DNA of 63,637 nt, counting the filler, from Bacteriovoracaceae bacterium (lineage in GTDB: Bacteria > Bdellovibrionota > Bacteriovoracia > Bacteriovoracales > Bacteriovoracaceae): NCBI GenBank assembly GCA_018649885.1. It is 6 parts of 6 records of this genome, joined end to end, with 100 filler letters (N's around TTAATTAATTAA, not from the genome) between each part and the next. Parts side by side here need not be neighbours in the genome. Positions count along the whole stretch, not along the records: positions 24,290 to 37,463 come from JABIHA010000042.1; 5 more parts are not named here. The stretch is one strand, 5' to 3'. Of this stretch, positions 1 through 63,637 are shown in pieces. Position 1 is the first letter of the stretch. Each line of letters begins with the position of its first letter. The notes under the pieces are model-generated. The model was not told the DNA's origin, ran no database searches, and worked only from the letters and a program-made list of their open reading frames with translations. The position numbers and the translations under genes were made by a program.

Positions 1-216
1 CAGTGCTCATTGCCCACGGTTTTAGTCCACTGCGCGTTTATTCAACTGGCCACCTTGGTCTAAATATAATCATATAAATTTAATCGAATTTAACTCACGA
101 AAGGGATGTCTGTTTGTGGCAAGTTGAATGAACGCTAACCATACCCGAATAGAGCTACTTTGGTTTTGGAATTTAGATCTTTTAAAGATGAGGCTTCGTT
201 CTTTAAGGCAAAGATA

Positions 217-1020
217 TTAATCTTTTTTGAGATTGAAATTTTTCTCCATCCATTCGATGCCAAATTTCAGTACAGGTTTTGCTTCAAACAAATAGGATGG
301 CCCATTACCAACCTGTTTTTTTTCAATATGATTAGTAGAGATAAATTCATTCATAATGGTGATAAAATAATCATCAGGCCAATCTATAATCCCATTTGTC
401 GTATCATACTCTTCAAACTCCATCCATTGAGTTTGCCCATCAATTAACACAGGCATTTTATAATGGTCGGTTTTCTTGTTTGGAACACTTGCAAGCGCTT
501 CGGCATGATGGAGCAAGCTGACACTTGATAAAGGCGCTCCAAGTAATAATACCTTTCCTTCTAAATCACATAATTTGCTTAAAGGAGAATTTTTTCCATC
601 CCTATAATTCCAAGGATGATTCTCAGTAATGTGTTGAGAATGTTTACCAATAGCTATATAAGAAAATGGGTGACGGCTTCTACATGCTCCTACCCTTGTT
701 CGTAAATATTCAGTGAGAATTCCCATCTCTTTTCGATCAGATCTCGATTTAAACAAATCATAAGCAGGGCACTCCTTCAAATAGGCAGCTCTTTTATCAT
801 TGTCCCATCTTTCTAGGTCGTAAGGGTTGTCCTCCCAACTGGCAAACATAGTCAATGTACCATTTGAACCTATCACTTCTAAAATGGCATCAATTATAAT
901 ATCGGGGCCACCTACAACCCAACCAAGAGATTTTACAGATGAGTGAACCATACAAACATCTCCGCTTTGAAGACCCAATGACTTCAGCCCACTTATAATA
1001 TTTGATTTGGTAATAACCAT
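217..1020 (-). CDS. Aminoglycoside N(3)-acetyltransferase family protein (AAC(3))
   Basis: Motifs MVHSSVKSLGWVVGGP, MGILTEYLR, RSRHP, SPLSKL..GKVLLLGAP..SLLHHAE and EEYDT match the Antibiotic_NAT/AAC(3) family. Confidence 0.9.
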   Translation of the reverse strand: MVITKSNIISGLKSLGLQSGDVCMVHSSVKSLGWVVGGPDIIIDAILEVIGSNGTLTMFASWEDNPYDLERWDNDKRAAYLKECPAYDLFKSRSDRKEMGILTEYLRTRVGACRSRHPFSYIAIGKHSQHITENHPWNYRDGKNSPLSKLCDLEGKVLLLGAPLSSVSLLHHAEALASVPNKKTDHYKMPVLIDGQTQWMEFEEYDTTNGIIDWPDDYFITIMNEFISTNHIEKKQVGNGPSYLFEAKPVLKFGIEWMEKNFNLKKD

Positions 1021-1140
1021 ATGAATTAACCTATGTAAAAATACTTAAAGAGATGTTTATCAACTCCATGTAGGTTGTCCCAATATTTTACGCAGTTGCC
1101 TATATCAGCTTAAATCAAACCTAGTCCTTATTTTCTTAGA

Positions 1141-3099
1141 TTAGACCCTATCTTGTAGATCCTCAAGCTCTTCGTAACAGGACAATATTTCTTCTTCTTT
1201 TTTATCTCGCTCCTCACTAAGCTTTGAAAATTCTAAAGATTTTTCTGCATCCATTTTATTGAAATCGAATTTAGACATTTTTTCTTCTAGCTGTTCAAGA
1301 TATTTTTCAGCTGATTTAATTAACTGAGGAAGATTTTTTAAACGATCTTTTTCCTTATAGCTTAACTTTACCTTCGCTTTCTCTTGTTCTGGTTGAGTGA
1401 GCTGGGAACTCTCATCATCTTCATTTTCATCTAAGAGATCTTCAATAGTAAGAGCATCAATATAGGCCTCTGCTTGCTCGTATCCTCCCGAAAAAGTCTC
1501 AAGAGACTGAGAGCGAAGTAGCCAAACTTTGTTTGTAACATTACCAAGAAAGCTTCTATCGTGACTGATTAAAATAACTGATCCTTCAAAGCTTTCTAAT
1601 TTTTCTTCTAAAATTTGAAGGGTTTCTAGGTCAAGATCATTTGTGGGTTCATCAAAAATCCAAAGATCTCCACCTTTTAACAAATTTAAGGCCATTTGGA
1701 GTCTATTTTTTTCACCACCCGAAAAACTTTGAATGGGTCGATGGAGGTCATCTCTTGAAAATAGAAAACTTTCAAAATAGGCGGCAACATGTTTTTTTTG
1801 ACCGTTTGGAAGAATGATACTGTCAGTGCCATCTCCTAAAATTTCAAAGGGAGATTTTGTTAAATCTAGCTCTTCGCGGTTTTGAGTAAAGTGTTGAATC
1901 ATTAAATCATCACTTCGTTTAATCTCACCTGTACTGGGATTTAATTTACCAGAAATTAAGTTAACAAGGGTTGATTTCCCCACGCCGTTTCCACCAATTA
2001 GGCCAATTTTGTCTCCTTTGGAGATTGTGAAATCGACATTTGAAAAGAGCTCATTTTGCCCATAGGAAAATCCAACTGAATTAAATTTTACCAACTGTTT
2101 GGTTTTTCTAGTGGATTCGCTAAATTGTAATTCTAGTTTTCTTCTGGCCTCACCTTTCACCACTTGAATTTTTTTCTTTAATTGGTGGTAATCATCAAGC
2201 CTTTTTTTACTTCTGGTTCTCCTGGCCTTAATTCCTTGCTTCATCCAGGCATCTTCTCTTCTTAGAGAGTTTTTCAACTTGTCTAGGTGTTTTAGGCGCG
2301 ATTTTTCTTCTTCAGATAGAAAATTGAGAAAATCAAGATAGCTTCCACTAAAGGCGCTAATCTTGGCGCCATTTATATGAAGGATTCGATTGGTCACTTT
2401 CCCTAAGAGGTGGCGATCGTGAGTAACTAGGATAAAACTCTTATTAGTAGTGTTTAGTCTTTCTTCAAATAATTTAATTGTTTCTAAATCAAGATGGTTG
2501 GTGGGCTCATCCCAAAGAATCAAGTTGGCATTGGAAGTAAAGCCCAGGCTTAGAAGAATTTTCTTTTGCTCTCCTCCACTTAAATCTCTAACCTTTAATT
2601 CAAGGTCTCCCAATCCAAAATAGCGAAGGTAAGATTCATAGGCACTTGTAATCTCCCAACCTCCAAGATGATCATAACTATCGAGAAGTACTTTCTGCTT
2701 TTCAATATACCCATTTTGGACTTCTCCCTCACTGTTTTCAATTTTATCATTGATATCAGTTAGACTGAGGTGGATTTTTCTGAGCTCCGGATAAAACTCA
2801 AAGAGATAATCCTTCACATTAATCTCTTGATTTTTTCCTAGTGTTAATTCTTGGGGAATAAGAAAGCAAGAGTATCTCTTGTCTGCATCTCCCTTTGCCT
2901 TATCGAATTGAAAAGGGGGGGTTGAAGTATCAGGTGTCAATTCTCCTGTGAGTATTTTGAGAAGGGATGACTTTCCTTTACCATTGAGGCCAAGAAGTCC
3001 TATTCTTTCACCTTGGGTTATATTAAATTGAGCCCCATCGAAGAGACTTTTCCCTCCAAAGGACAAATAGATATTTCTTAAAGTACAAAGTAACGCCAT
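1141..3099 (-). CDS. ABC-F family ATPase, Uup-like
   Basis: Two ABC domains (GLNGKGKS/LSGGE/DEPTNHLD and GGNGVGKS/FSGGE/DEPTNDLD), GIKARRTR linker, C-terminal KLSYKE coiled coil typical of Uup, no TM segments. Confidence 0.9.
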   Translation of the reverse strand: MALLCTLRNIYLSFGGKSLFDGAQFNITQGERIGLLGLNGKGKSSLLKILTGELTPDTSTPPFQFDKAKGDADKRYSCFLIPQELTLGKNQEINVKDYLFEFYPELRKIHLSLTDINDKIENSEGEVQNGYIEKQKVLLDSYDHLGGWEITSAYESYLRYFGLGDLELKVRDLSGGEQKKILLSLGFTSNANLILWDEPTNHLDLETIKLFEERLNTTNKSFILVTHDRHLLGKVTNRILHINGAKISAFSGSYLDFLNFLSEEEKSRLKHLDKLKNSLRREDAWMKQGIKARRTRSKKRLDDYHQLKKKIQVVKGEARRKLELQFSESTRKTKQLVKFNSVGFSYGQNELFSNVDFTISKGDKIGLIGGNGVGKSTLVNLISGKLNPSTGEIKRSDDLMIQHFTQNREELDLTKSPFEILGDGTDSIILPNGQKKHVAAYFESFLFSRDDLHRPIQSFSGGEKNRLQMALNLLKGGDLWIFDEPTNDLDLETLQILEEKLESFEGSVILISHDRSFLGNVTNKVWLLRSQSLETFSGGYEQAEAYIDALTIEDLLDENEDDESSQLTQPEQEKAKVKLSYKEKDRLKNLPQLIKSAEKYLEQLEEKMSKFDFNKMDAEKSLEFSKLSEERDKKEEEILSCYEELEDLQDRV

Positions 3100-3108
3100 A
3101 TTGCTATC

Positions 3109-3924
3109 TTATTTCCCTTTTGGTTTATTAAATTGGTTTTTGACAGCACTAAATGTGCTTAAGGCCTCATCACTAAGCAGAAGTCTTGAGTTGAGCTCAG
3201 CAATCTGTTTAAGGCCTGCATTCACGGTATTTTCTCTAGCATAATTAATAGTTAGCTTACTCCCTTTTACAGCGTAAGAAGGCATTGAACAAATTGTATC
3301 TGCCAGCTTTCTAATATGAGAGTCTAATGATTTTTTGGTAAAAAAGCTTTTGTTCACTAAACCTATTTTTTCAGCATATCTGCCACTAAAGATTTTAGAG
3401 CTGTAAGTCAGCTCTTTTAGTATTCCTTCAGGAATGGTATTTGGAAGTCTTTGCAGTGTGCCCATATCGGCCACTATTCCCAGCCGTGTCTCCATTATAC
3501 TAAAGAAACTAGACTTGGTTGAAAACCTGAGGTCACAGGCAGAAATAAGATCAACCCCCGCTCCAATACAAACACCGTGAACTTGAGCAATCACAGGAAT
3601 GGGACAATTTTCTACCTCACTAAATGAATCTTGCATTTCTATAATCGTAGTGCGTAAAAATTCTTGCCTTTCATTTTCTGGTTTTTGCTGGCACTTGGAG
3701 ACAATTGAATCCAAAAATCCAATATCAATTCCAGATGTAAAATGCTTGCTCTCACTTTTGATAATACAAACTTTGAGATCAGCGTCCTTTGAAATCTGCC
3801 TAAAAGCAGTCCCAATCTCAAACCACATTTTCTCACCAATAGAGTTGGCCTTCTTGGGATTTGATAGCACAATCGTAGCCACGGCCCCACTTTTTAAATA
3901 TTTAAGGAATTCAAATTCCGACAT
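3109..3924 (-). CDS. Crotonase/enoyl-CoA hydratase family (dienoyl-CoA isomerase-like)
   Basis: HFTSGID, PVIAQVHGVCIGAGVDLISACDLRF and ETRLGIVADMGTLQRLP motifs. Confidence 0.9.
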   Translation of the reverse strand: MSEFEFLKYLKSGAVATIVLSNPKKANSIGEKMWFEIGTAFRQISKDADLKVCIIKSESKHFTSGIDIGFLDSIVSKCQQKPENERQEFLRTTIIEMQDSFSEVENCPIPVIAQVHGVCIGAGVDLISACDLRFSTKSSFFSIMETRLGIVADMGTLQRLPNTIPEGILKELTYSSKIFSGRYAEKIGLVNKSFFTKKSLDSHIRKLADTICSMPSYAVKGSKLTINYARENTVNAGLKQIAELNSRLLLSDEALSTFSAVKNQFNKPKGK

Positions 3925-3975
3925 ATATTACCTCGCCTATAGAGCTTATATCTAATTACAGAATTTGAAAAATGC

Positions 3976-6072
3976 CTATTTTTTCTTGTATTTGGGTGGA
4001 AAGAAGATGTACAGAGGATTCATGCTATTCCCCCAATACCTGGGGAATGAGTTATTCTCCTCATCATATATGATTCCATCTCTATATTTGATTTTTCCCG
4101 TGACACTAATGTGATCAAAAAAGTCCACATCACTAAGTTGTGCCTTGTAGACTGGCGCCAATTGGGTGAAAGACTCTGACGGATCAAATAGGCCTAAGGC
4201 CTCAAGTATTTGGTCCCTTCTTTTTAAAAGCTTCTTGGTATAAAACCTTGCAACTAGAAGGGGATGCCCAGCATAGATAAAAGCATTTTCAATTTGATCT
4301 ATACTCAACTGGCCAATCATTCTGGCCATCCACCTAGCGTCAGAAAAGCTCATGTGGTCAATCATTCGCAGGGTAAAAAGTGTTGAATATTTCCATTTGA
4401 TTTTACTCAGCTGGCCATCTTTAAATTTGTTTTTTTTCACTATTTTCTTAGGAAAGCGATTGGGCATGCCTCCACCTAAGCTGCCACCCATATCTGATGG
4501 TGAGTAGACGACTTTGTAGCTTCCAGGAATTGAGCTCGATTTTACCAATTTAAGTTTTTGATTGCGATCCTTTCCATCTTGATCTGAAATCCAAAATAAA
4601 AATAATGTAAACGCACGAAATTCTCTTTTTAGGAATTTCCCGTATCCCTCTCTTACAAAGAAAGAAATGTTAATATCCTCAGCTGAGTCAGATTTTTTCT
4701 CCAGTGAGACCTCTTTTATTTCATAGTATAATTTTCCACTGCTATCTCTCAAGGGGCCAATAAAGGCCGAAGCAACATTATAGCTCTTTGGAAAATTTGC
4801 ACTGATTTCTTTTATCGCCTGTTTGAATTCTTTTTTTACTTTCTCATCGCCCTTTTTATAGTGCTTATCCTTAACATAAACCCGGACCTTTTTCTGAAAG
4901 TAAGTTGGATCGGCAGAAAATCCTAAGGCCGCAGCTAAATTATTTACAACTGGCTCAGTGTGGGCCTCTGCTCCTATGAGATGCTTGATTATTCCGTCTA
5001 TAAGACTCAGAGTCCTAGAAGAAGACATTTTATCAGTGGCAAATTTAACTTTCCATTTCTGATTCAAAATCTTTGCATTAAATTTTAATGTCTTGCCACC
5101 AGTTCTTCCACCTTCATAGACAATATCCACCACTTGGTTTTTGTCTAAGATTTGAGAGGCCTTTTTTGTTGCACTCTTCTTCGTTGTTCCTTGCGCCTTA
5201 AAGCTTGCCACTAAATTTGTGAAGGCCTCTCCGCCATAGGAAGTTGTATCATAATCAGCAATAGGACTCTTTGGTTTTCTCCAAAATCCAGATGAAGGTG
5301 GATCTAATAGTGAAGTGTCAGTGCCCTCTTTTTCAAGTTGTGATACTTGCTCAGCAGAGAAAAAAACTTGTTTTGGAAAGTTTCTCTTTAAATTTGTTGG
5401 CACTAAGAGATTACAAGGCTCAGCTCTTTTTCTTGTGGTCTGGTACTTTTTCACTGTACTGTGAATCCACTCCCCAACGGGAGCTCCCGCATCGTTTAGT
5501 TTTTGATTGTATGAGTCCAGCTCTAAACTTTCAGCTAAATCTAATACTTGAAATATTTTATCCAAATAAATATGTCCCGAATCAGTTAACGAATCAAATC
5601 CAAATTTTTGGGTGATGGCCATCTCACTAAGACTCTCCAGCTCAGCTTTCAAAAATTGAAAAGGAACTACCCTCTTACTTTTATTCCATTTTTTAAATAT
5701 TTTTTCAGGGACTACGCCAACGCAATCCTGATCAGACTTTTCAGCGCAATATTTTTGTAAGTACAGACTTTCAATGCCCAAAACTCTTTGTTTTGTATTT
5801 TCAACAAAGCCGGTATCAAAAATCTCTTCTTCACTAATCATCTGTGAAGGAGTCACAGTATTAACCCCAATTTTTTGATATTTCTTTAATACTCTTTTGG
5901 ATTTAAATTGCCTTGCACTATAACAATGAGAATTTTGATCAGTTGTAATAAATCCTGGACCATTATAAATTTGATCAAAAGTTGAAAGGGTTCCAGCAAA
6001 CCCAAAGCTTGCGCTGGCAGCGACCATAAAGGCCAATAGTTGTAATCTCATCTTTTTAGTTCTCCCACACAT
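3976..6072 (-). CDS. Large secreted hypothetical protein with possible atypical kinase-like C-terminal region
   Basis: 698-aa ORF with signal peptide (MRLQLLAFMVAASASFGFA, the probable true start); WKVKF..E, WISDQDGKDRN and SDMG motifs. Confidence 0.7.
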   Translation of the reverse strand: MCGRTKKMRLQLLAFMVAASASFGFAGTLSTFDQIYNGPGFITTDQNSHCYSARQFKSKRVLKKYQKIGVNTVTPSQMISEEEIFDTGFVENTKQRVLGIESLYLQKYCAEKSDQDCVGVVPEKIFKKWNKSKRVVPFQFLKAELESLSEMAITQKFGFDSLTDSGHIYLDKIFQVLDLAESLELDSYNQKLNDAGAPVGEWIHSTVKKYQTTRKRAEPCNLLVPTNLKRNFPKQVFFSAEQVSQLEKEGTDTSLLDPPSSGFWRKPKSPIADYDTTSYGGEAFTNLVASFKAQGTTKKSATKKASQILDKNQVVDIVYEGGRTGGKTLKFNAKILNQKWKVKFATDKMSSSRTLSLIDGIIKHLIGAEAHTEPVVNNLAAALGFSADPTYFQKKVRVYVKDKHYKKGDEKVKKEFKQAIKEISANFPKSYNVASAFIGPLRDSSGKLYYEIKEVSLEKKSDSAEDINISFFVREGYGKFLKREFRAFTLFLFWISDQDGKDRNQKLKLVKSSSIPGSYKVVYSPSDMGGSLGGGMPNRFPKKIVKKNKFKDGQLSKIKWKYSTLFTLRMIDHMSFSDARWMARMIGQLSIDQIENAFIYAGHPLLVARFYTKKLLKRRDQILEALGLFDPSESFTQLAPVYKAQLSDVDFFDHISVTGKIKYRDGIIYDEENNSFPRYWGNSMNPLYIFFPPKYKKK

Positions 6073-6168
6073 GTCAAAATTACGCAGAGGGCCACACTAT
6101 GTCTAGGTGCGTTGTATTTTTTTCGAAAACCCACCACCTGATTTCTCAAGTGATGAGTTTAAGAGTAG

Positions 6169-6477
6169 TTACAAGAGCAGGATTTCATCCATGTCATCCT
6201 CTTGAAGAGTATTAGTGGCAACCTTATTGCGCTGACTTACTCCACAGCATTGGCAGCTATGGGTAATCTGATATCCCTTCTTACTGTTATAGGTGAGCCC
6301 AGTTGGCCTCATTAGCCCCTTACACAAGCTATTTCGGTCTCCGGGCTTGTTATCAACATGCAGGGAATATAGACAAAAAGGGCAATGGTTTCGGTAGCTT
6401 CCATTTGTTAAGGCAACAACCTCACACCCACAATTCTGGCATATAAATCCGGTATTTTCTTTTAATCTTCTAGACAT
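6169..6477 (-). CDS. RNHCP domain protein
   Basis: FICQNCG..GSYRNHCPFCLYSLHVD..PGDR..C.GLM; start moved to the ATG at 6477 after a GGAG RBS. Confidence 0.9.
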   Translation of the reverse strand: MSRRLKENTGFICQNCGCEVVALTNGSYRNHCPFCLYSLHVDNKPGDRNSLCKGLMRPTGLTYNSKKGYQITHSCQCCGVSQRNKVATNTLQEDDMDEILLL

Positions 6478-6820
6478 GCATAATCTCCAAATTTTTGGTG
6501 GTTCCATCAAAATTTTGAAAATTGGACGCAAATCGACCTGCACACTGGCGTACGTGTTAAAAAGATTTTTCCAAATTAACTCTTATTGGTGAGATTCAAA
6601 TACGGACGCAAAACTAGCTTTTCATGCACTAGATAAGTGGCCATAACTTGTCGTTAATTTTGATGATTTAATAAAGAATAGTGATTTGAGATTATGCTTT
6701 CACATCTATCGTTCTAGAAAAATTCAAAAAAAATGTCAAGTTGCCTATTAAATTTATACGTATTACATATAAAGGTAATATCACCTGGTAATACCAATTA
6801 CGTTAAATAATGTCGGGGGA

Positions 6821-7156
6821 ATGATGAGTGAAGATAGGATTGTCTACTCGAGTGATGGCTCTGGAAAAAACTTAGTCGATAAAAATGCAAAAAATGAAGT
6901 ATACGAGGATGTGCTCCCCGAGAGTGTGTGCTTGAAGTTAAGAATTGAAAAAAAAGGAAGAGGTGGGAAGTCAGTCACAGTAATTTACGATCTTCCTCAC
7001 AACCCACCCTACTTTAAAGAAGTATTAAAAAAATTAAAATCATTTTGCGGCTGTGGTGGAAGCCTAAAAGAAGACACCATGGAAATACAAGGAGATAAGA
7101 GAGAAAAAGTTAAACAGTGCCTAACCAAATTGGGTTTTGCGGTAAAAGGCCACTAG
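6821..7156 (+). CDS. Translation initiation factor SUI1 family (YciH-like)
   Basis: EKKGRGGKSVTVI, LKSFCGCGGSLKE and IEIQGD-like motifs. Confidence 0.9.
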   Translation: MMSEDRIVYSSDGSGKNLVDKNAKNEVYEDVLPESVCLKLRIEKKGRGGKSVTVIYDLPHNPPYFKEVLKKLKSFCGCGGSLKEDTMEIQGDKREKVKQCLTKLGFAVKGH

Positions 7157-7938
7157 TGAATCTAAAGTCTTATAAAGAACTCAAAAAAAAGCAACAATAT
7201 GAAACCAGGCTAGAGTTTTCAACCTATAGAGACTCATGTCACGGTTGCCTTCGCTCAAAAAAAGTTTGTCTTTGCAGTAACATCTCTGCATTTGCTACCA
7301 ATGCACACATCCATATTTTAATGCACCCAAAAGAGGCGAGAAAAGAGCGCGTTGGCACTGGAAGGATGTGTTCTCTTAGTCTTAAGAACTCTGAAATAAG
7401 CGTAGGTGAGAATTTTGACGATCACCCAAAAATTCAAAAGCTCCTGGCCGACAATTCCTATTACCCTCTTCTGCTATACCCGGGAGAGAACTCACATAAT
7501 ATTTATCAAAGGCCTCTTGATAAGAGCGCCACTTCTGGCAAAACACTACTTATATTTGTCATAGATGGAACCTGGAGTTGTGCAAAAAAAATGATGAAGT
7601 CTTCAAAGATCTTGCACTCTCTTCCCAGGATTAGTTTCCCTCCCAAGTTCAGATCTAAATTTGATATCAAACAGCAGCCTGAAAAATTCTGCGTATCTAC
7701 TATAGAGTCAGTATATTACTTACTCGAAGGCCTAAACCTTTGGGATCATGAAAATCTTAACGGAGAACATCTTCAACTTACAAAACTCTTGAGTCTCTTA
7801 GTGAAACAACAAATAGACTTCGCCAGTAACCCTAGTATTGGTGGATACAGGCGAAACTCCTACAAAGACCCCAGTGCCAGGACAAAGTTCTCTACAAGCA
7901 AAAGAAATATCGTCTTTGAAGCAACAAACAGTCAGTAG
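7156..7938 (+). CDS. DTW-domain tRNA-uridine aminocarboxypropyltransferase family protein
   Basis: CxxC..CLC, ILMHPKE..GTG, LLYP, IDGTW and STIES motifs; GTG start overlaps the SUI1 stop (TAGTG). Confidence 0.85.
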   Translation: MNLKSYKELKKKQQYETRLEFSTYRDSCHGCLRSKKVCLCSNISAFATNAHIHILMHPKEARKERVGTGRMCSLSLKNSEISVGENFDDHPKIQKLLADNSYYPLLLYPGENSHNIYQRPLDKSATSGKTLLIFVIDGTWSCAKKMMKSSKILHSLPRISFPPKFRSKFDIKQQPEKFCVSTIESVYYLLEGLNLWDHENLNGEHLQLTKLLSLLVKQQIDFASNPSIGGYRRNSYKDPSARTKFSTSKRNIVFEATNSQ

Positions 7939-8035
7939 ATTTTACTAGGAGTGCATCCCCTAAAAAACTAATGCCACGCAGCTTACAATGCGGCATTTTT
8001 CTTGCTAAAAAGATCCATTCAAAACTGGAGAAAAA

Positions 8036-8797
8036 ATGACCCATCTCAAAGCACTTATATTGGCCCTAATTCTTACTACGCAATTTGCCTACGGCACTGA
8101 GACAACGAAAAAATGTTTTGGCCTAAAAAGTATAAGTGAGGGAAAACTCAGTTTTTCGGGCTCCTTCTACAATAGTAGTACAGGTAAGTATCTGATCCAG
8201 AAAATTTACTCAGAAGATCCTACACTTATCAAGGCCATTGAAAATCAGCTGGGTCTTAGTATGGCAGACTTGGCCAAACAAAATTTTAGACTCTGCATTT
8301 CCGGAGCCTATGAAATAGATGGGGAGCACCTCAAAAAAATTGATTTGGTCACATTCTCAAATATTGGCGGTGTCTACTTTAAAGGTAACTTGAAGGCAGC
8401 ACTGAGGCCAAAAAAGAAAACACCTTTTGAAATCGAGCTTAAACTTTCAGTTGGCGGAGACTCACTTGATATTAGTGACCACCAAGAAAAAGATGGCTGG
8501 TTTTGGAATGATGATGAATCAGCTTATGTGTTAAAGAAAAAATTGACAATAACATCGCTCCCCTATTCTGAGGGCAATGGATATGGAGGGGTGCATATTG
8601 CGATAGATGGAACTATCTCCATGGGCTATGAATACGGCGATTATGATGGAAGTGCCTCCGGCAGTATGACCTACCCTAAAGACAAAAATGGATTTATAGC
8701 TCTTGATGCACCAATGGTATTCAAAGTTGACGGAGGTGAATACGCCTCAGGATCTTGGAACTTTGATGGAGAATTAAAAATTAGATACACAAAATAA
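8036..8797 (+). CDS. Secreted hypothetical protein
   Basis: GGAG RBS, Sec-type signal peptide, 253-aa ORF, no recognised family. Confidence 0.75.
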   Translation: MTHLKALILALILTTQFAYGTETTKKCFGLKSISEGKLSFSGSFYNSSTGKYLIQKIYSEDPTLIKAIENQLGLSMADLAKQNFRLCISGAYEIDGEHLKKIDLVTFSNIGGVYFKGNLKAALRPKKKTPFEIELKLSVGGDSLDISDHQEKDGWFWNDDESAYVLKKKLTITSLPYSEGNGYGGVHIAIDGTISMGYEYGDYDGSASGSMTYPKDKNGFIALDAPMVFKVDGGEYASGSWNFDGELKIRYTK

Positions 8798-8801
8798 AAG
8801 A

Positions 8802-8819
8802 TATACTGGGATCAGTATA
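8802..8819. repeat. Short/collapsed copy of the ERIC-like element
   Basis: TATACTGGGATCAGTATA shares the termini of the 15810-15914 element and lies between convergent genes. Confidence 0.55.
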
Positions 8820-8823
8820 TCTA

Positions 8824-9684
8824 TTATGGTTTGAACCAGCACTTCGGTCTCACACCTTCAGTATCGCCCCATGACCTAGAACAAACACCTTCATTGATAT
8901 CACTGTCACTAACATCCATATCTTTATCGGCGTCACAAACGGCGCCTGCAAAGTAAGTATCTAAACGACATTGTGGGTGTGGATGTTTGTCATCGTGCTT
9001 TTTAACAACATTTCTATCGGGTGAATTAAAATTTGGAAAATTCTTCCTACTAATAGCGGCCAATACACTGGCAAGTGCCTTCCCTGCCATAGAAGACCTC
9101 ATACAAATTGCAGCGTCATTTTTATCGGTAAATTGCTTATCGCATAGAGTTTTTACCTTTGCGTTTATTTTCATACGAGAGACAATTTTAATATTATCAT
9201 GGCCTTCCATATACATTCTAAGGCATTTCAAGGTTCCAAAGTAATCTGATTGGCCTTCACTACTGGCCCAAGAGATGGCTGATTTTTGGGGAATCCCGCC
9301 CAAGTGATGTCCTAGCTCATGACAAAGAACAAGAGCAAATGCATCTGGAGTTGCCTGATCGTGTCTGGCCAACCCGCCAAACATTGAGACTTCGTAGTAA
9401 CGGCCTCTTCGTTGAGCGTAAGCATTGACCGTTCCGTTGCTCCAAAGTCTATTAACTTTAAGCTGCCCACCAAGGTTACTAATAACCGGGCCATAAAATT
9501 TTGAGACATCATCAATAATGGTATTAAAGGTGGCTTGATCGATAGTCGAAGCCGTTTTTTGATCCGGGCCAATCCATAGATTGTTTTCTTCAGCGATTCC
9601 GGTCTCTCCAGACATGTCGCATGCTAGCAAACCTGTACAGTTAATGCTAAATCCCACTAAAAGTGTAATTAAAATCCCTTTCAT
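8824..9684 (-). CDS. Secreted zinc metalloprotease (HExxH, M48-like)
   Basis: TVNAYA, MFGGLARH, LVLCHELGHH, EGQSDY and HP.PQCRLDTY motifs; signal peptide. Confidence 0.8.
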   Translation of the reverse strand: MKGILITLLVGFSINCTGLLACDMSGETGIAEENNLWIGPDQKTASTIDQATFNTIIDDVSKFYGPVISNLGGQLKVNRLWSNGTVNAYAQRRGRYYEVSMFGGLARHDQATPDAFALVLCHELGHHLGGIPQKSAISWASSEGQSDYFGTLKCLRMYMEGHDNIKIVSRMKINAKVKTLCDKQFTDKNDAAICMRSSMAGKALASVLAAISRKNFPNFNSPDRNVVKKHDDKHPHPQCRLDTYFAGAVCDADKDMDVSDSDINEGVCSRSWGDTEGVRPKCWFKP

Positions 9685-9930
9685 ACTCAATCCTCTATCC
9701 ATTAAGGTTGTGGTCTAAATTTTTTTATAAATTGTAGATATATCTGATGCCTTCTGTCCAGAAATAGTCCGAAAGAACATGGCACTTGTAAGTTTAAGTT
9801 GGGGAGAAGACGTGGCTTCGCCCCACCGATTGATAAGTTGAGCTTATAATCACTAATGAATTTAAATAATTTTTACTAATGTTAAAGGCTTGCTAGCTTC
9901 CCCTTCGAGATTCTTTCTAAGGAGAAATGT

Positions 9931-10320
9931 ATGAGAACCTTAATTTTAACGTGTTTATTGATCACTGGGGCTTATGCTCAGGATCCAAGTTTTGAGCAGA
10001 GCATTCCCACAATTGAAGACTTAAGAATTGATAGTGTTGAAAAAGTCATTTCTGGAAAAGTGAGTGATGTGACAGGGATTCCTTTCACCACAATTAAAGT
10101 ATACGGACAATCAACTTTTAGTAATTCTTGTGTGACGCCAGACTCTTTTGCAAAGAAAGTCGAGCGTAAGCCATTTCACAATAGCTATCACGTGTTCGCT
10201 ATTACTCACAACAGAATCTGTCCCATGGTCTACAGGCCTGTCACTAAGAGATTTCTTATCGACACAATTCACACTTTTGACACTATTCCCCTGATTACTG
10301 TCAATGGTGTAGATTACTAG
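9931..10320 (+). CDS. Secreted hypothetical protein
   Basis: AAGGAG RBS, signal peptide, C..ICPMVY.P motif. Confidence 0.75.
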   Translation: MRTLILTCLLITGAYAQDPSFEQSIPTIEDLRIDSVEKVISGKVSDVTGIPFTTIKVYGQSTFSNSCVTPDSFAKKVERKPFHNSYHVFAITHNRICPMVYRPVTKRFLIDTIHTFDTIPLITVNGVDY

Positions 10321-10327
10321 ATAAAAA

Positions 10328-10359
10328 AAAGGCCCTATGATAAATACAATAGGGCCTTT
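10328..10359. terminator. Probable intrinsic terminator, possibly bidirectional
   Basis: AAAGGCCCTAT-N10-ATAGGGCCTTT hairpin with a flanking A tract. Confidence 0.6.
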
Positions 10360-10823
10360 CAAATTATCTAATAGGTCATTTTAATCTAAAAGTTTATAAG
10401 AGCAGTCACATTCATATTCGTGGTCATCCTCAAATAGCTTGCAAGTCTTTAAGGCCTTAAGCTTTCCTTGAGTTTTGGTACATAATTGTGCTTCTACTTG
10501 AAAGTGAGATATTTCCTTTTCTGGTATTGCGTAAGCCGAAGCCCACTTAGGGCTCGCTATTGAGTATAGAGGAACAGTAAACTCCTCTTTGGTCACTGAA
10601 ATACCCAAAGGCCTGATCTGCGGCAAAGCTTGCTTTCTTCTTTTTCTCTATCAGCTTCACTTCCCCTATATCTTCTACAGAGACTCTCAGAACAACTCCA
10701 GGAAGTTGTGTAAACTCAATGAATGAAAAGATGTGTTGCAAACATTACCGGGAAATGAACAGCACTGTACTTACCTGAAGCCATATTCTTTCTAAACTTG
10801 TAAAAACCGAATGATTAACAAAT

Positions 10824-12002
10824 TTACCGAATTGGTTTTTCTAAGATAATCACAGATTTTTTTTCGGCAAGTCTAGTCTTCATAATTTTTTCAATTTTTT
10901 TAGAAAGAGCGCTGAGTGCTGTTTTCTTGTGGTTTGTGTTGCTCATCAGTGCTAGGACCAGCTTATTCTTGAAGTTGATGGAAAGTTTTGTTTTTGCCTT
11001 TTCTTGTGAACCAGAATGTCCGGCCCTCATTTTTCCACCACTAGCAAAACCATAACCATATTTTATTTTCTTACCATTACCTAGTTTTTTGGGAGTCATA
11101 AGAACTTTGATTGTCTCAGGATTTTCAAAAAATTTATTCTCTAGATGATATGCCCCATATTTAGCTAGATCGTTTACTGAGGAAATAAATCCTCCTCCAG
11201 GCTGCTTCCAAGATATATCTGAATTTGTTCCTTTAATAATCCCAAATACAGGAGCATCAACATAACCTACGGCCCTTCTGGGTATTTTCCTCCATTGATA
11301 GTCAACACGAAGGGTCTTAAGTCCTGCAGGCTTTGCCACAAGCTCAGAGATTAATTTGCCAAATTTCTTGTAAGGTGAAGCCTTAAGCATCACAACTCCC
11401 GCCAAATTATAGCCTACTGTAGTGTAGTGATGCTCTTCACCCGGAAGAGATATCAAGGGATTTTTGGCCCAAAATTTAAGCGCAGACTCAACACCCTTAT
11501 TGGTCTTTGGTGATTTGCTCCAAGATCTAGGTGGGGAGGGATGGGATTTTCCATTTCCATAATGCTGAATTCCAGCAGTATGAGTAAGAAGGTGATGAAG
11601 TGTCATCACATTATCAGTGCTGGGAATTGCCACTAAGTTTTGTTTCCCTTTTCCCTGATAATATTTTTTCGGCATTTTATAGTTTTTATAATAAGTTCTA
11701 ATATCTTCATGAAAATCGATAAGGCCCAGTTCAAACATTCTAACGGCAGCTGTGCCTGTGAGTGTTTTTGAAATGGAGGCCCACCTAAACATAGTCCGCC
11801 TTGGGTCTACTTTAATTTTTTTCTTTTTATTTTCATAACCGTAACCTTTCAGATATACCACTTTTCCATCGTGAACAAGGCCAATACCAAGGCCCACTAA
11901 TTTGGCCGTTTTCATATGGTCCCTGACAACCTTGTCTATTTCTGCATCCCCGAAGGAACAAGAAATAGAATGGATAAAAAGTAGAACTAATAAAGACTTC
12001 AT
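10824..12002 (-). CDS. Serine hydrolase, beta-lactamase/PBP family (class C-like)
   Basis: FRWASISK (SxxK), LLTHTAG, PGEEHHYTTVGY, PGGGFISSV.DL and GHSG motifs; signal peptide. Confidence 0.88.
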   Translation of the reverse strand: MKSLLVLLFIHSISCSFGDAEIDKVVRDHMKTAKLVGLGIGLVHDGKVVYLKGYGYENKKKKIKVDPRRTMFRWASISKTLTGTAAVRMFELGLIDFHEDIRTYYKNYKMPKKYYQGKGKQNLVAIPSTDNVMTLHHLLTHTAGIQHYGNGKSHPSPPRSWSKSPKTNKGVESALKFWAKNPLISLPGEEHHYTTVGYNLAGVVMLKASPYKKFGKLISELVAKPAGLKTLRVDYQWRKIPRRAVGYVDAPVFGIIKGTNSDISWKQPGGGFISSVNDLAKYGAYHLENKFFENPETIKVLMTPKKLGNGKKIKYGYGFASGGKMRAGHSGSQEKAKTKLSINFKNKLVLALMSNTNHKKTALSALSKKIEKIMKTRLAEKKSVIILEKPIR

Positions 12003-12169
12003 TATGGCTCCTAGAATTTTTTACTCAGTAATACCCAAAAATACAGTATGAGAAAGCCGAACCCGAACCAAGACGCAGCACATTAACCATGAAATATAAA
12101 CACCATTTCCCCATAGATACCAGATCTCCCCCCTTATCATATCCCCTCTTTTTTACTAAGATGGCCTTT

Positions 12170-14914
12170 ATGAATTTTGTAGTAGGTCAAAGAGTTATGA
12201 GTCAGGGTGAGCCAGAGCTAGGCCTTGGCCTGATATCAGCAACAGATAAAAGAACCGTCACCGTCGCCTTTCCAGGCCAGGAAAGTATTAGAACTTATGG
12301 CCTAAAATCGGCGCCACTAAAGCGAATGATATTCAGTATTGGAGATGAAATAAGCTCTCGCGAGGGTGTGAGCCTAATTGTCGAAGAGCTTATTGAAGAC
12401 GAGGGCATTTTAATCTATGTAGGCCAGGGAAAGGTCATCGAAGAAACAAAAATCAGTGATGATCTCAATCTTACAAAACCCGAAGAAAAGTTTTTTTCAG
12501 GTCTATTTGAAAGCAGCCAGCTCTACAATATAAGAGTAGACACTCTTAGACAGAAAAAGAATATGGCCCAGTGTTCAGTCAAAGGGCTGATGGGTGGAAG
12601 GATGCAGTTAGTTCCTCACCAACTTTTTGTGGCCTCACAAATATCAAAACGAGATTTTCCACGTGCCCTTTTGGCAGATGAGGTGGGGCTTGGAAAAACA
12701 ATTGAAGCTGGGCTGATTTTGCACAACCTCATTGTCTCTCATAAAATCCATAGCGCCTTAATCATTGTACCAAATTCACTGATGATTCAGTGGTTTGTGG
12801 AAATGAGAAAGAAGTTTAGTTTGGGTTTTAATATAGTGGGAGAGCAGACCCTTGAAGATGAGCTAAACCCATTTGATGCCAGCTCATACATTATTACTGG
12901 CTATGAGTTTTTACTCAACAATGAACATATTTATGACATGGTCATGGAAAAAGACTTTGATATGGTCGTTGTTGATGAGGCCCATAGGGTTAAATGGGAA
13001 AGTGTTGGTGATAACCGTGGACCGCTCCTGCTTGAAAAATTATCAAAGAGCTCGCAAGGCCTTTTACTCCTATCTGCCACGCCTGAATCCCTTGGCCAGG
13101 AATCTCACTTTAATCGCCTGAAGCTTTTGGATCCCCATAAATTTCAAGATTTCACAAAATATAGTGAAGAGTCCAAGAAATTTTATAGATGGGGCCAAAT
13201 GGCCTATAAAATTCAAAATGAAACCAGCTTAACTAACTCAGAAATAAAAGAGCTCACCGACTTTGGCATCGATCCCAACTCAGAAAAAGAGCATGTTCTA
13301 AGAAGCCTCAGTGATCACCATGGGACGGGACGGGTTTATTTTAGAAATACTCGCGCCAGTGTAGACACTGACAATTTATATTTCCCAACAAGAGTCTATC
13401 ACCCACATCGTCTTGATTGCAGTGATGCTAGAAAAATGGCCAAGCTTTCATTTTCTGATCAAAAATACCAAAGTGTTTCTTTTAAATTAAAGCTAGACTG
13501 GCTCATTGTTGATTTTTTGAATTCTCTGAATGGACAAAAAGTACTACTTATTTGCCATTCTAGAAAATCTATTTTGATGATTGAAAAAGCTTTTATAAGA
13601 AATACCAATGCCAAAATAACAACTTTTCATAGTGGGCTTTCTCTAACAGAAAGAGATAGGCAAGCTGCCTATTTTGCAGACCCCGAAGGTGCTCAATTTC
13701 TTCTTTGTACGGAAATTGGATCTGAGGGAAGAAATTTTGAATTTGCCCACAATTTAGTGATGTTTGATGTTCCTACTAGTATTTCTCAACTTGAGCAGCG
13801 AATAGGAAGGCTTGACCGCATTGGCCAAAAAAATGAAGTGAAAATTCACCTCCCCTATATTGATGGAGGCCCAGAGCAATGCCTAATTGATTTTTACCAT
13901 AGCGTACTTGGTGCTTTCGATAAACCATGTGCTGGAGGAGAGAAACTCCTCGAATTGTTTGATGAGCAGTTAGCTAATTTTTCTGAAAATCCTGTAAGTT
14001 ACCTGGCAGAAGGTGCAGAATTTAGAAACAAGGCTTGCGGCGAGTTTAAAAAAATACAATCAGAAATCGAAGGCGGTCGAGATATTTTAGTCGAGCTCAA
14101 TAGTTACCACCATCAAATCTCCTCTCAAATTGTTAAAGATATCACCGAGCGGGAAAATAACACTCTTCTCAAAGAATATATGGAGTCTGTATTTGAAGCA
14201 CTAGGAGTTGAAAGTGATCCACTTGATGACTCGAGCTATTTCATTCACCCCAGTGACAATATGTACGTCCCCCATTTTCCTGAACTTCCGAGCGTTGGAA
14301 CCAGTATCACCTACAACAGACAAAAAGCTCTTCAAAGAGAAGACTTGACCTTTTTGTCTTGGGACCACCCTATGGTGCTGGGGACTATCGAGTTTATCGA
14401 GTCCTCTTTAATAGGCCAAGTGAGCGCCTCAAAATGGGTTGATGAAACGAGAGATGATCTCTATTTTGAGCTAATCTTCACACTAGAGTGTCTGGCCCCT
14501 AAGAAATTTGGTCCTGACAGGTATTTCGCTCCAGAGATTATGAGAGTTTTGATTGATCATCAGGGAAAAGACATCACCAGGTCTCTTCAAAAGATTAAAC
14601 TTGACCAGTTGGTGGGCCCAGCAAATCAGTCTCAGACTGAAAGTCTTTCGAACCTGCCTAAAGATGCACTCAATGCACTTCTTAAAATGGGTAAATCCAT
14701 CGCAGAAAAAAAGGCCAAGCAAATCAGGTCACACTTTTACAAAGAAGTTCAAAAAAGTATCCACCTTGAAAAAGATCGCCTAGAAGGTCTTCTAAAAAAA
14801 GGAGCTGCAATTAGTGAGAAAGAGATTTCTTTTACTAAAGAAAAAGAGAAGGTACTTCTCAGCTCCATTGACTCAAGTATAGTTAAACTTGATGCCATCA
14901 GGGTCATTTTTTAA
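12170..14914 (+). CDS. rapA: RNA polymerase-associated SWI2/SNF2 ATPase RapA
   Basis: N-terminal FVVGQR..EPELGLG, LLADEVGLGKTIEAG, VDEAH, LLSATP, HGTGRVYFRNTR, CTEIGSEGRNF, LEQRIGRLDRIGQ, C-terminal LDAIRVI. Confidence 0.93.
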   Translation: MNFVVGQRVMSQGEPELGLGLISATDKRTVTVAFPGQESIRTYGLKSAPLKRMIFSIGDEISSREGVSLIVEELIEDEGILIYVGQGKVIEETKISDDLNLTKPEEKFFSGLFESSQLYNIRVDTLRQKKNMAQCSVKGLMGGRMQLVPHQLFVASQISKRDFPRALLADEVGLGKTIEAGLILHNLIVSHKIHSALIIVPNSLMIQWFVEMRKKFSLGFNIVGEQTLEDELNPFDASSYIITGYEFLLNNEHIYDMVMEKDFDMVVVDEAHRVKWESVGDNRGPLLLEKLSKSSQGLLLLSATPESLGQESHFNRLKLLDPHKFQDFTKYSEESKKFYRWGQMAYKIQNETSLTNSEIKELTDFGIDPNSEKEHVLRSLSDHHGTGRVYFRNTRASVDTDNLYFPTRVYHPHRLDCSDARKMAKLSFSDQKYQSVSFKLKLDWLIVDFLNSLNGQKVLLICHSRKSILMIEKAFIRNTNAKITTFHSGLSLTERDRQAAYFADPEGAQFLLCTEIGSEGRNFEFAHNLVMFDVPTSISQLEQRIGRLDRIGQKNEVKIHLPYIDGGPEQCLIDFYHSVLGAFDKPCAGGEKLLELFDEQLANFSENPVSYLAEGAEFRNKACGEFKKIQSEIEGGRDILVELNSYHHQISSQIVKDITERENNTLLKEYMESVFEALGVESDPLDDSSYFIHPSDNMYVPHFPELPSVGTSITYNRQKALQREDLTFLSWDHPMVLGTIEFIESSLIGQVSASKWVDETRDDLYFELIFTLECLAPKKFGPDRYFAPEIMRVLIDHQGKDITRSLQKIKLDQLVGPANQSQTESLSNLPKDALNALLKMGKSIAEKKAKQIRSHFYKEVQKSIHLEKDRLEGLLKKGAAISEKEISFTKEKEKVLLSSIDSSIVKLDAIRVIF

Positions 14915-14948
14915 TTTGCATTCGCACCGGCCGTGTATAAAATAAACT

Positions 14949-15863
14949 GTGATTACATTTCTTAAAAATTTTCTCATTGCTCTGACAATGGTTGTCCTCC
15001 TGCTTATTGGTTGGTTTTTCATACATATTTTGCAACTCCTCTCCCTAACAACTGGTATTTTGGGAAAAAATACTTATAGAAAAATCAACCGTACACTTAC
15101 TTCATGGTGGTGGGAGCTTCCTCTATTTTGTGTCATTAACCTGAGAGGCCTAGAATTTGAAATTTCAGGGGATACAATTGGAGAAGATGAAAAAATCATT
15201 GGCATTTGCAACCATCAGTGTGGAGCAGATATCCCACTTCTTCTCATATTAGCAAAGAAATCTAAAAGACTTGGTGATATTAAGTGGTTTATAAAAAATA
15301 TTCTCAAATTCATTCCCATTATTGGCTGGGGACTAACCTTTCTAGATTGTCTCTTTGTAAAAAGAAATTGGAATAGTGATAAAAGTTTAATATTAAAAAC
15401 CTTTAGAAAATTAAAGGTCTATCCTTTTCCATTTTGGCTCTTCTTCTTTCCCGAAGGCACAAGGGTAACGCCTAAAAAATTAAAACAATCCCAAGCCTAT
15501 GCAGTTGAGAACTCACTACCGAGTCTTGACCATGTACTTCTTCCCAAGAGCAAGGGTTTTAGTTCATCTGTTTTATCACTCTACGATCATATTGATGCCA
15601 TAGTGGACTGTACTATTGTTTTCAAACCTGGACCCCCTAGCCTTGCTCAGCTTTTTTTAGGAAAGTGTGATGGAGCTGTGATTATTGTAAAAAGGTACCC
15701 CATCAAAGAGCTGCCAAAAGATGAACAACTTCTTGGTAAGTGGCTCGTAAGTAAATTTGTGGAAAAAGATGAATTGATTAAAAAAATAAAAAATTACCAC
15801 AGAGATAGATATACTGATCCCTGTTTGGATTTCAAGTGTGTGGATGACGAAGAAGGCGTGTAG
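14949..15863 (+). CDS. Lysophospholipid acyltransferase family protein (PlsC/YihG-like)
   Basis: NHQ..AD, KWFIK, FVKRNW, FPEGTR and HVLLPKSKG motifs; the last ~17 codons come from the ERIC-like element. Confidence 0.88.
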   Translation: MITFLKNFLIALTMVVLLLIGWFFIHILQLLSLTTGILGKNTYRKINRTLTSWWWELPLFCVINLRGLEFEISGDTIGEDEKIIGICNHQCGADIPLLLILAKKSKRLGDIKWFIKNILKFIPIIGWGLTFLDCLFVKRNWNSDKSLILKTFRKLKVYPFPFWLFFFPEGTRVTPKKLKQSQAYAVENSLPSLDHVLLPKSKGFSSSVLSLYDHIDAIVDCTIVFKPGPPSLAQLFLGKCDGAVIIVKRYPIKELPKDEQLLGKWLVSKFVEKDELIKKIKNYHRDRYTDPCLDFKCVDDEEGV

Positions 15864-15914
15864 CACACGAAGGTGAGGAATACGCCACTTGAAATCCAAA
15901 CTGGGATCAGTATA
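15810..15914. repeat. ERIC/RPE-like palindromic element (MITE-like)
   Basis: 29-bp inverted repeats at 15810-15838 and 15886-15914 (one mismatch), TATAC...GTATA termini, internal TTCAAG/CTTGAA. Confidence 0.8.
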
Positions 15915-15942
15915 AGGCAGGTTACCTCTGCGGCCTTCTTAA

Positions 15943-16323
15943 TTAGGGTTGCACGCAAAGACACTTAAATTTTATTTTACGGTGAACCTGTCCATTAGGT
16001 GTTGAAACCATGCATACCTTATTTCTTGCAGCTGAGCTAAAGTTATTTCCATACAACTCGCCTTTTGCGAGAGGTACAGAACTCACCTCTTTAGCTTTAC
16101 AGACATAGGTGTACTTGTTTCCCAGTGCCGGCATTTTAAATTTTTCAAACTCAGAGGTTCCCCCATGGGCCCTTCGACATACAACGCTACAAGGCGTCGC
16201 ATTTGACTTAAACCACCCAACTTTTTTACCTTGATAAAAACCATCTTGAATGGGATTGGCAAAGACCTGTGAGCTTAAAGCAAAAACTAGACCTGGGAGC
16301 ATTAGATTTCTTACGTTTTTCAT
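15943..16323 (-). CDS. Small secreted Cys-rich protein
   Basis: AAGGAG RBS, signal peptide ending VFA, six Cys in the mature part. Confidence 0.75.
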   Translation of the reverse strand: MKNVRNLMLPGLVFALSSQVFANPIQDGFYQGKKVGWFKSNATPCSVVCRRAHGGTSEFEKFKMPALGNKYTYVCKAKEVSSVPLAKGELYGNNFSSAARNKVCMVSTPNGQVHRKIKFKCLCVQP

Positions 16324-16553
16324 TTCTTCTCTCCTTAGTATGAAATTCATTTTCAATCTGTGGAAAGTTAAAATGCATAATACATGCCAATAATCATTTT
16401 TAAAGACAGATCCTCAAGACCCCATTAATAAAGTTAATAGATGAAAAATTGCTTATTGGTTTAATAGTACTTTAAAGCACCTTGCAAATAGTCATTAGTC
16501 AAAATGACACTTACAGTGGCGCTTTGCAGCAATGGAATTATAGATAGTTTTTC

Positions 16554-17396
16554 TTATGAATCGATTCCTAGAAGCAATTTTCTTCCCGAATCCATCAGCT
16601 CCCTTATTGTTTGTTTAAGGGCCCTTTTTACTCCACGTTCATAACTTTCAAAATCACCACTTTTTTCAATGAATAAAAAGGCCTGCCTTTCCATCATTTC
16701 CAATAGGTCAGAGCGCTCTGCTTGTGAAGACATCATCACCACAGGAATTCTAATGCCTAGGTTATTCAAATAGTCTAGCAGCTGAATTCCATTATCCTCA
16801 GGCATCCGAAGATCACATAAAATGGCATGTACTTCATTGGTCTTTAATATATTCATGGCATCATCAACACTTCCTACACCGTGAATATTATAGTTGGAAC
16901 GAAAATGTAAGCTGAGGGCCTTTACCATGACCTCATCATCATCGACGATCAAAAGGGAAGCCTTTGAAGGTGATAGTATTCTCTTTTTTTCACTCGGCTC
17001 ACTCTGCTCATTCTGCTCATTCTGCTCATTCTGCTCACTCTGCTCATTCTGCTCACTCGTAGAGGCTGGCGTTTTCACTATATCAGCAGCTGAATTGAGA
17101 AAGTTCCGAACACTATCAAGACTCCCTAAAAAATCTTCCGCTTCAGCAGATGCCATAGACTCACTTTCTTGAAAAGTTTTAAATTTGTCTTCCAGCCGGT
17201 GGATCTCTTTTACAGCCTCAGAATAGCCAAACATCCCAAGTGAACCTTTAAGTGAGTGAAGCGAGTTAAAAATCTGCTGCTGAACTTCAACAAATTTGTC
17301 ACAATCACCTTCAATTTGAAGTAATAATTTTTCTGCAATATCAATTAATTCATTGGCATCACATATAAATTCTTCCAAAAACTCATCTGTTTGCAT
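16554..17396 (-). CDS. Hpt + receiver-domain signalling protein
   Basis: CheA-P1-like Hpt (EEF..A.EL, FNSLHSLKG, H.LED) and REC domain (LLIVDDD, CDLRMP, VMMS, IEK). Confidence 0.85.
   Translation of the reverse strand: MQTDEFLEEFICDANELIDIAEKLLLQIEGDCDKFVEVQQQIFNSLHSLKGSLGMFGYSEAVKEIHRLEDKFKTFQESESMASAEAEDFLGSLDSVRNFLNSAADIVKTPASTSEQNEQSEQNEQNEQNEQSEPSEKKRILSPSKASLLIVDDDEVMVKALSLHFRSNYNIHGVGSVDDAMNILKTNEVHAILCDLRMPEDNGIQLLDYLNNLGIRIPVVMMSSQAERSDLLEMMERQAFLFIEKSGDFESYERGVKRALKQTIRELMDSGRKLLLGIDS
16997..17058. repeat. 9-bp tandem repeat (~7 units) encoding an (EQN/EQS)n linker
   Basis: GCTCA(T/C)TCT units read directly from the sequence. Confidence 0.9.
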
Positions 17397-17397
17397 C

Positions 17398-18972
17398 CTA
17401 TTCCTTTTTAGAATTTAATGGTGAAATTGGTATGGAAATGGTAAAGCTGGCTCCCTCGCCTAGGGTAGACTCGACACTTAGTTTCCCTCCACTATTTTCA
17501 ATTGCATCCTTGGAAAGTGATAGTCCAAACCCCGAACCTTCATCACTGTCCTCAGTATCAATTGTGTAAAATGGGCAAAAAATATCTTCTAGCTCTTCTT
17601 GACTAATACCACACCCATTATCCGAAATACTTATATTTAAATTCGTTTCACTCTTTGACAAGTCAATGGATAGTATTCCTTTAACTTTTTTAGCTTTCTT
17701 GATGGCCTTAAGAGCATTGTGAACAATATTTAAAATGGCCGTCTCAAGAGTTTCCTGAGAAAAGCTAACGAAAGCCTCGTTAAGTCCAGTATCATTTGTG
17801 AAGATAATCTTGGTTTTCTCAGAGTTAACTTCACTCGCAATTATTTCTAGTAACTCATTAATAATTTTTAAGACATCAATATCAATCACCAACTGGGAGT
17901 TTTCAATTCTATACATTCTATAGATATTTCTTACCACTCTCGAAATACCATCGATATTTGTTTCGATACTATCAAACAAATCCGCTAAATCTTCATTATT
18001 CTTTACTTCTTCCCGCTCCTTTAGAACAGTCACCATCAAACCTAGACTTGCTAGAGGGCCTTTAACATCGTGAGCAATTGAAGTTGAAAGAGAGTTGAGC
18101 CTATTAATTTTAGATAAGTGAGTAAGTCTTTTTTGAACGGCCTTGAGGTTTCGATCACTTTGAGATTTTTGCTCCTGGCTTAGCTCCATTTCCTCTATTA
18201 AGTGATTTATATTTTGCCCAATTGAAAAAAAAGAAATGGGCCTGCCCTTTCCATCAAGCAGTGGAATGATTGTCATAAAGCTCCAGTAAAAGGAATGGTC
18301 TTTTCGCTTATTTTTTAATTCCCCCTGCCATACACCGCCTCTCAAAACGGTGCTCCATAGATCTTTAAAAACACTTTTTGGGTGATGCCCTGAATTCAAA
18401 ATCCGAAGATTTTGACCTAACACTTCTTCCTTTTTATAAAATGTTTCATCTAAAAAGGTCTGGTTGGCAAAAATAATGTCACCTTTAATATCGGTAACTG
18501 AGACCATAAAATAGCTATCAACAGAATTTCTGTAGTAATCAATTCTATTATCTCTATAGATGCCTCCACTCATAGATTTAGTAGAGGATATATTTTCTTT
18601 GGCATGCTTACGGCTCATAATAGAATTAAGTGTCACTAAGAATTGATTTTTATTTATAGGTTTAAGTAAAAATGCGCTGGCACCTACTTTCCCTATGTTT
18701 TTGCAAATTTTTTCATCTGAATAAGCTGTGACAAATACAATATCTATATCTAGTACCTTGTTTATATAATTTGCTAAATCTATACCCGTCTTTTCTCCGC
18801 CCAGTTTGATATCCAGAACTGCAATATCAAAAATAGAATGTTCAAGAATTTGTTTAGCCGTTTCATAGTCCTTAGCGTGAACAACAGTAGAGTCGATGAA
18901 TTCTTGTTTTATATCTTTAGTTAAGTCTGCAAGGACAATTGGATCATCCTCTACAATAAGCAAGTTCATCAA
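17398..18972 (-). CDS. Hybrid REC-PAS-histidine kinase
   Basis: REC (IVEDD, LDIKL, TAY, LKP), PAS/PAC (TDIKGDII.AN, WQGELKN..KD), HisKA (IAHDVKGPL), HATPase (N, DNGCG, F.PF, GSGFGL). Confidence 0.92.
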   Translation of the reverse strand: MMNLLIVEDDPIVLADLTKDIKQEFIDSTVVHAKDYETAKQILEHSIFDIAVLDIKLGGEKTGIDLANYINKVLDIDIVFVTAYSDEKICKNIGKVGASAFLLKPINKNQFLVTLNSIMSRKHAKENISSTKSMSGGIYRDNRIDYYRNSVDSYFMVSVTDIKGDIIFANQTFLDETFYKKEEVLGQNLRILNSGHHPKSVFKDLWSTVLRGGVWQGELKNKRKDHSFYWSFMTIIPLLDGKGRPISFFSIGQNINHLIEEMELSQEQKSQSDRNLKAVQKRLTHLSKINRLNSLSTSIAHDVKGPLASLGLMVTVLKEREEVKNNEDLADLFDSIETNIDGISRVVRNIYRMYRIENSQLVIDIDVLKIINELLEIIASEVNSEKTKIIFTNDTGLNEAFVSFSQETLETAILNIVHNALKAIKKAKKVKGILSIDLSKSETNLNISISDNGCGISQEELEDIFCPFYTIDTEDSDEGSGFGLSLSKDAIENSGGKLSVESTLGEGASFTISIPISPLNSKKE

Positions 18973-19500
18973 TTACTCTCTTTTTACCTGCACAAAGTTC
19001 TTAATTTTCTTTCACCTTTATTCGTCAAAACTAAGGCTTATCTCAATAAGGTTAAGATTTTTTAAGCTCTTCCTAGAAGCAACAGAGCTGTCTAAGAAAA
19101 CTTTTTGTATCTCACAATTTAGTAATGATAGAGGCACTTTAGCAAGATTTGAACCCAACTTCTGACAAAAGAGTTCAACCACCTTATATCCAAAACCATT
19201 CGATTTACTTGACCTAGCTGCTTTTCTAAAAAAAGGCCCTGTACCCAGCGATAATATATTTATGATATTTAACAAAACTAGAGTTTGCCATAATCTGATT
19301 GCTTTAAATGAGGTTTCAATTAAGATCTCCTGAAGTTATTGTCATAAAATTAAGAATAGTTCGCAAAAGCTAATTTGGGTCACAGTATTTACGGTGTGCG
19401 GTGCACAATGGGCCATCCACTAAATGTAATATATACAAATTTATTCTGCCCCAGTGACAGATAGATCGAGCATGGTAGAGCTAAAAAATCTAGGAGAATA

Positions 19501-19822
19501 TATGAAAACCCAATTGGCCTTAAATGTAGTATTGGCCCTTTTAATCTTATCAATTAGTGTAAGCGCATTTTCTTGTGATCAAAATGAACTTTTGGTTTAT
19601 TCAGGAGCTGTAGAACCCGTTAGCAAAGCTGATTGCACAGTTAAATTGAAAAGCGTTTCCAGAGCAAGTCACAGTATGGTGTGTCCGCTTTTTTTGGAAA
19701 TTGCTTTTATCAGCACTATCAAATTAAATAAAACTCAATGTGCTGAAGTCTATGAATCTATGGAAATTTATGGAATTTTAATTCAAAAAGATGAAAGTAG
19801 AATAATTACTCTTGAGCAGTAG
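19501..19822 (+). CDS. Secreted hypothetical protein
   Basis: AGGAG RBS before the ATG at 19501, signal peptide, four Cys. Confidence 0.7.
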
Positions 19823-19828
19823 TAACCA

Positions 19829-20026
19829 TTTGCGGCCCTTGCTGTTTCGGCGCAAACAAAATCAACAGGTAGTGTTCTAGTCGGCACAGTACTAGCTCTT
19901 GCTGTGGCAGGTGCAATGGGTGTAGGGTTAGGAAGTTTACTTGGACAAAATATAGATCCCCAAAAAATGAAGTATATTTCAGGATGTGCTTTTATTTTTA
20001 TGGGAGATTGGATTCTTTTTAGGTAA
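19829..20026 (+). pseudogene. 5'-truncated TMEM165/GDT1 (UPF0016) family gene
   Basis: Frame without a start reads FAALAVSAQTKSTGSVLVGTVLALAVAGAMGVGLGSLLGQNIDPQKMKYISGCAFIFMGDWILFR*, the part of UPF0016 proteins that follows the missing ELGDKTQ motif. Confidence 0.65.
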
Positions 20027-21221
20027 GAAGATCTCCAAGGGTCTTAGATACTCGATGGGACATAGAGATACACCCTTGAAATAGATACCCTCCAGTAGGC
20101 GCCTGCCAGTCAAGCATTTCACCCACCACATAAACACCAGGAATATTTTTAAGCATCAAATTTTGATCAACTTCATCAAAATCAACTCCACCAGAAGTTG
20201 ATATGGCCTCATCTAATGGCCTTGTTCCTATAAGAGAGATTGGCAGTGATTTGATCCTATTCGCCAGCGTGATCTTATCAAAATACTCTTCTTTGGTAGT
20301 CGCATTTTTCAAAATTTCCAAAGCCGCGACAGAGAGTCCCAACTTTTTTCTCAAGGTAGTGTTGGTTGATTCTTTCGCCTTTGCACTGTTAAGCCTAAGA
20401 ATGGTAGTTTCAAGACTTAGATCTGGTTTTAAATCAATGGTAATCCCCACTTCCACACCATTTCTAAGCTCTTTTTCTAAGAAGTAACTGAGAGCATATA
20501 TGGCCCCACCTTCAAGTCCATAACTTGTCAGTAAAAGCTCTCCCTTTTTTTCATGAGGAGGATACTTAACACAGATATTTTTTAAAAATTTACCATCAAT
20601 ACTGGAAGGATCATTCCAAGCGACTTCAAATCCACAATTCATAGGACGAAATGGATTGGTTTTGACTCCCAGTGAGTTAATTATTTTACTCCACTTCCCA
20701 TCTGAGCCTGTTATACTCCAACTCGCTCCACCTAAGCATAATACTATATTGTCAGCTCTTAGCTTTTTAAGACCATTGTCTGTTTCGAAGCTCAATTCTT
20801 TTTCAATATTTAGTCCCACGAGTCTGTGAGATTTGAATAGTGTGAATCCACTATAATTATTCAGACTAGAGGAGATTTTTGCGAGGATTTCTCCAGCAGT
20901 ACAACCGCTAGGAAACACACGCCCACTGCTACCCACAAATGTCTCGACTCCCAATTCCAAAAGCCACTGCCTTAAATCAGCACTTGAGAATTCAGATATC
21001 AATTCATGAAAAAATTCTTCGTGTTCAAAATATTTCCGGGAAAATTTGTAGGTAGGTTCACTATGAGTTAAGTTGAGTCCGCCTTTTCCGGCAACCAAAA
21101 ACTTTTTTGCTAACCCATTTTGGCATTCATATAAATCAACATCAAGACCCTTTTTCAATAGGAAATGTGAGCAAACTAGCCCTGATAACCCACCTCCAAT
21201 GATACTGATTTTCTTATCCAT
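20019..21221 (-). CDS. HI0933/TIGR03862-family flavoprotein
   Basis: IIGGGLSG, KFLVAGKGGLNLTHSE, ETFVGSSGRVFP, GGASW, EAISTSGGV and GEMLDWQAPTGGYL motifs. Confidence 0.9.
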   Translation of the reverse strand: MDKKISIIGGGLSGLVCSHFLLKKGLDVDLYECQNGLAKKFLVAGKGGLNLTHSEPTYKFSRKYFEHEEFFHELISEFSSADLRQWLLELGVETFVGSSGRVFPSGCTAGEILAKISSSLNNYSGFTLFKSHRLVGLNIEKELSFETDNGLKKLRADNIVLCLGGASWSITGSDGKWSKIINSLGVKTNPFRPMNCGFEVAWNDPSSIDGKFLKNICVKYPPHEKKGELLLTSYGLEGGAIYALSYFLEKELRNGVEVGITIDLKPDLSLETTILRLNSAKAKESTNTTLRKKLGLSVAALEILKNATTKEEYFDKITLANRIKSLPISLIGTRPLDEAISTSGGVDFDEVDQNLMLKNIPGVYVVGEMLDWQAPTGGYLFQGCISMSHRVSKTLGDLLT

Positions 21222-21225
21222 GATT

Positions 21226-23067
21226 TTATCCGAACAATTCTTTTGATATATCAAATCGACCAATAGAGCTCAGACAATTTTTTATGAAATTTTTATTTTC
21301 ACTTTTATACCAAAAGAAGAATTTTCGTTGCTTCTTCTTTTCATCATACGAGATTGCTGTCTTTACTGGGGCCAATGTATAGGGATGATATCCCGAATAA
21401 TAGATGACAGTGGCAACGGTCATGGGTGTAGGAGTAAAATCTTGAACTTGCTCAAGCTTATAGCCCAATTTTTTTGTCTTTGCTGCAAGCTTTGCCATAT
21501 CCTCTGCAGTACTGGAAGGATGGGAAGAGATAAAATAAGGAATAATCTCTTGTTTTATTCCCAGCTTTCTAGAAATACCTTCAAACTGTCTTTTAAATTT
21601 AATAAAGTATTCAAAGCTTGGCTTTCTCATGGCCTTTAATACATGATCTTCAGTGTGCTCGGGAGCGACTTTAAGCCTTCCACTTACGTGGTGAGTGACA
21701 AGCTGTTCAATGTATTCGCGATTTTCTTTAGGATGTTTAGACTTAGGGTTTAACATTAAGTCATAACGAAGCCCTGAACCGACAAATGCCTTTTTGACCC
21801 CCTTCATCTTACTTACTTCACGGTAAATTTGAGTCATTTTTTTAGGATTAGTATCAAGATTTTGACAGATCGCTGGGAAGATACAAGAAGGCGAAGAACA
21901 ACGATCACATATACCTTGGTCAATGCCTTTCATTTGATACATATTTGCAGATGGTCCGCCAAGATCACTAAGATACCCTTTAAAGTCTGGCATATTTGTA
22001 ATGCTCTCAACTTCTTTTAGGATCGATTCTTTCGATCTACTGGCAATAAGCTTTCCTTGATGGGCCGAAATAGTACAAAAGCTACAGCCTCCAAAACATC
22101 CCCGGTGCATATTAACTGAAAACTTAATCATCTCAAAAGCAGATATGGCCCCTCTCTTTTGATACTTTGGGTGAGGAAGCCTAGTAAAAGGCAAATCAAA
22201 AGAGCCATCAATTTCTTTTTCAGTCATGACTTTATAGGGTGGATTAATCACCAAATTAGACTTCCCAACTTTTTGAATAAGCCTTCTAGCGTTTTGTTTG
22301 TTTGATTCAGTTTCAATATATTTGAAGTTTTTTGCAAAACTTTTTTTGTCCCTAAGACATAGTTCATGAGAGCTTAACTCAAAATCACTCCAGTGCTTAT
22401 TTTTAGGGATTGATTCATTTGAATCTTGCAAGAAAGCAGTTTGAGCAATTGTTTTAAGAGAAGAGAAAGGAACACCTTTTTTCAATAATTTTAAGATTTC
22501 CTTTAGTGGCTGCTCACCCATTCCATAAATAAGAAGATCGGCACCTGAGCCTGTTAAAATATCAGGACAAAGCTGATCTTTCCAGTAGTCATAGTGAGTG
22601 ACCCTTCTAAGTGATGCCTCAATTCCTCCGATAACGACAGGTGTATCAGGATAGAGTTCTTTTAAAATTTTAGTGTAAGAGGTAGTAGCATTATCAGGTC
22701 TAAAACCAATTTCTCCACCAGGAGTATAAGCATCATTTGATCTAGTTTTTTTGGCCGCCGTGTACTTGTTGACCATAGAATCCATATTTCCTGAAGTGAC
22801 TCCAAAGAAAAGCTTGGGTTTTCCAAATTTTTTAAAATCTCTTAAATCATCTTGCCAGTTAGGTTGTGCAATAATACCAACCTTTAATCCGGAGGCCTCA
22901 ATAATTCTTCCCACAACGGCAACCCCAAATGCGGGGTGATCAACATAGGCATCCCCTGTGACTAAAATCACATCGAGTTCATCCCAACCACGCTTTTTGG
23001 CATCTTTGGCCGTAATGGGAAGCCAGCATGATATTGGAGGTTTAACGCTATTATCTCTATTTTGCAT
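21226..23067 (-). CDS. ygiQ: YgiQ family (UPF0313) radical SAM protein
   Basis: GDAYVDHP.FG, GNMDSMV, HRGCFGGCSFC (CxxxCxxC), DLGGPSANMY, LKVAPEH and QVQDFTPTP motifs. Confidence 0.93.
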   Translation of the reverse strand: MQNRDNSVKPPISCWLPITAKDAKKRGWDELDVILVTGDAYVDHPAFGVAVVGRIIEASGLKVGIIAQPNWQDDLRDFKKFGKPKLFFGVTSGNMDSMVNKYTAAKKTRSNDAYTPGGEIGFRPDNATTSYTKILKELYPDTPVVIGGIEASLRRVTHYDYWKDQLCPDILTGSGADLLIYGMGEQPLKEILKLLKKGVPFSSLKTIAQTAFLQDSNESIPKNKHWSDFELSSHELCLRDKKSFAKNFKYIETESNKQNARRLIQKVGKSNLVINPPYKVMTEKEIDGSFDLPFTRLPHPKYQKRGAISAFEMIKFSVNMHRGCFGGCSFCTISAHQGKLIASRSKESILKEVESITNMPDFKGYLSDLGGPSANMYQMKGIDQGICDRCSSPSCIFPAICQNLDTNPKKMTQIYREVSKMKGVKKAFVGSGLRYDLMLNPKSKHPKENREYIEQLVTHHVSGRLKVAPEHTEDHVLKAMRKPSFEYFIKFKRQFEGISRKLGIKQEIIPYFISSHPSSTAEDMAKLAAKTKKLGYKLEQVQDFTPTPMTVATVIYYSGYHPYTLAPVKTAISYDEKKKQRKFFFWYKSENKNFIKNCLSSIGRFDISKELFG

Positions 23068-23486
23068 AAGCTCTTATCTACCTAATTAAAATGAACTTAT
23101 CAAACCTCTTAGTAGAGTTTACAAATACTTAAGCCGTGTAGAAACCTTCTATTGATAGCCTCCTATAAATTTCAATTAATTATGATGCCGATTATCTGGT
23201 TTATTGCTCGGGAACATAGCAAACACTGAAACTGCTTTTTGCCCACTGGCCAAACATTTCTTGCTTCTATTCAGATGGGACTTCCAAAACAGAACTAATA
23301 ACCCTATCTTTGTGAGTTCTTTCAAAACACATTTTTAATCAGAAAAGCTGGCAAATATCGATAACTTAGGTACTTAGAAAACATTAGTTTTTAATTAAGA
23401 AGCAAGTAAGAAAAGGAGGGGCAGGTTTACAGTAACAATGCGGCGCACTGCAGCGTCGTCTAAATTAAACACCTACGGAGCTTTCA

Positions 23487-23876
23487 ATGAAAAAATTTTT
23501 TATATTACTAACCTTTGTGCTCATTTTAAATGCACAGGCCACTACGTCGGCACCTAGCAAATCTATACTACAATTAACCTGTGAAAATTTGCCCAAAATA
23601 GAAGAAATTTTTAAAGTTACATGTCCTAAATGCACAGATACAGAAAGAATGACATCAGGAAACTTAAAATACAGAAATAAGGGAACCCTTTCTCTTATGG
23701 GAGTGCCAATAGTTTCTGGTGACAGATCAGTTTCAATTTGCGAAAAGAATGAACCTGTTCATCCCGATTTCCCAGAAGCAAAGGATAAAATTAAAGTCAT
23801 AATTCACTCTGAAACTAATGTTCATGGATATACAAAGTTAAAAAAGATAGTAATAAAGCCTAAGGATGTATACTGA
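23487..23876 (+). CDS. Secreted hypothetical protein
   Basis: GGAG RBS, MKKFF signal peptide, followed by a terminator. Confidence 0.75.
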   Translation: MKKFFILLTFVLILNAQATTSAPSKSILQLTCENLPKIEEIFKVTCPKCTDTERMTSGNLKYRNKGTLSLMGVPIVSGDRSVSICEKNEPVHPDFPEAKDKIKVIIHSETNVHGYTKLKKIVIKPKDVY

Positions 23877-23944
23877 ACTCATCCAAGTTTCGAGGCTTAG
23901 AGGCTCAGTCGAAATAACTAGTCATTGATTAATTAATAACTCAT

Positions 23945-23973
23945 AAAGGCCCACCGTTTAGAAGTGGGCTTTT
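23945..23973 (+). terminator. Probable intrinsic terminator
   Basis: GCCCAC...GTGGGC stem followed by TTTT. Confidence 0.55.
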
Positions 23974-24189
23974 CAATTCTTAAAACTAAATATCTTGTAT
24001 AGAATAACGTGCTTTCATGAGCAAAGTTACTCTAAAAAAAGTAGTGACTTGGACTAAAAGCCGTTCCGGCTTGGAGAATACCCCATAGTCCCAGTCAGTC
24101 AAGATGTTAATAAGTTCCCGTTATCACTCCTTTTTCACCATTCACCATTTCTCCCTGAAAATTTAGTCTTAACCAATTTTGTTCAAGGA

Positions 24190-24289
24190 NNNNNNNNNNN
24201 NNNNNNNNNNNNNNNNNNNNNNNNNNNNNNNNNTTAATTAATTAANNNNNNNNNNNNNNNNNNNNNNNNNNNNNNNNNNNNNNNNNNNN
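24190..24289. other. Artificial contig spacer
   Basis: N44-TTAATTAATTAA-N44 (stops in all six frames). Confidence 0.99.
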
Positions 24290-24407
24290 AACACAATATA
24301 AAGCTGAAAGAGCAATTGTGACTGTCCCTCTACTAGTATTACCCATCCCAAAATCCCAAATTAATGAAATAGGAACGATTGAACTCATAAACAATGCAGA
24401 GAGCGAT
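24290..24407 (+). repeat. 118-bp direct terminal repeat of fragment 2 (left copy)
   Basis: Identical to 37346-37463. Confidence 0.95.
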
Positions 24408-24460
24408 GGTGGCGAGGATTGGATACCAACGATGTTAAATAATTGAATCATAATTATCAT
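24290..24460 (-). CDS. Small hydrophobic protein (possible orphan immunity protein), cut by the contig edge
   Basis: Hydrophobic ORF; the right-end copy continues it in frame to a stop at 37292 (..ALYCV-LIWVKSRSKKNHKVFSS*). Confidence 0.45.
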
Positions 24461-24559
24461 CAGAGAAAGTAGGAAACTATAGAGAAAATATTGAACTTTA
24501 AATTCATTTACTATGTGTTGTACCTAAGTCCCTAGTCTATATTTGTAGCAAGTCTAATG

Positions 24560-25009
24560 TTATTTTTTTTCAATTTCACTAAGCAAAGTATTTTGCTGGG
24601 AATTATTATCCAGTACTATTGAAATTTCTGGTTCATTGAATTCTCTGGCCTGTTCTTTGATTATGTCAGAAGTGATTTCTGCGAAAGTTTTTATTTTGTC
24701 TGGTTGGTCAATTAATAATTTATTACTATTTTTCAAAAATAGAATGATATATTTGGCATCTAGCCAGTCTAGGTCTCCAATGCACTCATGTAGCGCATCC
24801 CAGTTTCTACCAAAATACTCAGGGAACCCAAGTTCAGTTGAAAATGTGCTGAATAGGTTTTGTTCAGTATTGCACTGGAGACAATCGATTTCAAAAAAGG
24901 ATATAGCTTCGACATTTAGTAATGTTTTTTTTAAATCAGCACTTTTTCCTTCGAAGGCACAAATAGTGCTAGGTGATCGAATAAGGTTAATTCTACTAAT
25001 TGTTTCCAT
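24560..25009 (-). CDS. Barstar family immunity protein (orphan)
   Basis: LGFPEYFGRNWDALHECIGDL barstar signature. Confidence 0.88.
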   Translation of the reverse strand: METISRINLIRSPSTICAFEGKSADLKKTLLNVEAISFFEIDCLQCNTEQNLFSTFSTELGFPEYFGRNWDALHECIGDLDWLDAKYIILFLKNSNKLLIDQPDKIKTFAEITSDIIKEQAREFNEPEISIVLDNNSQQNTLLSEIEKK

Positions 25010-25012
25010 ATT

Positions 25013-25048
25013 TTAATCCATAGGTTTAAATGTATTGTAGTGATCAGG
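25013..25048 (-). pseudogene. Remnant C-terminus of a barnase/RNase Sa-like toxin
   Basis: Reads PDHYNTFKPMD* and ends 3 nt before the barstar ATG; DHY.TF is the C-terminal signature of this RNase family. Confidence 0.55.
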
Positions 25049-25092
25049 GAGACCATGGTTTTACGGTACGGATGTCTCTCTCTAAGTTTTGC

Positions 25093-25455
25093 TCATAAAG
25101 TCATTTTAAAACTCTTAGCAAAAATTTTCAGATTGCTATTGCTAGAGTTGGTATTAATATAAAATTCTTTCAAATTAGTGAGATCAACTCCAAGCTTTTC
25201 CCATTCTAGCTTGATCTCTTTTAGTTGATCACTACAATCTATAACTTCTGCTTCTAGAATAGCTTCTGGAGCTATAATGCCCATATAAAGGTCAAGTGAA
25301 GCTTTGTAGCAATCTTCAAAAACGATTATATTCCGTTCATCGTTGGGCCACTTGATTAGAATTTCAATAATATCTTTTGTTCCTGGGGATTCTCTATTAA
25401 TTTTTATTTGTAAAATTTCTGAATCATGCCAATCGTAATCATTAAAACTTTTCAT
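25093..25455 (-). CDS. Putative orphan immunity protein
   Basis: Acidic 120-aa ORF (F..YDWHDS.I motif) inside the RHS downstream array; start at ATG 25455. Confidence 0.65.
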   Translation of the reverse strand: MKSFNDYDWHDSEILQIKINRESPGTKDIIEILIKWPNDERNIIVFEDCYKASLDLYMGIIAPEAILEAEVIDCSDQLKEIKLEWEKLGVDLTNLKEFYINTNSSNSNLKIFAKSFKMTL

Positions 25456-25696
25456 ATTAAAATCCTGGGTTTTTATCAGCTGGCCTTGGGCTATAGTGTG
25501 TACCTTTACCATCTTTATGATAATAGCTATAGTTCGGGCCTTTTTTTCTTTTTTTCTGTTACCACAATTTTTTCCTAAATTGATCTTTGGGACGACCGTC
25601 ATCCCAGATTGGCCTATCCCGTTTACCTTTTTCCCAATGTTTTTATCTTTATATACTCCCCAATGATGCTGAAGTGGTCAACGCATGTTAATTGGA

Positions 25697-26026
25697 TCAA
25701 AATTGTGTTACTTCATGAGGGAAGTCTTCTTTGTATTGCTCTAAAGATAATTTGATTTTCAAAAGAATTTCTCGTCCTTCTGTAATTGAAATAGCATCAT
25801 TAACTCTGTCAAAATGATGAGTAGCTGCATCGAAAAAATGGTCAATAAATGAAATTACTTTTTTTAGAGTGTGATGTTGCTGTATTTCGGTAATTTCAGC
25901 TTGTGTAGCTATTTCATCTAGTAAAATTAAAGGTGCTACATTATCAAAATCTCCCTTATCGAGAGATTCTAAGGATTCGTTAATAATTTTATTAATTAAA
26001 TGGTAGTGTCTTTGGTATTCTTTCAT
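25697..26026 (-). CDS. Putative cognate immunity protein of the RHS toxin
   Basis: Starts 14 nt after the toxin stop with an AAGGAG RBS; 109 aa, acidic, probably helical. Confidence 0.7.
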   Translation of the reverse strand: MKEYQRHYHLINKIINESLESLDKGDFDNVAPLILLDEIATQAEITEIQQHHTLKKVISFIDHFFDAATHHFDRVNDAISITEGREILLKIKLSLEQYKEDFPHEVTQF

Positions 26027-26040
26027 GCTTAGCTCCTTCA

Positions 26041-29000
26041 CTAAAATCTTTTCCACAATCCTTTCCAACCCCAGGAGTCTTTTGTTTGCCATGGTCTATG
26101 TAGTCCAATGCCTCCATTTCCCCTTCTGTGATAGTGAAGAAGTTTCTTTCCTTTGGCAAAATTAGCAAGACCTTTAGCACCCTTGCCAGCTGATGGAAGT
26201 TGTTGATAATCAAGTCTTGGCTTTGAACCATAGCTATTTCCCTTACTAAGAGTCCATCCATTTTTTTTCCCGGTAGCATTTTTCAATGGCTTCATTGATA
26301 ATTTATTTAAACCTAATAAGTTACCTAGAATCTTTCCTAAGCCAATTCCTATAAATGTTTTCGCAGCAACACCCAGCATACGGTCACTACCATCCCAGGG
26401 GTGTTCTCCTGCCATCATGTTCCCAGGTGTCGGCTTAGCACTAGAGTGGTCAATAATTCTATTTCTATCTACCTTGGCAATCCCTGGATCACATCCAGCA
26501 CAGTGCCCACTCGGATCAACAAACCCAAGCGGATCCCCACCCGCATAGCGAGTCGAGTCCCAATTCCCAGGAGTCATAGCAATCTTAGTAGGATTATATT
26601 TCACCAGAGGATCAACTGTCAGCCACTGTTTTGCATAACTCGAATAGATTCTACTTTTTGAGTGATAAAGAGGTTGAGAGCTCTTAGTGAGTAGAGGATT
26701 TTCCAACAACAGTGCAAAACTAAAAGCAACTAGCTGTTCTAGCTTTTCAGCTCCTATCCCAAGAGCACCAACAAGATAGTCCTTACCTTCTGGATAAGAG
26801 ACTTCCTTTTTACCATGTGCAGAAAACTCCCGGTAAAATAAAACCTTCCCTTGCTTTGGATCTACAAGCCCTACAACCGAGCCCAACTCATCTGATAATG
26901 GAATAAAAGGAACAGAGTTAATATAAAGAGCAAGAGGAAGCCCAAGGTGTCGAACAAGCTTAAGATGATGAGACTTAACTAAAATCTCTCCATCACCCAA
27001 GACTACAAAACAGCTCTTACTATCAACAGATAAACTTACACCCTTAGGACAACCTCCCAGAAAACCACCTGAGAGATCAAAGTAGTTGACGATTTTGCTT
27101 CCACTCTTTGTGATTTGAACGGGCAAGTTCCTAGCGTATTTAACCTGCAACCCCTTATGCGATTGAAGGTTTCCAGAAGAATCCCTTTGAACAGTTTTCT
27201 TACTGTAATCCAAATGAAAAGGATGATTGTCATAACTAAAATGATTTTCTAGGTGAGCACCACCCAAAAGAGAATCAGATCTTTTAATCGTTTTTCGGTG
27301 ATGGTCTTTTTCAATTACTCTTTGAAAAATATTCTTCTCACCCCGAAGATACCTAATGCTTAGAATATCTCCAAAAATGGGATCTCTTTCAATCTCCATG
27401 CTATGAGAATTTGCAAAGCTTACCTTTTTAAGAAAAAGATCTTTTTGGTATTCAATATTTGTGACTAAGTTTCCACCAACTAAAAGACCAGCAGAATACT
27501 CATAAGTAAGATCCAGCTTGTGATCACCAAATTGGACTTTCTCCCCATGGACTTGTCCATAATCATCGTATCGAAGCTCTTTACTATAAATACCTGCAGA
27601 GATTAACGAGAGCCTCTCAAGTGTGTCATAGCTGTAGAAAATTCCAAATTCATCTCCACTGAAGTAATCAGTCATACTTACTGAGCTCAAGAGATCTTTG
27701 TCATACTCAAACTTAAAATCAAGACCTGTATTTGAAGTGGACTTGGGTCTTAAATATTGATCAAAAATGGCGACTTCACCATGAGGATAAACTTTTCTTA
27801 CTGAGTTTGACTGAATAGATGTTTTGAAAAACTCTTCATTATAGATTCCAAGCTTAGGATCATCACTTTTTGTGAATGAGAGCATATTGTTTTTGTCATA
27901 GGCGTATTCAATGTCTCCAACCTTGGTGATCTCTCCCAAGTAATTTGACTCAATAACAACTCTTTCGTCTCCAAGCTGTGAGTACAGTGGAGTTCCAAGT
28001 GTATTTTTACAAACCTTTTCAAAGGCCTTGTCATTAAATGAATCAAAAGGACGTGAGTACCGGCAAAGACCGGTGTAGATATGTTTATTCAGGGGCAGCT
28101 TTTCTGAAGGTTTATCCATTGCTCTTTTATAAGAGTAAGTAGGCCTTCCTGAGTGATCATACAGATAGGTAGCTTCGATATCATTTTGTTTAGCCTCTTC
28201 AAACTTTGCAGAGACCGTAGTGAGAAGATCTTTTTTAGAGTTAAACTCTGATTTTGCAGAAAAATACTTCTTCCCAGAAATGTCAAAAATTTCTTGGACT
28301 GCATGACCAAAACTGTTGAGCTCAATTTGTTTGTCTACCCCGTATTCGTGTACAAAAAGGCTTTTCTCCAAACAAATACCCATTTCACTCTCACTGCACT
28401 TTATTTGGGAAGGGGGTGTGACTTTCATCCCTAAGGATTTCTTGTCGGCCGAAAAACTAACTGATTCAAGAAGAATTCCATCCACAGTGTAGGCATTTTG
28501 AGTTGTGATTCCAGAGTCACTTATCTGCCTTGTATGGCCTTGGTCCAAGTTGTCATATTCAAAACTCAATATTTTCCCAAGGCCCTCACTTTGAGAGGGA
28601 AGTGTTGTACTCCCAAGGTAGTGAAAGCTACTAAGCCCTCCTGGAAGTTTCTGTACCAGGCTTGTTCTTCCTCTTGAGTCATAGATATACTCTGTTTGGA
28701 TATCACCCTTAGAAATATTCAACAAATTTTTGAGATCCTCACTATATCTATAATAAGTAGGGGCCTCAATCACTTTAGCATTTGATGAGACACTGTGAAT
28801 ACTTTGTCTCTTTTTCAAATGAAGAGCAGGGTTAAATAAATCAACATAAGAAGAGCTCTTAAATAAGAGATAGGTGTTTTCATCATACACATTTTCGGGA
28901 ATATTTCCATTTCCTTGCTCAAGAAAAACACTCCTAGACTTAAGTGGAATAAAATTCGCAGACCAATTTTCATATTCAAATTTTTGATCCGTAACATGAA

Positions 29001-31581
29001 CCCACTTGCCGTCAATTCCATTCAAAAATTCCGTGTGAACAATATGCTTATAGGGATGAACCCTTTTTCCATCGAGCTCTTTATATAACCAAATAGTTTT
29101 TATTTCTTTAAATTGTGACTGAGCTCCGGACCCTTTCATTTGAATGTTTTTCAGCATTCCATGAAGCCTTCCTCTTTTAGCAAAGTAGATGGCCTCTAAG
29201 TCGATGTCACTTGTAAAGTTTCGTACAATCTGCAGCTTTTCTCGCCCTGGAATGACAACACTCTCTGTTGTTTTTCTAAAACCAGTAAACGCCAGAGACT
29301 TAGGGTCTTTATCGATTGTTTGATAGATAAATTCTCTTTCTTCTCTGAGGTGTTTCTCCTCAGGAATTTTGCTGATTTTCTGTGCTACAGGAATGGCATT
29401 TTTAACAGTGTATTTGACACTCTTTCTTCCACCAAATGGACTGTAGAGCTCACTTAAAAGCTTATATCTCGGAGTGGGGGTAATAATTTTTGCCTGATTG
29501 CCAACTAACTGGTGGAGCTTTCCACTAATTTGATTTGAAATTTGCACTGTCTTAGAAAATACAGAAAACTTCCCATTAAAATCGTGATCAATAATAGAAA
29601 GTGGGCCATTAAAACTAACTAAACCAGAGGCCTCAAAAAAACTAGAAAGTAATTCGTTTGAAACCTCAATCTTATGGAAGATCCCACTGCTGCCACCAAG
29701 ATACAAACTCTTTGAAACTAAGATATCAATTTTACCATCTTTATTAGCATCCAGTAAAAAACTATGCTGATGGCAATTAAAAGGAGCATCAGCCCTATTG
29801 AAAGTTGTGCTTCCAACAGCTGTAGCAACTTTTTTTGATTCCGGCTGCTCTTTATAGCTTTGATAGTATATAATCCCTGGCTTACGAGAGCTTTGCTCAA
29901 ATATATTTGTGTATTCACTTCCACTAGCGCCGCTTTCGCCAACAATATTTAAAATCGAAAGAGCAAGGTTACTCAAATAGCTCTTATCATCTCCCGACAC
30001 CTTCTTTCTTTTTCTTTCAAGACCATAGTCTCCCTGACAACTGATAATTTCTTTTTGACCATCACCATTTAAGTCTACAAAGTACTGTCCACTAGAAAAA
30101 CTCTCAAAGTGAAGCTCTTCAACTAACCAGCCTTTTTGACGCCCATTTTTTATATAGGCATGGTATTGAACAGGATCAGGAAAGCTACTAATTGAAAGAT
30201 CACTATCTTGCTCATACACAATCTTGCCACCACTACCGACGATCGCTCGCTCAACTTTTAGTGGCACAGTCATACTGTTGAGCCTCTTCAGAAATGTACT
30301 AGGCCTATGGGCAAGTGGAATTCTAGCTTTCTTATGCTCTTTATCCTCAGCATAAGGAAAATTGAGAACAGTATATTTTAAATAATCGTTTTTAGCTTTT
30401 CTATCAATGGTGAGACGCTCATCTCTGCCATCACCATTTAAGTCTCGATACATGGTGATTAGGTTATCATTTTTTGGAAGAGTGACTATCTCATAGAGTT
30501 TTGCTGCATCTTCTGACTCGCTCTTTAATTGGGGTGAGGTAAACGTTCTAATAGTGTTGTCTTTACTATTTATATTTTTTGACAGGGAATACTCTTCATT
30601 TTCAAAGGCCTGTATACCTTGGTACGATCCTTGAAAAATCGGTAAAACCCCATTTCTGTACCCAACAAAATTCAAGTAATCATCACTATACTTAAATTGA
30701 ATTGTCTTAGAATTTCCATTTTTAAACGACAAATTTAGCTCATTAAACTTTTTTGGAAGGAGTACATGTATATTTCCAAGAGAAGTAGGGATCTCCCTAT
30801 TGCCTTCACCCTCAAAAGTTAATTTATAAATAGAATCATCAGGATAAAGAGATTTCAACACACCATTTTGATATTCAAAGTGCATGGTACTTCCAAAATG
30901 ATCAACAATCTTTCGTACCAGCCCATCAGCACCAAAAACCTGTGAAATCCCTGAAGTCGTCTGATAGACATAACCTTTAGTTTCACTACCACTTACAAAT
31001 TTATAAACGATAGAAAAATCGCCATCTATCAAAGGCCTATATAAAAACGCCTGAAGTTCACTACCATGATCAAGCCCAAGAAACTCTTGAGCCACTTTTT
31101 GCGAAGGCAATGTATAATTAACGGGAACAAAGATAGCACTTGAGCCTACACCCGTGAGTAATATCTCATCTTTTCCAAACCCACTTTGCTCCTGAAGACT
31201 AGGAATCCCTGCTTTCCATCCAATCCCAAAACCTTCATTTACTTGATTGAGAGAATTATAGCTAAAGCGAAGAGAATTAAAACCAAGTGTAGTAGGGGGA
31301 AGAGGGATTTCAAAACTATGTTTGAGTGCCCCTCTATTTGTATTTACTTCGAGCACAGGATTAAAAAAGAAGGAATCATTCTTAAATTGACTAGCTCCCT
31401 TTCCAAAAGATCCATTAAACCCTTGAAAAACTACTTGAGGCCCTAAATTGATACCTGTACTACTTCCTGAACCAGATGAAGAGGAACCACTATCATTTCC
31501 TGGATTGTCATGTTTCCCAGGAGCTGCCATCAAAACTGATAGGCAGCTAAACATAGAGATGAAAAGTGCTACTAATTTCAC
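26041..31581 (-). CDS. Sec-exported SpvB/FG-GAP/RHS-repeat polymorphic toxin
   Basis: Signal peptide; SpvB-like start (G.L..SFEIPLPP..L.FSYNS..GFGIGW); DLNGDG/DANKDG FG-GAP motifs; YD repeats; RHS core R.Y....QWLTVDP..RYAGGDPLGFVDPSG; ~154-aa basic C-terminal domain. Confidence 0.9.
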   Translation of the reverse strand: MKLVALFISMFSCLSVLMAAPGKHDNPGNDSGSSSSGSGSSTGINLGPQVVFQGFNGSFGKGASQFKNDSFFFNPVLEVNTNRGALKHSFEIPLPPTTLGFNSLRFSYNSLNQVNEGFGIGWKAGIPSLQEQSGFGKDEILLTGVGSSAIFVPVNYTLPSQKVAQEFLGLDHGSELQAFLYRPLIDGDFSIVYKFVSGSETKGYVYQTTSGISQVFGADGLVRKIVDHFGSTMHFEYQNGVLKSLYPDDSIYKLTFEGEGNREIPTSLGNIHVLLPKKFNELNLSFKNGNSKTIQFKYSDDYLNFVGYRNGVLPIFQGSYQGIQAFENEEYSLSKNINSKDNTIRTFTSPQLKSESEDAAKLYEIVTLPKNDNLITMYRDLNGDGRDERLTIDRKAKNDYLKYTVLNFPYAEDKEHKKARIPLAHRPSTFLKRLNSMTVPLKVERAIVGSGGKIVYEQDSDLSISSFPDPVQYHAYIKNGRQKGWLVEELHFESFSSGQYFVDLNGDGQKEIISCQGDYGLERKRKKVSGDDKSYLSNLALSILNIVGESGASGSEYTNIFEQSSRKPGIIYYQSYKEQPESKKVATAVGSTTFNRADAPFNCHQHSFLLDANKDGKIDILVSKSLYLGGSSGIFHKIEVSNELLSSFFEASGLVSFNGPLSIIDHDFNGKFSVFSKTVQISNQISGKLHQLVGNQAKIITPTPRYKLLSELYSPFGGRKSVKYTVKNAIPVAQKISKIPEEKHLREEREFIYQTIDKDPKSLAFTGFRKTTESVVIPGREKLQIVRNFTSDIDLEAIYFAKRGRLHGMLKNIQMKGSGAQSQFKEIKTIWLYKELDGKRVHPYKHIVHTEFLNGIDGKWVHVTDQKFEYENWSANFIPLKSRSVFLEQGNGNIPENVYDENTYLLFKSSSYVDLFNPALHLKKRQSIHSVSSNAKVIEAPTYYRYSEDLKNLLNISKGDIQTEYIYDSRGRTSLVQKLPGGLSSFHYLGSTTLPSQSEGLGKILSFEYDNLDQGHTRQISDSGITTQNAYTVDGILLESVSFSADKKSLGMKVTPPSQIKCSESEMGICLEKSLFVHEYGVDKQIELNSFGHAVQEIFDISGKKYFSAKSEFNSKKDLLTTVSAKFEEAKQNDIEATYLYDHSGRPTYSYKRAMDKPSEKLPLNKHIYTGLCRYSRPFDSFNDKAFEKVCKNTLGTPLYSQLGDERVVIESNYLGEITKVGDIEYAYDKNNMLSFTKSDDPKLGIYNEEFFKTSIQSNSVRKVYPHGEVAIFDQYLRPKSTSNTGLDFKFEYDKDLLSSVSMTDYFSGDEFGIFYSYDTLERLSLISAGIYSKELRYDDYGQVHGEKVQFGDHKLDLTYEYSAGLLVGGNLVTNIEYQKDLFLKKVSFANSHSMEIERDPIFGDILSIRYLRGEKNIFQRVIEKDHHRKTIKRSDSLLGGAHLENHFSYDNHPFHLDYSKKTVQRDSSGNLQSHKGLQVKYARNLPVQITKSGSKIVNYFDLSGGFLGGCPKGVSLSVDSKSCFVVLGDGEILVKSHHLKLVRHLGLPLALYINSVPFIPLSDELGSVVGLVDPKQGKVLFYREFSAHGKKEVSYPEGKDYLVGALGIGAEKLEQLVAFSFALLLENPLLTKSSQPLYHSKSRIYSSYAKQWLTVDPLVKYNPTKIAMTPGNWDSTRYAGGDPLGFVDPSGHCAGCDPGIAKVDRNRIIDHSSAKPTPGNMMAGEHPWDGSDRMLGVAAKTFIGIGLGKILGNLLGLNKLSMKPLKNATGKKNGWTLSKGNSYGSKPRLDYQQLPSAGKGAKGLANFAKGKKLLHYHRRGNGGIGLHRPWQTKDSWGWKGLWKRF

Positions 31582-34286
31582 TCACTCACTCCATTACTTC
31601 CGGCCGCTCCAACTTCACCAAATAGTGGCTCAGGGGAGTTATTATTTCCACAAGCTCCTGGAGCGCCAGCTTCACCACCTCTACCAGGTGCCGTGAATCT
31701 ATTAAATAAAACTTTATGCAACTCCTTTTCATTTATATAATCAGAATCCTTTGTGATAATTAACTCATTGCCAGCAGCACCAACCCCACCATTTCCACCT
31801 CGCCCATTTTTTTTATAAGCAAAAACGGTATCAATTGTAAGTACATTACTTCGAGCTCCTGCATGACGTGGATCCTGAACTCCTCCACATCTTCTCTTAG
31901 GTGCCTGATCAGCTCGTATCTCACGATCGATGACTGATTCGGGGTACTGCCAGCTACGCCCGTTTACACTATTTTCTACAGACGATTTTCCATAACATCC
32001 TGCTTGTCCCGCCATCCTTCCAAGCACCCAACCTGTTAGTAATGCATAACCTTCATCGACACCACCACGACAATAAGGACTATCAAAACCTTGAGAACCG
32101 TTTCCTCCCTGACCTCCCACTGAATATAGAAGAGGAATTGATTTTATTTCCTGAACTTGTTGTAGTTCAATAGTCCCTGCGCGACTTCCATTACTGCCTG
32201 TTGCCTGTTGTTCAGGATTGACAATTGAAGAGTGGTTGAGAGTGAACTTCCCAAAGCACCCCACATAGCTAGCTGGTTGTGGGTAATTACAATAGTAATT
32301 CCCAGGATTTATATTGGCTTGATGAACCATGTGTCTTGTAGGGTGTGTACCACTATTGCTATCATATTCCTTAGAGACCGTTTCTCCTTTTAATCCTGAA
32401 GTATCTATCCACAACTCATGAACTTCAGAAACATTTGATAGAGTCACATTTTTCCCTGGAGCATAAATCATTGCCAGTGGACTCATCTTCAACTTTCCAT
32501 TAAAAATAATCATATCTTTTTCAATGAAGTATATACCAGGCTTAGTAAATGTGATGTTACAACTTGAGCTATCTGCACTTGATGAACAAAGATTGATTTC
32601 AATTTTAGATGCCTTTTCATTTTCTTCGACAGCACCCCTAAGACCTTCTTTGCCATGTAAGCTTCTCATCGAGCTTCTTCCATCAACTTCTTTATCCTTA
32701 TATTCTTTATTTACAATTGAATCCATTGTAAGTGATTTATTGAATTTAAAATTCAGCGTTTCAACAAGATCACGCCTTATTTCTTCGTATAACGGAATTA
32801 ACTCATTACTTGGATCTTCAACCGGTTGATAGTTAGAAAAGTTTTTATACTCAATAAAATGTTTTTTAAATTCAACTTTGTAGGCCCCTAGTTGAAATAG
32901 GTAAGCCTGACGTTGCCTGGCCGGAAGATTGATAATGAGGCCATCCTCTTCTTCAGTAGGTGTACTCGCAGTAAAAATTCCTGCACGATCTTCAATCCCT
33001 TTTTCTACTTGAAGAAGGTAGTCGTTTGAATTCATTGCAAAAGGATAGAGTTTTTCACTTACATCTCTTTTAGTAAGCATAAGCCCTTTATTATAATAAA
33101 TGGCCGTATAAGGGTGAGTGATTAATTGGGTGATTTTATCCTTTGTAAGATCGTCTCCATTTAATATAGAGGTGTAATGCGAGCGCTTTACTCCGTAGTT
33201 ACAATATCTAACTCCATAAGATGTATTGCCAATCCTGTGAGTGAGCAGAAACATAAGCTTATGCATTTTTTCTTCAAAGGCCTCAATATATGTATTCTTA
33301 TTGAAGTTTGCCTCCCAATGTCTGCGTGGAAGATCAAATAGGGTGTTGTATAAATCTATTGCCTTAAAGGCCTTCTTTGTTAGTCTCTTTTCTGATTTTG
33401 GGTGGCCAAGAGAGCATATCCCAAATTGTGTGTGCTCTTTAACAGAATCAAGCATAGTTTTTGTAATCAAAACATCTGCCGGGTTTTTCACAAGCTGTGT
33501 TAGTGCATTTTGATAAAGCTCCTGATCTTTCAGTGAATATCCTCTTTGAAGATATACTGATGAAAGTAGGGGAGATAAAAGTTTGGCCATCAATTGATCT
33601 GGGAAAATATTTTTATATAGGTGAGATCTAAAAAAGATAGTAGAGCTACTCTTACTCTCGTCTATATAATGCTCAATTCTTTTTCTGATATACTCGGCTA
33701 TTTTAGGTTCAACTTTTTTAATATCTTCATCGCTATAAAGCTCTTCAATCATAGAAATAATGACTCTTTCATGACGATCAGAAATAGTCGCAACACCTGC
33801 TATCATGGCATCTATGGGTCTCACCGAAGTTGAGTCAAACATCAATGATTTATCTTCGATTTTTATCCCAGTCATTGCTCCTACCGCTTGATAAGGATTT
33901 ACCGTGATTAGTTTCGCTAAACGCTTCCCAAATTCACGGGCCTTTTTATTTGTCAGTCTGATAGAGACATTTTGATTTTCTTCACTTACTTCCGAAAGCT
34001 TACTTTCGAGTACCAACAACGACTCAATTTGGGAGTCTGTAGCACTCTTGAAATCCGACATTTGCTGCTGCCAAAATTCAAGAACTTCCTTTTTTTCTTC
34101 AGGCTCTTTTTCTTCACAATCAGCTAGCTCGCACTTAGCTTGATCTTTTAGATCCGTCGTAGTCTCAACTTCTACTTCTACAATTTCTTTGACCTTCACT
34201 TCCTTCGTACACGATAGTCCAAGTACCAAAGCAAGCACAATAAGAAGCATCTTGTTTGTTACATTAATTCTAGATTCACTTTTCAT
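31578..34286 (-). CDS. Large lipoprotein with Gly-rich (GxGGxG) C-terminal repeats, coupled to the RHS gene
   Basis: Lipobox-like LVLGLSC; GGQGGNG, GRGGNGG and GRGGEAG repeats; 4-bp GTGA overlap with the RHS start. Confidence 0.8.
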   Translation of the reverse strand: MKSESRINVTNKMLLIVLALVLGLSCTKEVKVKEIVEVEVETTTDLKDQAKCELADCEEKEPEEKKEVLEFWQQQMSDFKSATDSQIESLLVLESKLSEVSEENQNVSIRLTNKKAREFGKRLAKLITVNPYQAVGAMTGIKIEDKSLMFDSTSVRPIDAMIAGVATISDRHERVIISMIEELYSDEDIKKVEPKIAEYIRKRIEHYIDESKSSSTIFFRSHLYKNIFPDQLMAKLLSPLLSSVYLQRGYSLKDQELYQNALTQLVKNPADVLITKTMLDSVKEHTQFGICSLGHPKSEKRLTKKAFKAIDLYNTLFDLPRRHWEANFNKNTYIEAFEEKMHKLMFLLTHRIGNTSYGVRYCNYGVKRSHYTSILNGDDLTKDKITQLITHPYTAIYYNKGLMLTKRDVSEKLYPFAMNSNDYLLQVEKGIEDRAGIFTASTPTEEEDGLIINLPARQRQAYLFQLGAYKVEFKKHFIEYKNFSNYQPVEDPSNELIPLYEEIRRDLVETLNFKFNKSLTMDSIVNKEYKDKEVDGRSSMRSLHGKEGLRGAVEENEKASKIEINLCSSSADSSSCNITFTKPGIYFIEKDMIIFNGKLKMSPLAMIYAPGKNVTLSNVSEVHELWIDTSGLKGETVSKEYDSNSGTHPTRHMVHQANINPGNYYCNYPQPASYVGCFGKFTLNHSSIVNPEQQATGSNGSRAGTIELQQVQEIKSIPLLYSVGGQGGNGSQGFDSPYCRGGVDEGYALLTGWVLGRMAGQAGCYGKSSVENSVNGRSWQYPESVIDREIRADQAPKRRCGGVQDPRHAGARSNVLTIDTVFAYKKNGRGGNGGVGAAGNELIITKDSDYINEKELHKVLFNRFTAPGRGGEAGAPGACGNNNSPEPLFGEVGAAGSNGVSE

Positions 34287-34540
34287 AAAAACCCCAATAT
34301 TTGTTTGTATTAACATTCATTTTTTACGCAAACTTCCAAATGACACACATTTGGAGTTCAACTTGTTACTAGATTTTGTAGATAACAAATATTACCTTCA
34401 ATCCTAAGGCCGCTGAAAATTCGCTATAGAATTTGAAAAATCTATAGACTTTAAGCGCAGCTCTACACTCTCAAGTTACTAAAATGAGTTAATAATTTAT
34501 TAACTAAATTTAAACTTTTTCAAAAATCCAACTACCTACG

Positions 34541-35161
34541 CTAGGGTAGTGGAAATATCAGCCTAATCTCGGTTCCAACCCCTTCAATAGAAGTGATGGA
34601 CATATTTCCCCCAGATTTATACATATACGTTCTCGCATGGCTTAACCCAAGGCCTTGACCTCTGGTTTTCCCCCATGAAAAAGAACTCTGATTCAGCTTC
34701 TCCAATATTTCACAAGGAATGCCCTTCCCGTTATCAGAAACCTTCACGATTACCGAATCCTTGTCACATTTAAGTGCTATATGTACTACTTTTTTTTCAT
34801 TATCTGATATGGCCTCAATGGCGTTATTGATTATATTTGATAAAACTCTTTTAAACCCAAACTCACTAACCTGAAGCCTCGTAACCGGGCCAGTCTTACT
34901 AAGAGTAATATTTTGAAAGTCGTGCTCGACTATCTTCTCACTAATAATTTCCTGCAAGGCCCTCCCCACACAAAACCTATTAAACTTTTTTCCTTTCTCC
35001 ATACATCTAAAGGATGTCGTAATATCCACTAACCTCTTCAAGGCCAACCCTGCTATATCCTTCCCTTGCACACTATCCATCTGCTCAGTACCAATTATTG
35101 AATCCAAAACTGCAAGCGGCGAACTAATATCATGCAAAAACTGCGCAACTTCCCTACTCAT
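34541..35161 (-). CDS. Minimal histidine kinase (HisKA + HATPase, no sensor domain)
   Basis: AQFLHDISSPL, RVLSNIINNA, DNGKGI, GQGLGL and GTEI motifs; GAGGGG RBS before ATG 35161. Confidence 0.85.
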   Translation of the reverse strand: MSREVAQFLHDISSPLAVLDSIIGTEQMDSVQGKDIAGLALKRLVDITTSFRCMEKGKKFNRFCVGRALQEIISEKIVEHDFQNITLSKTGPVTRLQVSEFGFKRVLSNIINNAIEAISDNEKKVVHIALKCDKDSVIVKVSDNGKGIPCEILEKLNQSSFSWGKTRGQGLGLSHARTYMYKSGGNMSITSIEGVGTEIRLIFPLP

Positions 35162-35266
35162 ACAAAATCCCCTCATTTCGATTTTCATTTTGCACACAAA
35201 ACCCCTCCGTCTTATGTGCAAAATGTATATATTTACGAACAAAACATTGTAGTCAAAACTTCAATC

Positions 35267-35449
35267 CTATACATCCCCTGTAGATCTTGTCTTGACTCCA
35301 CCGCCTCCAGTACCTGTAGATCGAATCTCTTTCGGACCCTCAAGATCATCATTCCCATTTCCTCTTTTACCAATCGCTTCATCTCGATCACCATCAGCAA
35401 ATACGTTCACAGTCATTAATAAGCCCATACATAAAATTAAAATCTTCAT
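35267..35449 (-). CDS. Small secreted Gly-rich peptide precursor (paralog A)
   Basis: GGAG RBS; MKILILCMGLLMTVNVFA signal; mature part DGDRD..RSTGTGGGG..RSTGDV. Confidence 0.75.
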   Translation of the reverse strand: MKILILCMGLLMTVNVFADGDRDEAIGKRGNGNDDLEGPKEIRSTGTGGGGVKTRSTGDV

Positions 35450-35505
35450 TTCTACTCCTAATTTTTCATTTAAAATATTTATTGAAAACTTGCTTGCCTT
35501 AAGGT

Positions 35506-35682
35506 CTATGCACCACGTACACTTCTTTCCCCAGGACCACCGTCACCAGTAGATCTAGTTCCTTGTATCCCACCACCAGAGTCACCTCCAATTTGCTTTC
35601 CACCTATGTCTTTGTCTCTATCGCCTTTTGCAAAAACATTTAAGGCCAAAATCATACTCAAACATAAAATTAAAAATTTCAT
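35506..35682 (-). CDS. Small secreted Gly-rich peptide precursor (paralog B), absent from the ORF track
   Basis: GGAGAGG RBS; translates to MKFLILCLSMILALNVFA-KGDRDKDIGGKQIGGDSGGGIQGTRSTGDGGPGERSVRGA* (58 aa), clearly paralogous to 35267-35449. Confidence 0.75.
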   Translation of the reverse strand: MKFLILCLSMILALNVFAKGDRDKDIGGKQIGGDSGGGIQGTRSTGDGGPGERSVRGA

Positions 35683-35764
35683 ATCCTCTCCATTTGTTAA
35701 GTTTGTAACGCTACATAATTGCAGTTGCGTTTATTTTTCAATGAAAAAAAAAGTTTTTGAATAA

Positions 35765-35878
35765 TTTGTCCATCAGGCTGATGGACTTTTACATTTCGAG
35801 AGGAACCAAATTCCTTCAACTGATTGAAAATCTAATTTTTTTGTCCATCAGGCCGAGAGATTTCATCATTGTGATGGA
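35765..35878. promoter_or_regulatory. Candidate operator sites in the divergent promoter region
   Basis: Perfect palindrome GTCCATCAG-G-CTGATGGAC (35768-35786) and a second TTTGTCCATCAGGC copy (35840-35853). Confidence 0.55.
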
Positions 35879-36133
35879 TTAAGAATGAAATCTAAAAAGT
35901 TAGAAAAATAATTTGATGAAATATGAGTCAGTATTTTTCAAAGCACAGTAGGCTATAGAATTATTCAAAATTGAAAAACTTAGCTTCTAAAATGGTAAAT
36001 TTTTTCTAAACTTTAATTAACCAACGATATTTCAACGACTTACAATGCAAAATAATTACAAATAATGCGCCGAAGGGTGTCTTCTTCTATTCGCTTCTAT
36101 ATAACAAGCCAACTAAAAAAATGGGAGCTCCTA

Positions 36134-36916
36134 GTGGAGTTGAGTCAAGAGACTTTGTGCCAATTGCTGGCAGACAAGGTGAGGGCATACAAAGTCCAAA
36201 ATCCTGAAAAACATTCATATACGTATATGGCTGGAAGAGCTGGCGTCTCAGCGAGCTTTGTAGAAAGGGCTTATAAAAAACAATTAACTTCATTTGATCC
36301 AAAAAGAACCGTATCTCTTGCAAAATTTGTATGCACCGAAGAAGAAACTAAATCAGTGGCAGACTATTTCGCAGACAAGTTTATCCAAGAAAATTCAGAT
36401 ATTCTACAAGATGCAATTTACGAAAAATTTATAAAGAAAAATCAAAGCGGGATTCCTGCTGAATTAAATAGACTTCTCGTTCAAGAGAATACCGCTATTA
36501 TATATAACTTATCTTGCCTTGGAGCTGGGGTTTCGGAAGAAACTGCACAAAAGCTTTTTGGGGTTTCAGGATTAGAGGCTTTAGAATCACTTTCATCTAA
36601 AGGGTTTATAAAAAAAGAAGAAGACCGTTTCAAGGGCCAATATGATAATATTTCAGCTAGTTTTGAGGCTGTTAAGGCTCAGCTAGGATTTTTTTCAAAG
36701 TTGTATAAGCCACAAAATGTTGGAAAGAAGAAAAATTATGCTTTTATCATAACTCAAAAAATGAGTCATGATGGTATTATAGAAGCTCAAGAGGCTTACC
36801 GTGAATTTCACACTAGAATTAGAAATATTAAAGATAGAAATCCTGGAGAAAATGATCACTTCATGGTCGGCTTTATGGATAACTTTCTCACAGAAGAGAA
36901 AGGGGGAATAAAATGA
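36134..36916 (+). CDS. HTH regulator, TIGR02147/DUF4423-like
   Basis: N-terminal HTH (SYTYMAGRAGVSASFVER), central winged-helix-like part (ALESLSSKGFIK), C-terminal 'EF..RI' region; GGGAG RBS before GTG 36134. Confidence 0.65.
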   Translation: MELSQETLCQLLADKVRAYKVQNPEKHSYTYMAGRAGVSASFVERAYKKQLTSFDPKRTVSLAKFVCTEEETKSVADYFADKFIQENSDILQDAIYEKFIKKNQSGIPAELNRLLVQENTAIIYNLSCLGAGVSEETAQKLFGVSGLEALESLSSKGFIKKEEDRFKGQYDNISASFEAVKAQLGFFSKLYKPQNVGKKKNYAFIITQKMSHDGIIEAQEAYREFHTRIRNIKDRNPGENDHFMVGFMDNFLTEEKGGIK

Positions 36917-37227
36917 AATTTTCTTATATGGCCCCAGTTTTACTAATTTTTTCACTTAGCGTTCAGGCAAACTCCACTTTGCTAAGGTTACTTGATGAAA
37001 AAGTAGATCGTGTCATTTTAAAATCAAGAGTTAGCTACACACCTCAGGAAATTAAGAAAGTATATTCTCGAATCAGAGGAAATGAAGATCTATCAGGCAT
37101 AGATTCTATTGAACTGTATGATGGCACTACAATTACAAAGAAAGAAATTCGCAGTGTTGAATCATATGATGGTCGTGACTTCATGCAAATGGCTAAAAGT
37201 GGTGGCCAAGATAGTGGTGGCGGTTGA
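36913..37227 (+). CDS. Small secreted protein ending in GGQDSGGG
   Basis: ATGA overlap with the regulator, signal peptide ending VQA, IDSIELYDG motif. Confidence 0.75.
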   Translation: MKFSYMAPVLLIFSLSVQANSTLLRLLDEKVDRVILKSRVSYTPQEIKKVYSRIRGNEDLSGIDSIELYDGTTITKKEIRSVESYDGRDFMQMAKSGGQDSGGG

Positions 37228-37345
37228 TATAGCCGACCTGAGCCTATACTTGCGCATAATTTTTCTATGAACTGAGCTTTGGATTAATTTTTCAGCTACT
37301 AAAAACCTTGTGATTTTTCTTACTACGACTTTTCACCCAGATAAG

Positions 37346-37463
37346 AACACAATATAAAGCTGAAAGAGCAATTGTGACTGTCCCTCTACTAGTATTACCC
37401 ATCCCAAAATCCCAAATTAATGAAATAGGAACGATTGAACTCATAAACAATGCAGAGAGCGAT
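37346..37463 (+). repeat. 118-bp direct terminal repeat of fragment 2 (right copy)
   Basis: Identical to 24290-24407. Confidence 0.95.
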
Positions 37464-37563
37464 NNNNNNNNNNNNNNNNNNNNNNNNNNNNNNNNNNNNN
37501 NNNNNNNTTAATTAATTAANNNNNNNNNNNNNNNNNNNNNNNNNNNNNNNNNNNNNNNNNNNN
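37464..37563. other. Artificial contig spacer
   Basis: N44-TTAATTAATTAA-N44. Confidence 0.99.
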
Positions 37564-37975
37564 GCCTCTTTTTTCTGAATAATTCAAGACGGTTTTTTGA
37601 CAATTGACTTACTGTAATGTCTCCAATGCCTTCTACGCAAATTCTGAGGCATTTTTTAATACTCGAAAAACTTCTTCTTTGCTTTACTTCTGATAAATCA
37701 AGATACCATTCTCTCAGACCTCCTAGAGTAACAATAGTATTCTTATTTTTGCGGATATTCCTACCTTCCGCTTTAGCAGTTTGAATCTCTCTTAAACGAT
37801 TCTCGGCAGCCTGCTTGCTCCTGCCAATTCGTTCTCTAGTACGTTTACCTTCTAAATAGTATTCAATCCAATAATTCTTGGAGCTAGCCTTTTGGACATT
37901 GTGACCACATTTACATATCTTTCTTTTAAGTCCACCTCTTATCCTGCATGCTGAACACTCAACTAAGATACCCAT
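37564..37975 (-). CDS. Tyrosine integrase, N-terminal part (truncated by contig end)
   Basis: Zn-ribbon CxxC..CxC, YWIEYY..GKR.RE.IG.SK..AE arm-binding pattern, then the start of a SAM-like core-binding domain; catalytic domain not in view. Confidence 0.7.
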
Positions 37976-37984
37976 TTTTACTCC

Positions 37985-38611
37985 TTATTTTATTTTGGCT
38001 AAAAATTCCTTAATGTAATCTGAATCAAGGGAAATTAGCTTTTGAATTTCTGATTCTATTTCTTGGTATTGCTTTTTAACTTCATCAAAACCATACATCG
38101 CAACCGCAAGACTCTTTTCCTCTTCTTTAAGTCCTTGTAAAAACTTGGCCCTCAATCTTTGCAGTAACTCAAGTTTATCCTTTAGTTCCCCTTGGAAACG
38201 AGCGATACTTTCGACAACTTCATTTTTTATAATATTCTGAGTAAGCAGCTTTCTTTCAGATACTTCCTTACCAAATAAACTGGCCTTTACTTCAAATTCA
38301 ATTTTTTCATCTTCTGGGAGTTTTCGGTAATTATCTAGAATTGTTTTCTCAGCATCATCTAGCCTGTCTAAATTCATTTCCCCTTCTCCAGTCAGGAACC
38401 AAGACAAATTGAGATCAGGGAATGCAATTGTAAGTTTCTCAAAGAAATTAAATCCAGGTTTTGCAAATCCGTTGGTCACTCTAAAAAATTGTGAACTATC
38501 TATTTTTGCATACTCATAAAATGCCCTTTTGCTTTTAAAGTTAAGATGATTCCTGAATTCTTCCAGCCGAGAATTAAATGGATGCTTGTGATCCTCTTTT
38601 AGGTCTGTCAT
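37985..38611 (-). CDS. XRE-type HTH repressor
   Basis: RL..FR..L....AF...A.I..S HTH and LNLSWFLTGEGEM motif typical of phage CI-like proteins. Confidence 0.8.
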   Translation of the reverse strand: MTDLKEDHKHPFNSRLEEFRNHLNFKSKRAFYEYAKIDSSQFFRVTNGFAKPGFNFFEKLTIAFPDLNLSWFLTGEGEMNLDRLDDAEKTILDNYRKLPEDEKIEFEVKASLFGKEVSERKLLTQNIIKNEVVESIARFQGELKDKLELLQRLRAKFLQGLKEEEKSLAVAMYGFDEVKKQYQEIESEIQKLISLDSDYIKEFLAKIK

Positions 38612-38632
38612 TAGTGATCCTTCCAATTGTTA

Positions 38633-38736
38633 TGTCTAAATGCTAGTAAAATTTATTGTCTAAATGCATATTGACACTATATATTAATTATAGTAATGTT
38701 AATAACGATAGTAAATTAGTATAAATTAACTGTCAA
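38633..38736. promoter_or_regulatory. Face-to-face sigma70 promoters with a direct-repeat operator
   Basis: Plus strand: TTGACA(38671)-17 nt-TAATGT. Minus strand: TTGACA(38736)-17 nt-TACTAT. TGTCTAAATGC at 38633 and 38657. Confidence 0.6.
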
Positions 38737-38771
38737 GTAGAAACCATAACAATTAATACTAAAAGGTAATT

Positions 38772-38957
38772 ATGCAGAAAAAACAGTACTTGAACGTGAA
38801 AGAAGCGGCTGAACATCTTACTGTAGAGGTTTCAACTGTAAGGAGTTGGATATTTCAAGGTAAGATTCCTGTGAAAAGGATTGGAAGGTGCGTGAGAATA
38901 GAAGATTCCATCATAGAACAAATTTTAGATTCTGGCTTGGAATCACTAGGAGGTTAA
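38772..38957 (+). CDS. Excisionase-like HTH_17 protein
   Basis: YLNVKEAAEHL.V..STVRSWI..GKIPVKRIGR.VRI. Confidence 0.88.
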   Translation: MQKKQYLNVKEAAEHLTVEVSTVRSWIFQGKIPVKRIGRCVRIEDSIIEQILDSGLESLGG

Positions 38958-40240
38958 TGGAATCATTAAATGATAACTGGAGATTGTTTTGCTCAAAGCT
39001 GGATAAAGTCAAACAAACCAGAAATGGTATTGAAGCGCTTTGCCCCTCACATAATGACAAATTGCCAAGTCTGACTGCATCCTTCACTAAGGAAAAGATT
39101 CTCTTTAAGTGTCAGGCAGGATGTTCATTTGAATCTGTAGTAACTGCTTTGGGTATGCAGGAAAACCAATTCTTTATCCAGGAAGAAAAGACCCAGCCCA
39201 AAACGATTGAATCCACATACAGATACGAAGATGAAGGCGGTAATCATGTAATGGATGTTGTCAGGTTCAAGCCAAAGGACTTTAGGCCAAGAAGACCTGA
39301 CGGCAGGTTCACATTGGATAGAGTTACAAGAGTTCCTTATCATTTACCTCAGATGCTTGAAGCGATGAAGAGAGGAAAAGGCATCGCTATAGTAGAAGGT
39401 GAGAAAGACTGTGACAATGCTGAAAAGATTGGACTAACTGCTACAACTTTTTGTGGAGGTTCTGGTAAATGGCGTGATGAGTATTTGAAATGGTTTGAAG
39501 ATGCAAATGTAGCTTGTGTTCCGGACAATGACCATGCTGGACGAAAAGGCATGAATATCATCGCCTCAAATATCACCAAAGTGGCCAAATCCGTACTTTG
39601 GTTGGAAATTCCGGATATTCCTGCAAAAGGTGACTTAACTGACTGGCTTAGCATAGAAGGTAACGATCTTGATAAATTCAACACTATGGTTAAAGATTCT
39701 GCTGTCCAATGGACTTCTGACCTGGCGAATGAATGGGATGACACTGCTGATGAATATGGCGAATGGCCTGATTACGTAACGCTAGTCCGAGAAGAAGAAG
39801 AACCCAGGCCTTTCCCTGTAGCTGCATTAGGGACTATTATGGAGGAGGCTGTAATCGAATTTCATGGATATGGCAAGCAACCTCTGTCAATGATAGCAGG
39901 ATCGGCACTCGCAACAGCATCTCTAGCCTGTCAGGGACTTACTGACGTTGGGAGAGACTCACAAAATATAGGACCAATCTCTTTATCAGTATTGACAATC
40001 GCAGAATCTGGGGAGCGTAAAAGTTCACTGGATAAAGCATTTTCTAAAGCATTGAGAGATTGGGAAAGGGCGAAAGCCGATAAAATGAAAGACGAAATTA
40101 AAAAATCAATTGCTGATCACGCTGAATGGGAAGCAAAACGACAGGGGCTTTTGGCGGCAATTAAGGAAACTCAGAAAAAGAACGCTCTTAGTGAATTACC
40201 TAAAAAACAAACTATAGAAATGAAAGGTAAAGATGAATGA
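38957..40240 (+). CDS. Primase (Zn-finger + TOPRIM) fused to the N-terminal part of a DUF3987/YfjI helicase
   Basis: CPSHND..SL..C.AGC, IVEGEKD, PDND.AG, KGDLTDW, then PFPV.AL and Walker A-like AESGERKS; TAATG coupling to xis. Confidence 0.85.
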   Translation: MESLNDNWRLFCSKLDKVKQTRNGIEALCPSHNDKLPSLTASFTKEKILFKCQAGCSFESVVTALGMQENQFFIQEEKTQPKTIESTYRYEDEGGNHVMDVVRFKPKDFRPRRPDGRFTLDRVTRVPYHLPQMLEAMKRGKGIAIVEGEKDCDNAEKIGLTATTFCGGSGKWRDEYLKWFEDANVACVPDNDHAGRKGMNIIASNITKVAKSVLWLEIPDIPAKGDLTDWLSIEGNDLDKFNTMVKDSAVQWTSDLANEWDDTADEYGEWPDYVTLVREEEEPRPFPVAALGTIMEEAVIEFHGYGKQPLSMIAGSALATASLACQGLTDVGRDSQNIGPISLSVLTIAESGERKSSLDKAFSKALRDWERAKADKMKDEIKKSIADHAEWEAKRQGLLAAIKETQKKNALSELPKKQTIEMKGKDE

Positions 40241-41306
40241 ATTCAAATTTTCCGCTGATCCTTTGGATATTTTGAAATCAAAACTGGAGGATCATGAACT
40301 TAAGGAGCCGGAGATTAAAACTGCTCCAAAAATATTTTATGAAGACGTATCCAGTGAAGCCTTTGCATACCATATCGCCACAGGCCATCCTTCAGCATCA
40401 CTTTGGAGTGATGAAGGTGGTTTGTTTGTGGCATCAAATGGAATGAAAGAAGATAACGCAATGGGTATGCTTGCGATCATAAATCGATTATGGGATGGAA
40501 ACGATTTCGAACCAACACGAAAAATAGCTAAAACTAAAAAAATTACAGGAAGACGTTGTACTGCTAACTTTATGCTACAGCAAACAGTATTCGAGAAATG
40601 GCAGGGGAAACAAAATGACTTGAGTCGTGCAATAGGAGCTTCTGCTCGTTTCCTGACACAAAGGCCAAAGTCGACAATGGGAGAAAGAAAATATCAGGTG
40701 CCACCAGAGAGAACACCCAAAATGCAAATATTCCATAACAGAGTAAGAGACATAATGGAAATACCTTTACCAGATGATGATGAAGGCCGGCTTATTCCTC
40801 CGGTTATTGAATTATGCGAGGAAGCAAAAAAACTTTGGATTTGTTATTTTAATAAAATTGAAGAGGCCCTGAAACCAGGAGGAGAATTTACGGAAGTCAA
40901 AGACTTTGCAAGTAAAATTGCGGAACAGGCTGTAAGGATAGCTGGGGTTATTCACGTCTTTAATTATGGTCCTGAAGGAGAAATACAACAAGATACTATG
41001 GAGCAATCAATTAAAATTGCCGAATGGTATCTGCATGAGGCAAAAAGAATATATGTGACTGATGGCCTTCCGGAGGAATTCAAGAATGCTTTTATATTAC
41101 AAAATTGGATCAAGAATTACTGTCAAATGTCGCAACTATCGCAACTATCGCAGAGGATAGTGCTTAAGGAAGGGCCGAATCAACTTAGGCAAAAAAAAAT
41201 TAGAGATGATGCTCTAAAAATTTTAGAAGAACATGGGGCTGTGATATTAGTAACAGAAGGTAAGAAGAAGATAATAAAGGTAAACCCTAAACTTTTGGAA
41301 GATTAA
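40233..41306 (+). CDS. DUF3987/YfjI helicase, C-terminal part
   Basis: EDVSSEA, WSDEGG, LWDG, G..ARFL, ASKIAEQAVRIAGV.H motifs, C-terminal winged helix. Confidence 0.85.
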   Translation: MNEFKFSADPLDILKSKLEDHELKEPEIKTAPKIFYEDVSSEAFAYHIATGHPSASLWSDEGGLFVASNGMKEDNAMGMLAIINRLWDGNDFEPTRKIAKTKKITGRRCTANFMLQQTVFEKWQGKQNDLSRAIGASARFLTQRPKSTMGERKYQVPPERTPKMQIFHNRVRDIMEIPLPDDDEGRLIPPVIELCEEAKKLWICYFNKIEEALKPGGEFTEVKDFASKIAEQAVRIAGVIHVFNYGPEGEIQQDTMEQSIKIAEWYLHEAKRIYVTDGLPEEFKNAFILQNWIKNYCQMSQLSQLSQRIVLKEGPNQLRQKKIRDDALKILEEHGAVILVTEGKKKIIKVNPKLLED

Positions 41307-41338
41307 AAGACGCTGCGATAGTTGCGATAGTTGCGACA
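41128..41338. repeat. 26-bp perfect inverted repeat built from 9-bp iterons (putative origin)
   Basis: TGTCGCAACTATCGCAACTATCGCAG (41128-41153) and its exact reverse complement (41313-41338). Confidence 0.85.
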
Positions 41339-41575
41339 GTTAACTAATTTTCCCAGTCAGGCACCCCCAAGTATATCCCCACTTCTTGTAAAAATCCACA
41401 TATAGTGGTATATGTAAGATTCTCCTAATAATAAACCCTTTGGTATTGAGAAATAGATGAAAAAGGTTTTACTCATTTCAATGTATAAAACATATTGGCA
41501 CGGGAACATAACTAATCTAGTTGTCCCTGATTTAGAACAGGCAAAGAAAAAACCATTACCTAATTGATTATTAAA

Positions 41576-43561
41576 ATGGGAAATAAAATTTTAGTATCAA
41601 GGGAAATTAAGAAAGAGGAATCCTTGGCATTTCTCAAACCAGAATTCATTCAATTCTGGGATAAGAAGAAAAATGAAAAAGATCCTTTTAAAATTAGGCC
41701 AACTTATGGTGCTTCTACTTGGTGGAAATGTAAAAAGGAACATTCTTTTCGCTCATCGCCAAACACCGTAACAAGTAAAGAAGAATTAATTTGTAATTTT
41801 TGTAATTCAATAAAGTATACCTATCCTGAATTACTTTTAGAGTGGGATTGGGGAAAAAATGAAAAAGATCCTGAAAATTATTTACCTGGAAGTAGTTTAA
41901 AAGTTCACTGGAAATGTAAAAAACATGACATTCATGAGTGGGAAACTACTGTTGCTTCAAGAACTATAGAAAAAACTGGTTGTCCATGTTGTGCTAAGAA
42001 AAAAGTTTGTCCTGATAATAATCTAGAATATTTAAGACCCGGTTTAGCTGAAGAATGGCATTTTGAAAAAAATAGACCATTACTTCCATCTGAAGTGATG
42101 CCAAATCATAATAAAAAAGTCTGGTGGTTATGTGAGTTTTCTCATCCTTATGATGCAACACCTAATAACAGAAATTATGGGAAAGGCTGTCCTTATTGTA
42201 GCGGTCACAAAGTTGGTTATGGTAATTCTCTAGCAGATAATTTCCCAGAGATTGCAAAAGAATTTGATAAGGAAAAAAATGGGAACATTACACCTGAAAC
42301 AATCTATAAATCAGATACTACAAAAAAAATATGGTGGAGATGCAAAAAAAATAAAGATCATCAATGGCCAACTAAAGTTAGTTCTAGAACCAGGCTAAAA
42401 ACTGGTTGTCCTGATTGCTCAGGTAACAGAGTATCAGCCGATAATAATTTTGCAGTTACTAGTCCAGACAAGATTAAATTTTTTGATAACAAAAAGAATG
42501 AAGGAATAACTCCATATGATTATACAAGTCGTTCAGGTAAGGAAGTTTGGTGGAAATGTAAAAATAAACACTCCTGGAAGGCCCCTTTTAGTAGGATTTC
42601 GAGAGGGGGAGGCTGTGGGAAATGTTCTGTCCAAACATCATTTCCTGAAATAAGATTATTTTGTGAAATTAATTCAATATTTGAAAAAATCAAAGACAGA
42701 CATAAATTTAAAAAATTCGAAGTCGATGTCCTTATAGAGGATTATAATATTGCTCTCGAATACGATGGATGGTATTTTCACAAAAATAGCATCGATAAAG
42801 ATCTTAAAAAAAATACATTCCTACAAAAAATGGGAATAAAAATATTTAGAATAAGGCAGTCTCCTCTCAAACCAATTACAAATGATGATGTATTAGCTAA
42901 GATAAAACAAAAGGATTTAGATAAAAAATACATAAATCAAATTTTACTAAAAATAAATCAATATGTTTCTAAAAAAGATCAGAAAAAAATCCAGGGATAT
43001 ATTGGAAGAGAATCATATACAGATGAAAAAGAGTTTAAAAGAAGAGTATCTTATCTTCCTCTGCCACCCCTAGAAAATAGTTTAGCTAAAAAAAACTCAG
43101 AACTTTCAAAACAATGGAATAAGAAAAAAAATGGTTCTCTTACTCCGAAAATGTTCGAACCCCATAGTGGGAAGATAGTTTGGTGGATCTGTAAAAAAAA
43201 GCATGAATGGGAAGCCTCAATTGATAAAAGATCAAATGGAAGTGGATGTCCATGTTGTAAAAACAAAAAAGTTTGTGCTGATAACAATCTTCTTGCCCTT
43301 TCGCCAAATATTGCGAAAGAATGGGCTAAAGATCTTAATGGTGAGAAGACACCTGAAAATACATTAAATGGATCTGGATACAGGGCTTGGTGGCTTTGCG
43401 ATAAGGGTCACTATTTTCATAAAAAAGTCGTTGAAAGAACAGGAAAAAGGGTAAAGTCTGGTGAGCGTTATGGCGGCTGTCCTTGGTGCAAAGGATATGG
43501 AAAAAATAAAATATATGTTCCTCCTGATATTGATAAGATTAAACGTGAACTAAAAAAATAA
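41576..43561 (+). CDS. Multi zinc-ribbon (DUF4379-like) protein with an internal PD-(D/E)xK/Vsr-like nuclease domain
   Basis: Seven [K]VWWxC..H.W/..GCPxC-type repeats; EVDV..IALEYDG.YFH..D.KK...L...GI...RIR between repeats 5 and 6. Confidence 0.85.
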   Translation: MGNKILVSREIKKEESLAFLKPEFIQFWDKKKNEKDPFKIRPTYGASTWWKCKKEHSFRSSPNTVTSKEELICNFCNSIKYTYPELLLEWDWGKNEKDPENYLPGSSLKVHWKCKKHDIHEWETTVASRTIEKTGCPCCAKKKVCPDNNLEYLRPGLAEEWHFEKNRPLLPSEVMPNHNKKVWWLCEFSHPYDATPNNRNYGKGCPYCSGHKVGYGNSLADNFPEIAKEFDKEKNGNITPETIYKSDTTKKIWWRCKKNKDHQWPTKVSSRTRLKTGCPDCSGNRVSADNNFAVTSPDKIKFFDNKKNEGITPYDYTSRSGKEVWWKCKNKHSWKAPFSRISRGGGCGKCSVQTSFPEIRLFCEINSIFEKIKDRHKFKKFEVDVLIEDYNIALEYDGWYFHKNSIDKDLKKNTFLQKMGIKIFRIRQSPLKPITNDDVLAKIKQKDLDKKYINQILLKINQYVSKKDQKKIQGYIGRESYTDEKEFKRRVSYLPLPPLENSLAKKNSELSKQWNKKKNGSLTPKMFEPHSGKIVWWICKKKHEWEASIDKRSNGSGCPCCKNKKVCADNNLLALSPNIAKEWAKDLNGEKTPENTLNGSGYRAWWLCDKGHYFHKKVVERTGKRVKSGERYGGCPWCKGYGKNKIYVPPDIDKIKRELKK

Positions 43562-43568
43562 GTTTAAT

Positions 43569-43838
43569 TTATCTTTTGTATCCATAATACCAGACATTAT
43601 TTGTACTACCTATATTCCTGACAGTGTGGACAGCTTTGGCAGGAATGAAAACCTCATCACCAATCTGAGGCTGCTGTGAAATGCCTTCAATTTGAATCTC
43701 AATCTCTCCCTCTGCTAATACAACAAGTTCATCCGTCCTATGAACAAAATCTGCCCAAATCTTTCCTGGAGGGTCTTTAAAAACTCCAAAGCTATAACCT
43801 CTGTATTCCCAATCTTTTTTGATTTTTTCTTGATCCAT
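43569..43838 (-). CDS. Cupin domain protein
   Basis: H..DELV.L.EG and GDEVFIPA.AVHTVRN motifs. Confidence 0.85.
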   Translation of the reverse strand: MDQEKIKKDWEYRGYSFGVFKDPPGKIWADFVHRTDELVVLAEGEIEIQIEGISQQPQIGDEVFIPAKAVHTVRNIGSTNNVWYYGYKR

Positions 43839-44003
43839 ATTGTTATTAAATTGTTAAATATGCATTTTACAACCGATTTGTATCGCAGTCCATAATCAAT
43901 ATGTTTGGAGCAATTTGGGTATAGCAGGGGGGTGGGGTGCCCTATCTTAATGCGGTTGAAAAAACCCAGTTTTTATATGTACGATAATGCCAATTAACGT
44001 ACA

Positions 44004-44103
44004 NNNNNNNNNNNNNNNNNNNNNNNNNNNNNNNNNNNNNNNNNNNNTTAATTAATTAANNNNNNNNNNNNNNNNNNNNNNNNNNNNNNNNNNNNNNNNN
44101 NNN
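44004..44103. other. Artificial contig spacer
   Basis: N44-TTAATTAATTAA-N44. Confidence 0.99.
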
Positions 44104-44174
44104 CCAAAGAGATTGGTGCAAAAATCGTAGACTTAGACACATTTTTAATTAAACATGGGATTACTGCAGGCTAA
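44104..44174 (+). CDS. 3' end of a gene cut by the contig edge (possibly a BRCT-like C-terminus)
   Basis: Reads KEIGAKIVDLDTFLIKHGITAG*. Confidence 0.3.
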
Positions 44175-44241
44175 TAAAACCGATCTGAAAGTTAGTATCC
44201 GATCCTACATTAATTTATAATTGCATTGAAATTGTGGCAGC

Positions 44242-44751
44242 CTAATAGCTAATAGCTTCTAAAAATTCGGGCATTGAACGAAGAGGCTTAAAGGCACCGC
44301 CCATTATTTTGAGACCAAAGAAAATCATCCCAACGCCAAACAAAACTCTACCTATTTGTCTGATATTATTTTTCTTTCCAAAAAGCATGGGAAAGATTCC
44401 AAGACCAATAAAGAGAAGCCCGTATTTTCCTATTTTGATAGAAATAATCCAACCCGTGATGGTCGTCCCAATATTGGCGCCAAAGATAATTCCAATGGCC
44501 TGAGTAAGGTTCATCAAGCCAGCGTTGACAAAGCCCACAACCATTACAGTTGTAACCGAGGAGCTTTGAACTAGCATAGTGACAAATGTGCCCACCATTA
44601 CTGCGTAAATGCGTTTTTTAGTAAGGGTGTTGATGATATTTTTAATCATATCACCGGCCACAGATTGCAGCGCTTCTGACATAGATTTCATGCCATAGAA
44701 AAAGACGCCGAGGCCTCCAAGGACTGAGTAAATTATTTCAAAAGCTTGCAT
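44242..44751 (-). pseudogene. Truncated Na+/Pi cotransporter family gene
   Basis: GGLGVFFYGM, VQSSSVTT and GANIGTT motifs, but only the first repeat (169 aa) before a stop; the second repeat and PhoU-like domain are absent. Confidence 0.75.
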
Positions 44752-44979
44752 ATTAGACCCTAGCTAAAATCGTAAACCAATTCTCTTATTTATTGAGAGA
44801 AACTTCAGTGGTATTTTTCAAACAGCTTACTCATTTTTTAATCCTTTCGGAATGAATTTTTTTAGTTTGTGGAGACATTATTACATGACCATGCAAAGCA
44901 GCTAGAAAGGGAGACTTTGAAATTGACTATAGTAACGCAAGTGGGTTTCAATACTAGGCATATATAAAGAGAGGTTGGT

Positions 44980-45759
44980 TTGCTCGTTACTCTAAAGTTG
45001 TTTCCGTTTTTTCTGTCGGCCAGTTGCTTTTCCCATGGGATCAGTGAAGAGGCCAAGCGCGCCATGATTGAAGGAGGTCACCTTCAGTACCTTGTACTCG
45101 GCGCCGAACACATGATTACAGGCTACGATCACTTACTTTTTTTACTGGGAGTGATTTTCTTTCTCACTACTTTTAAAGAAATTGTAAAGTTCATCAGCAT
45201 TTTTACTCTTGGCCATAGTATCACCCTCATTTTTGCTACCTTTCTTGGAATCACCGCTAATTATTGGCTAGTGGATGCCGTTATTGCTCTTAGCGTTTGT
45301 TATAAGGGTTTTGATAATAACAATGGCTTTGAAAACTACTTCGGCATGAAAAAAGCACCTAACTTGCTGTTGATGGTCCTGATTTTTGGACTTATCCACG
45401 GCTTTGGTCTCTCTACCAGACTGCAGCAACTTCCCTTGGGTGAAAAAGGCTGGGATATGCTGATGAGGATTATCTCCTTTAACGTTGGTGTGGAATTAGG
45501 GCAAGTTGCGGCACTTGGAGTGATGCTTTTAGTACTTTCAGGGGTCAGGAACACAAATGGGTTTAAAAAATTCTCCAAAGTGGCCAATGACGGAATCATT
45601 GTCGCAGGGTTTATGCTTTTACTTATGCAACTTCACGGCTACCTTCATACCTCAAGTCCAGATGAATTTGGATTTTCGAAAGATGGTCACTCACATGCTC
45701 ACGAAGATATGCAGGCCACGGAAAATGAGGAAACCTTTGGGCACGAAAACAGCTTATAA
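44980..45759 (+). CDS. HupE/UreJ family metal (Ni/Co) transporter
   Basis: GAEHMITGYDHLLFL, FTLGHSITL, FGLIHGFG and FNVGVELGQ motifs; His-rich tail. Confidence 0.9.
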   Translation: MLVTLKLFPFFLSASCFSHGISEEAKRAMIEGGHLQYLVLGAEHMITGYDHLLFLLGVIFFLTTFKEIVKFISIFTLGHSITLIFATFLGITANYWLVDAVIALSVCYKGFDNNNGFENYFGMKKAPNLLLMVLIFGLIHGFGLSTRLQQLPLGEKGWDMLMRIISFNVGVELGQVAALGVMLLVLSGVRNTNGFKKFSKVANDGIIVAGFMLLLMQLHGYLHTSSPDEFGFSKDGHSHAHEDMQATENEETFGHENSL

Positions 45760-45771
45760 ATAGGAGCGCAC

Positions 45772-46131
45772 ATGCGTATTTTTTTAATTTCACTTGTTTT
45801 ACTTTTAGGTTCTACAACTAGTTTTTCTCATAGCAATCACCACCATAGTAAAAAGATAAAAAAAGACAAAGTTATAGTTAGGGCCAAGTTTGAGCTCAGT
45901 AAGTTAGTTAAAGCTGAAAAGCTTGAAAAAAGCTGGCTCAGTGCTGTTCATTTAAACTCTGAAATTAAAACCTTCGAAAAAAAGAATAAGGCCGGAAAAG
46001 TACTAAAGACAATTAAGGAGTGGGTTGTTTCATTTAATAACGATAAAATTAAAGATGAAAAGAAGAAGGTACTATTTATTTTTTTAAGTCTTAAAGGGAA
46101 ATTTATAGCGGCCAACTTTTCAGGAAAATAA
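45772..46131 (+). CDS. Small exported His-motif protein (DUF6488-like)
   Basis: Signal peptide followed by HSNHHH; EWVVSF.N..LFIFL...G.FIAANFSG. Confidence 0.7.
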   Translation: MRIFLISLVLLLGSTTSFSHSNHHHSKKIKKDKVIVRAKFELSKLVKAEKLEKSWLSAVHLNSEIKTFEKKNKAGKVLKTIKEWVVSFNNDKIKDEKKKVLFIFLSLKGKFIAANFSGK

Positions 46132-46140
46132 AGGTCCGAT

Positions 46141-46575
46141 ATGTGCGGTGTGTGTAAGAGAGTTGAATCTAGCTTAGCTCAAAATAATCCATATTTCATT
46201 CACGAGTTCAAGCATTCCATTTTTGTTTTGGGAGATCATCAAGTTTTTAAAGGTTATAGTTTACTACTTTTAAAAAATCACGTTCGCGAACTCCACGATA
46301 TGAATAGAGAGGACTATCTTGAGCTGAGTGATGAGTTAATGGTGGCGACAAATGCCATTGTCAAAACATTTTCTTGCTACAAAATGAACTACCAGTCTCT
46401 TGGAAATATGGTAGAGCACGTACACTGGCATCTTCTTCCCAGGTATCGTGATGAAAAGCATACGGGAAAGGCCCCTTGGGAGTACTATATGGACCCAGAT
46501 TTTAAAGAAGAAGAATTTCGAACCACGAGTGAACAGGCCCTAAGCTTGTCCTCACAGATTAAAGAAAACCTTTAA
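46141..46575 (+). CDS. HIT family protein
   Basis: CxxC, HVREL, KMNY..LGN.VEHVHWH (HxHxH). Confidence 0.9.
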   Translation: MCGVCKRVESSLAQNNPYFIHEFKHSIFVLGDHQVFKGYSLLLLKNHVRELHDMNREDYLELSDELMVATNAIVKTFSCYKMNYQSLGNMVEHVHWHLLPRYRDEKHTGKAPWEYYMDPDFKEEEFRTTSEQALSLSSQIKENL

Positions 46576-46602
46576 TTTCTAATTTGTCTAAAAGGAATTT
46601 GA

Positions 46603-47814
46603 TTGTCTACTCAAGGTATTGCTCGTGAAAAATTGATTGTTGCCATCTTGGCCACAGTACAATTTTGTCACATGGTAGACTTTGTGGTGATGATGCCACT
46701 GGGCCCGCTACTTATGACAAAGTATTCCATAAGTCCTGTGGAGTTTGCGACTCTTGTGTCGAGCTATAATATTGCGGCCTGTCTTTCAGGGCTAGTACTG
46801 GGGGCGATTGCAGATCGTTATGATTTGAAAAGGCTCTTAGTCTTGGCCTTTTTTGGACTCGCTATGGGAACTTTTTTATGTGGTTATTCATCTAGCTATT
46901 CAGAGCTACTGAGTGCACGAATTTTTACAGGTCTTTTTGGAGGAGCTGTTAATGGGTTAGTGATGGCCTCAATCAGTCATCTCGTTCCCTACGAGCGTAG
47001 AGGGAAGGCCATGGGTGCTATTATGGGGGCCTTTTCAGCAGCAAGTGTTTTAGGAGTTCCCTTGGGCCTTGCGGTGGCAGATCGTTGGGGCTTTAACTGG
47101 AGCTTTTATTCTATTGCGGCTTTTGCACTCATACCACTTATCTTACTTGTACTATGCACGCCGTGTATTCCCGCTAGTATCAAAAAGCTTCGATTTCTAG
47201 AGGTTTTGGTGAAATACAAACATACTTTGAGTTATCAGAGAAACCCCTTAGGCCACACAATGATTTTTATTGTGTCTTTTTCTATGTTTCTACTAATCCC
47301 TTTTATTGCTCCATTTTCAGTTCAAAATTTGGGAATATTACAAAGTGACCTCAAGTTTATGTACTTAGTGGGGGGGCTAGTCACGGTTGTGAGCTCAAGA
47401 GTATTTGGGAGAATGACAGATCGATTTGGTTCTTTTAGAGTTTTTAACGTCCTTGCCTTGGGTGCAATTGTACCCATTTTGATCTTTACAAACTCTGGAG
47501 CGATTTCGCTTGTGGGTTATATCATTTTAATGTCAGTTTTTATGTCTGTCGTTTCAGGAAGAATGATTCCCTGTATGACTATGATTACTGAAATACCCAT
47601 GCCTAGTGAGCGTGGAACTTACATGGGCCTTCTTGGTTCTGTTAGAGCACTTGGCTCTGCTAGCTCTACTTTTATTGCAGGGTTAATTATTGGACAAGGT
47701 GCCAGTGGTGAGCTCACTCGCTATCACTTAGTGGGCTACCTCTCTGTAGCACTCATGCTTTTAAGTCTTTTTATGGCCTTTAAAATACATTCCAGCAAAG
47801 TAGCACACTCATAA
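46603..47814 (+). CDS. MFS transporter
   Basis: Twelve-TM pattern; DF..MMPLGP, ADRY..KR, RGKAMG and RGTYMG motifs. Confidence 0.92.
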   Translation: MSTQGIAREKLIVAILATVQFCHMVDFVVMMPLGPLLMTKYSISPVEFATLVSSYNIAACLSGLVLGAIADRYDLKRLLVLAFFGLAMGTFLCGYSSSYSELLSARIFTGLFGGAVNGLVMASISHLVPYERRGKAMGAIMGAFSAASVLGVPLGLAVADRWGFNWSFYSIAAFALIPLILLVLCTPCIPASIKKLRFLEVLVKYKHTLSYQRNPLGHTMIFIVSFSMFLLIPFIAPFSVQNLGILQSDLKFMYLVGGLVTVVSSRVFGRMTDRFGSFRVFNVLALGAIVPILIFTNSGAISLVGYIILMSVFMSVVSGRMIPCMTMITEIPMPSERGTYMGLLGSVRALGSASSTFIAGLIIGQGASGELTRYHLVGYLSVALMLLSLFMAFKIHSSKVAHS

Positions 47815-48264
47815 TATTGTCCTCCTGAACTCCCTGTAAATTATTATTATTTAATTTCTACTTTGGTAGTCGTTATTTAGAGACAACAAAAGTATGACAA
47901 TATTTTTTTAGGTTCACAGTCTTATATCGAGTGGACTTGTTTTATCGGTGACTTCTGTGGTTTGCCTCTTTTTGATGGCGGCCCTATTTCTCCTTTTTCA
48001 CTTTGATTGACCTATTTTAAATAAGTTAGAAACCGCTGTAGGTGAATTTCCTTGAGCGATGTATATTTACATTGCGAAGAGGTACACAACAGGAGTTGTA
48101 ACTGATCCAGAAGAAATTCGAGGTCAAGTATTTCACCAAATGTGCCGATAACAAAAAGTAAATATTTTATGCCAAGTCTAGGGAAATTGGGATTGAGTAA
48201 AAAACGTTTTTTTTAGGGTTTACTAGAATATTAAATGTATTAACACGTGTGGAGGTAGTACGTT

Positions 48265-48762
48265 ATGAAGTTATTTAGAATCTTATGTATGTTGTTTTCT
48301 TTTACTCTTTTAACAGCAACAGTGGCCCCAGTGGATGCTTTTGCTAAAGGTAAAGGAAAGAAGACCAAAAAAGCTTTTAAGAAATTAAAAAAAGCAGGCA
48401 AGAAGTTCAGAAAGAAAAGAAAGAAGGCATTTAAGAAAATCAGGAAATACCTTAAGAAGCAAGGTATTGAGAAAGGTTCTGTAAAAGGATCTGGACTGTT
48501 TAAAGCTGAAGATTACGATGGAATCTGTGCTCTATCAGAATCAGCTGAAGAAGATTGTCCTAAGAAGTTGAAAAAACTTCATAAGAAAATTGTTAAAGGA
48601 AGAAAGAAGCTTGGAAAGAAAAGAGACAAGTTTAAGAAGAAAAAAGAAAAAGCTGAAGCTTCTGGCGATGTAGAAGAAGAAGAAGTAGCAGAAATGGATG
48701 CAGAGCTAGTAGAGCTTGAAGAAGACGTAGAAGGTGATTCTGAAGAAGAAGATCTTGAATAA
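48265..48762 (+). CDS. Secreted protein with Lys-rich body and acidic tail
   Basis: GGAGG RBS, signal peptide ending AFA, followed by a terminator. Confidence 0.75.
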   Translation: MKLFRILCMLFSFTLLTATVAPVDAFAKGKGKKTKKAFKKLKKAGKKFRKKRKKAFKKIRKYLKKQGIEKGSVKGSGLFKAEDYDGICALSESAEEDCPKKLKKLHKKIVKGRKKLGKKRDKFKKKKEKAEASGDVEEEEVAEMDAELVELEEDVEGDSEEEDLE

Positions 48763-48787
48763 GCTTAATTAAATTTTTATTATAGGG

Positions 48788-48815
48788 AGAGGGTCTTTAT
48801 GGCCCTCTTTTTTTT
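48788..48815 (+). terminator. Intrinsic terminator
   Basis: AGAGGGTC-loop-GGCCCTCT followed by a T tract. Confidence 0.7.
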
Positions 48816-48825
48816 GCCATTTTTT

Positions 48826-49533
48826 TTAATGTGTAGTCTTTAAATCCCTACCACTACGACTCAAAAAGAAGGCCGCACTTAGTCCTCCGGCGCCCATAAC
48901 CATAGTCATCACTACAATTTGGTATCTTACAGCAATTAAAGGGCTGATTCCTGATAAGATCTGGCCTGTCATCATTCCAGGCAGAGACACTAGCCCCACT
49001 GCAAAGAAACTATTTATCTGGGGAATCAGGCAAGCTCCAAGCGCCGTTCTCTTGGCGGAGACTAGGTCTTTTTGCTCGATTTCATTTTCAAATCTCTCGG
49101 CTGCAATTCCAATGGTATTCATGGCGTTGGAAAAAACCATTCCGGCAAGTGGAATTAAAAAGGAGGGCTCATACCAAGGAGAGTGGGGTATTACGACGAT
49201 GGTCACTAAACAAAGAACTGGAAGGGCCCCCACAAGCAGGGATAGAAGAGCATCTTTTAATTTATTTTTTCTCATGTGACGAACTGAATACAGTGAAATC
49301 CATGCAGAGATACAAAGCATCACCATCACTATCAGCACAGTCCATATGGGATTATTTTGTTTGAAAATAAAGCTCAGAAAGTATCCAATCATCAACAGCT
49401 GCACAAGCATTCTTGCAGATGCATAAATGAGTCCCTTCCAATTGAGCTTCCAATTGACGAAAACAATGAGAACCAAAAGGATTGGGAGAAAACTTACGAG
49501 CAGATTTACGAGGGGGATTGTTGTTATTTTCAT
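48826..49533 (-). CDS. UPF0014/FetB-like ABC transporter permease
   Basis: RMLVQLL.IGY.L, IPLAGMVFSNAMN and GLVSLPGMMTGQILSG.SP..AVRYQI motifs. Confidence 0.9.
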   Translation of the reverse strand: MKITTIPLVNLLVSFLPILLVLIVFVNWKLNWKGLIYASARMLVQLLMIGYFLSFIFKQNNPIWTVLIVMVMLCISAWISLYSVRHMRKNKLKDALLSLLVGALPVLCLVTIVVIPHSPWYEPSFLIPLAGMVFSNAMNTIGIAAERFENEIEQKDLVSAKRTALGACLIPQINSFFAVGLVSLPGMMTGQILSGISPLIAVRYQIVVMTMVMGAGGLSAAFFLSRSGRDLKTTH

Positions 49534-49743
49534 CTAGCAGTAGGCCTTTCCTGGGGGAAGCAAAACATTCTCAAACCACTTTACCAGTTGTTTGATATTG
49601 TGTGATAACTAGGTGAGTCATGGCTAGCACTAGCTTAAGAGTTTAATCCTGTTCAAAAGTGTGTAAGCTTTCCCCTGTCACATTTGGTAGTTGCTGATAG
49701 GAACAATCCTTGTTATCTGGAAGGGAACAACAAAGGTAAATTG

Positions 49744-50130
49744 ATGAAATACTTGGCCATTTTTATGTTTTTACTCCCTATGAGCTCATACAGTGATGCT
49801 CTAGATGGGCGGATATCCAATGAGGCATTTTATCCATATTCATGTTTTAAGATTAAGGTTTTTGATCCTTCAAAGAAGTTAGTATTTGAAGATAGGGGCG
49901 CAGTTGAATCTGTAAGTGTTGTAGGCTGTAGTGGTGAACAGCTGGAGTTAAAACCTCGCTTTGTGCACGGAGGAGGCTATAAAGGAAAAATGGTCATGGA
50001 GCTACCTAGTGTTAAGCTTTCCTGCAGTTCAAGTTTTCAAATAACCTACACCAAGTTTCATGGAAACTGTCATAGTTTTTCTTCTCGCGGAGAGGAAAAA
50101 GGAAGGCAAACTCAACGCTTTCAATTTTAA
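49744..50130 (+). CDS. Secreted hypothetical protein
   Basis: MKYLAIFMFLLPMSSYS signal-like start. Confidence 0.55.
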   Translation: MKYLAIFMFLLPMSSYSDALDGRISNEAFYPYSCFKIKVFDPSKKLVFEDRGAVESVSVVGCSGEQLELKPRFVHGGGYKGKMVMELPSVKLSCSSSFQITYTKFHGNCHSFSSRGEEKGRQTQRFQF

Positions 50131-50299
50131 GAAAGTCATTTTTAATTAAGCATTCAATAAGGGCTAGGTAAAACAAAGCACATCACTACCCCACTCTATT
50201 TACTAAAATGCCCCCTAAAAATTCAGCTATTTGGCTCTTAATTCTTATCATAGTTTTTTGTGGATGAAGGTAAAACTAGCACCACAACTTACCCACGAC

Positions 50300-50399
50300 N
50301 NNNNNNNNNNNNNNNNNNNNNNNNNNNNNNNNNNNNNNNNNNNTTAATTAATTAANNNNNNNNNNNNNNNNNNNNNNNNNNNNNNNNNNNNNNNNNNNN
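50300..50399. other. Artificial contig spacer
   Basis: N44-TTAATTAATTAA-N44. Confidence 0.99.
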
Positions 50400-50831
50400 A
50401 TTTAAGCAAAGATATTGTCGAACTATATCAATTAAGATGGGATGCCGAAATTAATATAAGAAATTTAAAAAGAACTCTTGGTAGTTATTTTTTGACTTCA
50501 AAGACGCCGTCGATGGTGAGGAAAGAATTGTATGTGAAAAATCTTGCGTATAATTTAACGAGATCAGTAATTGTATTTTCTGCCAAATCAAAATTGCCCC
50601 GGAAATATAGTTTTAAAACAACAATGTATCTAATTTTAGATTTTCTCAAATCAAAAGATAAAAAAATGGTGGAAAAATTACCAGATTTGCTAAAAAATGA
50701 AACCCTAAACTCCAAATTCAGGGTTGAGCCTAGAGCGCTTAAACGTCGAATAAGAGGGACATTTGGGCTTTTGTTAATTCCAAGAAATAAATATAAATCC
50801 CTAAACAAAGTGGCTTAAAGCAGTAGCATTC
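50400..50831 (+). mobile_element. IS4-family element, 3' end (transposase C-terminus to 50818, then the probable right end)
   Basis: Frame from 50402 reads LYQLRWDAEINIRNLK (YREK motif)..TSKTP.MVRKE..LAYNL..EPRA.KRR; the stop lies within GCTTAA..GCATT, resembling IS4 ends. Confidence 0.8.
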
Positions 50832-50920
50832 GTGCGTGATACTTTTTACATCACATAGCATTGGAAAATCTACCACACACTTCATGCGCCTTTCCAAACA
50901 AAACTGAAACCGTAAATTGT

Positions 50921-50993
50921 AAACCGAACAGTGCACTGTTAACCGTTAACATGTTAACAGTTAACCGGGCACCGTTCAGTTTTAAAAACTTCA
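50921..50993. repeat. 62-bp imperfect palindrome of GTTAAC units; partial copies at 52230-52253 and 56322-56349
   Basis: AAACCGAACAGTGC..GTTAAC x4..GCACCGTTCAGTTT, centred at 50951/50952. Confidence 0.7.
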
Positions 50994-51038
50994 TAAAGGT
51001 ATCGTGTATTTTTGATTGGCACCTTTTTTTCTTTTTTT

Positions 51039-51458
51039 TTATTTTTTACGAATGATATTTAAATACACAGAGACACACAACGAAAAGAAGAAAAAGGCAA
51101 AAGTAGCGATGTCGACAATTTGAGGTTGAATATGCAGACCCAGCCAGTTTTCTAAGAAATAAGTAATATAGGAATTAGGTAAATTAGTGATTCCAAGCTT
51201 TGATTTTATTTGCCAATGCCAGTCAGTTAGCGGGCAATATCCAATTCCATAAAATAAACCAAGACCAAACCAACTTAGAAATGTGGCCCCAAGAGTGTAC
51301 AGATTGGCCCTTCTAGTGCTCTTAAATAACCAGCCCATTAGGTTGAACCCTATTAGCGATAAGTGAAGGATTTCAAAAAAAATATCAGCTAATTTTAGAA
51401 GATTCATATAAAGCTCTTTTATTGTAATAACCTTACCTTTTATTTTTAGTATTGACAC
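51039..51458 (-). CDS. DUF2784-like membrane protein
   Basis: HL.LI.FNL.GW, SWFGLGL.YG.GYCPLTDWHW and SYI motifs; true start probably at MNLLK. Confidence 0.75.
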   Translation of the reverse strand: MSILKIKGKVITIKELYMNLLKLADIFFEILHLSLIGFNLMGWLFKSTRRANLYTLGATFLSWFGLGLFYGIGYCPLTDWHWQIKSKLGITNLPNSYITYFLENWLGLHIQPQIVDIATFAFFFFSLCVSVYLNIIRKK

Positions 51459-51517
51459 TCACCAATTTAATACCCAACCTTTTTATAACGGTAATAGAGC
51501 TGACAAGGGAAGAGAGA

Positions 51518-52219
51518 ATGGGAGATCGATTCAAAGATTGTGGTGGGTTGGAAGATATTAAAGAGCAGGTTGTAAAAGGGTTTGCTCCCCTCATAAAGAA
51601 AATTAGTTTACAGTACCAATATTTAAACCCAGTGGTTGATATAGATGATTTGATTTCAGTGGGAAATATAGGACTATTAGATGCTTTTAGAAAATATGAT
51701 ATGAATAAGAAGGCATCTTTTAAAACTTACGCGCTGATTAGAATTCGCGGCTCTATTATTGATGAGCTGAGAAAGTCTGATTTCCTCCCTAGGTCAGCTA
51801 GAGATAAACATAAAGAAATTGCAAAAATATCCAGAGAACTTGAGGAGAAACAAGGCGTGGCTCCATCACATCAAGAGGTACAAAAGAAGATGGGAATCGA
51901 TCATCATAGATGGAGTGAAATTAAAAATACTGAACAATTAAGGTTCGTAAGCTTCAATGAATACATTACTCACACCAATTCATGTCCTGTAAATAGAATA
52001 AATAAAAAGGAAGTGTTTAAAAAAATTAATCAGCATCTACATCTTTTATCCCACAAAGAGCGACTTGTACTTTTTTTGCGATTATTTCAGGGGAAAACTC
52101 AAAAGCAAGTTGGCATGGAGCTAAAACTCACTCCCGGAAGGATTAGCCAACTTGAAAAAAATGGCAAAGAAAAACTTAAAGAAATCTCCAGTAATTTAGA
52201 TTTAGAACTTGCGATCTAA
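51518..52219 (+). CDS. FliA/WhiG-family (sigma-28-like) RNA polymerase sigma factor
   Basis: DDLISVG.IGLLDA..KYD, FKTYA.IRIRGSIIDELR..D.LPRS.R, region-4 L..GRISQL. Confidence 0.88.
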   Translation: MGDRFKDCGGLEDIKEQVVKGFAPLIKKISLQYQYLNPVVDIDDLISVGNIGLLDAFRKYDMNKKASFKTYALIRIRGSIIDELRKSDFLPRSARDKHKEIAKISRELEEKQGVAPSHQEVQKKMGIDHHRWSEIKNTEQLRFVSFNEYITHTNSCPVNRINKKEVFKKINQHLHLLSHKERLVLFLRLFQGKTQKQVGMELKLTPGRISQLEKNGKEKLKEISSNLDLELAI

Positions 52220-52266
52220 GGCTTCTATAACCGTTCAGTTTTAAAAAACTTCAAACGAATCTTGGC

Positions 52267-52713
52267 CTATTCGTATCGACACTGCCCAACAGAAGTTCTA
52301 AATGAGCGGTCAATAATTTTATTTTCATCGTCCAAGGTAATCAAAAGAGTGTTAATAATAGGGCGCACACCATTTGAGTTTTGGCATATGCCGTCAGAGC
52401 AGGTTTGCTCAACAACACATTCTTCTTTTTTTTCCTTGTCCAACACATCATAGAGTCTTTCTAGTATATAGGATTCACTGCTGAGATTACTTTCACATTG
52501 ATAATTAAATACTTCAGTACCAGCATTAAGCTTGAACTTAAGTTGGTATTGATACTTCTTCACTGTGCTGCTATCACTATTGCATTGTCCATGTTCTCGA
52601 TTCAATTCAATTGTATTCATATCAAGATTATCACTTTTTATGACCAGCATTTTTGAATAAACCTGTGATGACAAAATTGTGGATAGCAAAGTGATTGCGA
52701 TTGTTTTTTTCAT
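52267..52713 (-). CDS. Secreted hypothetical protein
   Basis: GGGG RBS, MKKT signal peptide, six Cys. Confidence 0.7.
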   Translation of the reverse strand: MKKTIAITLLSTILSSQVYSKMLVIKSDNLDMNTIELNREHGQCNSDSSTVKKYQYQLKFKLNAGTEVFNYQCESNLSSESYILERLYDVLDKEKKEECVVEQTCSDGICQNSNGVRPIINTLLITLDDENKIIDRSFRTSVGQCRYE

Positions 52714-53106
52714 ATTTCCCCCAAAAAGTTTAAAAAATCCTCAGAAAATTACGAAATAGCTCATTTTTGGTAAAGACACAGATTGGCACAATAAGTAAAT
52801 TTGTGCAGGGCCTGTGAGTTTTTAAGGTAATCTGACATTCAAAGAGGACAAATTGCCTCCAAAACTAATTTCTGAAAAGGGTCATGGAAAAAATACCTTC
52901 TATCTTTCGTTCGCTGAGCAAGTCACTAGTCATGTCATATTGGCCGTTAGTAGCTAGCTTTAGGGAAATCCTGTGCCCCCTATACTTTTTACCTTCTTTT
53001 CTCCTTATCATACACATAAATCAATCATTAACTTTTTCTCCTGCAATCACACACCTCCAATAAAGTAATATTAAATCCTCAACACTGAAGCATTAGGAGA
53101 ATTTAA

Positions 53107-55158
53107 ATGAAATACTATCTTTGGGGATTAACCTTCACCTTTTTAATTATTAATTTTAGTGTTGGTGCTAAAAGTTGCAAATTATCTCCTGCAGCTGATC
53201 CAGATGATAATGTTATTCAAGATGCCATAGATAGTGGGTGTATTATTATTCAGTTAGATAAGGGGAATTACTATGGTGCTATTAGAACCGATAATAATGC
53301 GGTTTATATTGAAGGAAATTTGGCCAGCAGTGCTGATCGAGAGGACTTCGTTATTTCTTATAGAAAAGAATCTGTTATTTTAGTGGCTTCGACCGGCGAA
53401 TTAGTGCTCCACAGAGTCACTGTTACTGGTGGTTATGATACCTTCGGAAACACTGAAGAAGAAACTTCTACTCCTATAGGCACTGGTCCAGATGGCGAAA
53501 ATTTAGGGCTTGATGATACTGATGAAAGTGTAGATTTTGCAGCCTATGGTGGATGCATAAATAATAATAACCTAACCATATTGGATGATGTGTTACTCAA
53601 GCGTTGTAAGGCCCAAATAGGTGGCGCCATTTACTCTAGTCAGAACAGCACTCTCACAATTAGTAAATCAAGAATTCAAGAAAATGAGGCCACCAGAGTT
53701 GGAGGGGGAGTTATGACCTCAAATTTGGCCTCTCTAAATATAGACTACACAACAATCAATGGGAATGTGGCCAATACCTACGCTGGAGGGGTTTATGTTT
53801 CTAACCCTCGTTTCTTTGAAATCACGGGCAGTAGTTTTTATAATAATTTAAATACCATTGTTTCGGGAACAGGTGGCTCAGGAGGCGCTCTTTATGCCAA
53901 CAGTGTCTCTGCTGGACTCATCGAGAATACTAGCTTTACCAGTAATGGTATTGGAAGTTCTCAGGAGCATGCCACCGTTAGTGGAGGTGCCATTTATGCT
54001 TCTGGTTCTGAATTAACATTAGACAATGTTAATTTTACCCTGAATTTTTCTTTAAAAGGTGGAGCAGGAATTAAATCTACTAACTCAACATTAGATATTA
54101 TTGATTCTACCTTTTTAGGTAACGTAGTTTATGATGTGACAGATGTACTAAGCAAAGGAGGGGCGATTTACTCTTCTTCTGGTGTTCTTAATATTGATAA
54201 ATCAACATTTTTAGTAAATCATGCGAAAACACCCAGTGCTAGTGCTATTGCTTCGGGAGGAGGGGTCTACTCAGCAGGAACTGACTTGAGTATAAGTGAG
54301 TCAATATTTGGAGGAAATACCGCATTTACTGGAGGTGCCATTGTCTCTACTTCTACAAACCCCAATAGGTATAGTAGTGCCATCATATCGGATTCATTAT
54401 TTATTCAAAATATTGCTACCAATGGGGCCGGAGGGGCCATTTTTGCAAGCTATAGTGAAGTTGAGGTTGACCATTCAGGTCTTATTCAAAATCAGGCCAG
54501 CTACTATGGAGGAGCCATAGGCCTTAACTACGCAAGCCTTGTAATGGAAAATAGTTCAGTAGGAGAAAACCACGCCTATTCATATGGTGGAGGGGGGATA
54601 TTTGCAAAATACGACAGTAATGTAGATCTAAACCATACTACTTTTTACCTCAACACATCATCATATGCAGGAGAAGCACTTCGCTTGGAATCTAACTCAT
54701 ACTCTACAATAAGTAATTCTCTTCTCTACAGTGATCCTTCGTCTGGCCATAAAAGTTGTATGACTGCACTTAGCTCTGTTGTGACCTTGGTTGGTAATAA
54801 TTTAATTGGTGATGGGTCTTGTTCGGCCACTTTAACAGGTGATCCTCAGCTTGGTACTTCACTCACTTCGACAGAAGGTTTCTACTATCCAAACACGCCG
54901 ACCTCTCCTGCTCTCGACGCTGCCAGTAGCTCTTATTGCCCTAGTGATGACCAAAGGCACAGAAGTAGACCAATTGATAGCAATGGCGATGGTGTGGCCG
55001 AATGTGATTTAGGCGCCATTGAAGGGGTGCTTGTCACAAGTCCTGGAAGTGGTGGAGGCCTGCCAATTACATCGACTCCTTTGTTTCAAAGAAAAAAGAG
55101 GCAAGCAAGTAACCTAAATGAGAGGGCCCAATCTCTATTCATAAATTTAGCTGATTAA
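53107..55158 (+). CDS. Secreted beta-helix adhesin-like protein (Pmp-type GGAI repeats, choice-of-anchor Q-like C-terminus)
   Basis: Repeated F..N.A..GGA(I/V)Y units; SPALDA..DQR...RP.D.NGDG.A.CDLGAIE. Confidence 0.85.
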   Translation: MKYYLWGLTFTFLIINFSVGAKSCKLSPAADPDDNVIQDAIDSGCIIIQLDKGNYYGAIRTDNNAVYIEGNLASSADREDFVISYRKESVILVASTGELVLHRVTVTGGYDTFGNTEEETSTPIGTGPDGENLGLDDTDESVDFAAYGGCINNNNLTILDDVLLKRCKAQIGGAIYSSQNSTLTISKSRIQENEATRVGGGVMTSNLASLNIDYTTINGNVANTYAGGVYVSNPRFFEITGSSFYNNLNTIVSGTGGSGGALYANSVSAGLIENTSFTSNGIGSSQEHATVSGGAIYASGSELTLDNVNFTLNFSLKGGAGIKSTNSTLDIIDSTFLGNVVYDVTDVLSKGGAIYSSSGVLNIDKSTFLVNHAKTPSASAIASGGGVYSAGTDLSISESIFGGNTAFTGGAIVSTSTNPNRYSSAIISDSLFIQNIATNGAGGAIFASYSEVEVDHSGLIQNQASYYGGAIGLNYASLVMENSSVGENHAYSYGGGGIFAKYDSNVDLNHTTFYLNTSSYAGEALRLESNSYSTISNSLLYSDPSSGHKSCMTALSSVVTLVGNNLIGDGSCSATLTGDPQLGTSLTSTEGFYYPNTPTSPALDAASSSYCPSDDQRHRSRPIDSNGDGVAECDLGAIEGVLVTSPGSGGGLPITSTPLFQRKKRQASNLNERAQSLFINLAD

Positions 55159-55167
55159 AAGAAATAT

Positions 55168-55195
55168 AGGCGCCAGTTATATGGCGCCTTTTTTT
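55168..55195 (+). terminator. Intrinsic terminator
   Basis: AGGCGCCA-loop-TGGCGCCT followed by a T tract. Confidence 0.8.
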
Positions 55196-55451
55196 ATCAT
55201 TTCGACCACGGTTGTAAAGGTTTTGGTTTTTGGATGGTCGTAGCTCTAAGTCTTCTTTTCCTTTAGTAAATCTCTTATTTCTAGAAGCCATATTGTCTAG
55301 TATGTCCCGTCGTAGGGCCTGTGCTTTTAAGGTAATTTATCCATATATGTAATATCTTTTGACATATAATATTTACAAAAAATAGAGATATTCTGAATTT
55401 ATCTTTAATTTATTTAGGGAAGGTTTATCATATTAGTACAGGCATTTTTAT

Positions 55452-56324
55452 TTGGGGATCTACGTGCGACAACTATTAACAATTTTGTTATCTGTGACTG
55501 TATTGATTAATACAGCACAGGCCAGTAGAGGCAGTTGTCAATTATCTCTTCCCGAATATGACAGTCGAATTTCATACCTGGAAAGGGTGCTAGAGGAAAG
55601 CAAATCTGTCTACGGCGAATATACAAATCTCTACACATTTTGGAATAACAGTCTTCAAGATATGGAATGGGGTCACAATGTGGCCACTGCATGTGCCATT
55701 GTTTCAGCAGCGGCCTTAACTGTTGTTGGAGTTTCCGTTGGATGGACCACTTTAATACAAGGCGAGTCCATCGTGGCCTTTGGTCCTCATATGGTTCTTG
55801 CAACCAATTCTAGTGCTACAGCTATGTTCGCCGGTCAGGCCATCGAAATCACTAAAGGGATGATTGGAATGACCTATTTCTTTTTGGCCAGGGCAGTGAT
55901 AATGGTTCCTGCTGATGCCTATTTGATCTATCGCGATCTTTTTGGAAACTACACCGACTTTGGTGCTTCCATTCCAGCAGAACAAGTCCAAAAAATAACT
56001 GATAACTCAGAGTTATATGGAGGAGAGGCGCTTGCTTTTTTAAGCAATCCTGATTGGAGTGGAAATTCAACTGGGCTTAATAATCCTATATTTGCTAAAA
56101 CCATTGCTGACATCTCTAATTGGCAATATGATACCTTAGAAAAAATAGGTGACAGCTGGACAATCTTTGAATACTTCACCAAGGATTTTTTAGAACAATC
56201 CGCTGCCAATGCACAAGCCTACCAGATTGCTTCTGATATCCAAAGATTTCAAGTTTTCTATTGGAATGGTCTTCTCACACTTTTAAAATCAGAAAAAAAA
56301 CAATGCCTTTCAATAGCTCTCTAA
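55452..56324 (+). CDS. Secreted/membrane hypothetical protein
   Basis: Signal peptide (probable GTG start at VRQLL) and a hydrophobic Ala/Gly-rich central hairpin. Confidence 0.7.
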   Translation: MGIYVRQLLTILLSVTVLINTAQASRGSCQLSLPEYDSRISYLERVLEESKSVYGEYTNLYTFWNNSLQDMEWGHNVATACAIVSAAALTVVGVSVGWTTLIQGESIVAFGPHMVLATNSSATAMFAGQAIEITKGMIGMTYFFLARAVIMVPADAYLIYRDLFGNYTDFGASIPAEQVQKITDNSELYGGEALAFLSNPDWSGNSTGLNNPIFAKTIADISNWQYDTLEKIGDSWTIFEYFTKDFLEQSAANAQAYQIASDIQRFQVFYWNGLLTLLKSEKKQCLSIAL

Positions 56325-56362
56325 CATGTTAACAGAGCACCGCTCAGTTGGCATCGCCCAAT

Positions 56363-57252
56363 TTAGCCTTGTACATTGGTAAAGCCAACTGTCAGCTTTG
56401 CCACTGTATTTCCAATAGTCGTTTCAGTATCAGTTACATATTTGTACATCAGATCTCTCAAGTCTTTTTTAAAACTTGGGAGCATCTCTTTTTTAACTGA
56501 ATAACAGATATTAATAAATAAATTGTCATCACTTTCAAATTTATCGTCAACTTTTCCTTTGAGCTCTTCAAGTTGTGTTTTGTAGAAATTTTTAAACAAT
56601 TCTTCTTCTTTGTTAAAACGATAAAGGGCAAAGTAATCTTTAGCTATATATCTTTGGGTGCTTCCATCATAGTCTATTAATCCCATGACATTCATTTGTT
56701 CCAAGTTCTTTTCGAGCTCATCTTTTTCTAAATTGGTTCTTTGGATCAATTCTTCTAGAGTTGCTCCAATCTTCTCATCACCTAAGCTACAATAAATAGT
56801 GGGGAAATTTGTAGAAGAGTAAATCTCCGGGTCATTTTGAGGACCATCTTTATCACTTGTATGTAACTTCAGTATACTTTTAAGCTTTTTAAACCTTGTC
56901 TGAAGCTCACTTATTTCGTCACTGCTTAGTTTTTCCTCATGGTTTTCGATCCTTACTAATAGCATGAATAATTCTTGAAGTTGCTGTCTAAGCTTCATGC
57001 CATTTATAAGTTTAATCATGGTAGAGGTTGTCAGTTTTTTATTCCTAGAGTAACGTCTCTTGGGTGCGATCTTGATGTAAGACCAGATCTTCTACCAAGT
57101 TCTGTATAGCCAAACGATTGAGATTTAGTTTTTAAATGTAGAATATAGGAGTTTAAAAACTCGCGGTAGTTTTCTGAACAAGATACGGCCTTAATAATAT
57201 TGTTGTAGTCTTCATTCCACTTATCTTTTGTGTAGTCGTTAAAAAGAGTCAT
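56363..57252 (-). pseudogene. TIGR02147/DUF4423-family regulator split by a frameshift
   Basis: ORF 57031-57252 holds the HTH (YREFL..K.K..SFGY..LGRRSG.TSRS) and ORF 56363-57019 holds the rest; one extra A in the A6 run at 57035-57040 joins them (GIKKLTTSTMIKL). Confidence 0.75.
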
Positions 57253-57253
57253 T

Positions 57254-57667
57254 CTAGTTGCTCCCACCTACTGCACCAGCACTACTTTTTTCACATTCAA
57301 TTTTAGCAATGCCATTTGCAATAATAAGAGCATGTTGAATAAAAATATCATCGCTATCGTCAATGGCAATCATTCTGACTCTATAATGGTATATGATTTC
57401 GTTTGAGCCATTTAACTTGGGCATTCTGGTTTTTTCAATGATTAGTTCAATTTCTTCACTATAGTTTGGATCTAATTCTCCTAAGGTTTTTCTTAGTTCC
57501 ACAATCTTTGATTCTTGGTCGCTTTCTGGTGGAAATGAAATCACCCATGTCTGGGTCTTACAATTTTGAATTCCATCAGCTAGCTTTACACGATCGAGAA
57601 CTTGTTGGTTTGCCAGTGTAATTGTTGGCAATAACAACAGACATAAAAAAAGAACTTTAACTTTCAT
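57254..57667 (-). CDS. Small secreted protein ending in GAVGGSN
   Basis: GGGGAG RBS, signal peptide; its stop is 1 nt before the ATG of the TIGR02147-like gene. Confidence 0.75.
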   Translation of the reverse strand: MKVKVLFLCLLLLPTITLANQQVLDRVKLADGIQNCKTQTWVISFPPESDQESKIVELRKTLGELDPNYSEEIELIIEKTRMPKLNGSNEIIYHYRVRMIAIDDSDDIFIQHALIIANGIAKIECEKSSAGAVGGSN

Positions 57668-57869
57668 TAATCACTCCCCCAAAATTTTAAAAATCGAGAG
57701 ACCTTAACACTAGTAACTTCACTTTGTGGAGAAGGGGTAAAATTTTATAAGGTGGGAAATTAAAGAAAACTTAAATTCTGATAGTGGCAACCCTTTGTAA
57801 TTATTCAGTTTTTTCTAGTCTGTCGGGGACTCGCTGTTCGTAGTTGAGTACATTATTTCTGAGACTTAC

Positions 57870-59057
57870 TTAAAAGTTCAAAGATAATGCTCCTCCAAGA
57901 GCAATTGAGCTGTCACTAATTGAAGCCGATTTGATGGAACCGGTATAGTAAAAAACCGAGAGAATATAATTTAAGTCCGCGCTTGGAATAAAATATCCTC
58001 CCCCAATAGCGAAATCAAGTCCTTTAAATTCGTGCAGAAGTGGGGTAACAAGGCCTATTTTTGAAAAGGCAAATAAACTCGAACTAATGGGAACACTGCC
58101 TCCAAGACCCAGTCTATCGATTCTCTTGGGTTGGAGGTAGCGGCCTTTTTGAATTATAAAGTAATTCAAATTTTCATAAGACAAACTAAGAGAAAAATTT
58201 GTAAGCTTCTTAGAAAATTGCAATTCGCCTTCGTAGTAGAGTGATTCCACACTTGTAGTGCTACTTCCTTTACTTGATTTGTAATTTAATCCAAAAAAGC
58301 GAACAAGTGATGCACCAGTCTGAAAGGAATAACCACTGGATAAATCAATTTTGTAACGGCCTGTAACTTTCGCAAATATCAGGGATAGCTCTGAGCTAGC
58401 ATTAGTTTTAGAGCTAACTCCAACACGGCCTGAACTCAGGCCAAGAGTCATATTTTTACTCTTTGTGGGTGCCTTTTTAGCAAGTGAGTGTTTTTGCACC
58501 TTTTTCGCTATCTTTTTTCGTTTCTTTTTCTTTGGCCTTTTTTGTACATCAAAATCAGTTGTATCCATATACATAACCTTGTCATTAACAATCACTGCTA
58601 CACTTTTTGGATTTGGAGACAATAGTTTGGCCTTGGCGATGTGGTAGCCTTTTTCAACCTTGGCCTTTTTATTTGTGAGGTTGGGATTGTTAAATATATA
58701 AGCGCTACTAGATAGTACAACAAGTGAGCCATTTCTTTGAGGACCTACTGGAAGAGGTGCTGTTATGTATACACTTACTAAATCACTAAACTCACTCTTT
58801 ACTTCCCCTGCCTTGAGAGCATACCGCAAATAAAGAACTTTTTTTGGAGGATCAAAAACTGTGATTATATGAGAATTTGACTCATAGGATTTATAGGTCC
58901 TTTTCATATCTTCATCATAGTAAAATTCAATAAGATAGCTTTTGGCCTTTTCATACTTATTGAGGCGGATTGTACCACTTCCAAGTAGCGGGAGTTTAGC
59001 ACTAACTGTGCTGATAGAAAATATGATCACCGCTATGAATGTAATTTCTTTTATCAA
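57870..59057 (-). CDS. Exported protein with probable outer-membrane beta-barrel C-terminus
   Basis: Signal peptide after the TTG at 59057; alternating beta-strand pattern ending LGGALSLNF. Confidence 0.65.
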   Translation of the reverse strand: MIKEITFIAVIIFSISTVSAKLPLLGSGTIRLNKYEKAKSYLIEFYYDEDMKRTYKSYESNSHIITVFDPPKKVLYLRYALKAGEVKSEFSDLVSVYITAPLPVGPQRNGSLVVLSSSAYIFNNPNLTNKKAKVEKGYHIAKAKLLSPNPKSVAVIVNDKVMYMDTTDFDVQKRPKKKKRKKIAKKVQKHSLAKKAPTKSKNMTLGLSSGRVGVSSKTNASSELSLIFAKVTGRYKIDLSSGYSFQTGASLVRFFGLNYKSSKGSSTTSVESLYYEGELQFSKKLTNFSLSLSYENLNYFIIQKGRYLQPKRIDRLGLGGSVPISSSLFAFSKIGLVTPLLHEFKGLDFAIGGGYFIPSADLNYILSVFYYTGSIKSASISDSSIALGGALSLNF

Positions 59058-59058
59058 A

Positions 59059-59997
59059 CTACCGCCTAAGTCTAACGCTGTATGAGTTCTCAATTTCTGG
59101 TTTTTCAAGCACAATGGTTTCTTTTTTTATAGGTTTAACAATGGAAAATATCGCAGTTTTAGAAGTCCTAACAACTTTTTTCTTTCCACATTTAACTTTC
59201 CAGTAGTACTTCCCTTGCATGGAGGCATTTATATTTTGGTAGTTAGTGTAGATTTCAGTGTAGTTCTCACTTTCTGAAAAATCTTGGTTATTTGAGACAT
59301 TCAAATCACAGGGGGTTATATTTGTTTTCCATTTGAGTCTCACATTTCTTATTTCATCTTCTTTCAATTTAAATGATTTATTATTGATGGGTGATAGTAA
59401 ACTCACCTTCTTTGTCTTTTTCCTTTTCTTGTGGAGCATTCTTTGATTAAAAGGTTTGTTTTTTACAAGCTCCTTCACTTTTCCATTAATTGACAGCTTG
59501 GCGTTACCCGTAATTAATTTAAAATCAATTCCATTTTTAGAGCTAACCAATTTAATTTTGGCATCTTTTCCTTTGAGTATAATTTTGTCGACACCTGAGT
59601 TTACTGTAAGTCCTCCTTTATTATTTACATCTACAAATGCAAATCCGCTAAGTAAATCAACCTCTTTCTCCTGAGTAATAGAGACCATTGATTTTGGACC
59701 TAGGTGAAAAATCGAACCTCCGCTAAATTCAATGGAAGACTTCGAATTTTGGTCTGGGTTGAAGACCACATCATTAGTATACAAATTCTCTGTACCTTCT
59801 ACTTTTTCCCAATCAATTGAAAAACTTCTTTTGAGTCGGACAATATTTTGTCTACTTCGCATTTTTGCAAGGGGATTACCTTGTAAACGGATATTGAGCT
59901 GATCAAAAAAATACTTGGGCCCTAAGTAAAGGGCCACTGCTGATAGAATAATCAAACTCCCAGGAATTAATAGTATCCAGTACTTCGTCTTTTTCAG
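59059..59997 (-). CDS. FecR-like domain membrane-anchored protein
   Basis: N-terminal TM helix, V..K.S.SI.W..V...ENLY.ND, I.F..GS...LGP.SMV.I, then an LLSP..L.W..YYWKV Ig/FN3-like tail; AGGAG lies 6 nt before an in-frame CTG. Confidence 0.7.
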   Translation of the reverse strand: MKKTKYWILLIPGSLIILSAVALYLGPKYFFDQLNIRLQGNPLAKMRSRQNIVRLKRSFSIDWEKVEGTENLYTNDVVFNPDQNSKSSIEFSGGSIFHLGPKSMVSITQEKEVDLLSGFAFVDVNNKGGLTVNSGVDKIILKGKDAKIKLVSSKNGIDFKLITGNAKLSINGKVKELVKNKPFNQRMLHKKRKKTKKVSLLSPINNKSFKLKEDEIRNVRLKWKTNITPCDLNVSNNQDFSESENYTEIYTNYQNINASMQGKYYWKVKCGKKKVVRTSKTAIFSIVKPIKKETIVLEKPEIENSYSVRLRR

Positions 59998-60260
59998 AAT
60001 GTGCTCCTAAAGAAATTTTATCATGCTAAAAAAGTGAAACAAGTGAACTCTACTATATGAAATCAACCACTTTGTATAAATGTAAGCGTACGCGCACATT
60101 CATAAATCGCACTAAGTCTATGTATTCTAAAGTGTACTTATTTTAATTTTGCAATCAATTCTTAGCGGTCAAGGTAAAGAATTTTGGAAGGCAATAGGCT
60201 TTTTGATGAACTATTAGGCACTTAAAAAACAGGTCGAGTGCTGGCCTATAATTACCATCT

Positions 60261-60843
60261 ATGAAAAATCCAATGAAGTTTTTATTTTACTGGAAAAAAT
60301 CCCTCATATTGTTGCTAATTATGATAGTGGCCTCCTCTTGTAATGTAGCTCAGACAATCGATTTAGGAGAAGCTCTCAACCAGGAGTCAACTTCGAGTAT
60401 TGGATCGGACCTTACTGTTGCAGAGGTTCAGGCAACTGCACAAGCAGTTGCAAGTGCTACGGCCGAAGCCGCCGCAAGTGCTACCGCCGAAGCCGCAGTC
60501 AGTGCTACTGCAGAAGCAGCCGCCAGTGCTACCGCCGGAGCAGCCGCCAGTGCTACCGCAGAAGGAGTCGCAAGTGCTACCGCAGAAGCAGCCGGGAGTG
60601 CTACCGCAGAAGCAGTCGCAAGTGCAACTGCAGAAGCAGCGGCAAGCGCAACAGCAGAAGCAGTCGCAAGTGCTACTGCCGAATCAGTCGCAAGTGCTAC
60701 CGCAGAAGCAGTCGCAAGTGCAACAGCTGTAGCAGCAGCGAGTGCCACAGCAGAAGCGGCGGTCAGTGCAACAGCAGAGGCCCAAGCAAGTGCAACAGCA
60801 GAAGCCGCAGCAAGTGCCACCGCAGAAGCAATGGCAAGTGCTA
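60261..60843 (+). CDS. Lipoprotein with Ala-rich octapeptide repeats (truncated by contig end)
   Basis: Lipobox-like VASSC; at least 16 (A/V)ASATAEA units. Confidence 0.8.
60445..60843 (+). repeat. 24-bp coding tandem repeat
   Basis: GCAAGTGC(T/A)AC(C/A)GCAGAAGCAG(T/C)C-like units with synonymous divergence, running into the gap. Confidence 0.9.
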
Positions 60844-60943
60844 NNNNNNNNNNNNNNNNNNNNNNNNNNNNNNNNNNNNNNNNNNNNTTAATTAATTAAN
60901 NNNNNNNNNNNNNNNNNNNNNNNNNNNNNNNNNNNNNNNNNNN
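60844..60943. other. Artificial contig spacer
   Basis: N44-TTAATTAATTAA-N44. Confidence 0.99.
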
Positions 60944-60945
60944 AA

Positions 60946-63078
60946 CCAATAGAAACACATAAGGAGGACGTACTTGAAAGGCATGCATTTGCAAAGGCAC
61001 TTGCTGGAGCAATACTAGGCTACAATCAAAGTGGAAGCATCTCCGTTGGATTATATGGAGAATGGGGTTCAGGAAAAACCTCTATAATTAATATGGCCTT
61101 AGAGGAGATAGAATCGATTTCGAGTCAAAAAAAGAAACATAGTATGCCTTTCATAATAAAATTTAATCCTTGGAATTTTTCTGACCAAAATCAACTTATT
61201 CACCAATTCTTTAATGAACTTTCTTCCGTTCTAAATAGAAATAATTTAGAAGAAAAACAATCTAAGCTCGGACGTGCTATTCAAACATATGCACGGTTTT
61301 TTGAACCCTTGAGCTATATGCCAACAGTGTCCTTTATTGGTGAGGCCGCTAAAGCAGTTAAAAATGTTGGAATCGCTACTGAAAAAGCTGGAGAGGCAAA
61401 TGCAAAGGACATTAATGCTGTAAAAAGTGAGCTTAACAGTTTATTGAAGGAGTTAGATACAAAACTCATAATAGTTATAGACGATATTGATAGGCTAAAC
61501 AATACTGAAATCAGACAGATATTCCAATTGATAAAATCTCTTGCCGATTTTCCAAATACCACCTATTTGCTATCATTTGATAAGAATGTGGTAATTAACG
61601 CATTGAAAAAAGTCCAAGAGGGTTCAGGGAATAAGTACCTGGAGAAGGTTGTTCAAGTACCATTTGAAATCCCACAAATGTCAAAAAGAGAAGTCGAACG
61701 TCTTCTTTTCAGCAAATTAGACGAATTAATTCATGATTTACCTGAGGAGAGGTGGAATCAAATATATTGGGGCAACATATATCATAGCGGGTTGAAGCAT
61801 TTTTATAATAATATAAGGGATGTTAATCGTTACTTGAATTCACTAAGCTTTGGATTTAGTTTGGTGAAAGATGAAGTAAACCCAATTGATTTTATTGCAA
61901 TAACAGCAATACAAGTTTTTATTCCAAATCTATATGAGAGTATTAAAACTAATAAGGACTTGTTTGTCGGGAAAAGGATATCACACCAACAAACAGAAGA
62001 TTTGATGGAAAAAGAGCGGTCAAGTATTGAATCTATTGTTGGTGAAGTAGAAGAAATTCAATCTGATATTTTACAAGACTTTCTGAAACGGCTTTTTCCT
62101 AAATTAGAAAACATCGTCTACAGCCATAGCTCTTTTGAAGATTGGAGAAAAGAGGGCAGGTTATGTAGCCCTGATATATTTGATACTTATTTTAAATTGT
62201 TTATTCCAAAAGATGAAATTCCACTTAAGGAAATCAAAAGAGTACTATCAACTGGAAGCAATATGAGAAGTTTTTCAAGAGAGTTAATAAAACTTAACAA
62301 AGATGGTAAAATAATACGATTTTTAGAGAGAATGGAAGATTACACAAGTGATGGTATACCAGAAAAAAATATAGCAACGATAATAACCGCTTTAATGAAT
62401 ATCGGAGATAAATTTCCTGAGGGAGATAATAGTTTCTTTGCTACCAGTACGTCAATGCGGATTTTAAGGCTATTATATCAGTTAAGTCATCGGTTTAAGG
62501 AGCAGGAAACAAGGTTTGAAATCTTTAATAAGGCGATCGAAAATACTACTAATAGCCTACATACAATTGTCAACGAAATAGGAGTACAATGTCAGCAGCA
62601 TGGTAAATATGGTTTTAAGGAGAGGCCTGAAGCACCTGAGAAAATGACAGTAAACCAAGCTCAACTTGAAAAGTTAGTAGCTCTTGCACTTCGTAAAGTA
62701 GAAGATTGGGCAAAGACTGATAAATTGGCTAAACATAAGCATTTACTATCTATTTTATATATGTGGCGTTGTTGGGATAGTCCAAAGCGAGTTAATAAGT
62801 ATGTCAATTCCATAATTAAGAAGGATAATGATCTCATCGTGTTTATAACACATTTTCTTTCTAAAGTTAAAAGTCATACATTAAATGATTATGTTGATAG
62901 AATAAAATGGCAGATTAATCTCGACAATGTGGCAGAGACTGTCAAACTGGAAGACGTTGAAAAAAGGATTAGAAAAATTCAATCTTCAAAGAAATATAAA
63001 AAATTGAAGGATAAGGAAAAACTTGCAATAAAGACCTTTCTAGATACTTACGATGGCAAGATTGAAAATCGATTTTAA
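60946..63078 (+). CDS. KAP-family P-loop NTPase (5' end cut by contig edge)
   Basis: Frame is open from 60946: ED.L.R..FA..LA, GLYGEWGSGKTS, FNPW, IVIDDIDRL, YLEKVVQVPF.IP, N.RDV.R. Confidence 0.92.
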   Translation, partial: PIETHKEDVLERHAFAKALAGAILGYNQSGSISVGLYGEWGSGKTSIINMALEEIESISSQKKKHSMPFIIKFNPWNFSDQNQLIHQFFNELSSVLNRNNLEEKQSKLGRAIQTYARFFEPLSYMPTVSFIGEAAKAVKNVGIATEKAGEANAKDINAVKSELNSLLKELDTKLIIVIDDIDRLNNTEIRQIFQLIKSLADFPNTTYLLSFDKNVVINALKKVQEGSGNKYLEKVVQVPFEIPQMSKREVERLLFSKLDELIHDLPEERWNQIYWGNIYHSGLKHFYNNIRDVNRYLNSLSFGFSLVKDEVNPIDFIAITAIQVFIPNLYESIKTNKDLFVGKRISHQQTEDLMEKERSSIESIVGEVEEIQSDILQDFLKRLFPKLENIVYSHSSFEDWRKEGRLCSPDIFDTYFKLFIPKDEIPLKEIKRVLSTGSNMRSFSRELIKLNKDGKIIRFLERMEDYTSDGIPEKNIATIITALMNIGDKFPEGDNSFFATSTSMRILRLLYQLSHRFKEQETRFEIFNKAIENTTNSLHTIVNEIGVQCQQHGKYGFKERPEAPEKMTVNQAQLEKLVALALRKVEDWAKTDKLAKHKHLLSILYMWRCWDSPKRVNKYVNSIIKKDNDLIVFITHFLSKVKSHTLNDYVDRIKWQINLDNVAETVKLEDVEKRIRKIQSSKKYKKLKDKEKLAIKTFLDTYDGKIENRF

Positions 63079-63361
63079 AGCAATCTTGACCAAGGGTTAT
63101 AAACATAATATACAGAGAAGCCATTCTACCAGCAGGTACATAGGACCACATCTTAATTTGAAATTTTCTTTTTTCCTTTTAGTCTACTGCGTACAACATC
63201 TAGCGTCTAATTTTGGTTTTTCTCCCCACTCTTTGCGGTGAGTCTTTTACGCATAGAAACATATTTTGAGTAGGGTTTTTTGAATCTTGAAGTGGTACAA
63301 TACAGTTGTAAGAGAAAGTTTGACAAGAGTGCAATTTTAACTTTTTTATGAGGAGTGGGAA

Positions 63362-63565
63362 ATGAATGATACAGACATGGAAAAACTTGAATTTCTTGTA
63401 GATGAGTATTATATACCGGAAGTAGTTGCAAGTCTGGGCGCTGTCTGCCGTTTAAGGGCTGACGATATAAGTGGGACTGACAAAGAAGCTGCTAAAAAGT
63501 TTGAAGCGTATGCAGATGTCCTGAATGATGCACGTGCTAAAATAGACGCTGCTTCACAGGGATGA
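63362..63565 (+). CDS. Small hypothetical protein
   Basis: GAGGAG RBS, 67-aa helical-looking ORF. Confidence 0.55.
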   Translation: MNDTDMEKLEFLVDEYYIPEVVASLGAVCRLRADDISGTDKEAAKKFEAYADVLNDARAKIDAASQG

Positions 63566-63637
63566 CCCCGGGTACAGAATGCCAGATTCCGAGCTACCAT
63601 TCGTTATCTGGCAAAGGCCTTTCGACATTCAATTATT

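Follow-up and report, generated by a model that had tools for sequence, protein, structure and literature searches.

Peptide signals that are secreted, re-imported and sensed by cytoplasmic receptors are described for Gram-positive bacteria and their mobile elements (PMC10075063). RRNPP systems are recognized there by a propeptide of 10–100 aa, Sec export, a receptor of 250–500 aa in which HMMs detect TPRs, adjacency of the two genes, and binding of the re-imported peptide to the receptor (PMC10075063). The locus described here resembles Rap-Phr, PlcR-PapR, NprR-NprX and AimR-AimP in that an Xre-type HTH regulator of ∼260 aa adjoins a small Sec-type exported protein bearing a short conserved motif, with a conjugation operon as one output. 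It differs in having no TPR array, in its Gram-negative host, and in a partner of 82–192 aa that contains a folded domain, is often fused to the regulator and would provide only a putative ligand. Conjugation is a kind of output under Rap-Phr control. ToxR and CadC typify a second class, the membrane-anchored one-component regulators; the fused forms of our system share their order of DNA-binding domain, hydrophobic segment and exported domain, but most members are split, the signal peptide of the partner looks cleavable, and the DNA-binding fold differs. The third comparison is with TIGR02147 (Fsuc_second)/PF14394 DUF4423, which the regulator resembles in size, in its N-terminal HTH and in its expansion in Bdellovibrionota.

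Results

Layout of the locus

The window (the whole 63,637-nucleotide stretch of DNA that was analysed) consists of several joined contigs, of which C86 (positions 24290–37463, 13,174 bp) carries the entire locus (Table 1). The 3' piece of an EamA-like gene is present at both contig ends, which makes the 13-kb locus an islet flanked by direct repeats. Both small minus-strand ORFs of the initial annotation (35506–35682 and 35267–35449) are present, as are their GDRD, RSTG, GGDSGGG and TGGGG repeats. With respect to the RRNPP features, peptides A and B are 58–60 aa long and the partner 104 aa; the N-termini are Sec-type with an A-x-A-like site, as read by eye; the regulator, at 260 aa, lies within the receptor size range; and the genes are adjacent, the partner through its ATGA overlap and peptides A and B as direct divergent neighbors.

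Table 1 Features of the locus, in window coordinates
Feature	Position	Strand	Remarks
RHS/SpvB-like polymorphic-toxin-type protein; local cargo	26041..31581	-	TIGR03696 E 3e-5, below cut-off
Lipoprotein-like protein, 912 aa, Gly-rich C-terminus; local cargo	31578..34316	-	without Pfam family
Stand-alone histidine kinase core, 206 aa	34541..35161	-	H-box FLHDISSPL and HATPase_c (E 8e-19)
Peptide A, 60 aa	35267..35449	-	signal peptide and GDRD, RGNGNDDLEGPKEIR, TGTGGGG blocks
Peptide B, 58 aa	35506..35682	-	signal peptide and GDRD, GGDSGGG, RSTGDGG blocks
Candidate operator array	35768..35878		TCCATCA-N3-TGATGGA, perfect at 35769-35785; half site from 35843
Regulator, 260 aa, Xre-type HTH and winged helix	36134..36916	+	start GTG 36134; database form P0001
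Exported partner, 104 aa, ATGA overlap with regulator	36913..37227	+	signal peptide, C-terminal GGQDSGGG
EamA-like gene 3' piece, duplicated	37227..37463		second copy at contig start, 24290

The regulator belongs to an undescribed sister family of TIGR02147/DUF4423

The AF2 model of the regulator (pLDDT 91) contains an Xre-type HTH at about residues 1–85, followed by a C-terminal half with a winged helix plus a beta-alpha-beta unit. Scans against Pfam and NCBIfam returned no match, and Foldseek against the PDB gave nothing at E ≤ 0.001, only HTH, MarR and Xre fragments. The best structural match, the ArsR-like Kfla_6221 (PDB 4G6Q; Z 10.1, rmsd 5.1, 139 aligned residues, 12% identity), covers residues 106–251, not the N-terminal Xre HTH, and offers no function for transfer. 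No TPR family was detected by the Pfam and NCBIfam scans in the regulator or in 30 homologues, and the winged helix and beta strands of the model include no helical repeat. TPR proteins were also missing from both fold lists, an absence that is weak evidence by itself, and the AimR model was touched by 2 of 80 family members, at E 0.007 only. Having no TPRs, the regulator is not an RRNPP receptor.

The regulator had been annotated as TIGR02147-like, a label that holds for remote homology though not for membership. It gave no TIGR02147/DUF4423 match at E 0.1 and lies outside the 30 TIGR02147 matches of the genome (about 28 genes, compared with 5 of the regulator's own family); among 80 family members, a single one matched TIGR02147 (E 0.0018). 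In the other direction, the profile of the regulator family matches TIGR02147 genes at E 1e-7 to 6e-6 over positions 1–235 of 258, and the nearest Atlas feature neighbors of the regulator (0.92–0.93) are DUF4423 clusters. The regulator thus represents an undescribed, distant sister family of TIGR02147/DUF4423. Homologues occur in cultured Halobacteriovorax, as judged by source name. A word-index search recovered the regulator itself only, and a pattern scan of 233 genome-contig stretches found no relatives.

An exported partner with a Gly motif accompanies the regulator

As annotated, the HTH regulator is coupled to a secreted-type protein that ends in GGQDSGGG-stop. The two genes overlap by ATGA, and the partner has a small domain bearing an I-x-L-x-[DN]-G hairpin. 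All five regulator paralogues in the genome overlap a signal-peptide ORF with a Gly-Gly-Gly-stop end. Codon strings of this type, in any frame, number 37 in the whole genome (69 for a reversed-pattern control), and 5 of the 37 terminate these partner ORFs. The expectation is ∼0.002 per locus against five of five observed, two of the five being close paralogues; set against the genome-wide count, the partner endings are not due to chance.

The initial annotation had named the lack of a conserved linkage between Gly-motif ORFs and regulator as a refuting outcome; the linkage holds and extends beyond this genome. Coupled ORFs at 20 of 27 loci of relatives carry the motif (17 strict G-x-x-x-G-x-G, 3 with one position off), as called by eye; 5 loci have no motif and 2 a weak motif only. 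The motif was also found at 4 of 4 additional loci. Among the 14 closest homologues other than the regulator itself, seven are regulator-partner fusions in which the regulator is followed by a hydrophobic segment and then by a partner domain with a Gly motif (six clear, P0015 degenerate). Both closest GTDB matches are fusions of this kind as well. An internal Met ahead of the hydrophobic segment is retained in P0002, P0004 and P0009, and several fusions may thereby still yield a separate partner. The L092 fusion has an in-frame GTG before that segment without an evident ribosome site, which suggests a single polypeptide. The regulator, with its DNA-binding HTH fold, is usually next to, or fused with, an exported protein bearing a G-x-x-x-G-x-G motif in one predatory family.

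What is conserved is the motif rather than the partner domain. Its position is free across loci (N-terminal, internal or C-terminal), the L023 ORF consists of a signal peptide and two motif copies with nothing else, and among aligned partners (82–192 aa) identity outside the motif drifts to 16–34% across genera. An Atlas search with the partner gave no usable match. Covariation of motif and regulator had been suggested as a check, and motif variants do differ between groups of loci, with GE(F/L/V)TG(A/I)G in one and GGG-terminal forms in another; this may be plain co-descent. Large exported proteins (L011, 492 aa; L020, 344 aa) and lipoproteins at contigs C32 and C138 also carry the motif, immediately behind their signal peptide or lipobox. 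TIGR02147 genes, too, are followed by exported proteins with a Gly motif, of GNGG type: 5 of 22 such matches in the genome sit 75–126 nt downstream of TIGR02147 matches, a spacing that fits the N-terminus of a protein coupled to the TIGR02147 gene (one was read as an ORF). The two families differ in that sister-family partners are small and GGG-terminal or GExTGAG, whereas TIGR02147 partners are large with an N-terminal GNGG.

Predicted binding of regulator and partner

Co-folding of the regulator with the whole mature partner gave an ipSAE of 0.49, compared with 0.01 for the best control; runs agreed in at least 61% of contacts, and the partner pLDDT was at least 64. Of 157 solved complexes, 116 pass the mark used, as do 2 of 215 mismatches; the range from the mark up to 0.60 holds only 18 of the 157 solved complexes but both mismatches. 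The co-fold suggested as a check thus stands above its controls and lends weak support to the predicted binding, but its score falls in the weak band and it gives no interface, so it does not establish the motif as the contact. When a fusion was modelled with AF2, the partner domain folded on its own (pLDDT ∼80) and the motif tail, residues 362–367, had pLDDT below 50; with its tail unstructured, this model was uninformative on the dimer site and was set aside as a docking test.

Peptides, kinase, candidate operator and cargo

A Shine-Dalgarno-like purine run lies shortly upstream of each of the ORFs of peptides A and B, and both N-termini are Sec-type and end in NVFA, as read by eye. They are 48% identical overall, and their signal peptides, described earlier as near-identical, share 10 of 18 residues and are merely similar. 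Peptide A is 73% and 65% identical to peptides of the C138 and C32 cassettes, and all six clear matches to the peptide family in the genome lie divergent from this regulator family. A profile of the peptides found no members in 150 family genomes; of six weak matches, L062 and L063 were read and are unrelated. The proposal of a Gly-peptide ligand gains from the linkage, but the conserved candidate is the 104-aa partner and not the divergent peptides.

The kinase is sensor-less, as had been noted: nothing precedes its H-box, and it has neither sensor nor membrane segment. In other genera, too, kinases of similar shortness are encoded divergently from members of this regulator family. We rejected the kinase as a co-inherited orthologue, since many family kinases score as high as the G065 kinase (34% identical); it is linked by position only.

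The candidate operator includes a one-mismatch copy at 35862–35878, in the divergent promoter region. Its perfect copy is the sole one in the genome, and of the six sites in the genome that have no more than one mismatch, the locus holds two. However, this pattern was picked after being seen, and a terminator-like hairpin is also scored at the first copy. The palindrome was absent from the other regulator loci checked by pattern, which is expected if operators differ per regulator and lends no support. A sigma-70 promoter scan gave 6 sites, with 6.2 expected by chance.

A gene of RHS type is present where a toxin had been claimed, with a TIGR03696 match that stays below the cut-off. Its FG-GAP and SpvB matches are weak, Pfam gave no family for the C-terminal 139 aa (the tip), and one of three small ORFs after the gene is barstar-family, over the cut-off (24560–25009). 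Toxin control, proposed as the output of the switch, turned out to be local to this cassette: the C32 cassette heads a conjugation operon (TrbC/VirB2 pilin and TraL-like), other paralogous cassettes head kinase genes, and here a terminator-like hairpin separates the kinase gene from the lipoprotein and RHS genes. A general link to conjugation was likewise not supported, as 4 of 4 other genomes have a sigma-54-type response regulator upstream of the lead lipoprotein; the regulator family was absent from the stretches read there. The genome encodes six Opp/Dpp-type binding proteins, but Opp/Dpp genes are widespread and occur in 11 of 14 control genomes.

Discussion

We tentatively favor, short of expecting it, a reading in which the Gly motif is the ligand of the regulator, released and then re-imported as a signal. 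The cassette would be a switch of two genes, belonging to a family of Bdellovibrionota predators that is probably Bacteriovoracaceae. A regulator dimer would bind the TCCATCA-N3-TGATGGA palindromes and control the divergent genes, and the motif would act as its ligand. Sec would export the partner, a Gly-rich peptide of 7–9 residues would be clipped out beside basic residues, and this peptide could re-enter through an Opp/Dpp-type transporter to set regulator activity. Peptides A and B, which come first among the divergent genes and are mostly motif copies, might amplify the signal or compete with it. The output would be the divergent cargo, here kinase, lipoprotein and RHS toxin and at C32 the conjugation operon. 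The mode of action would be RRNPP-like, with a receptor of unrelated fold and a diderm host. Among the points against a ligand, a Gly-rich 7-mer has few specificity residues, and the predicted folded partner domain is unlike Phr-type propeptides.

It is possible, if rather doubtful, that the motif is instead a tag for export, processing or surface attachment, and that the regulator controls the genes of tagged proteins without ever seeing it. Its placement in large proteins, right behind signal peptide or lipobox, the GNGG-type matches downstream of TIGR02147 genes, a partner that folds alone with an unstructured tail in the fusion model, and the inner membrane that would separate regulator from mature partner all fit such a tag. 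It leaves unexplained, however, the repeated in-frame fusions to the regulator, the free position of the motif together with ORFs of only a signal peptide and motif copies, and a co-fold score above every control.

Less probable is sensing of export in cis, in which the partner, while still in the cytoplasm, binds the regulator, or in the fused forms tethers it to the membrane. FlgM-like logic is the model: the regulator would be freed once the partner is exported or its signal anchor cleaved, and the switch would then report the state of the secretion machinery, not cell density. Strict translational coupling through ATGA overlaps, with its one-to-one synthesis, agrees with this arrangement, as do the fusions, L092 as an apparent single polypeptide among them, and a co-fold obtained with the whole mature partner. 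The separate divergent multi-motif peptides do not follow readily from it, and the internal Met of three fusions may allow separate synthesis of the partner. That the Gly runs are low-complexity tails in a chance neighborhood is very improbable: SGGG-type (267 versus 269 in the control) and GGG-stop strings are not enriched genome-wide, but the linkage counts, with all five partners ending in GGG-stop (two from close paralogues) and a motif kept across genera as the rest of the partner diverges, largely refute it.

Our literature searches found no description of a regulator with a Gly-motif partner, nor a functional study of the DUF4423/TIGR02147 superfamily. The broader proposition, that Bdellovibrionota predators possess secreted-peptide switches of an origin independent of RRNPP, with DUF4423-like cytoplasmic receptors for Gly-rich peptides cut from the coupled partners, group-specific motifs and multi-motif micro-peptides that tune the signal to conjugation, kinase and toxin genes, is speculative and on balance unlikely. 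If the motif were nonetheless a ligand, Gram-negative predators would have a peptide communication system without TPRs that arose by convergence, and a large unexplained regulator superfamily (∼28 TIGR02147 and 5 sister genes in this one genome) would gain a function. Even if the motif is a tag or the system senses export, the cassette, with its candidate ligand, candidate operator and natural fusions, offers a first concrete point of entry to the DUF4423/TIGR02147 superfamily, and the homologues in cultured Halobacteriovorax make the ligand question testable.

A regulator family related to TIGR02147

All parts of the locus named in the initial annotation were found in the window by ORF reading and Pfam/NCBIfam scans. 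The regulator had no Pfam or NCBIfam match and was absent from the 30 TIGR02147 matches of the genome. Relatives from a full phmmer scan numbered 103; among the 80 unfused ones, aligned as A1, a single member matched TIGR02147 (E 0.0018), and the A1 profile matched TIGR02147 genes along most of their length (E about 1e-7), so the family is a sister of TIGR02147. The term "TIGR02147-like" thus holds for a remote relationship but not for membership. The AF2 model (pLDDT 91) displayed an Xre-type HTH followed by a winged helix and a beta-alpha-beta unit, with no TPR array; the closest solved structure to the latter unit and winged helix was 4G6Q (Z 10.1, rmsd 5.1, 139 aligned), a protein of unknown function. 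ESM Atlas neighbours were mostly from Bdellovibrionota, and strong regulator matches occurred in 18/24 same-family genomes versus 0/16 sampled genomes from other families. In genera g4, g13, and g14, several regulator matches were interrupted by a single in-frame stop close to the C-terminus; neither of two such loci read (L028 and L032) had a motif-bearing partner.

In the source genome, GNGG-type matches lay 75-126 nt downstream of a TIGR02147 gene, on the same strand, in 5 of 22 cases; at the one such locus read, a 492-aa protein carries the match directly after its signal peptide. True TIGR02147 genes thus show a pattern parallel to the sister-family cassette.

Features of the locus on contig C86 and of contig C87 (window positions)
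Feature	Position	Strand	Remark
Contig C86	24290-37463		13,174 bp
EamA-like 3' pieces	24290-24522, 37227-37463		both ends of C86
RHS gene	26041..31581	-	
Lipoprotein	31578..34316	-	
Terminator-like hairpin	34531-34550		
Kinase	34541..35161	-	206-aa core, H-box + HATPase_c
Peptide A	35267..35449	-	
GNGNDDLEG block	35320-35350		in peptide A, single copy
Peptide B	35506..35682	-	
TCCATCA-N3-TGATGGA	35769-35785		only perfect copy in genome
Regulator	36134..36916	+	260 aa
Partner	36913..37227	+	104 aa, ends GGQDSGGG
C87 block	37564-44003		contig C87

The coupled exported partner and its Gly motif

The coupled partner is the conserved element of the cassette. Each of the five family members in the genome is overlapped downstream by a signal-peptide ORF of 82-104 aa, and all five ORFs finish in GGG-stop. 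Such codon strings numbered 37 genome-wide in any frame (control 69), five of them being partner ends; about 0.002 are expected by chance per locus (our own arithmetic; 2 of the 5 loci are close paralogues), and we consider chance a very improbable explanation. Among relatives, 54 regulator matches were listed, 28 loci retrieved, and 27 read (L038 left out). Judged by eye, the coupled ORF carried a strict G-x-x-x-G-x-G in 17/27, the motif one position off in 3/27 (L023, L047, L048), a weak motif in 2/27 (L031, L045), and none in 5/27 (L028, L032, L040, L042, L043); loci read afterwards had it in 4/4. One group of loci possesses GE(F/L/V)TG(A/I)G, internal or after the signal peptide and often doubled, and another has GGG-terminal forms; this grouping may reflect co-descent as well as covariation. 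The L023 product has nothing beyond its signal peptide and a pair of motif copies. Outside the motif, the relatives' partners share 16-34% identity with the window copy. One partner homologue is named Halobacteriovorax in its source, which, with the mainly Bdellovibrionota Atlas neighbours of the regulator, makes Bacteriovoracaceae the probable family.

Fusions account for 7 of the 14 closest non-self regulator homologues (P0002, P0003, P0004, P0007, P0009, P0011, P0015), with the regulator followed by a hydrophobic segment and a partner-like domain bearing the Gly motif (including GGDSGGG, GGDAGGG, and GGTDGGGG; degenerate in P0015). They derive from several sources, one cluster having four members, and the only two GTDB matches at E 1e-22 or better (236 family genomes) are both fusions. 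These natural fusions link the regulator and partner products functionally. Separately, one regulator group (L021, L022) lies opposite exported proteins resembling the N-terminal part of homologue P0095, which matches DUF4360 (E 2e-4) and is joined to a regulator as one predicted protein.

Divergent peptides and a candidate operator

Peptides A and B share 48% identity; their signal peptides, initially called near-identical, are alike but agree at only 10/18 residues. The peptides repeat the partner-type motif (GDSGGG, GQDSGGG, GDDGSGGG) separated by basic residues. A profile from six peptides recovered exactly those six genes at three loci of the source genome (contigs C86, C32, C138), each opposite a sister-family regulator; a seventh match (E 0.97) was noise. 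The profile found no clear relatives in 150 family genomes, so the peptides look like a lineage-specific addition. The GNGNDDLEG block, kept in three paralogous peptides, fits the RTX calcium-binding nonapeptide pattern.

A one-mismatch copy of the palindrome lies 93 nt from the perfect copy, with a half site in between, and six sites with at most one mismatch exist genome-wide, for a pattern picked after being seen. The array is a candidate operator; the perfect copy could instead be a terminator hairpin.

Divergent genes vary among loci

Among the matches listed, 20 short kinases (open frames ≤275 aa) were found in 13 genomes, several of one genus: 3 were divergent from a regulator within 0.5 kb, 2 lay within 2-3 kb, 6 at 5.7-13.5 kb, and 9 on contigs without a listed regulator. 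One distant case read had unrelated genes in between. The sensor-less kinase therefore recurs near the regulator family. The hairpin next to the C86 kinase, one of 3 found versus 1.1 by chance, may separate it from the lipoprotein and RHS genes; the RHS identity draws on sub-threshold matches and downstream immunity-like ORFs.

At C32, the peptides precede two lipoproteins, a TrbC/VirB2 pilin over the cut-off, and a weak TraL match. This stretch (L068:1-2425) reads as an F-type conjugation operon start, and a Phage_rep_O protein is on the same contig. The lead gene belongs to a lipoprotein family of 570-610 aa that has no name and is found ahead of pilin-like genes in another genus as well. 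The lead lipoprotein also lies opposite a regulator at C138 and one other-genus locus (G015). In four other genomes (L083, L084, L086, L088), a sigma-54-type response regulator precedes it instead, which we read as an alternative control module; a 64-68 aa ORF follows in three of these stretches. Among the loci read, the RHS toxin accompanies the regulator only at C86. Control of a toxin, as first proposed, thus fails as a general link given this variable cargo, and the toxin association is local to C86.

Two further loci were noted. L062:154-2441 holds an RHS/YD-repeat gene and, after it, three signal-peptide ORFs of 56-59 aa in tandem, bearing one Cys and ending in K-A-Q/E-Q, which we take to resemble the Bdellovibrio hit locus. 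At L039:2495-3747, the genes running divergently from another sister-family regulator are a small exported ORF, one for a DUF5819 protein, and one for a membrane protein, an arrangement reminiscent of SdpABC-type peptide toxin operons.

Locus setting

The window is made up of several contigs, C86 being one. The EamA-like gene represented at both ends of C86 (genome size 5.45 Mb) continues on contig C69, and its 3' piece also terminates contig C5; the similarity starts at the partner stop codon. From the two end pieces we infer an islet flanked by direct repeats, and the C86 and C5 pieces, with loci L070 and L071, possibly reflect a tandem array of islets at a single insertion site. Toxin-antitoxin-like genes precede the terminal piece of C5. 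The C87 block encodes an integrase fragment, repressor, excisionase-like ORF, primase, DUF3987-like replication genes, and a zinc-ribbon repeat protein (translations by eye) and by eye appears prophage- or satellite-like.

Interpretation

The cassette combines coupling and fusion of regulator and partner, a conserved motif, a DNA-binding fold, and a recurrent divergent layout. We tentatively read it as peptide signalling, at somewhat less than an even chance: the regulator would bind the operator, the Gly motif would be its ligand, and the motif peptide would be clipped at basic residues and re-imported via one of six Opp/Dpp-type systems in the genome. Two regulators co-folded with the mature partner, a job unlike the calibration set, scored 0.49 versus 0.01 for the best control (contact agreement between runs at least 61%, partner pLDDT at least 64). 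The mark was reached by 116/157 solved complexes and 2/215 mismatches; 18/157 solved complexes and both mismatches reached it with scores of 0.60 or under. The overall score lends weak support to binding. In the single-chain model of a fusion, the partner domain was folded and the motif tail unstructured. The motif might instead be an export or processing tag, which we deem somewhat less likely, and sensing of export in cis is less likely again.

The RRNPP criteria used for comparison come from PMC10075063. In the DUF4423/Bdellovibrio context, a table row of PMC12546842 reports Bd3700 to be elevated during growth in prey. The open literature (main texts, few subscription journals) yielded no study of TIGR02147 and nothing on a regulator plus exported-motif cassette. 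The proposed RRNPP analogy stands as a possible similarity of action, but the regulator is no RRNPP member. The cassette is real, conserved, and apparently so far undescribed, and it may work like RRNPP signalling.
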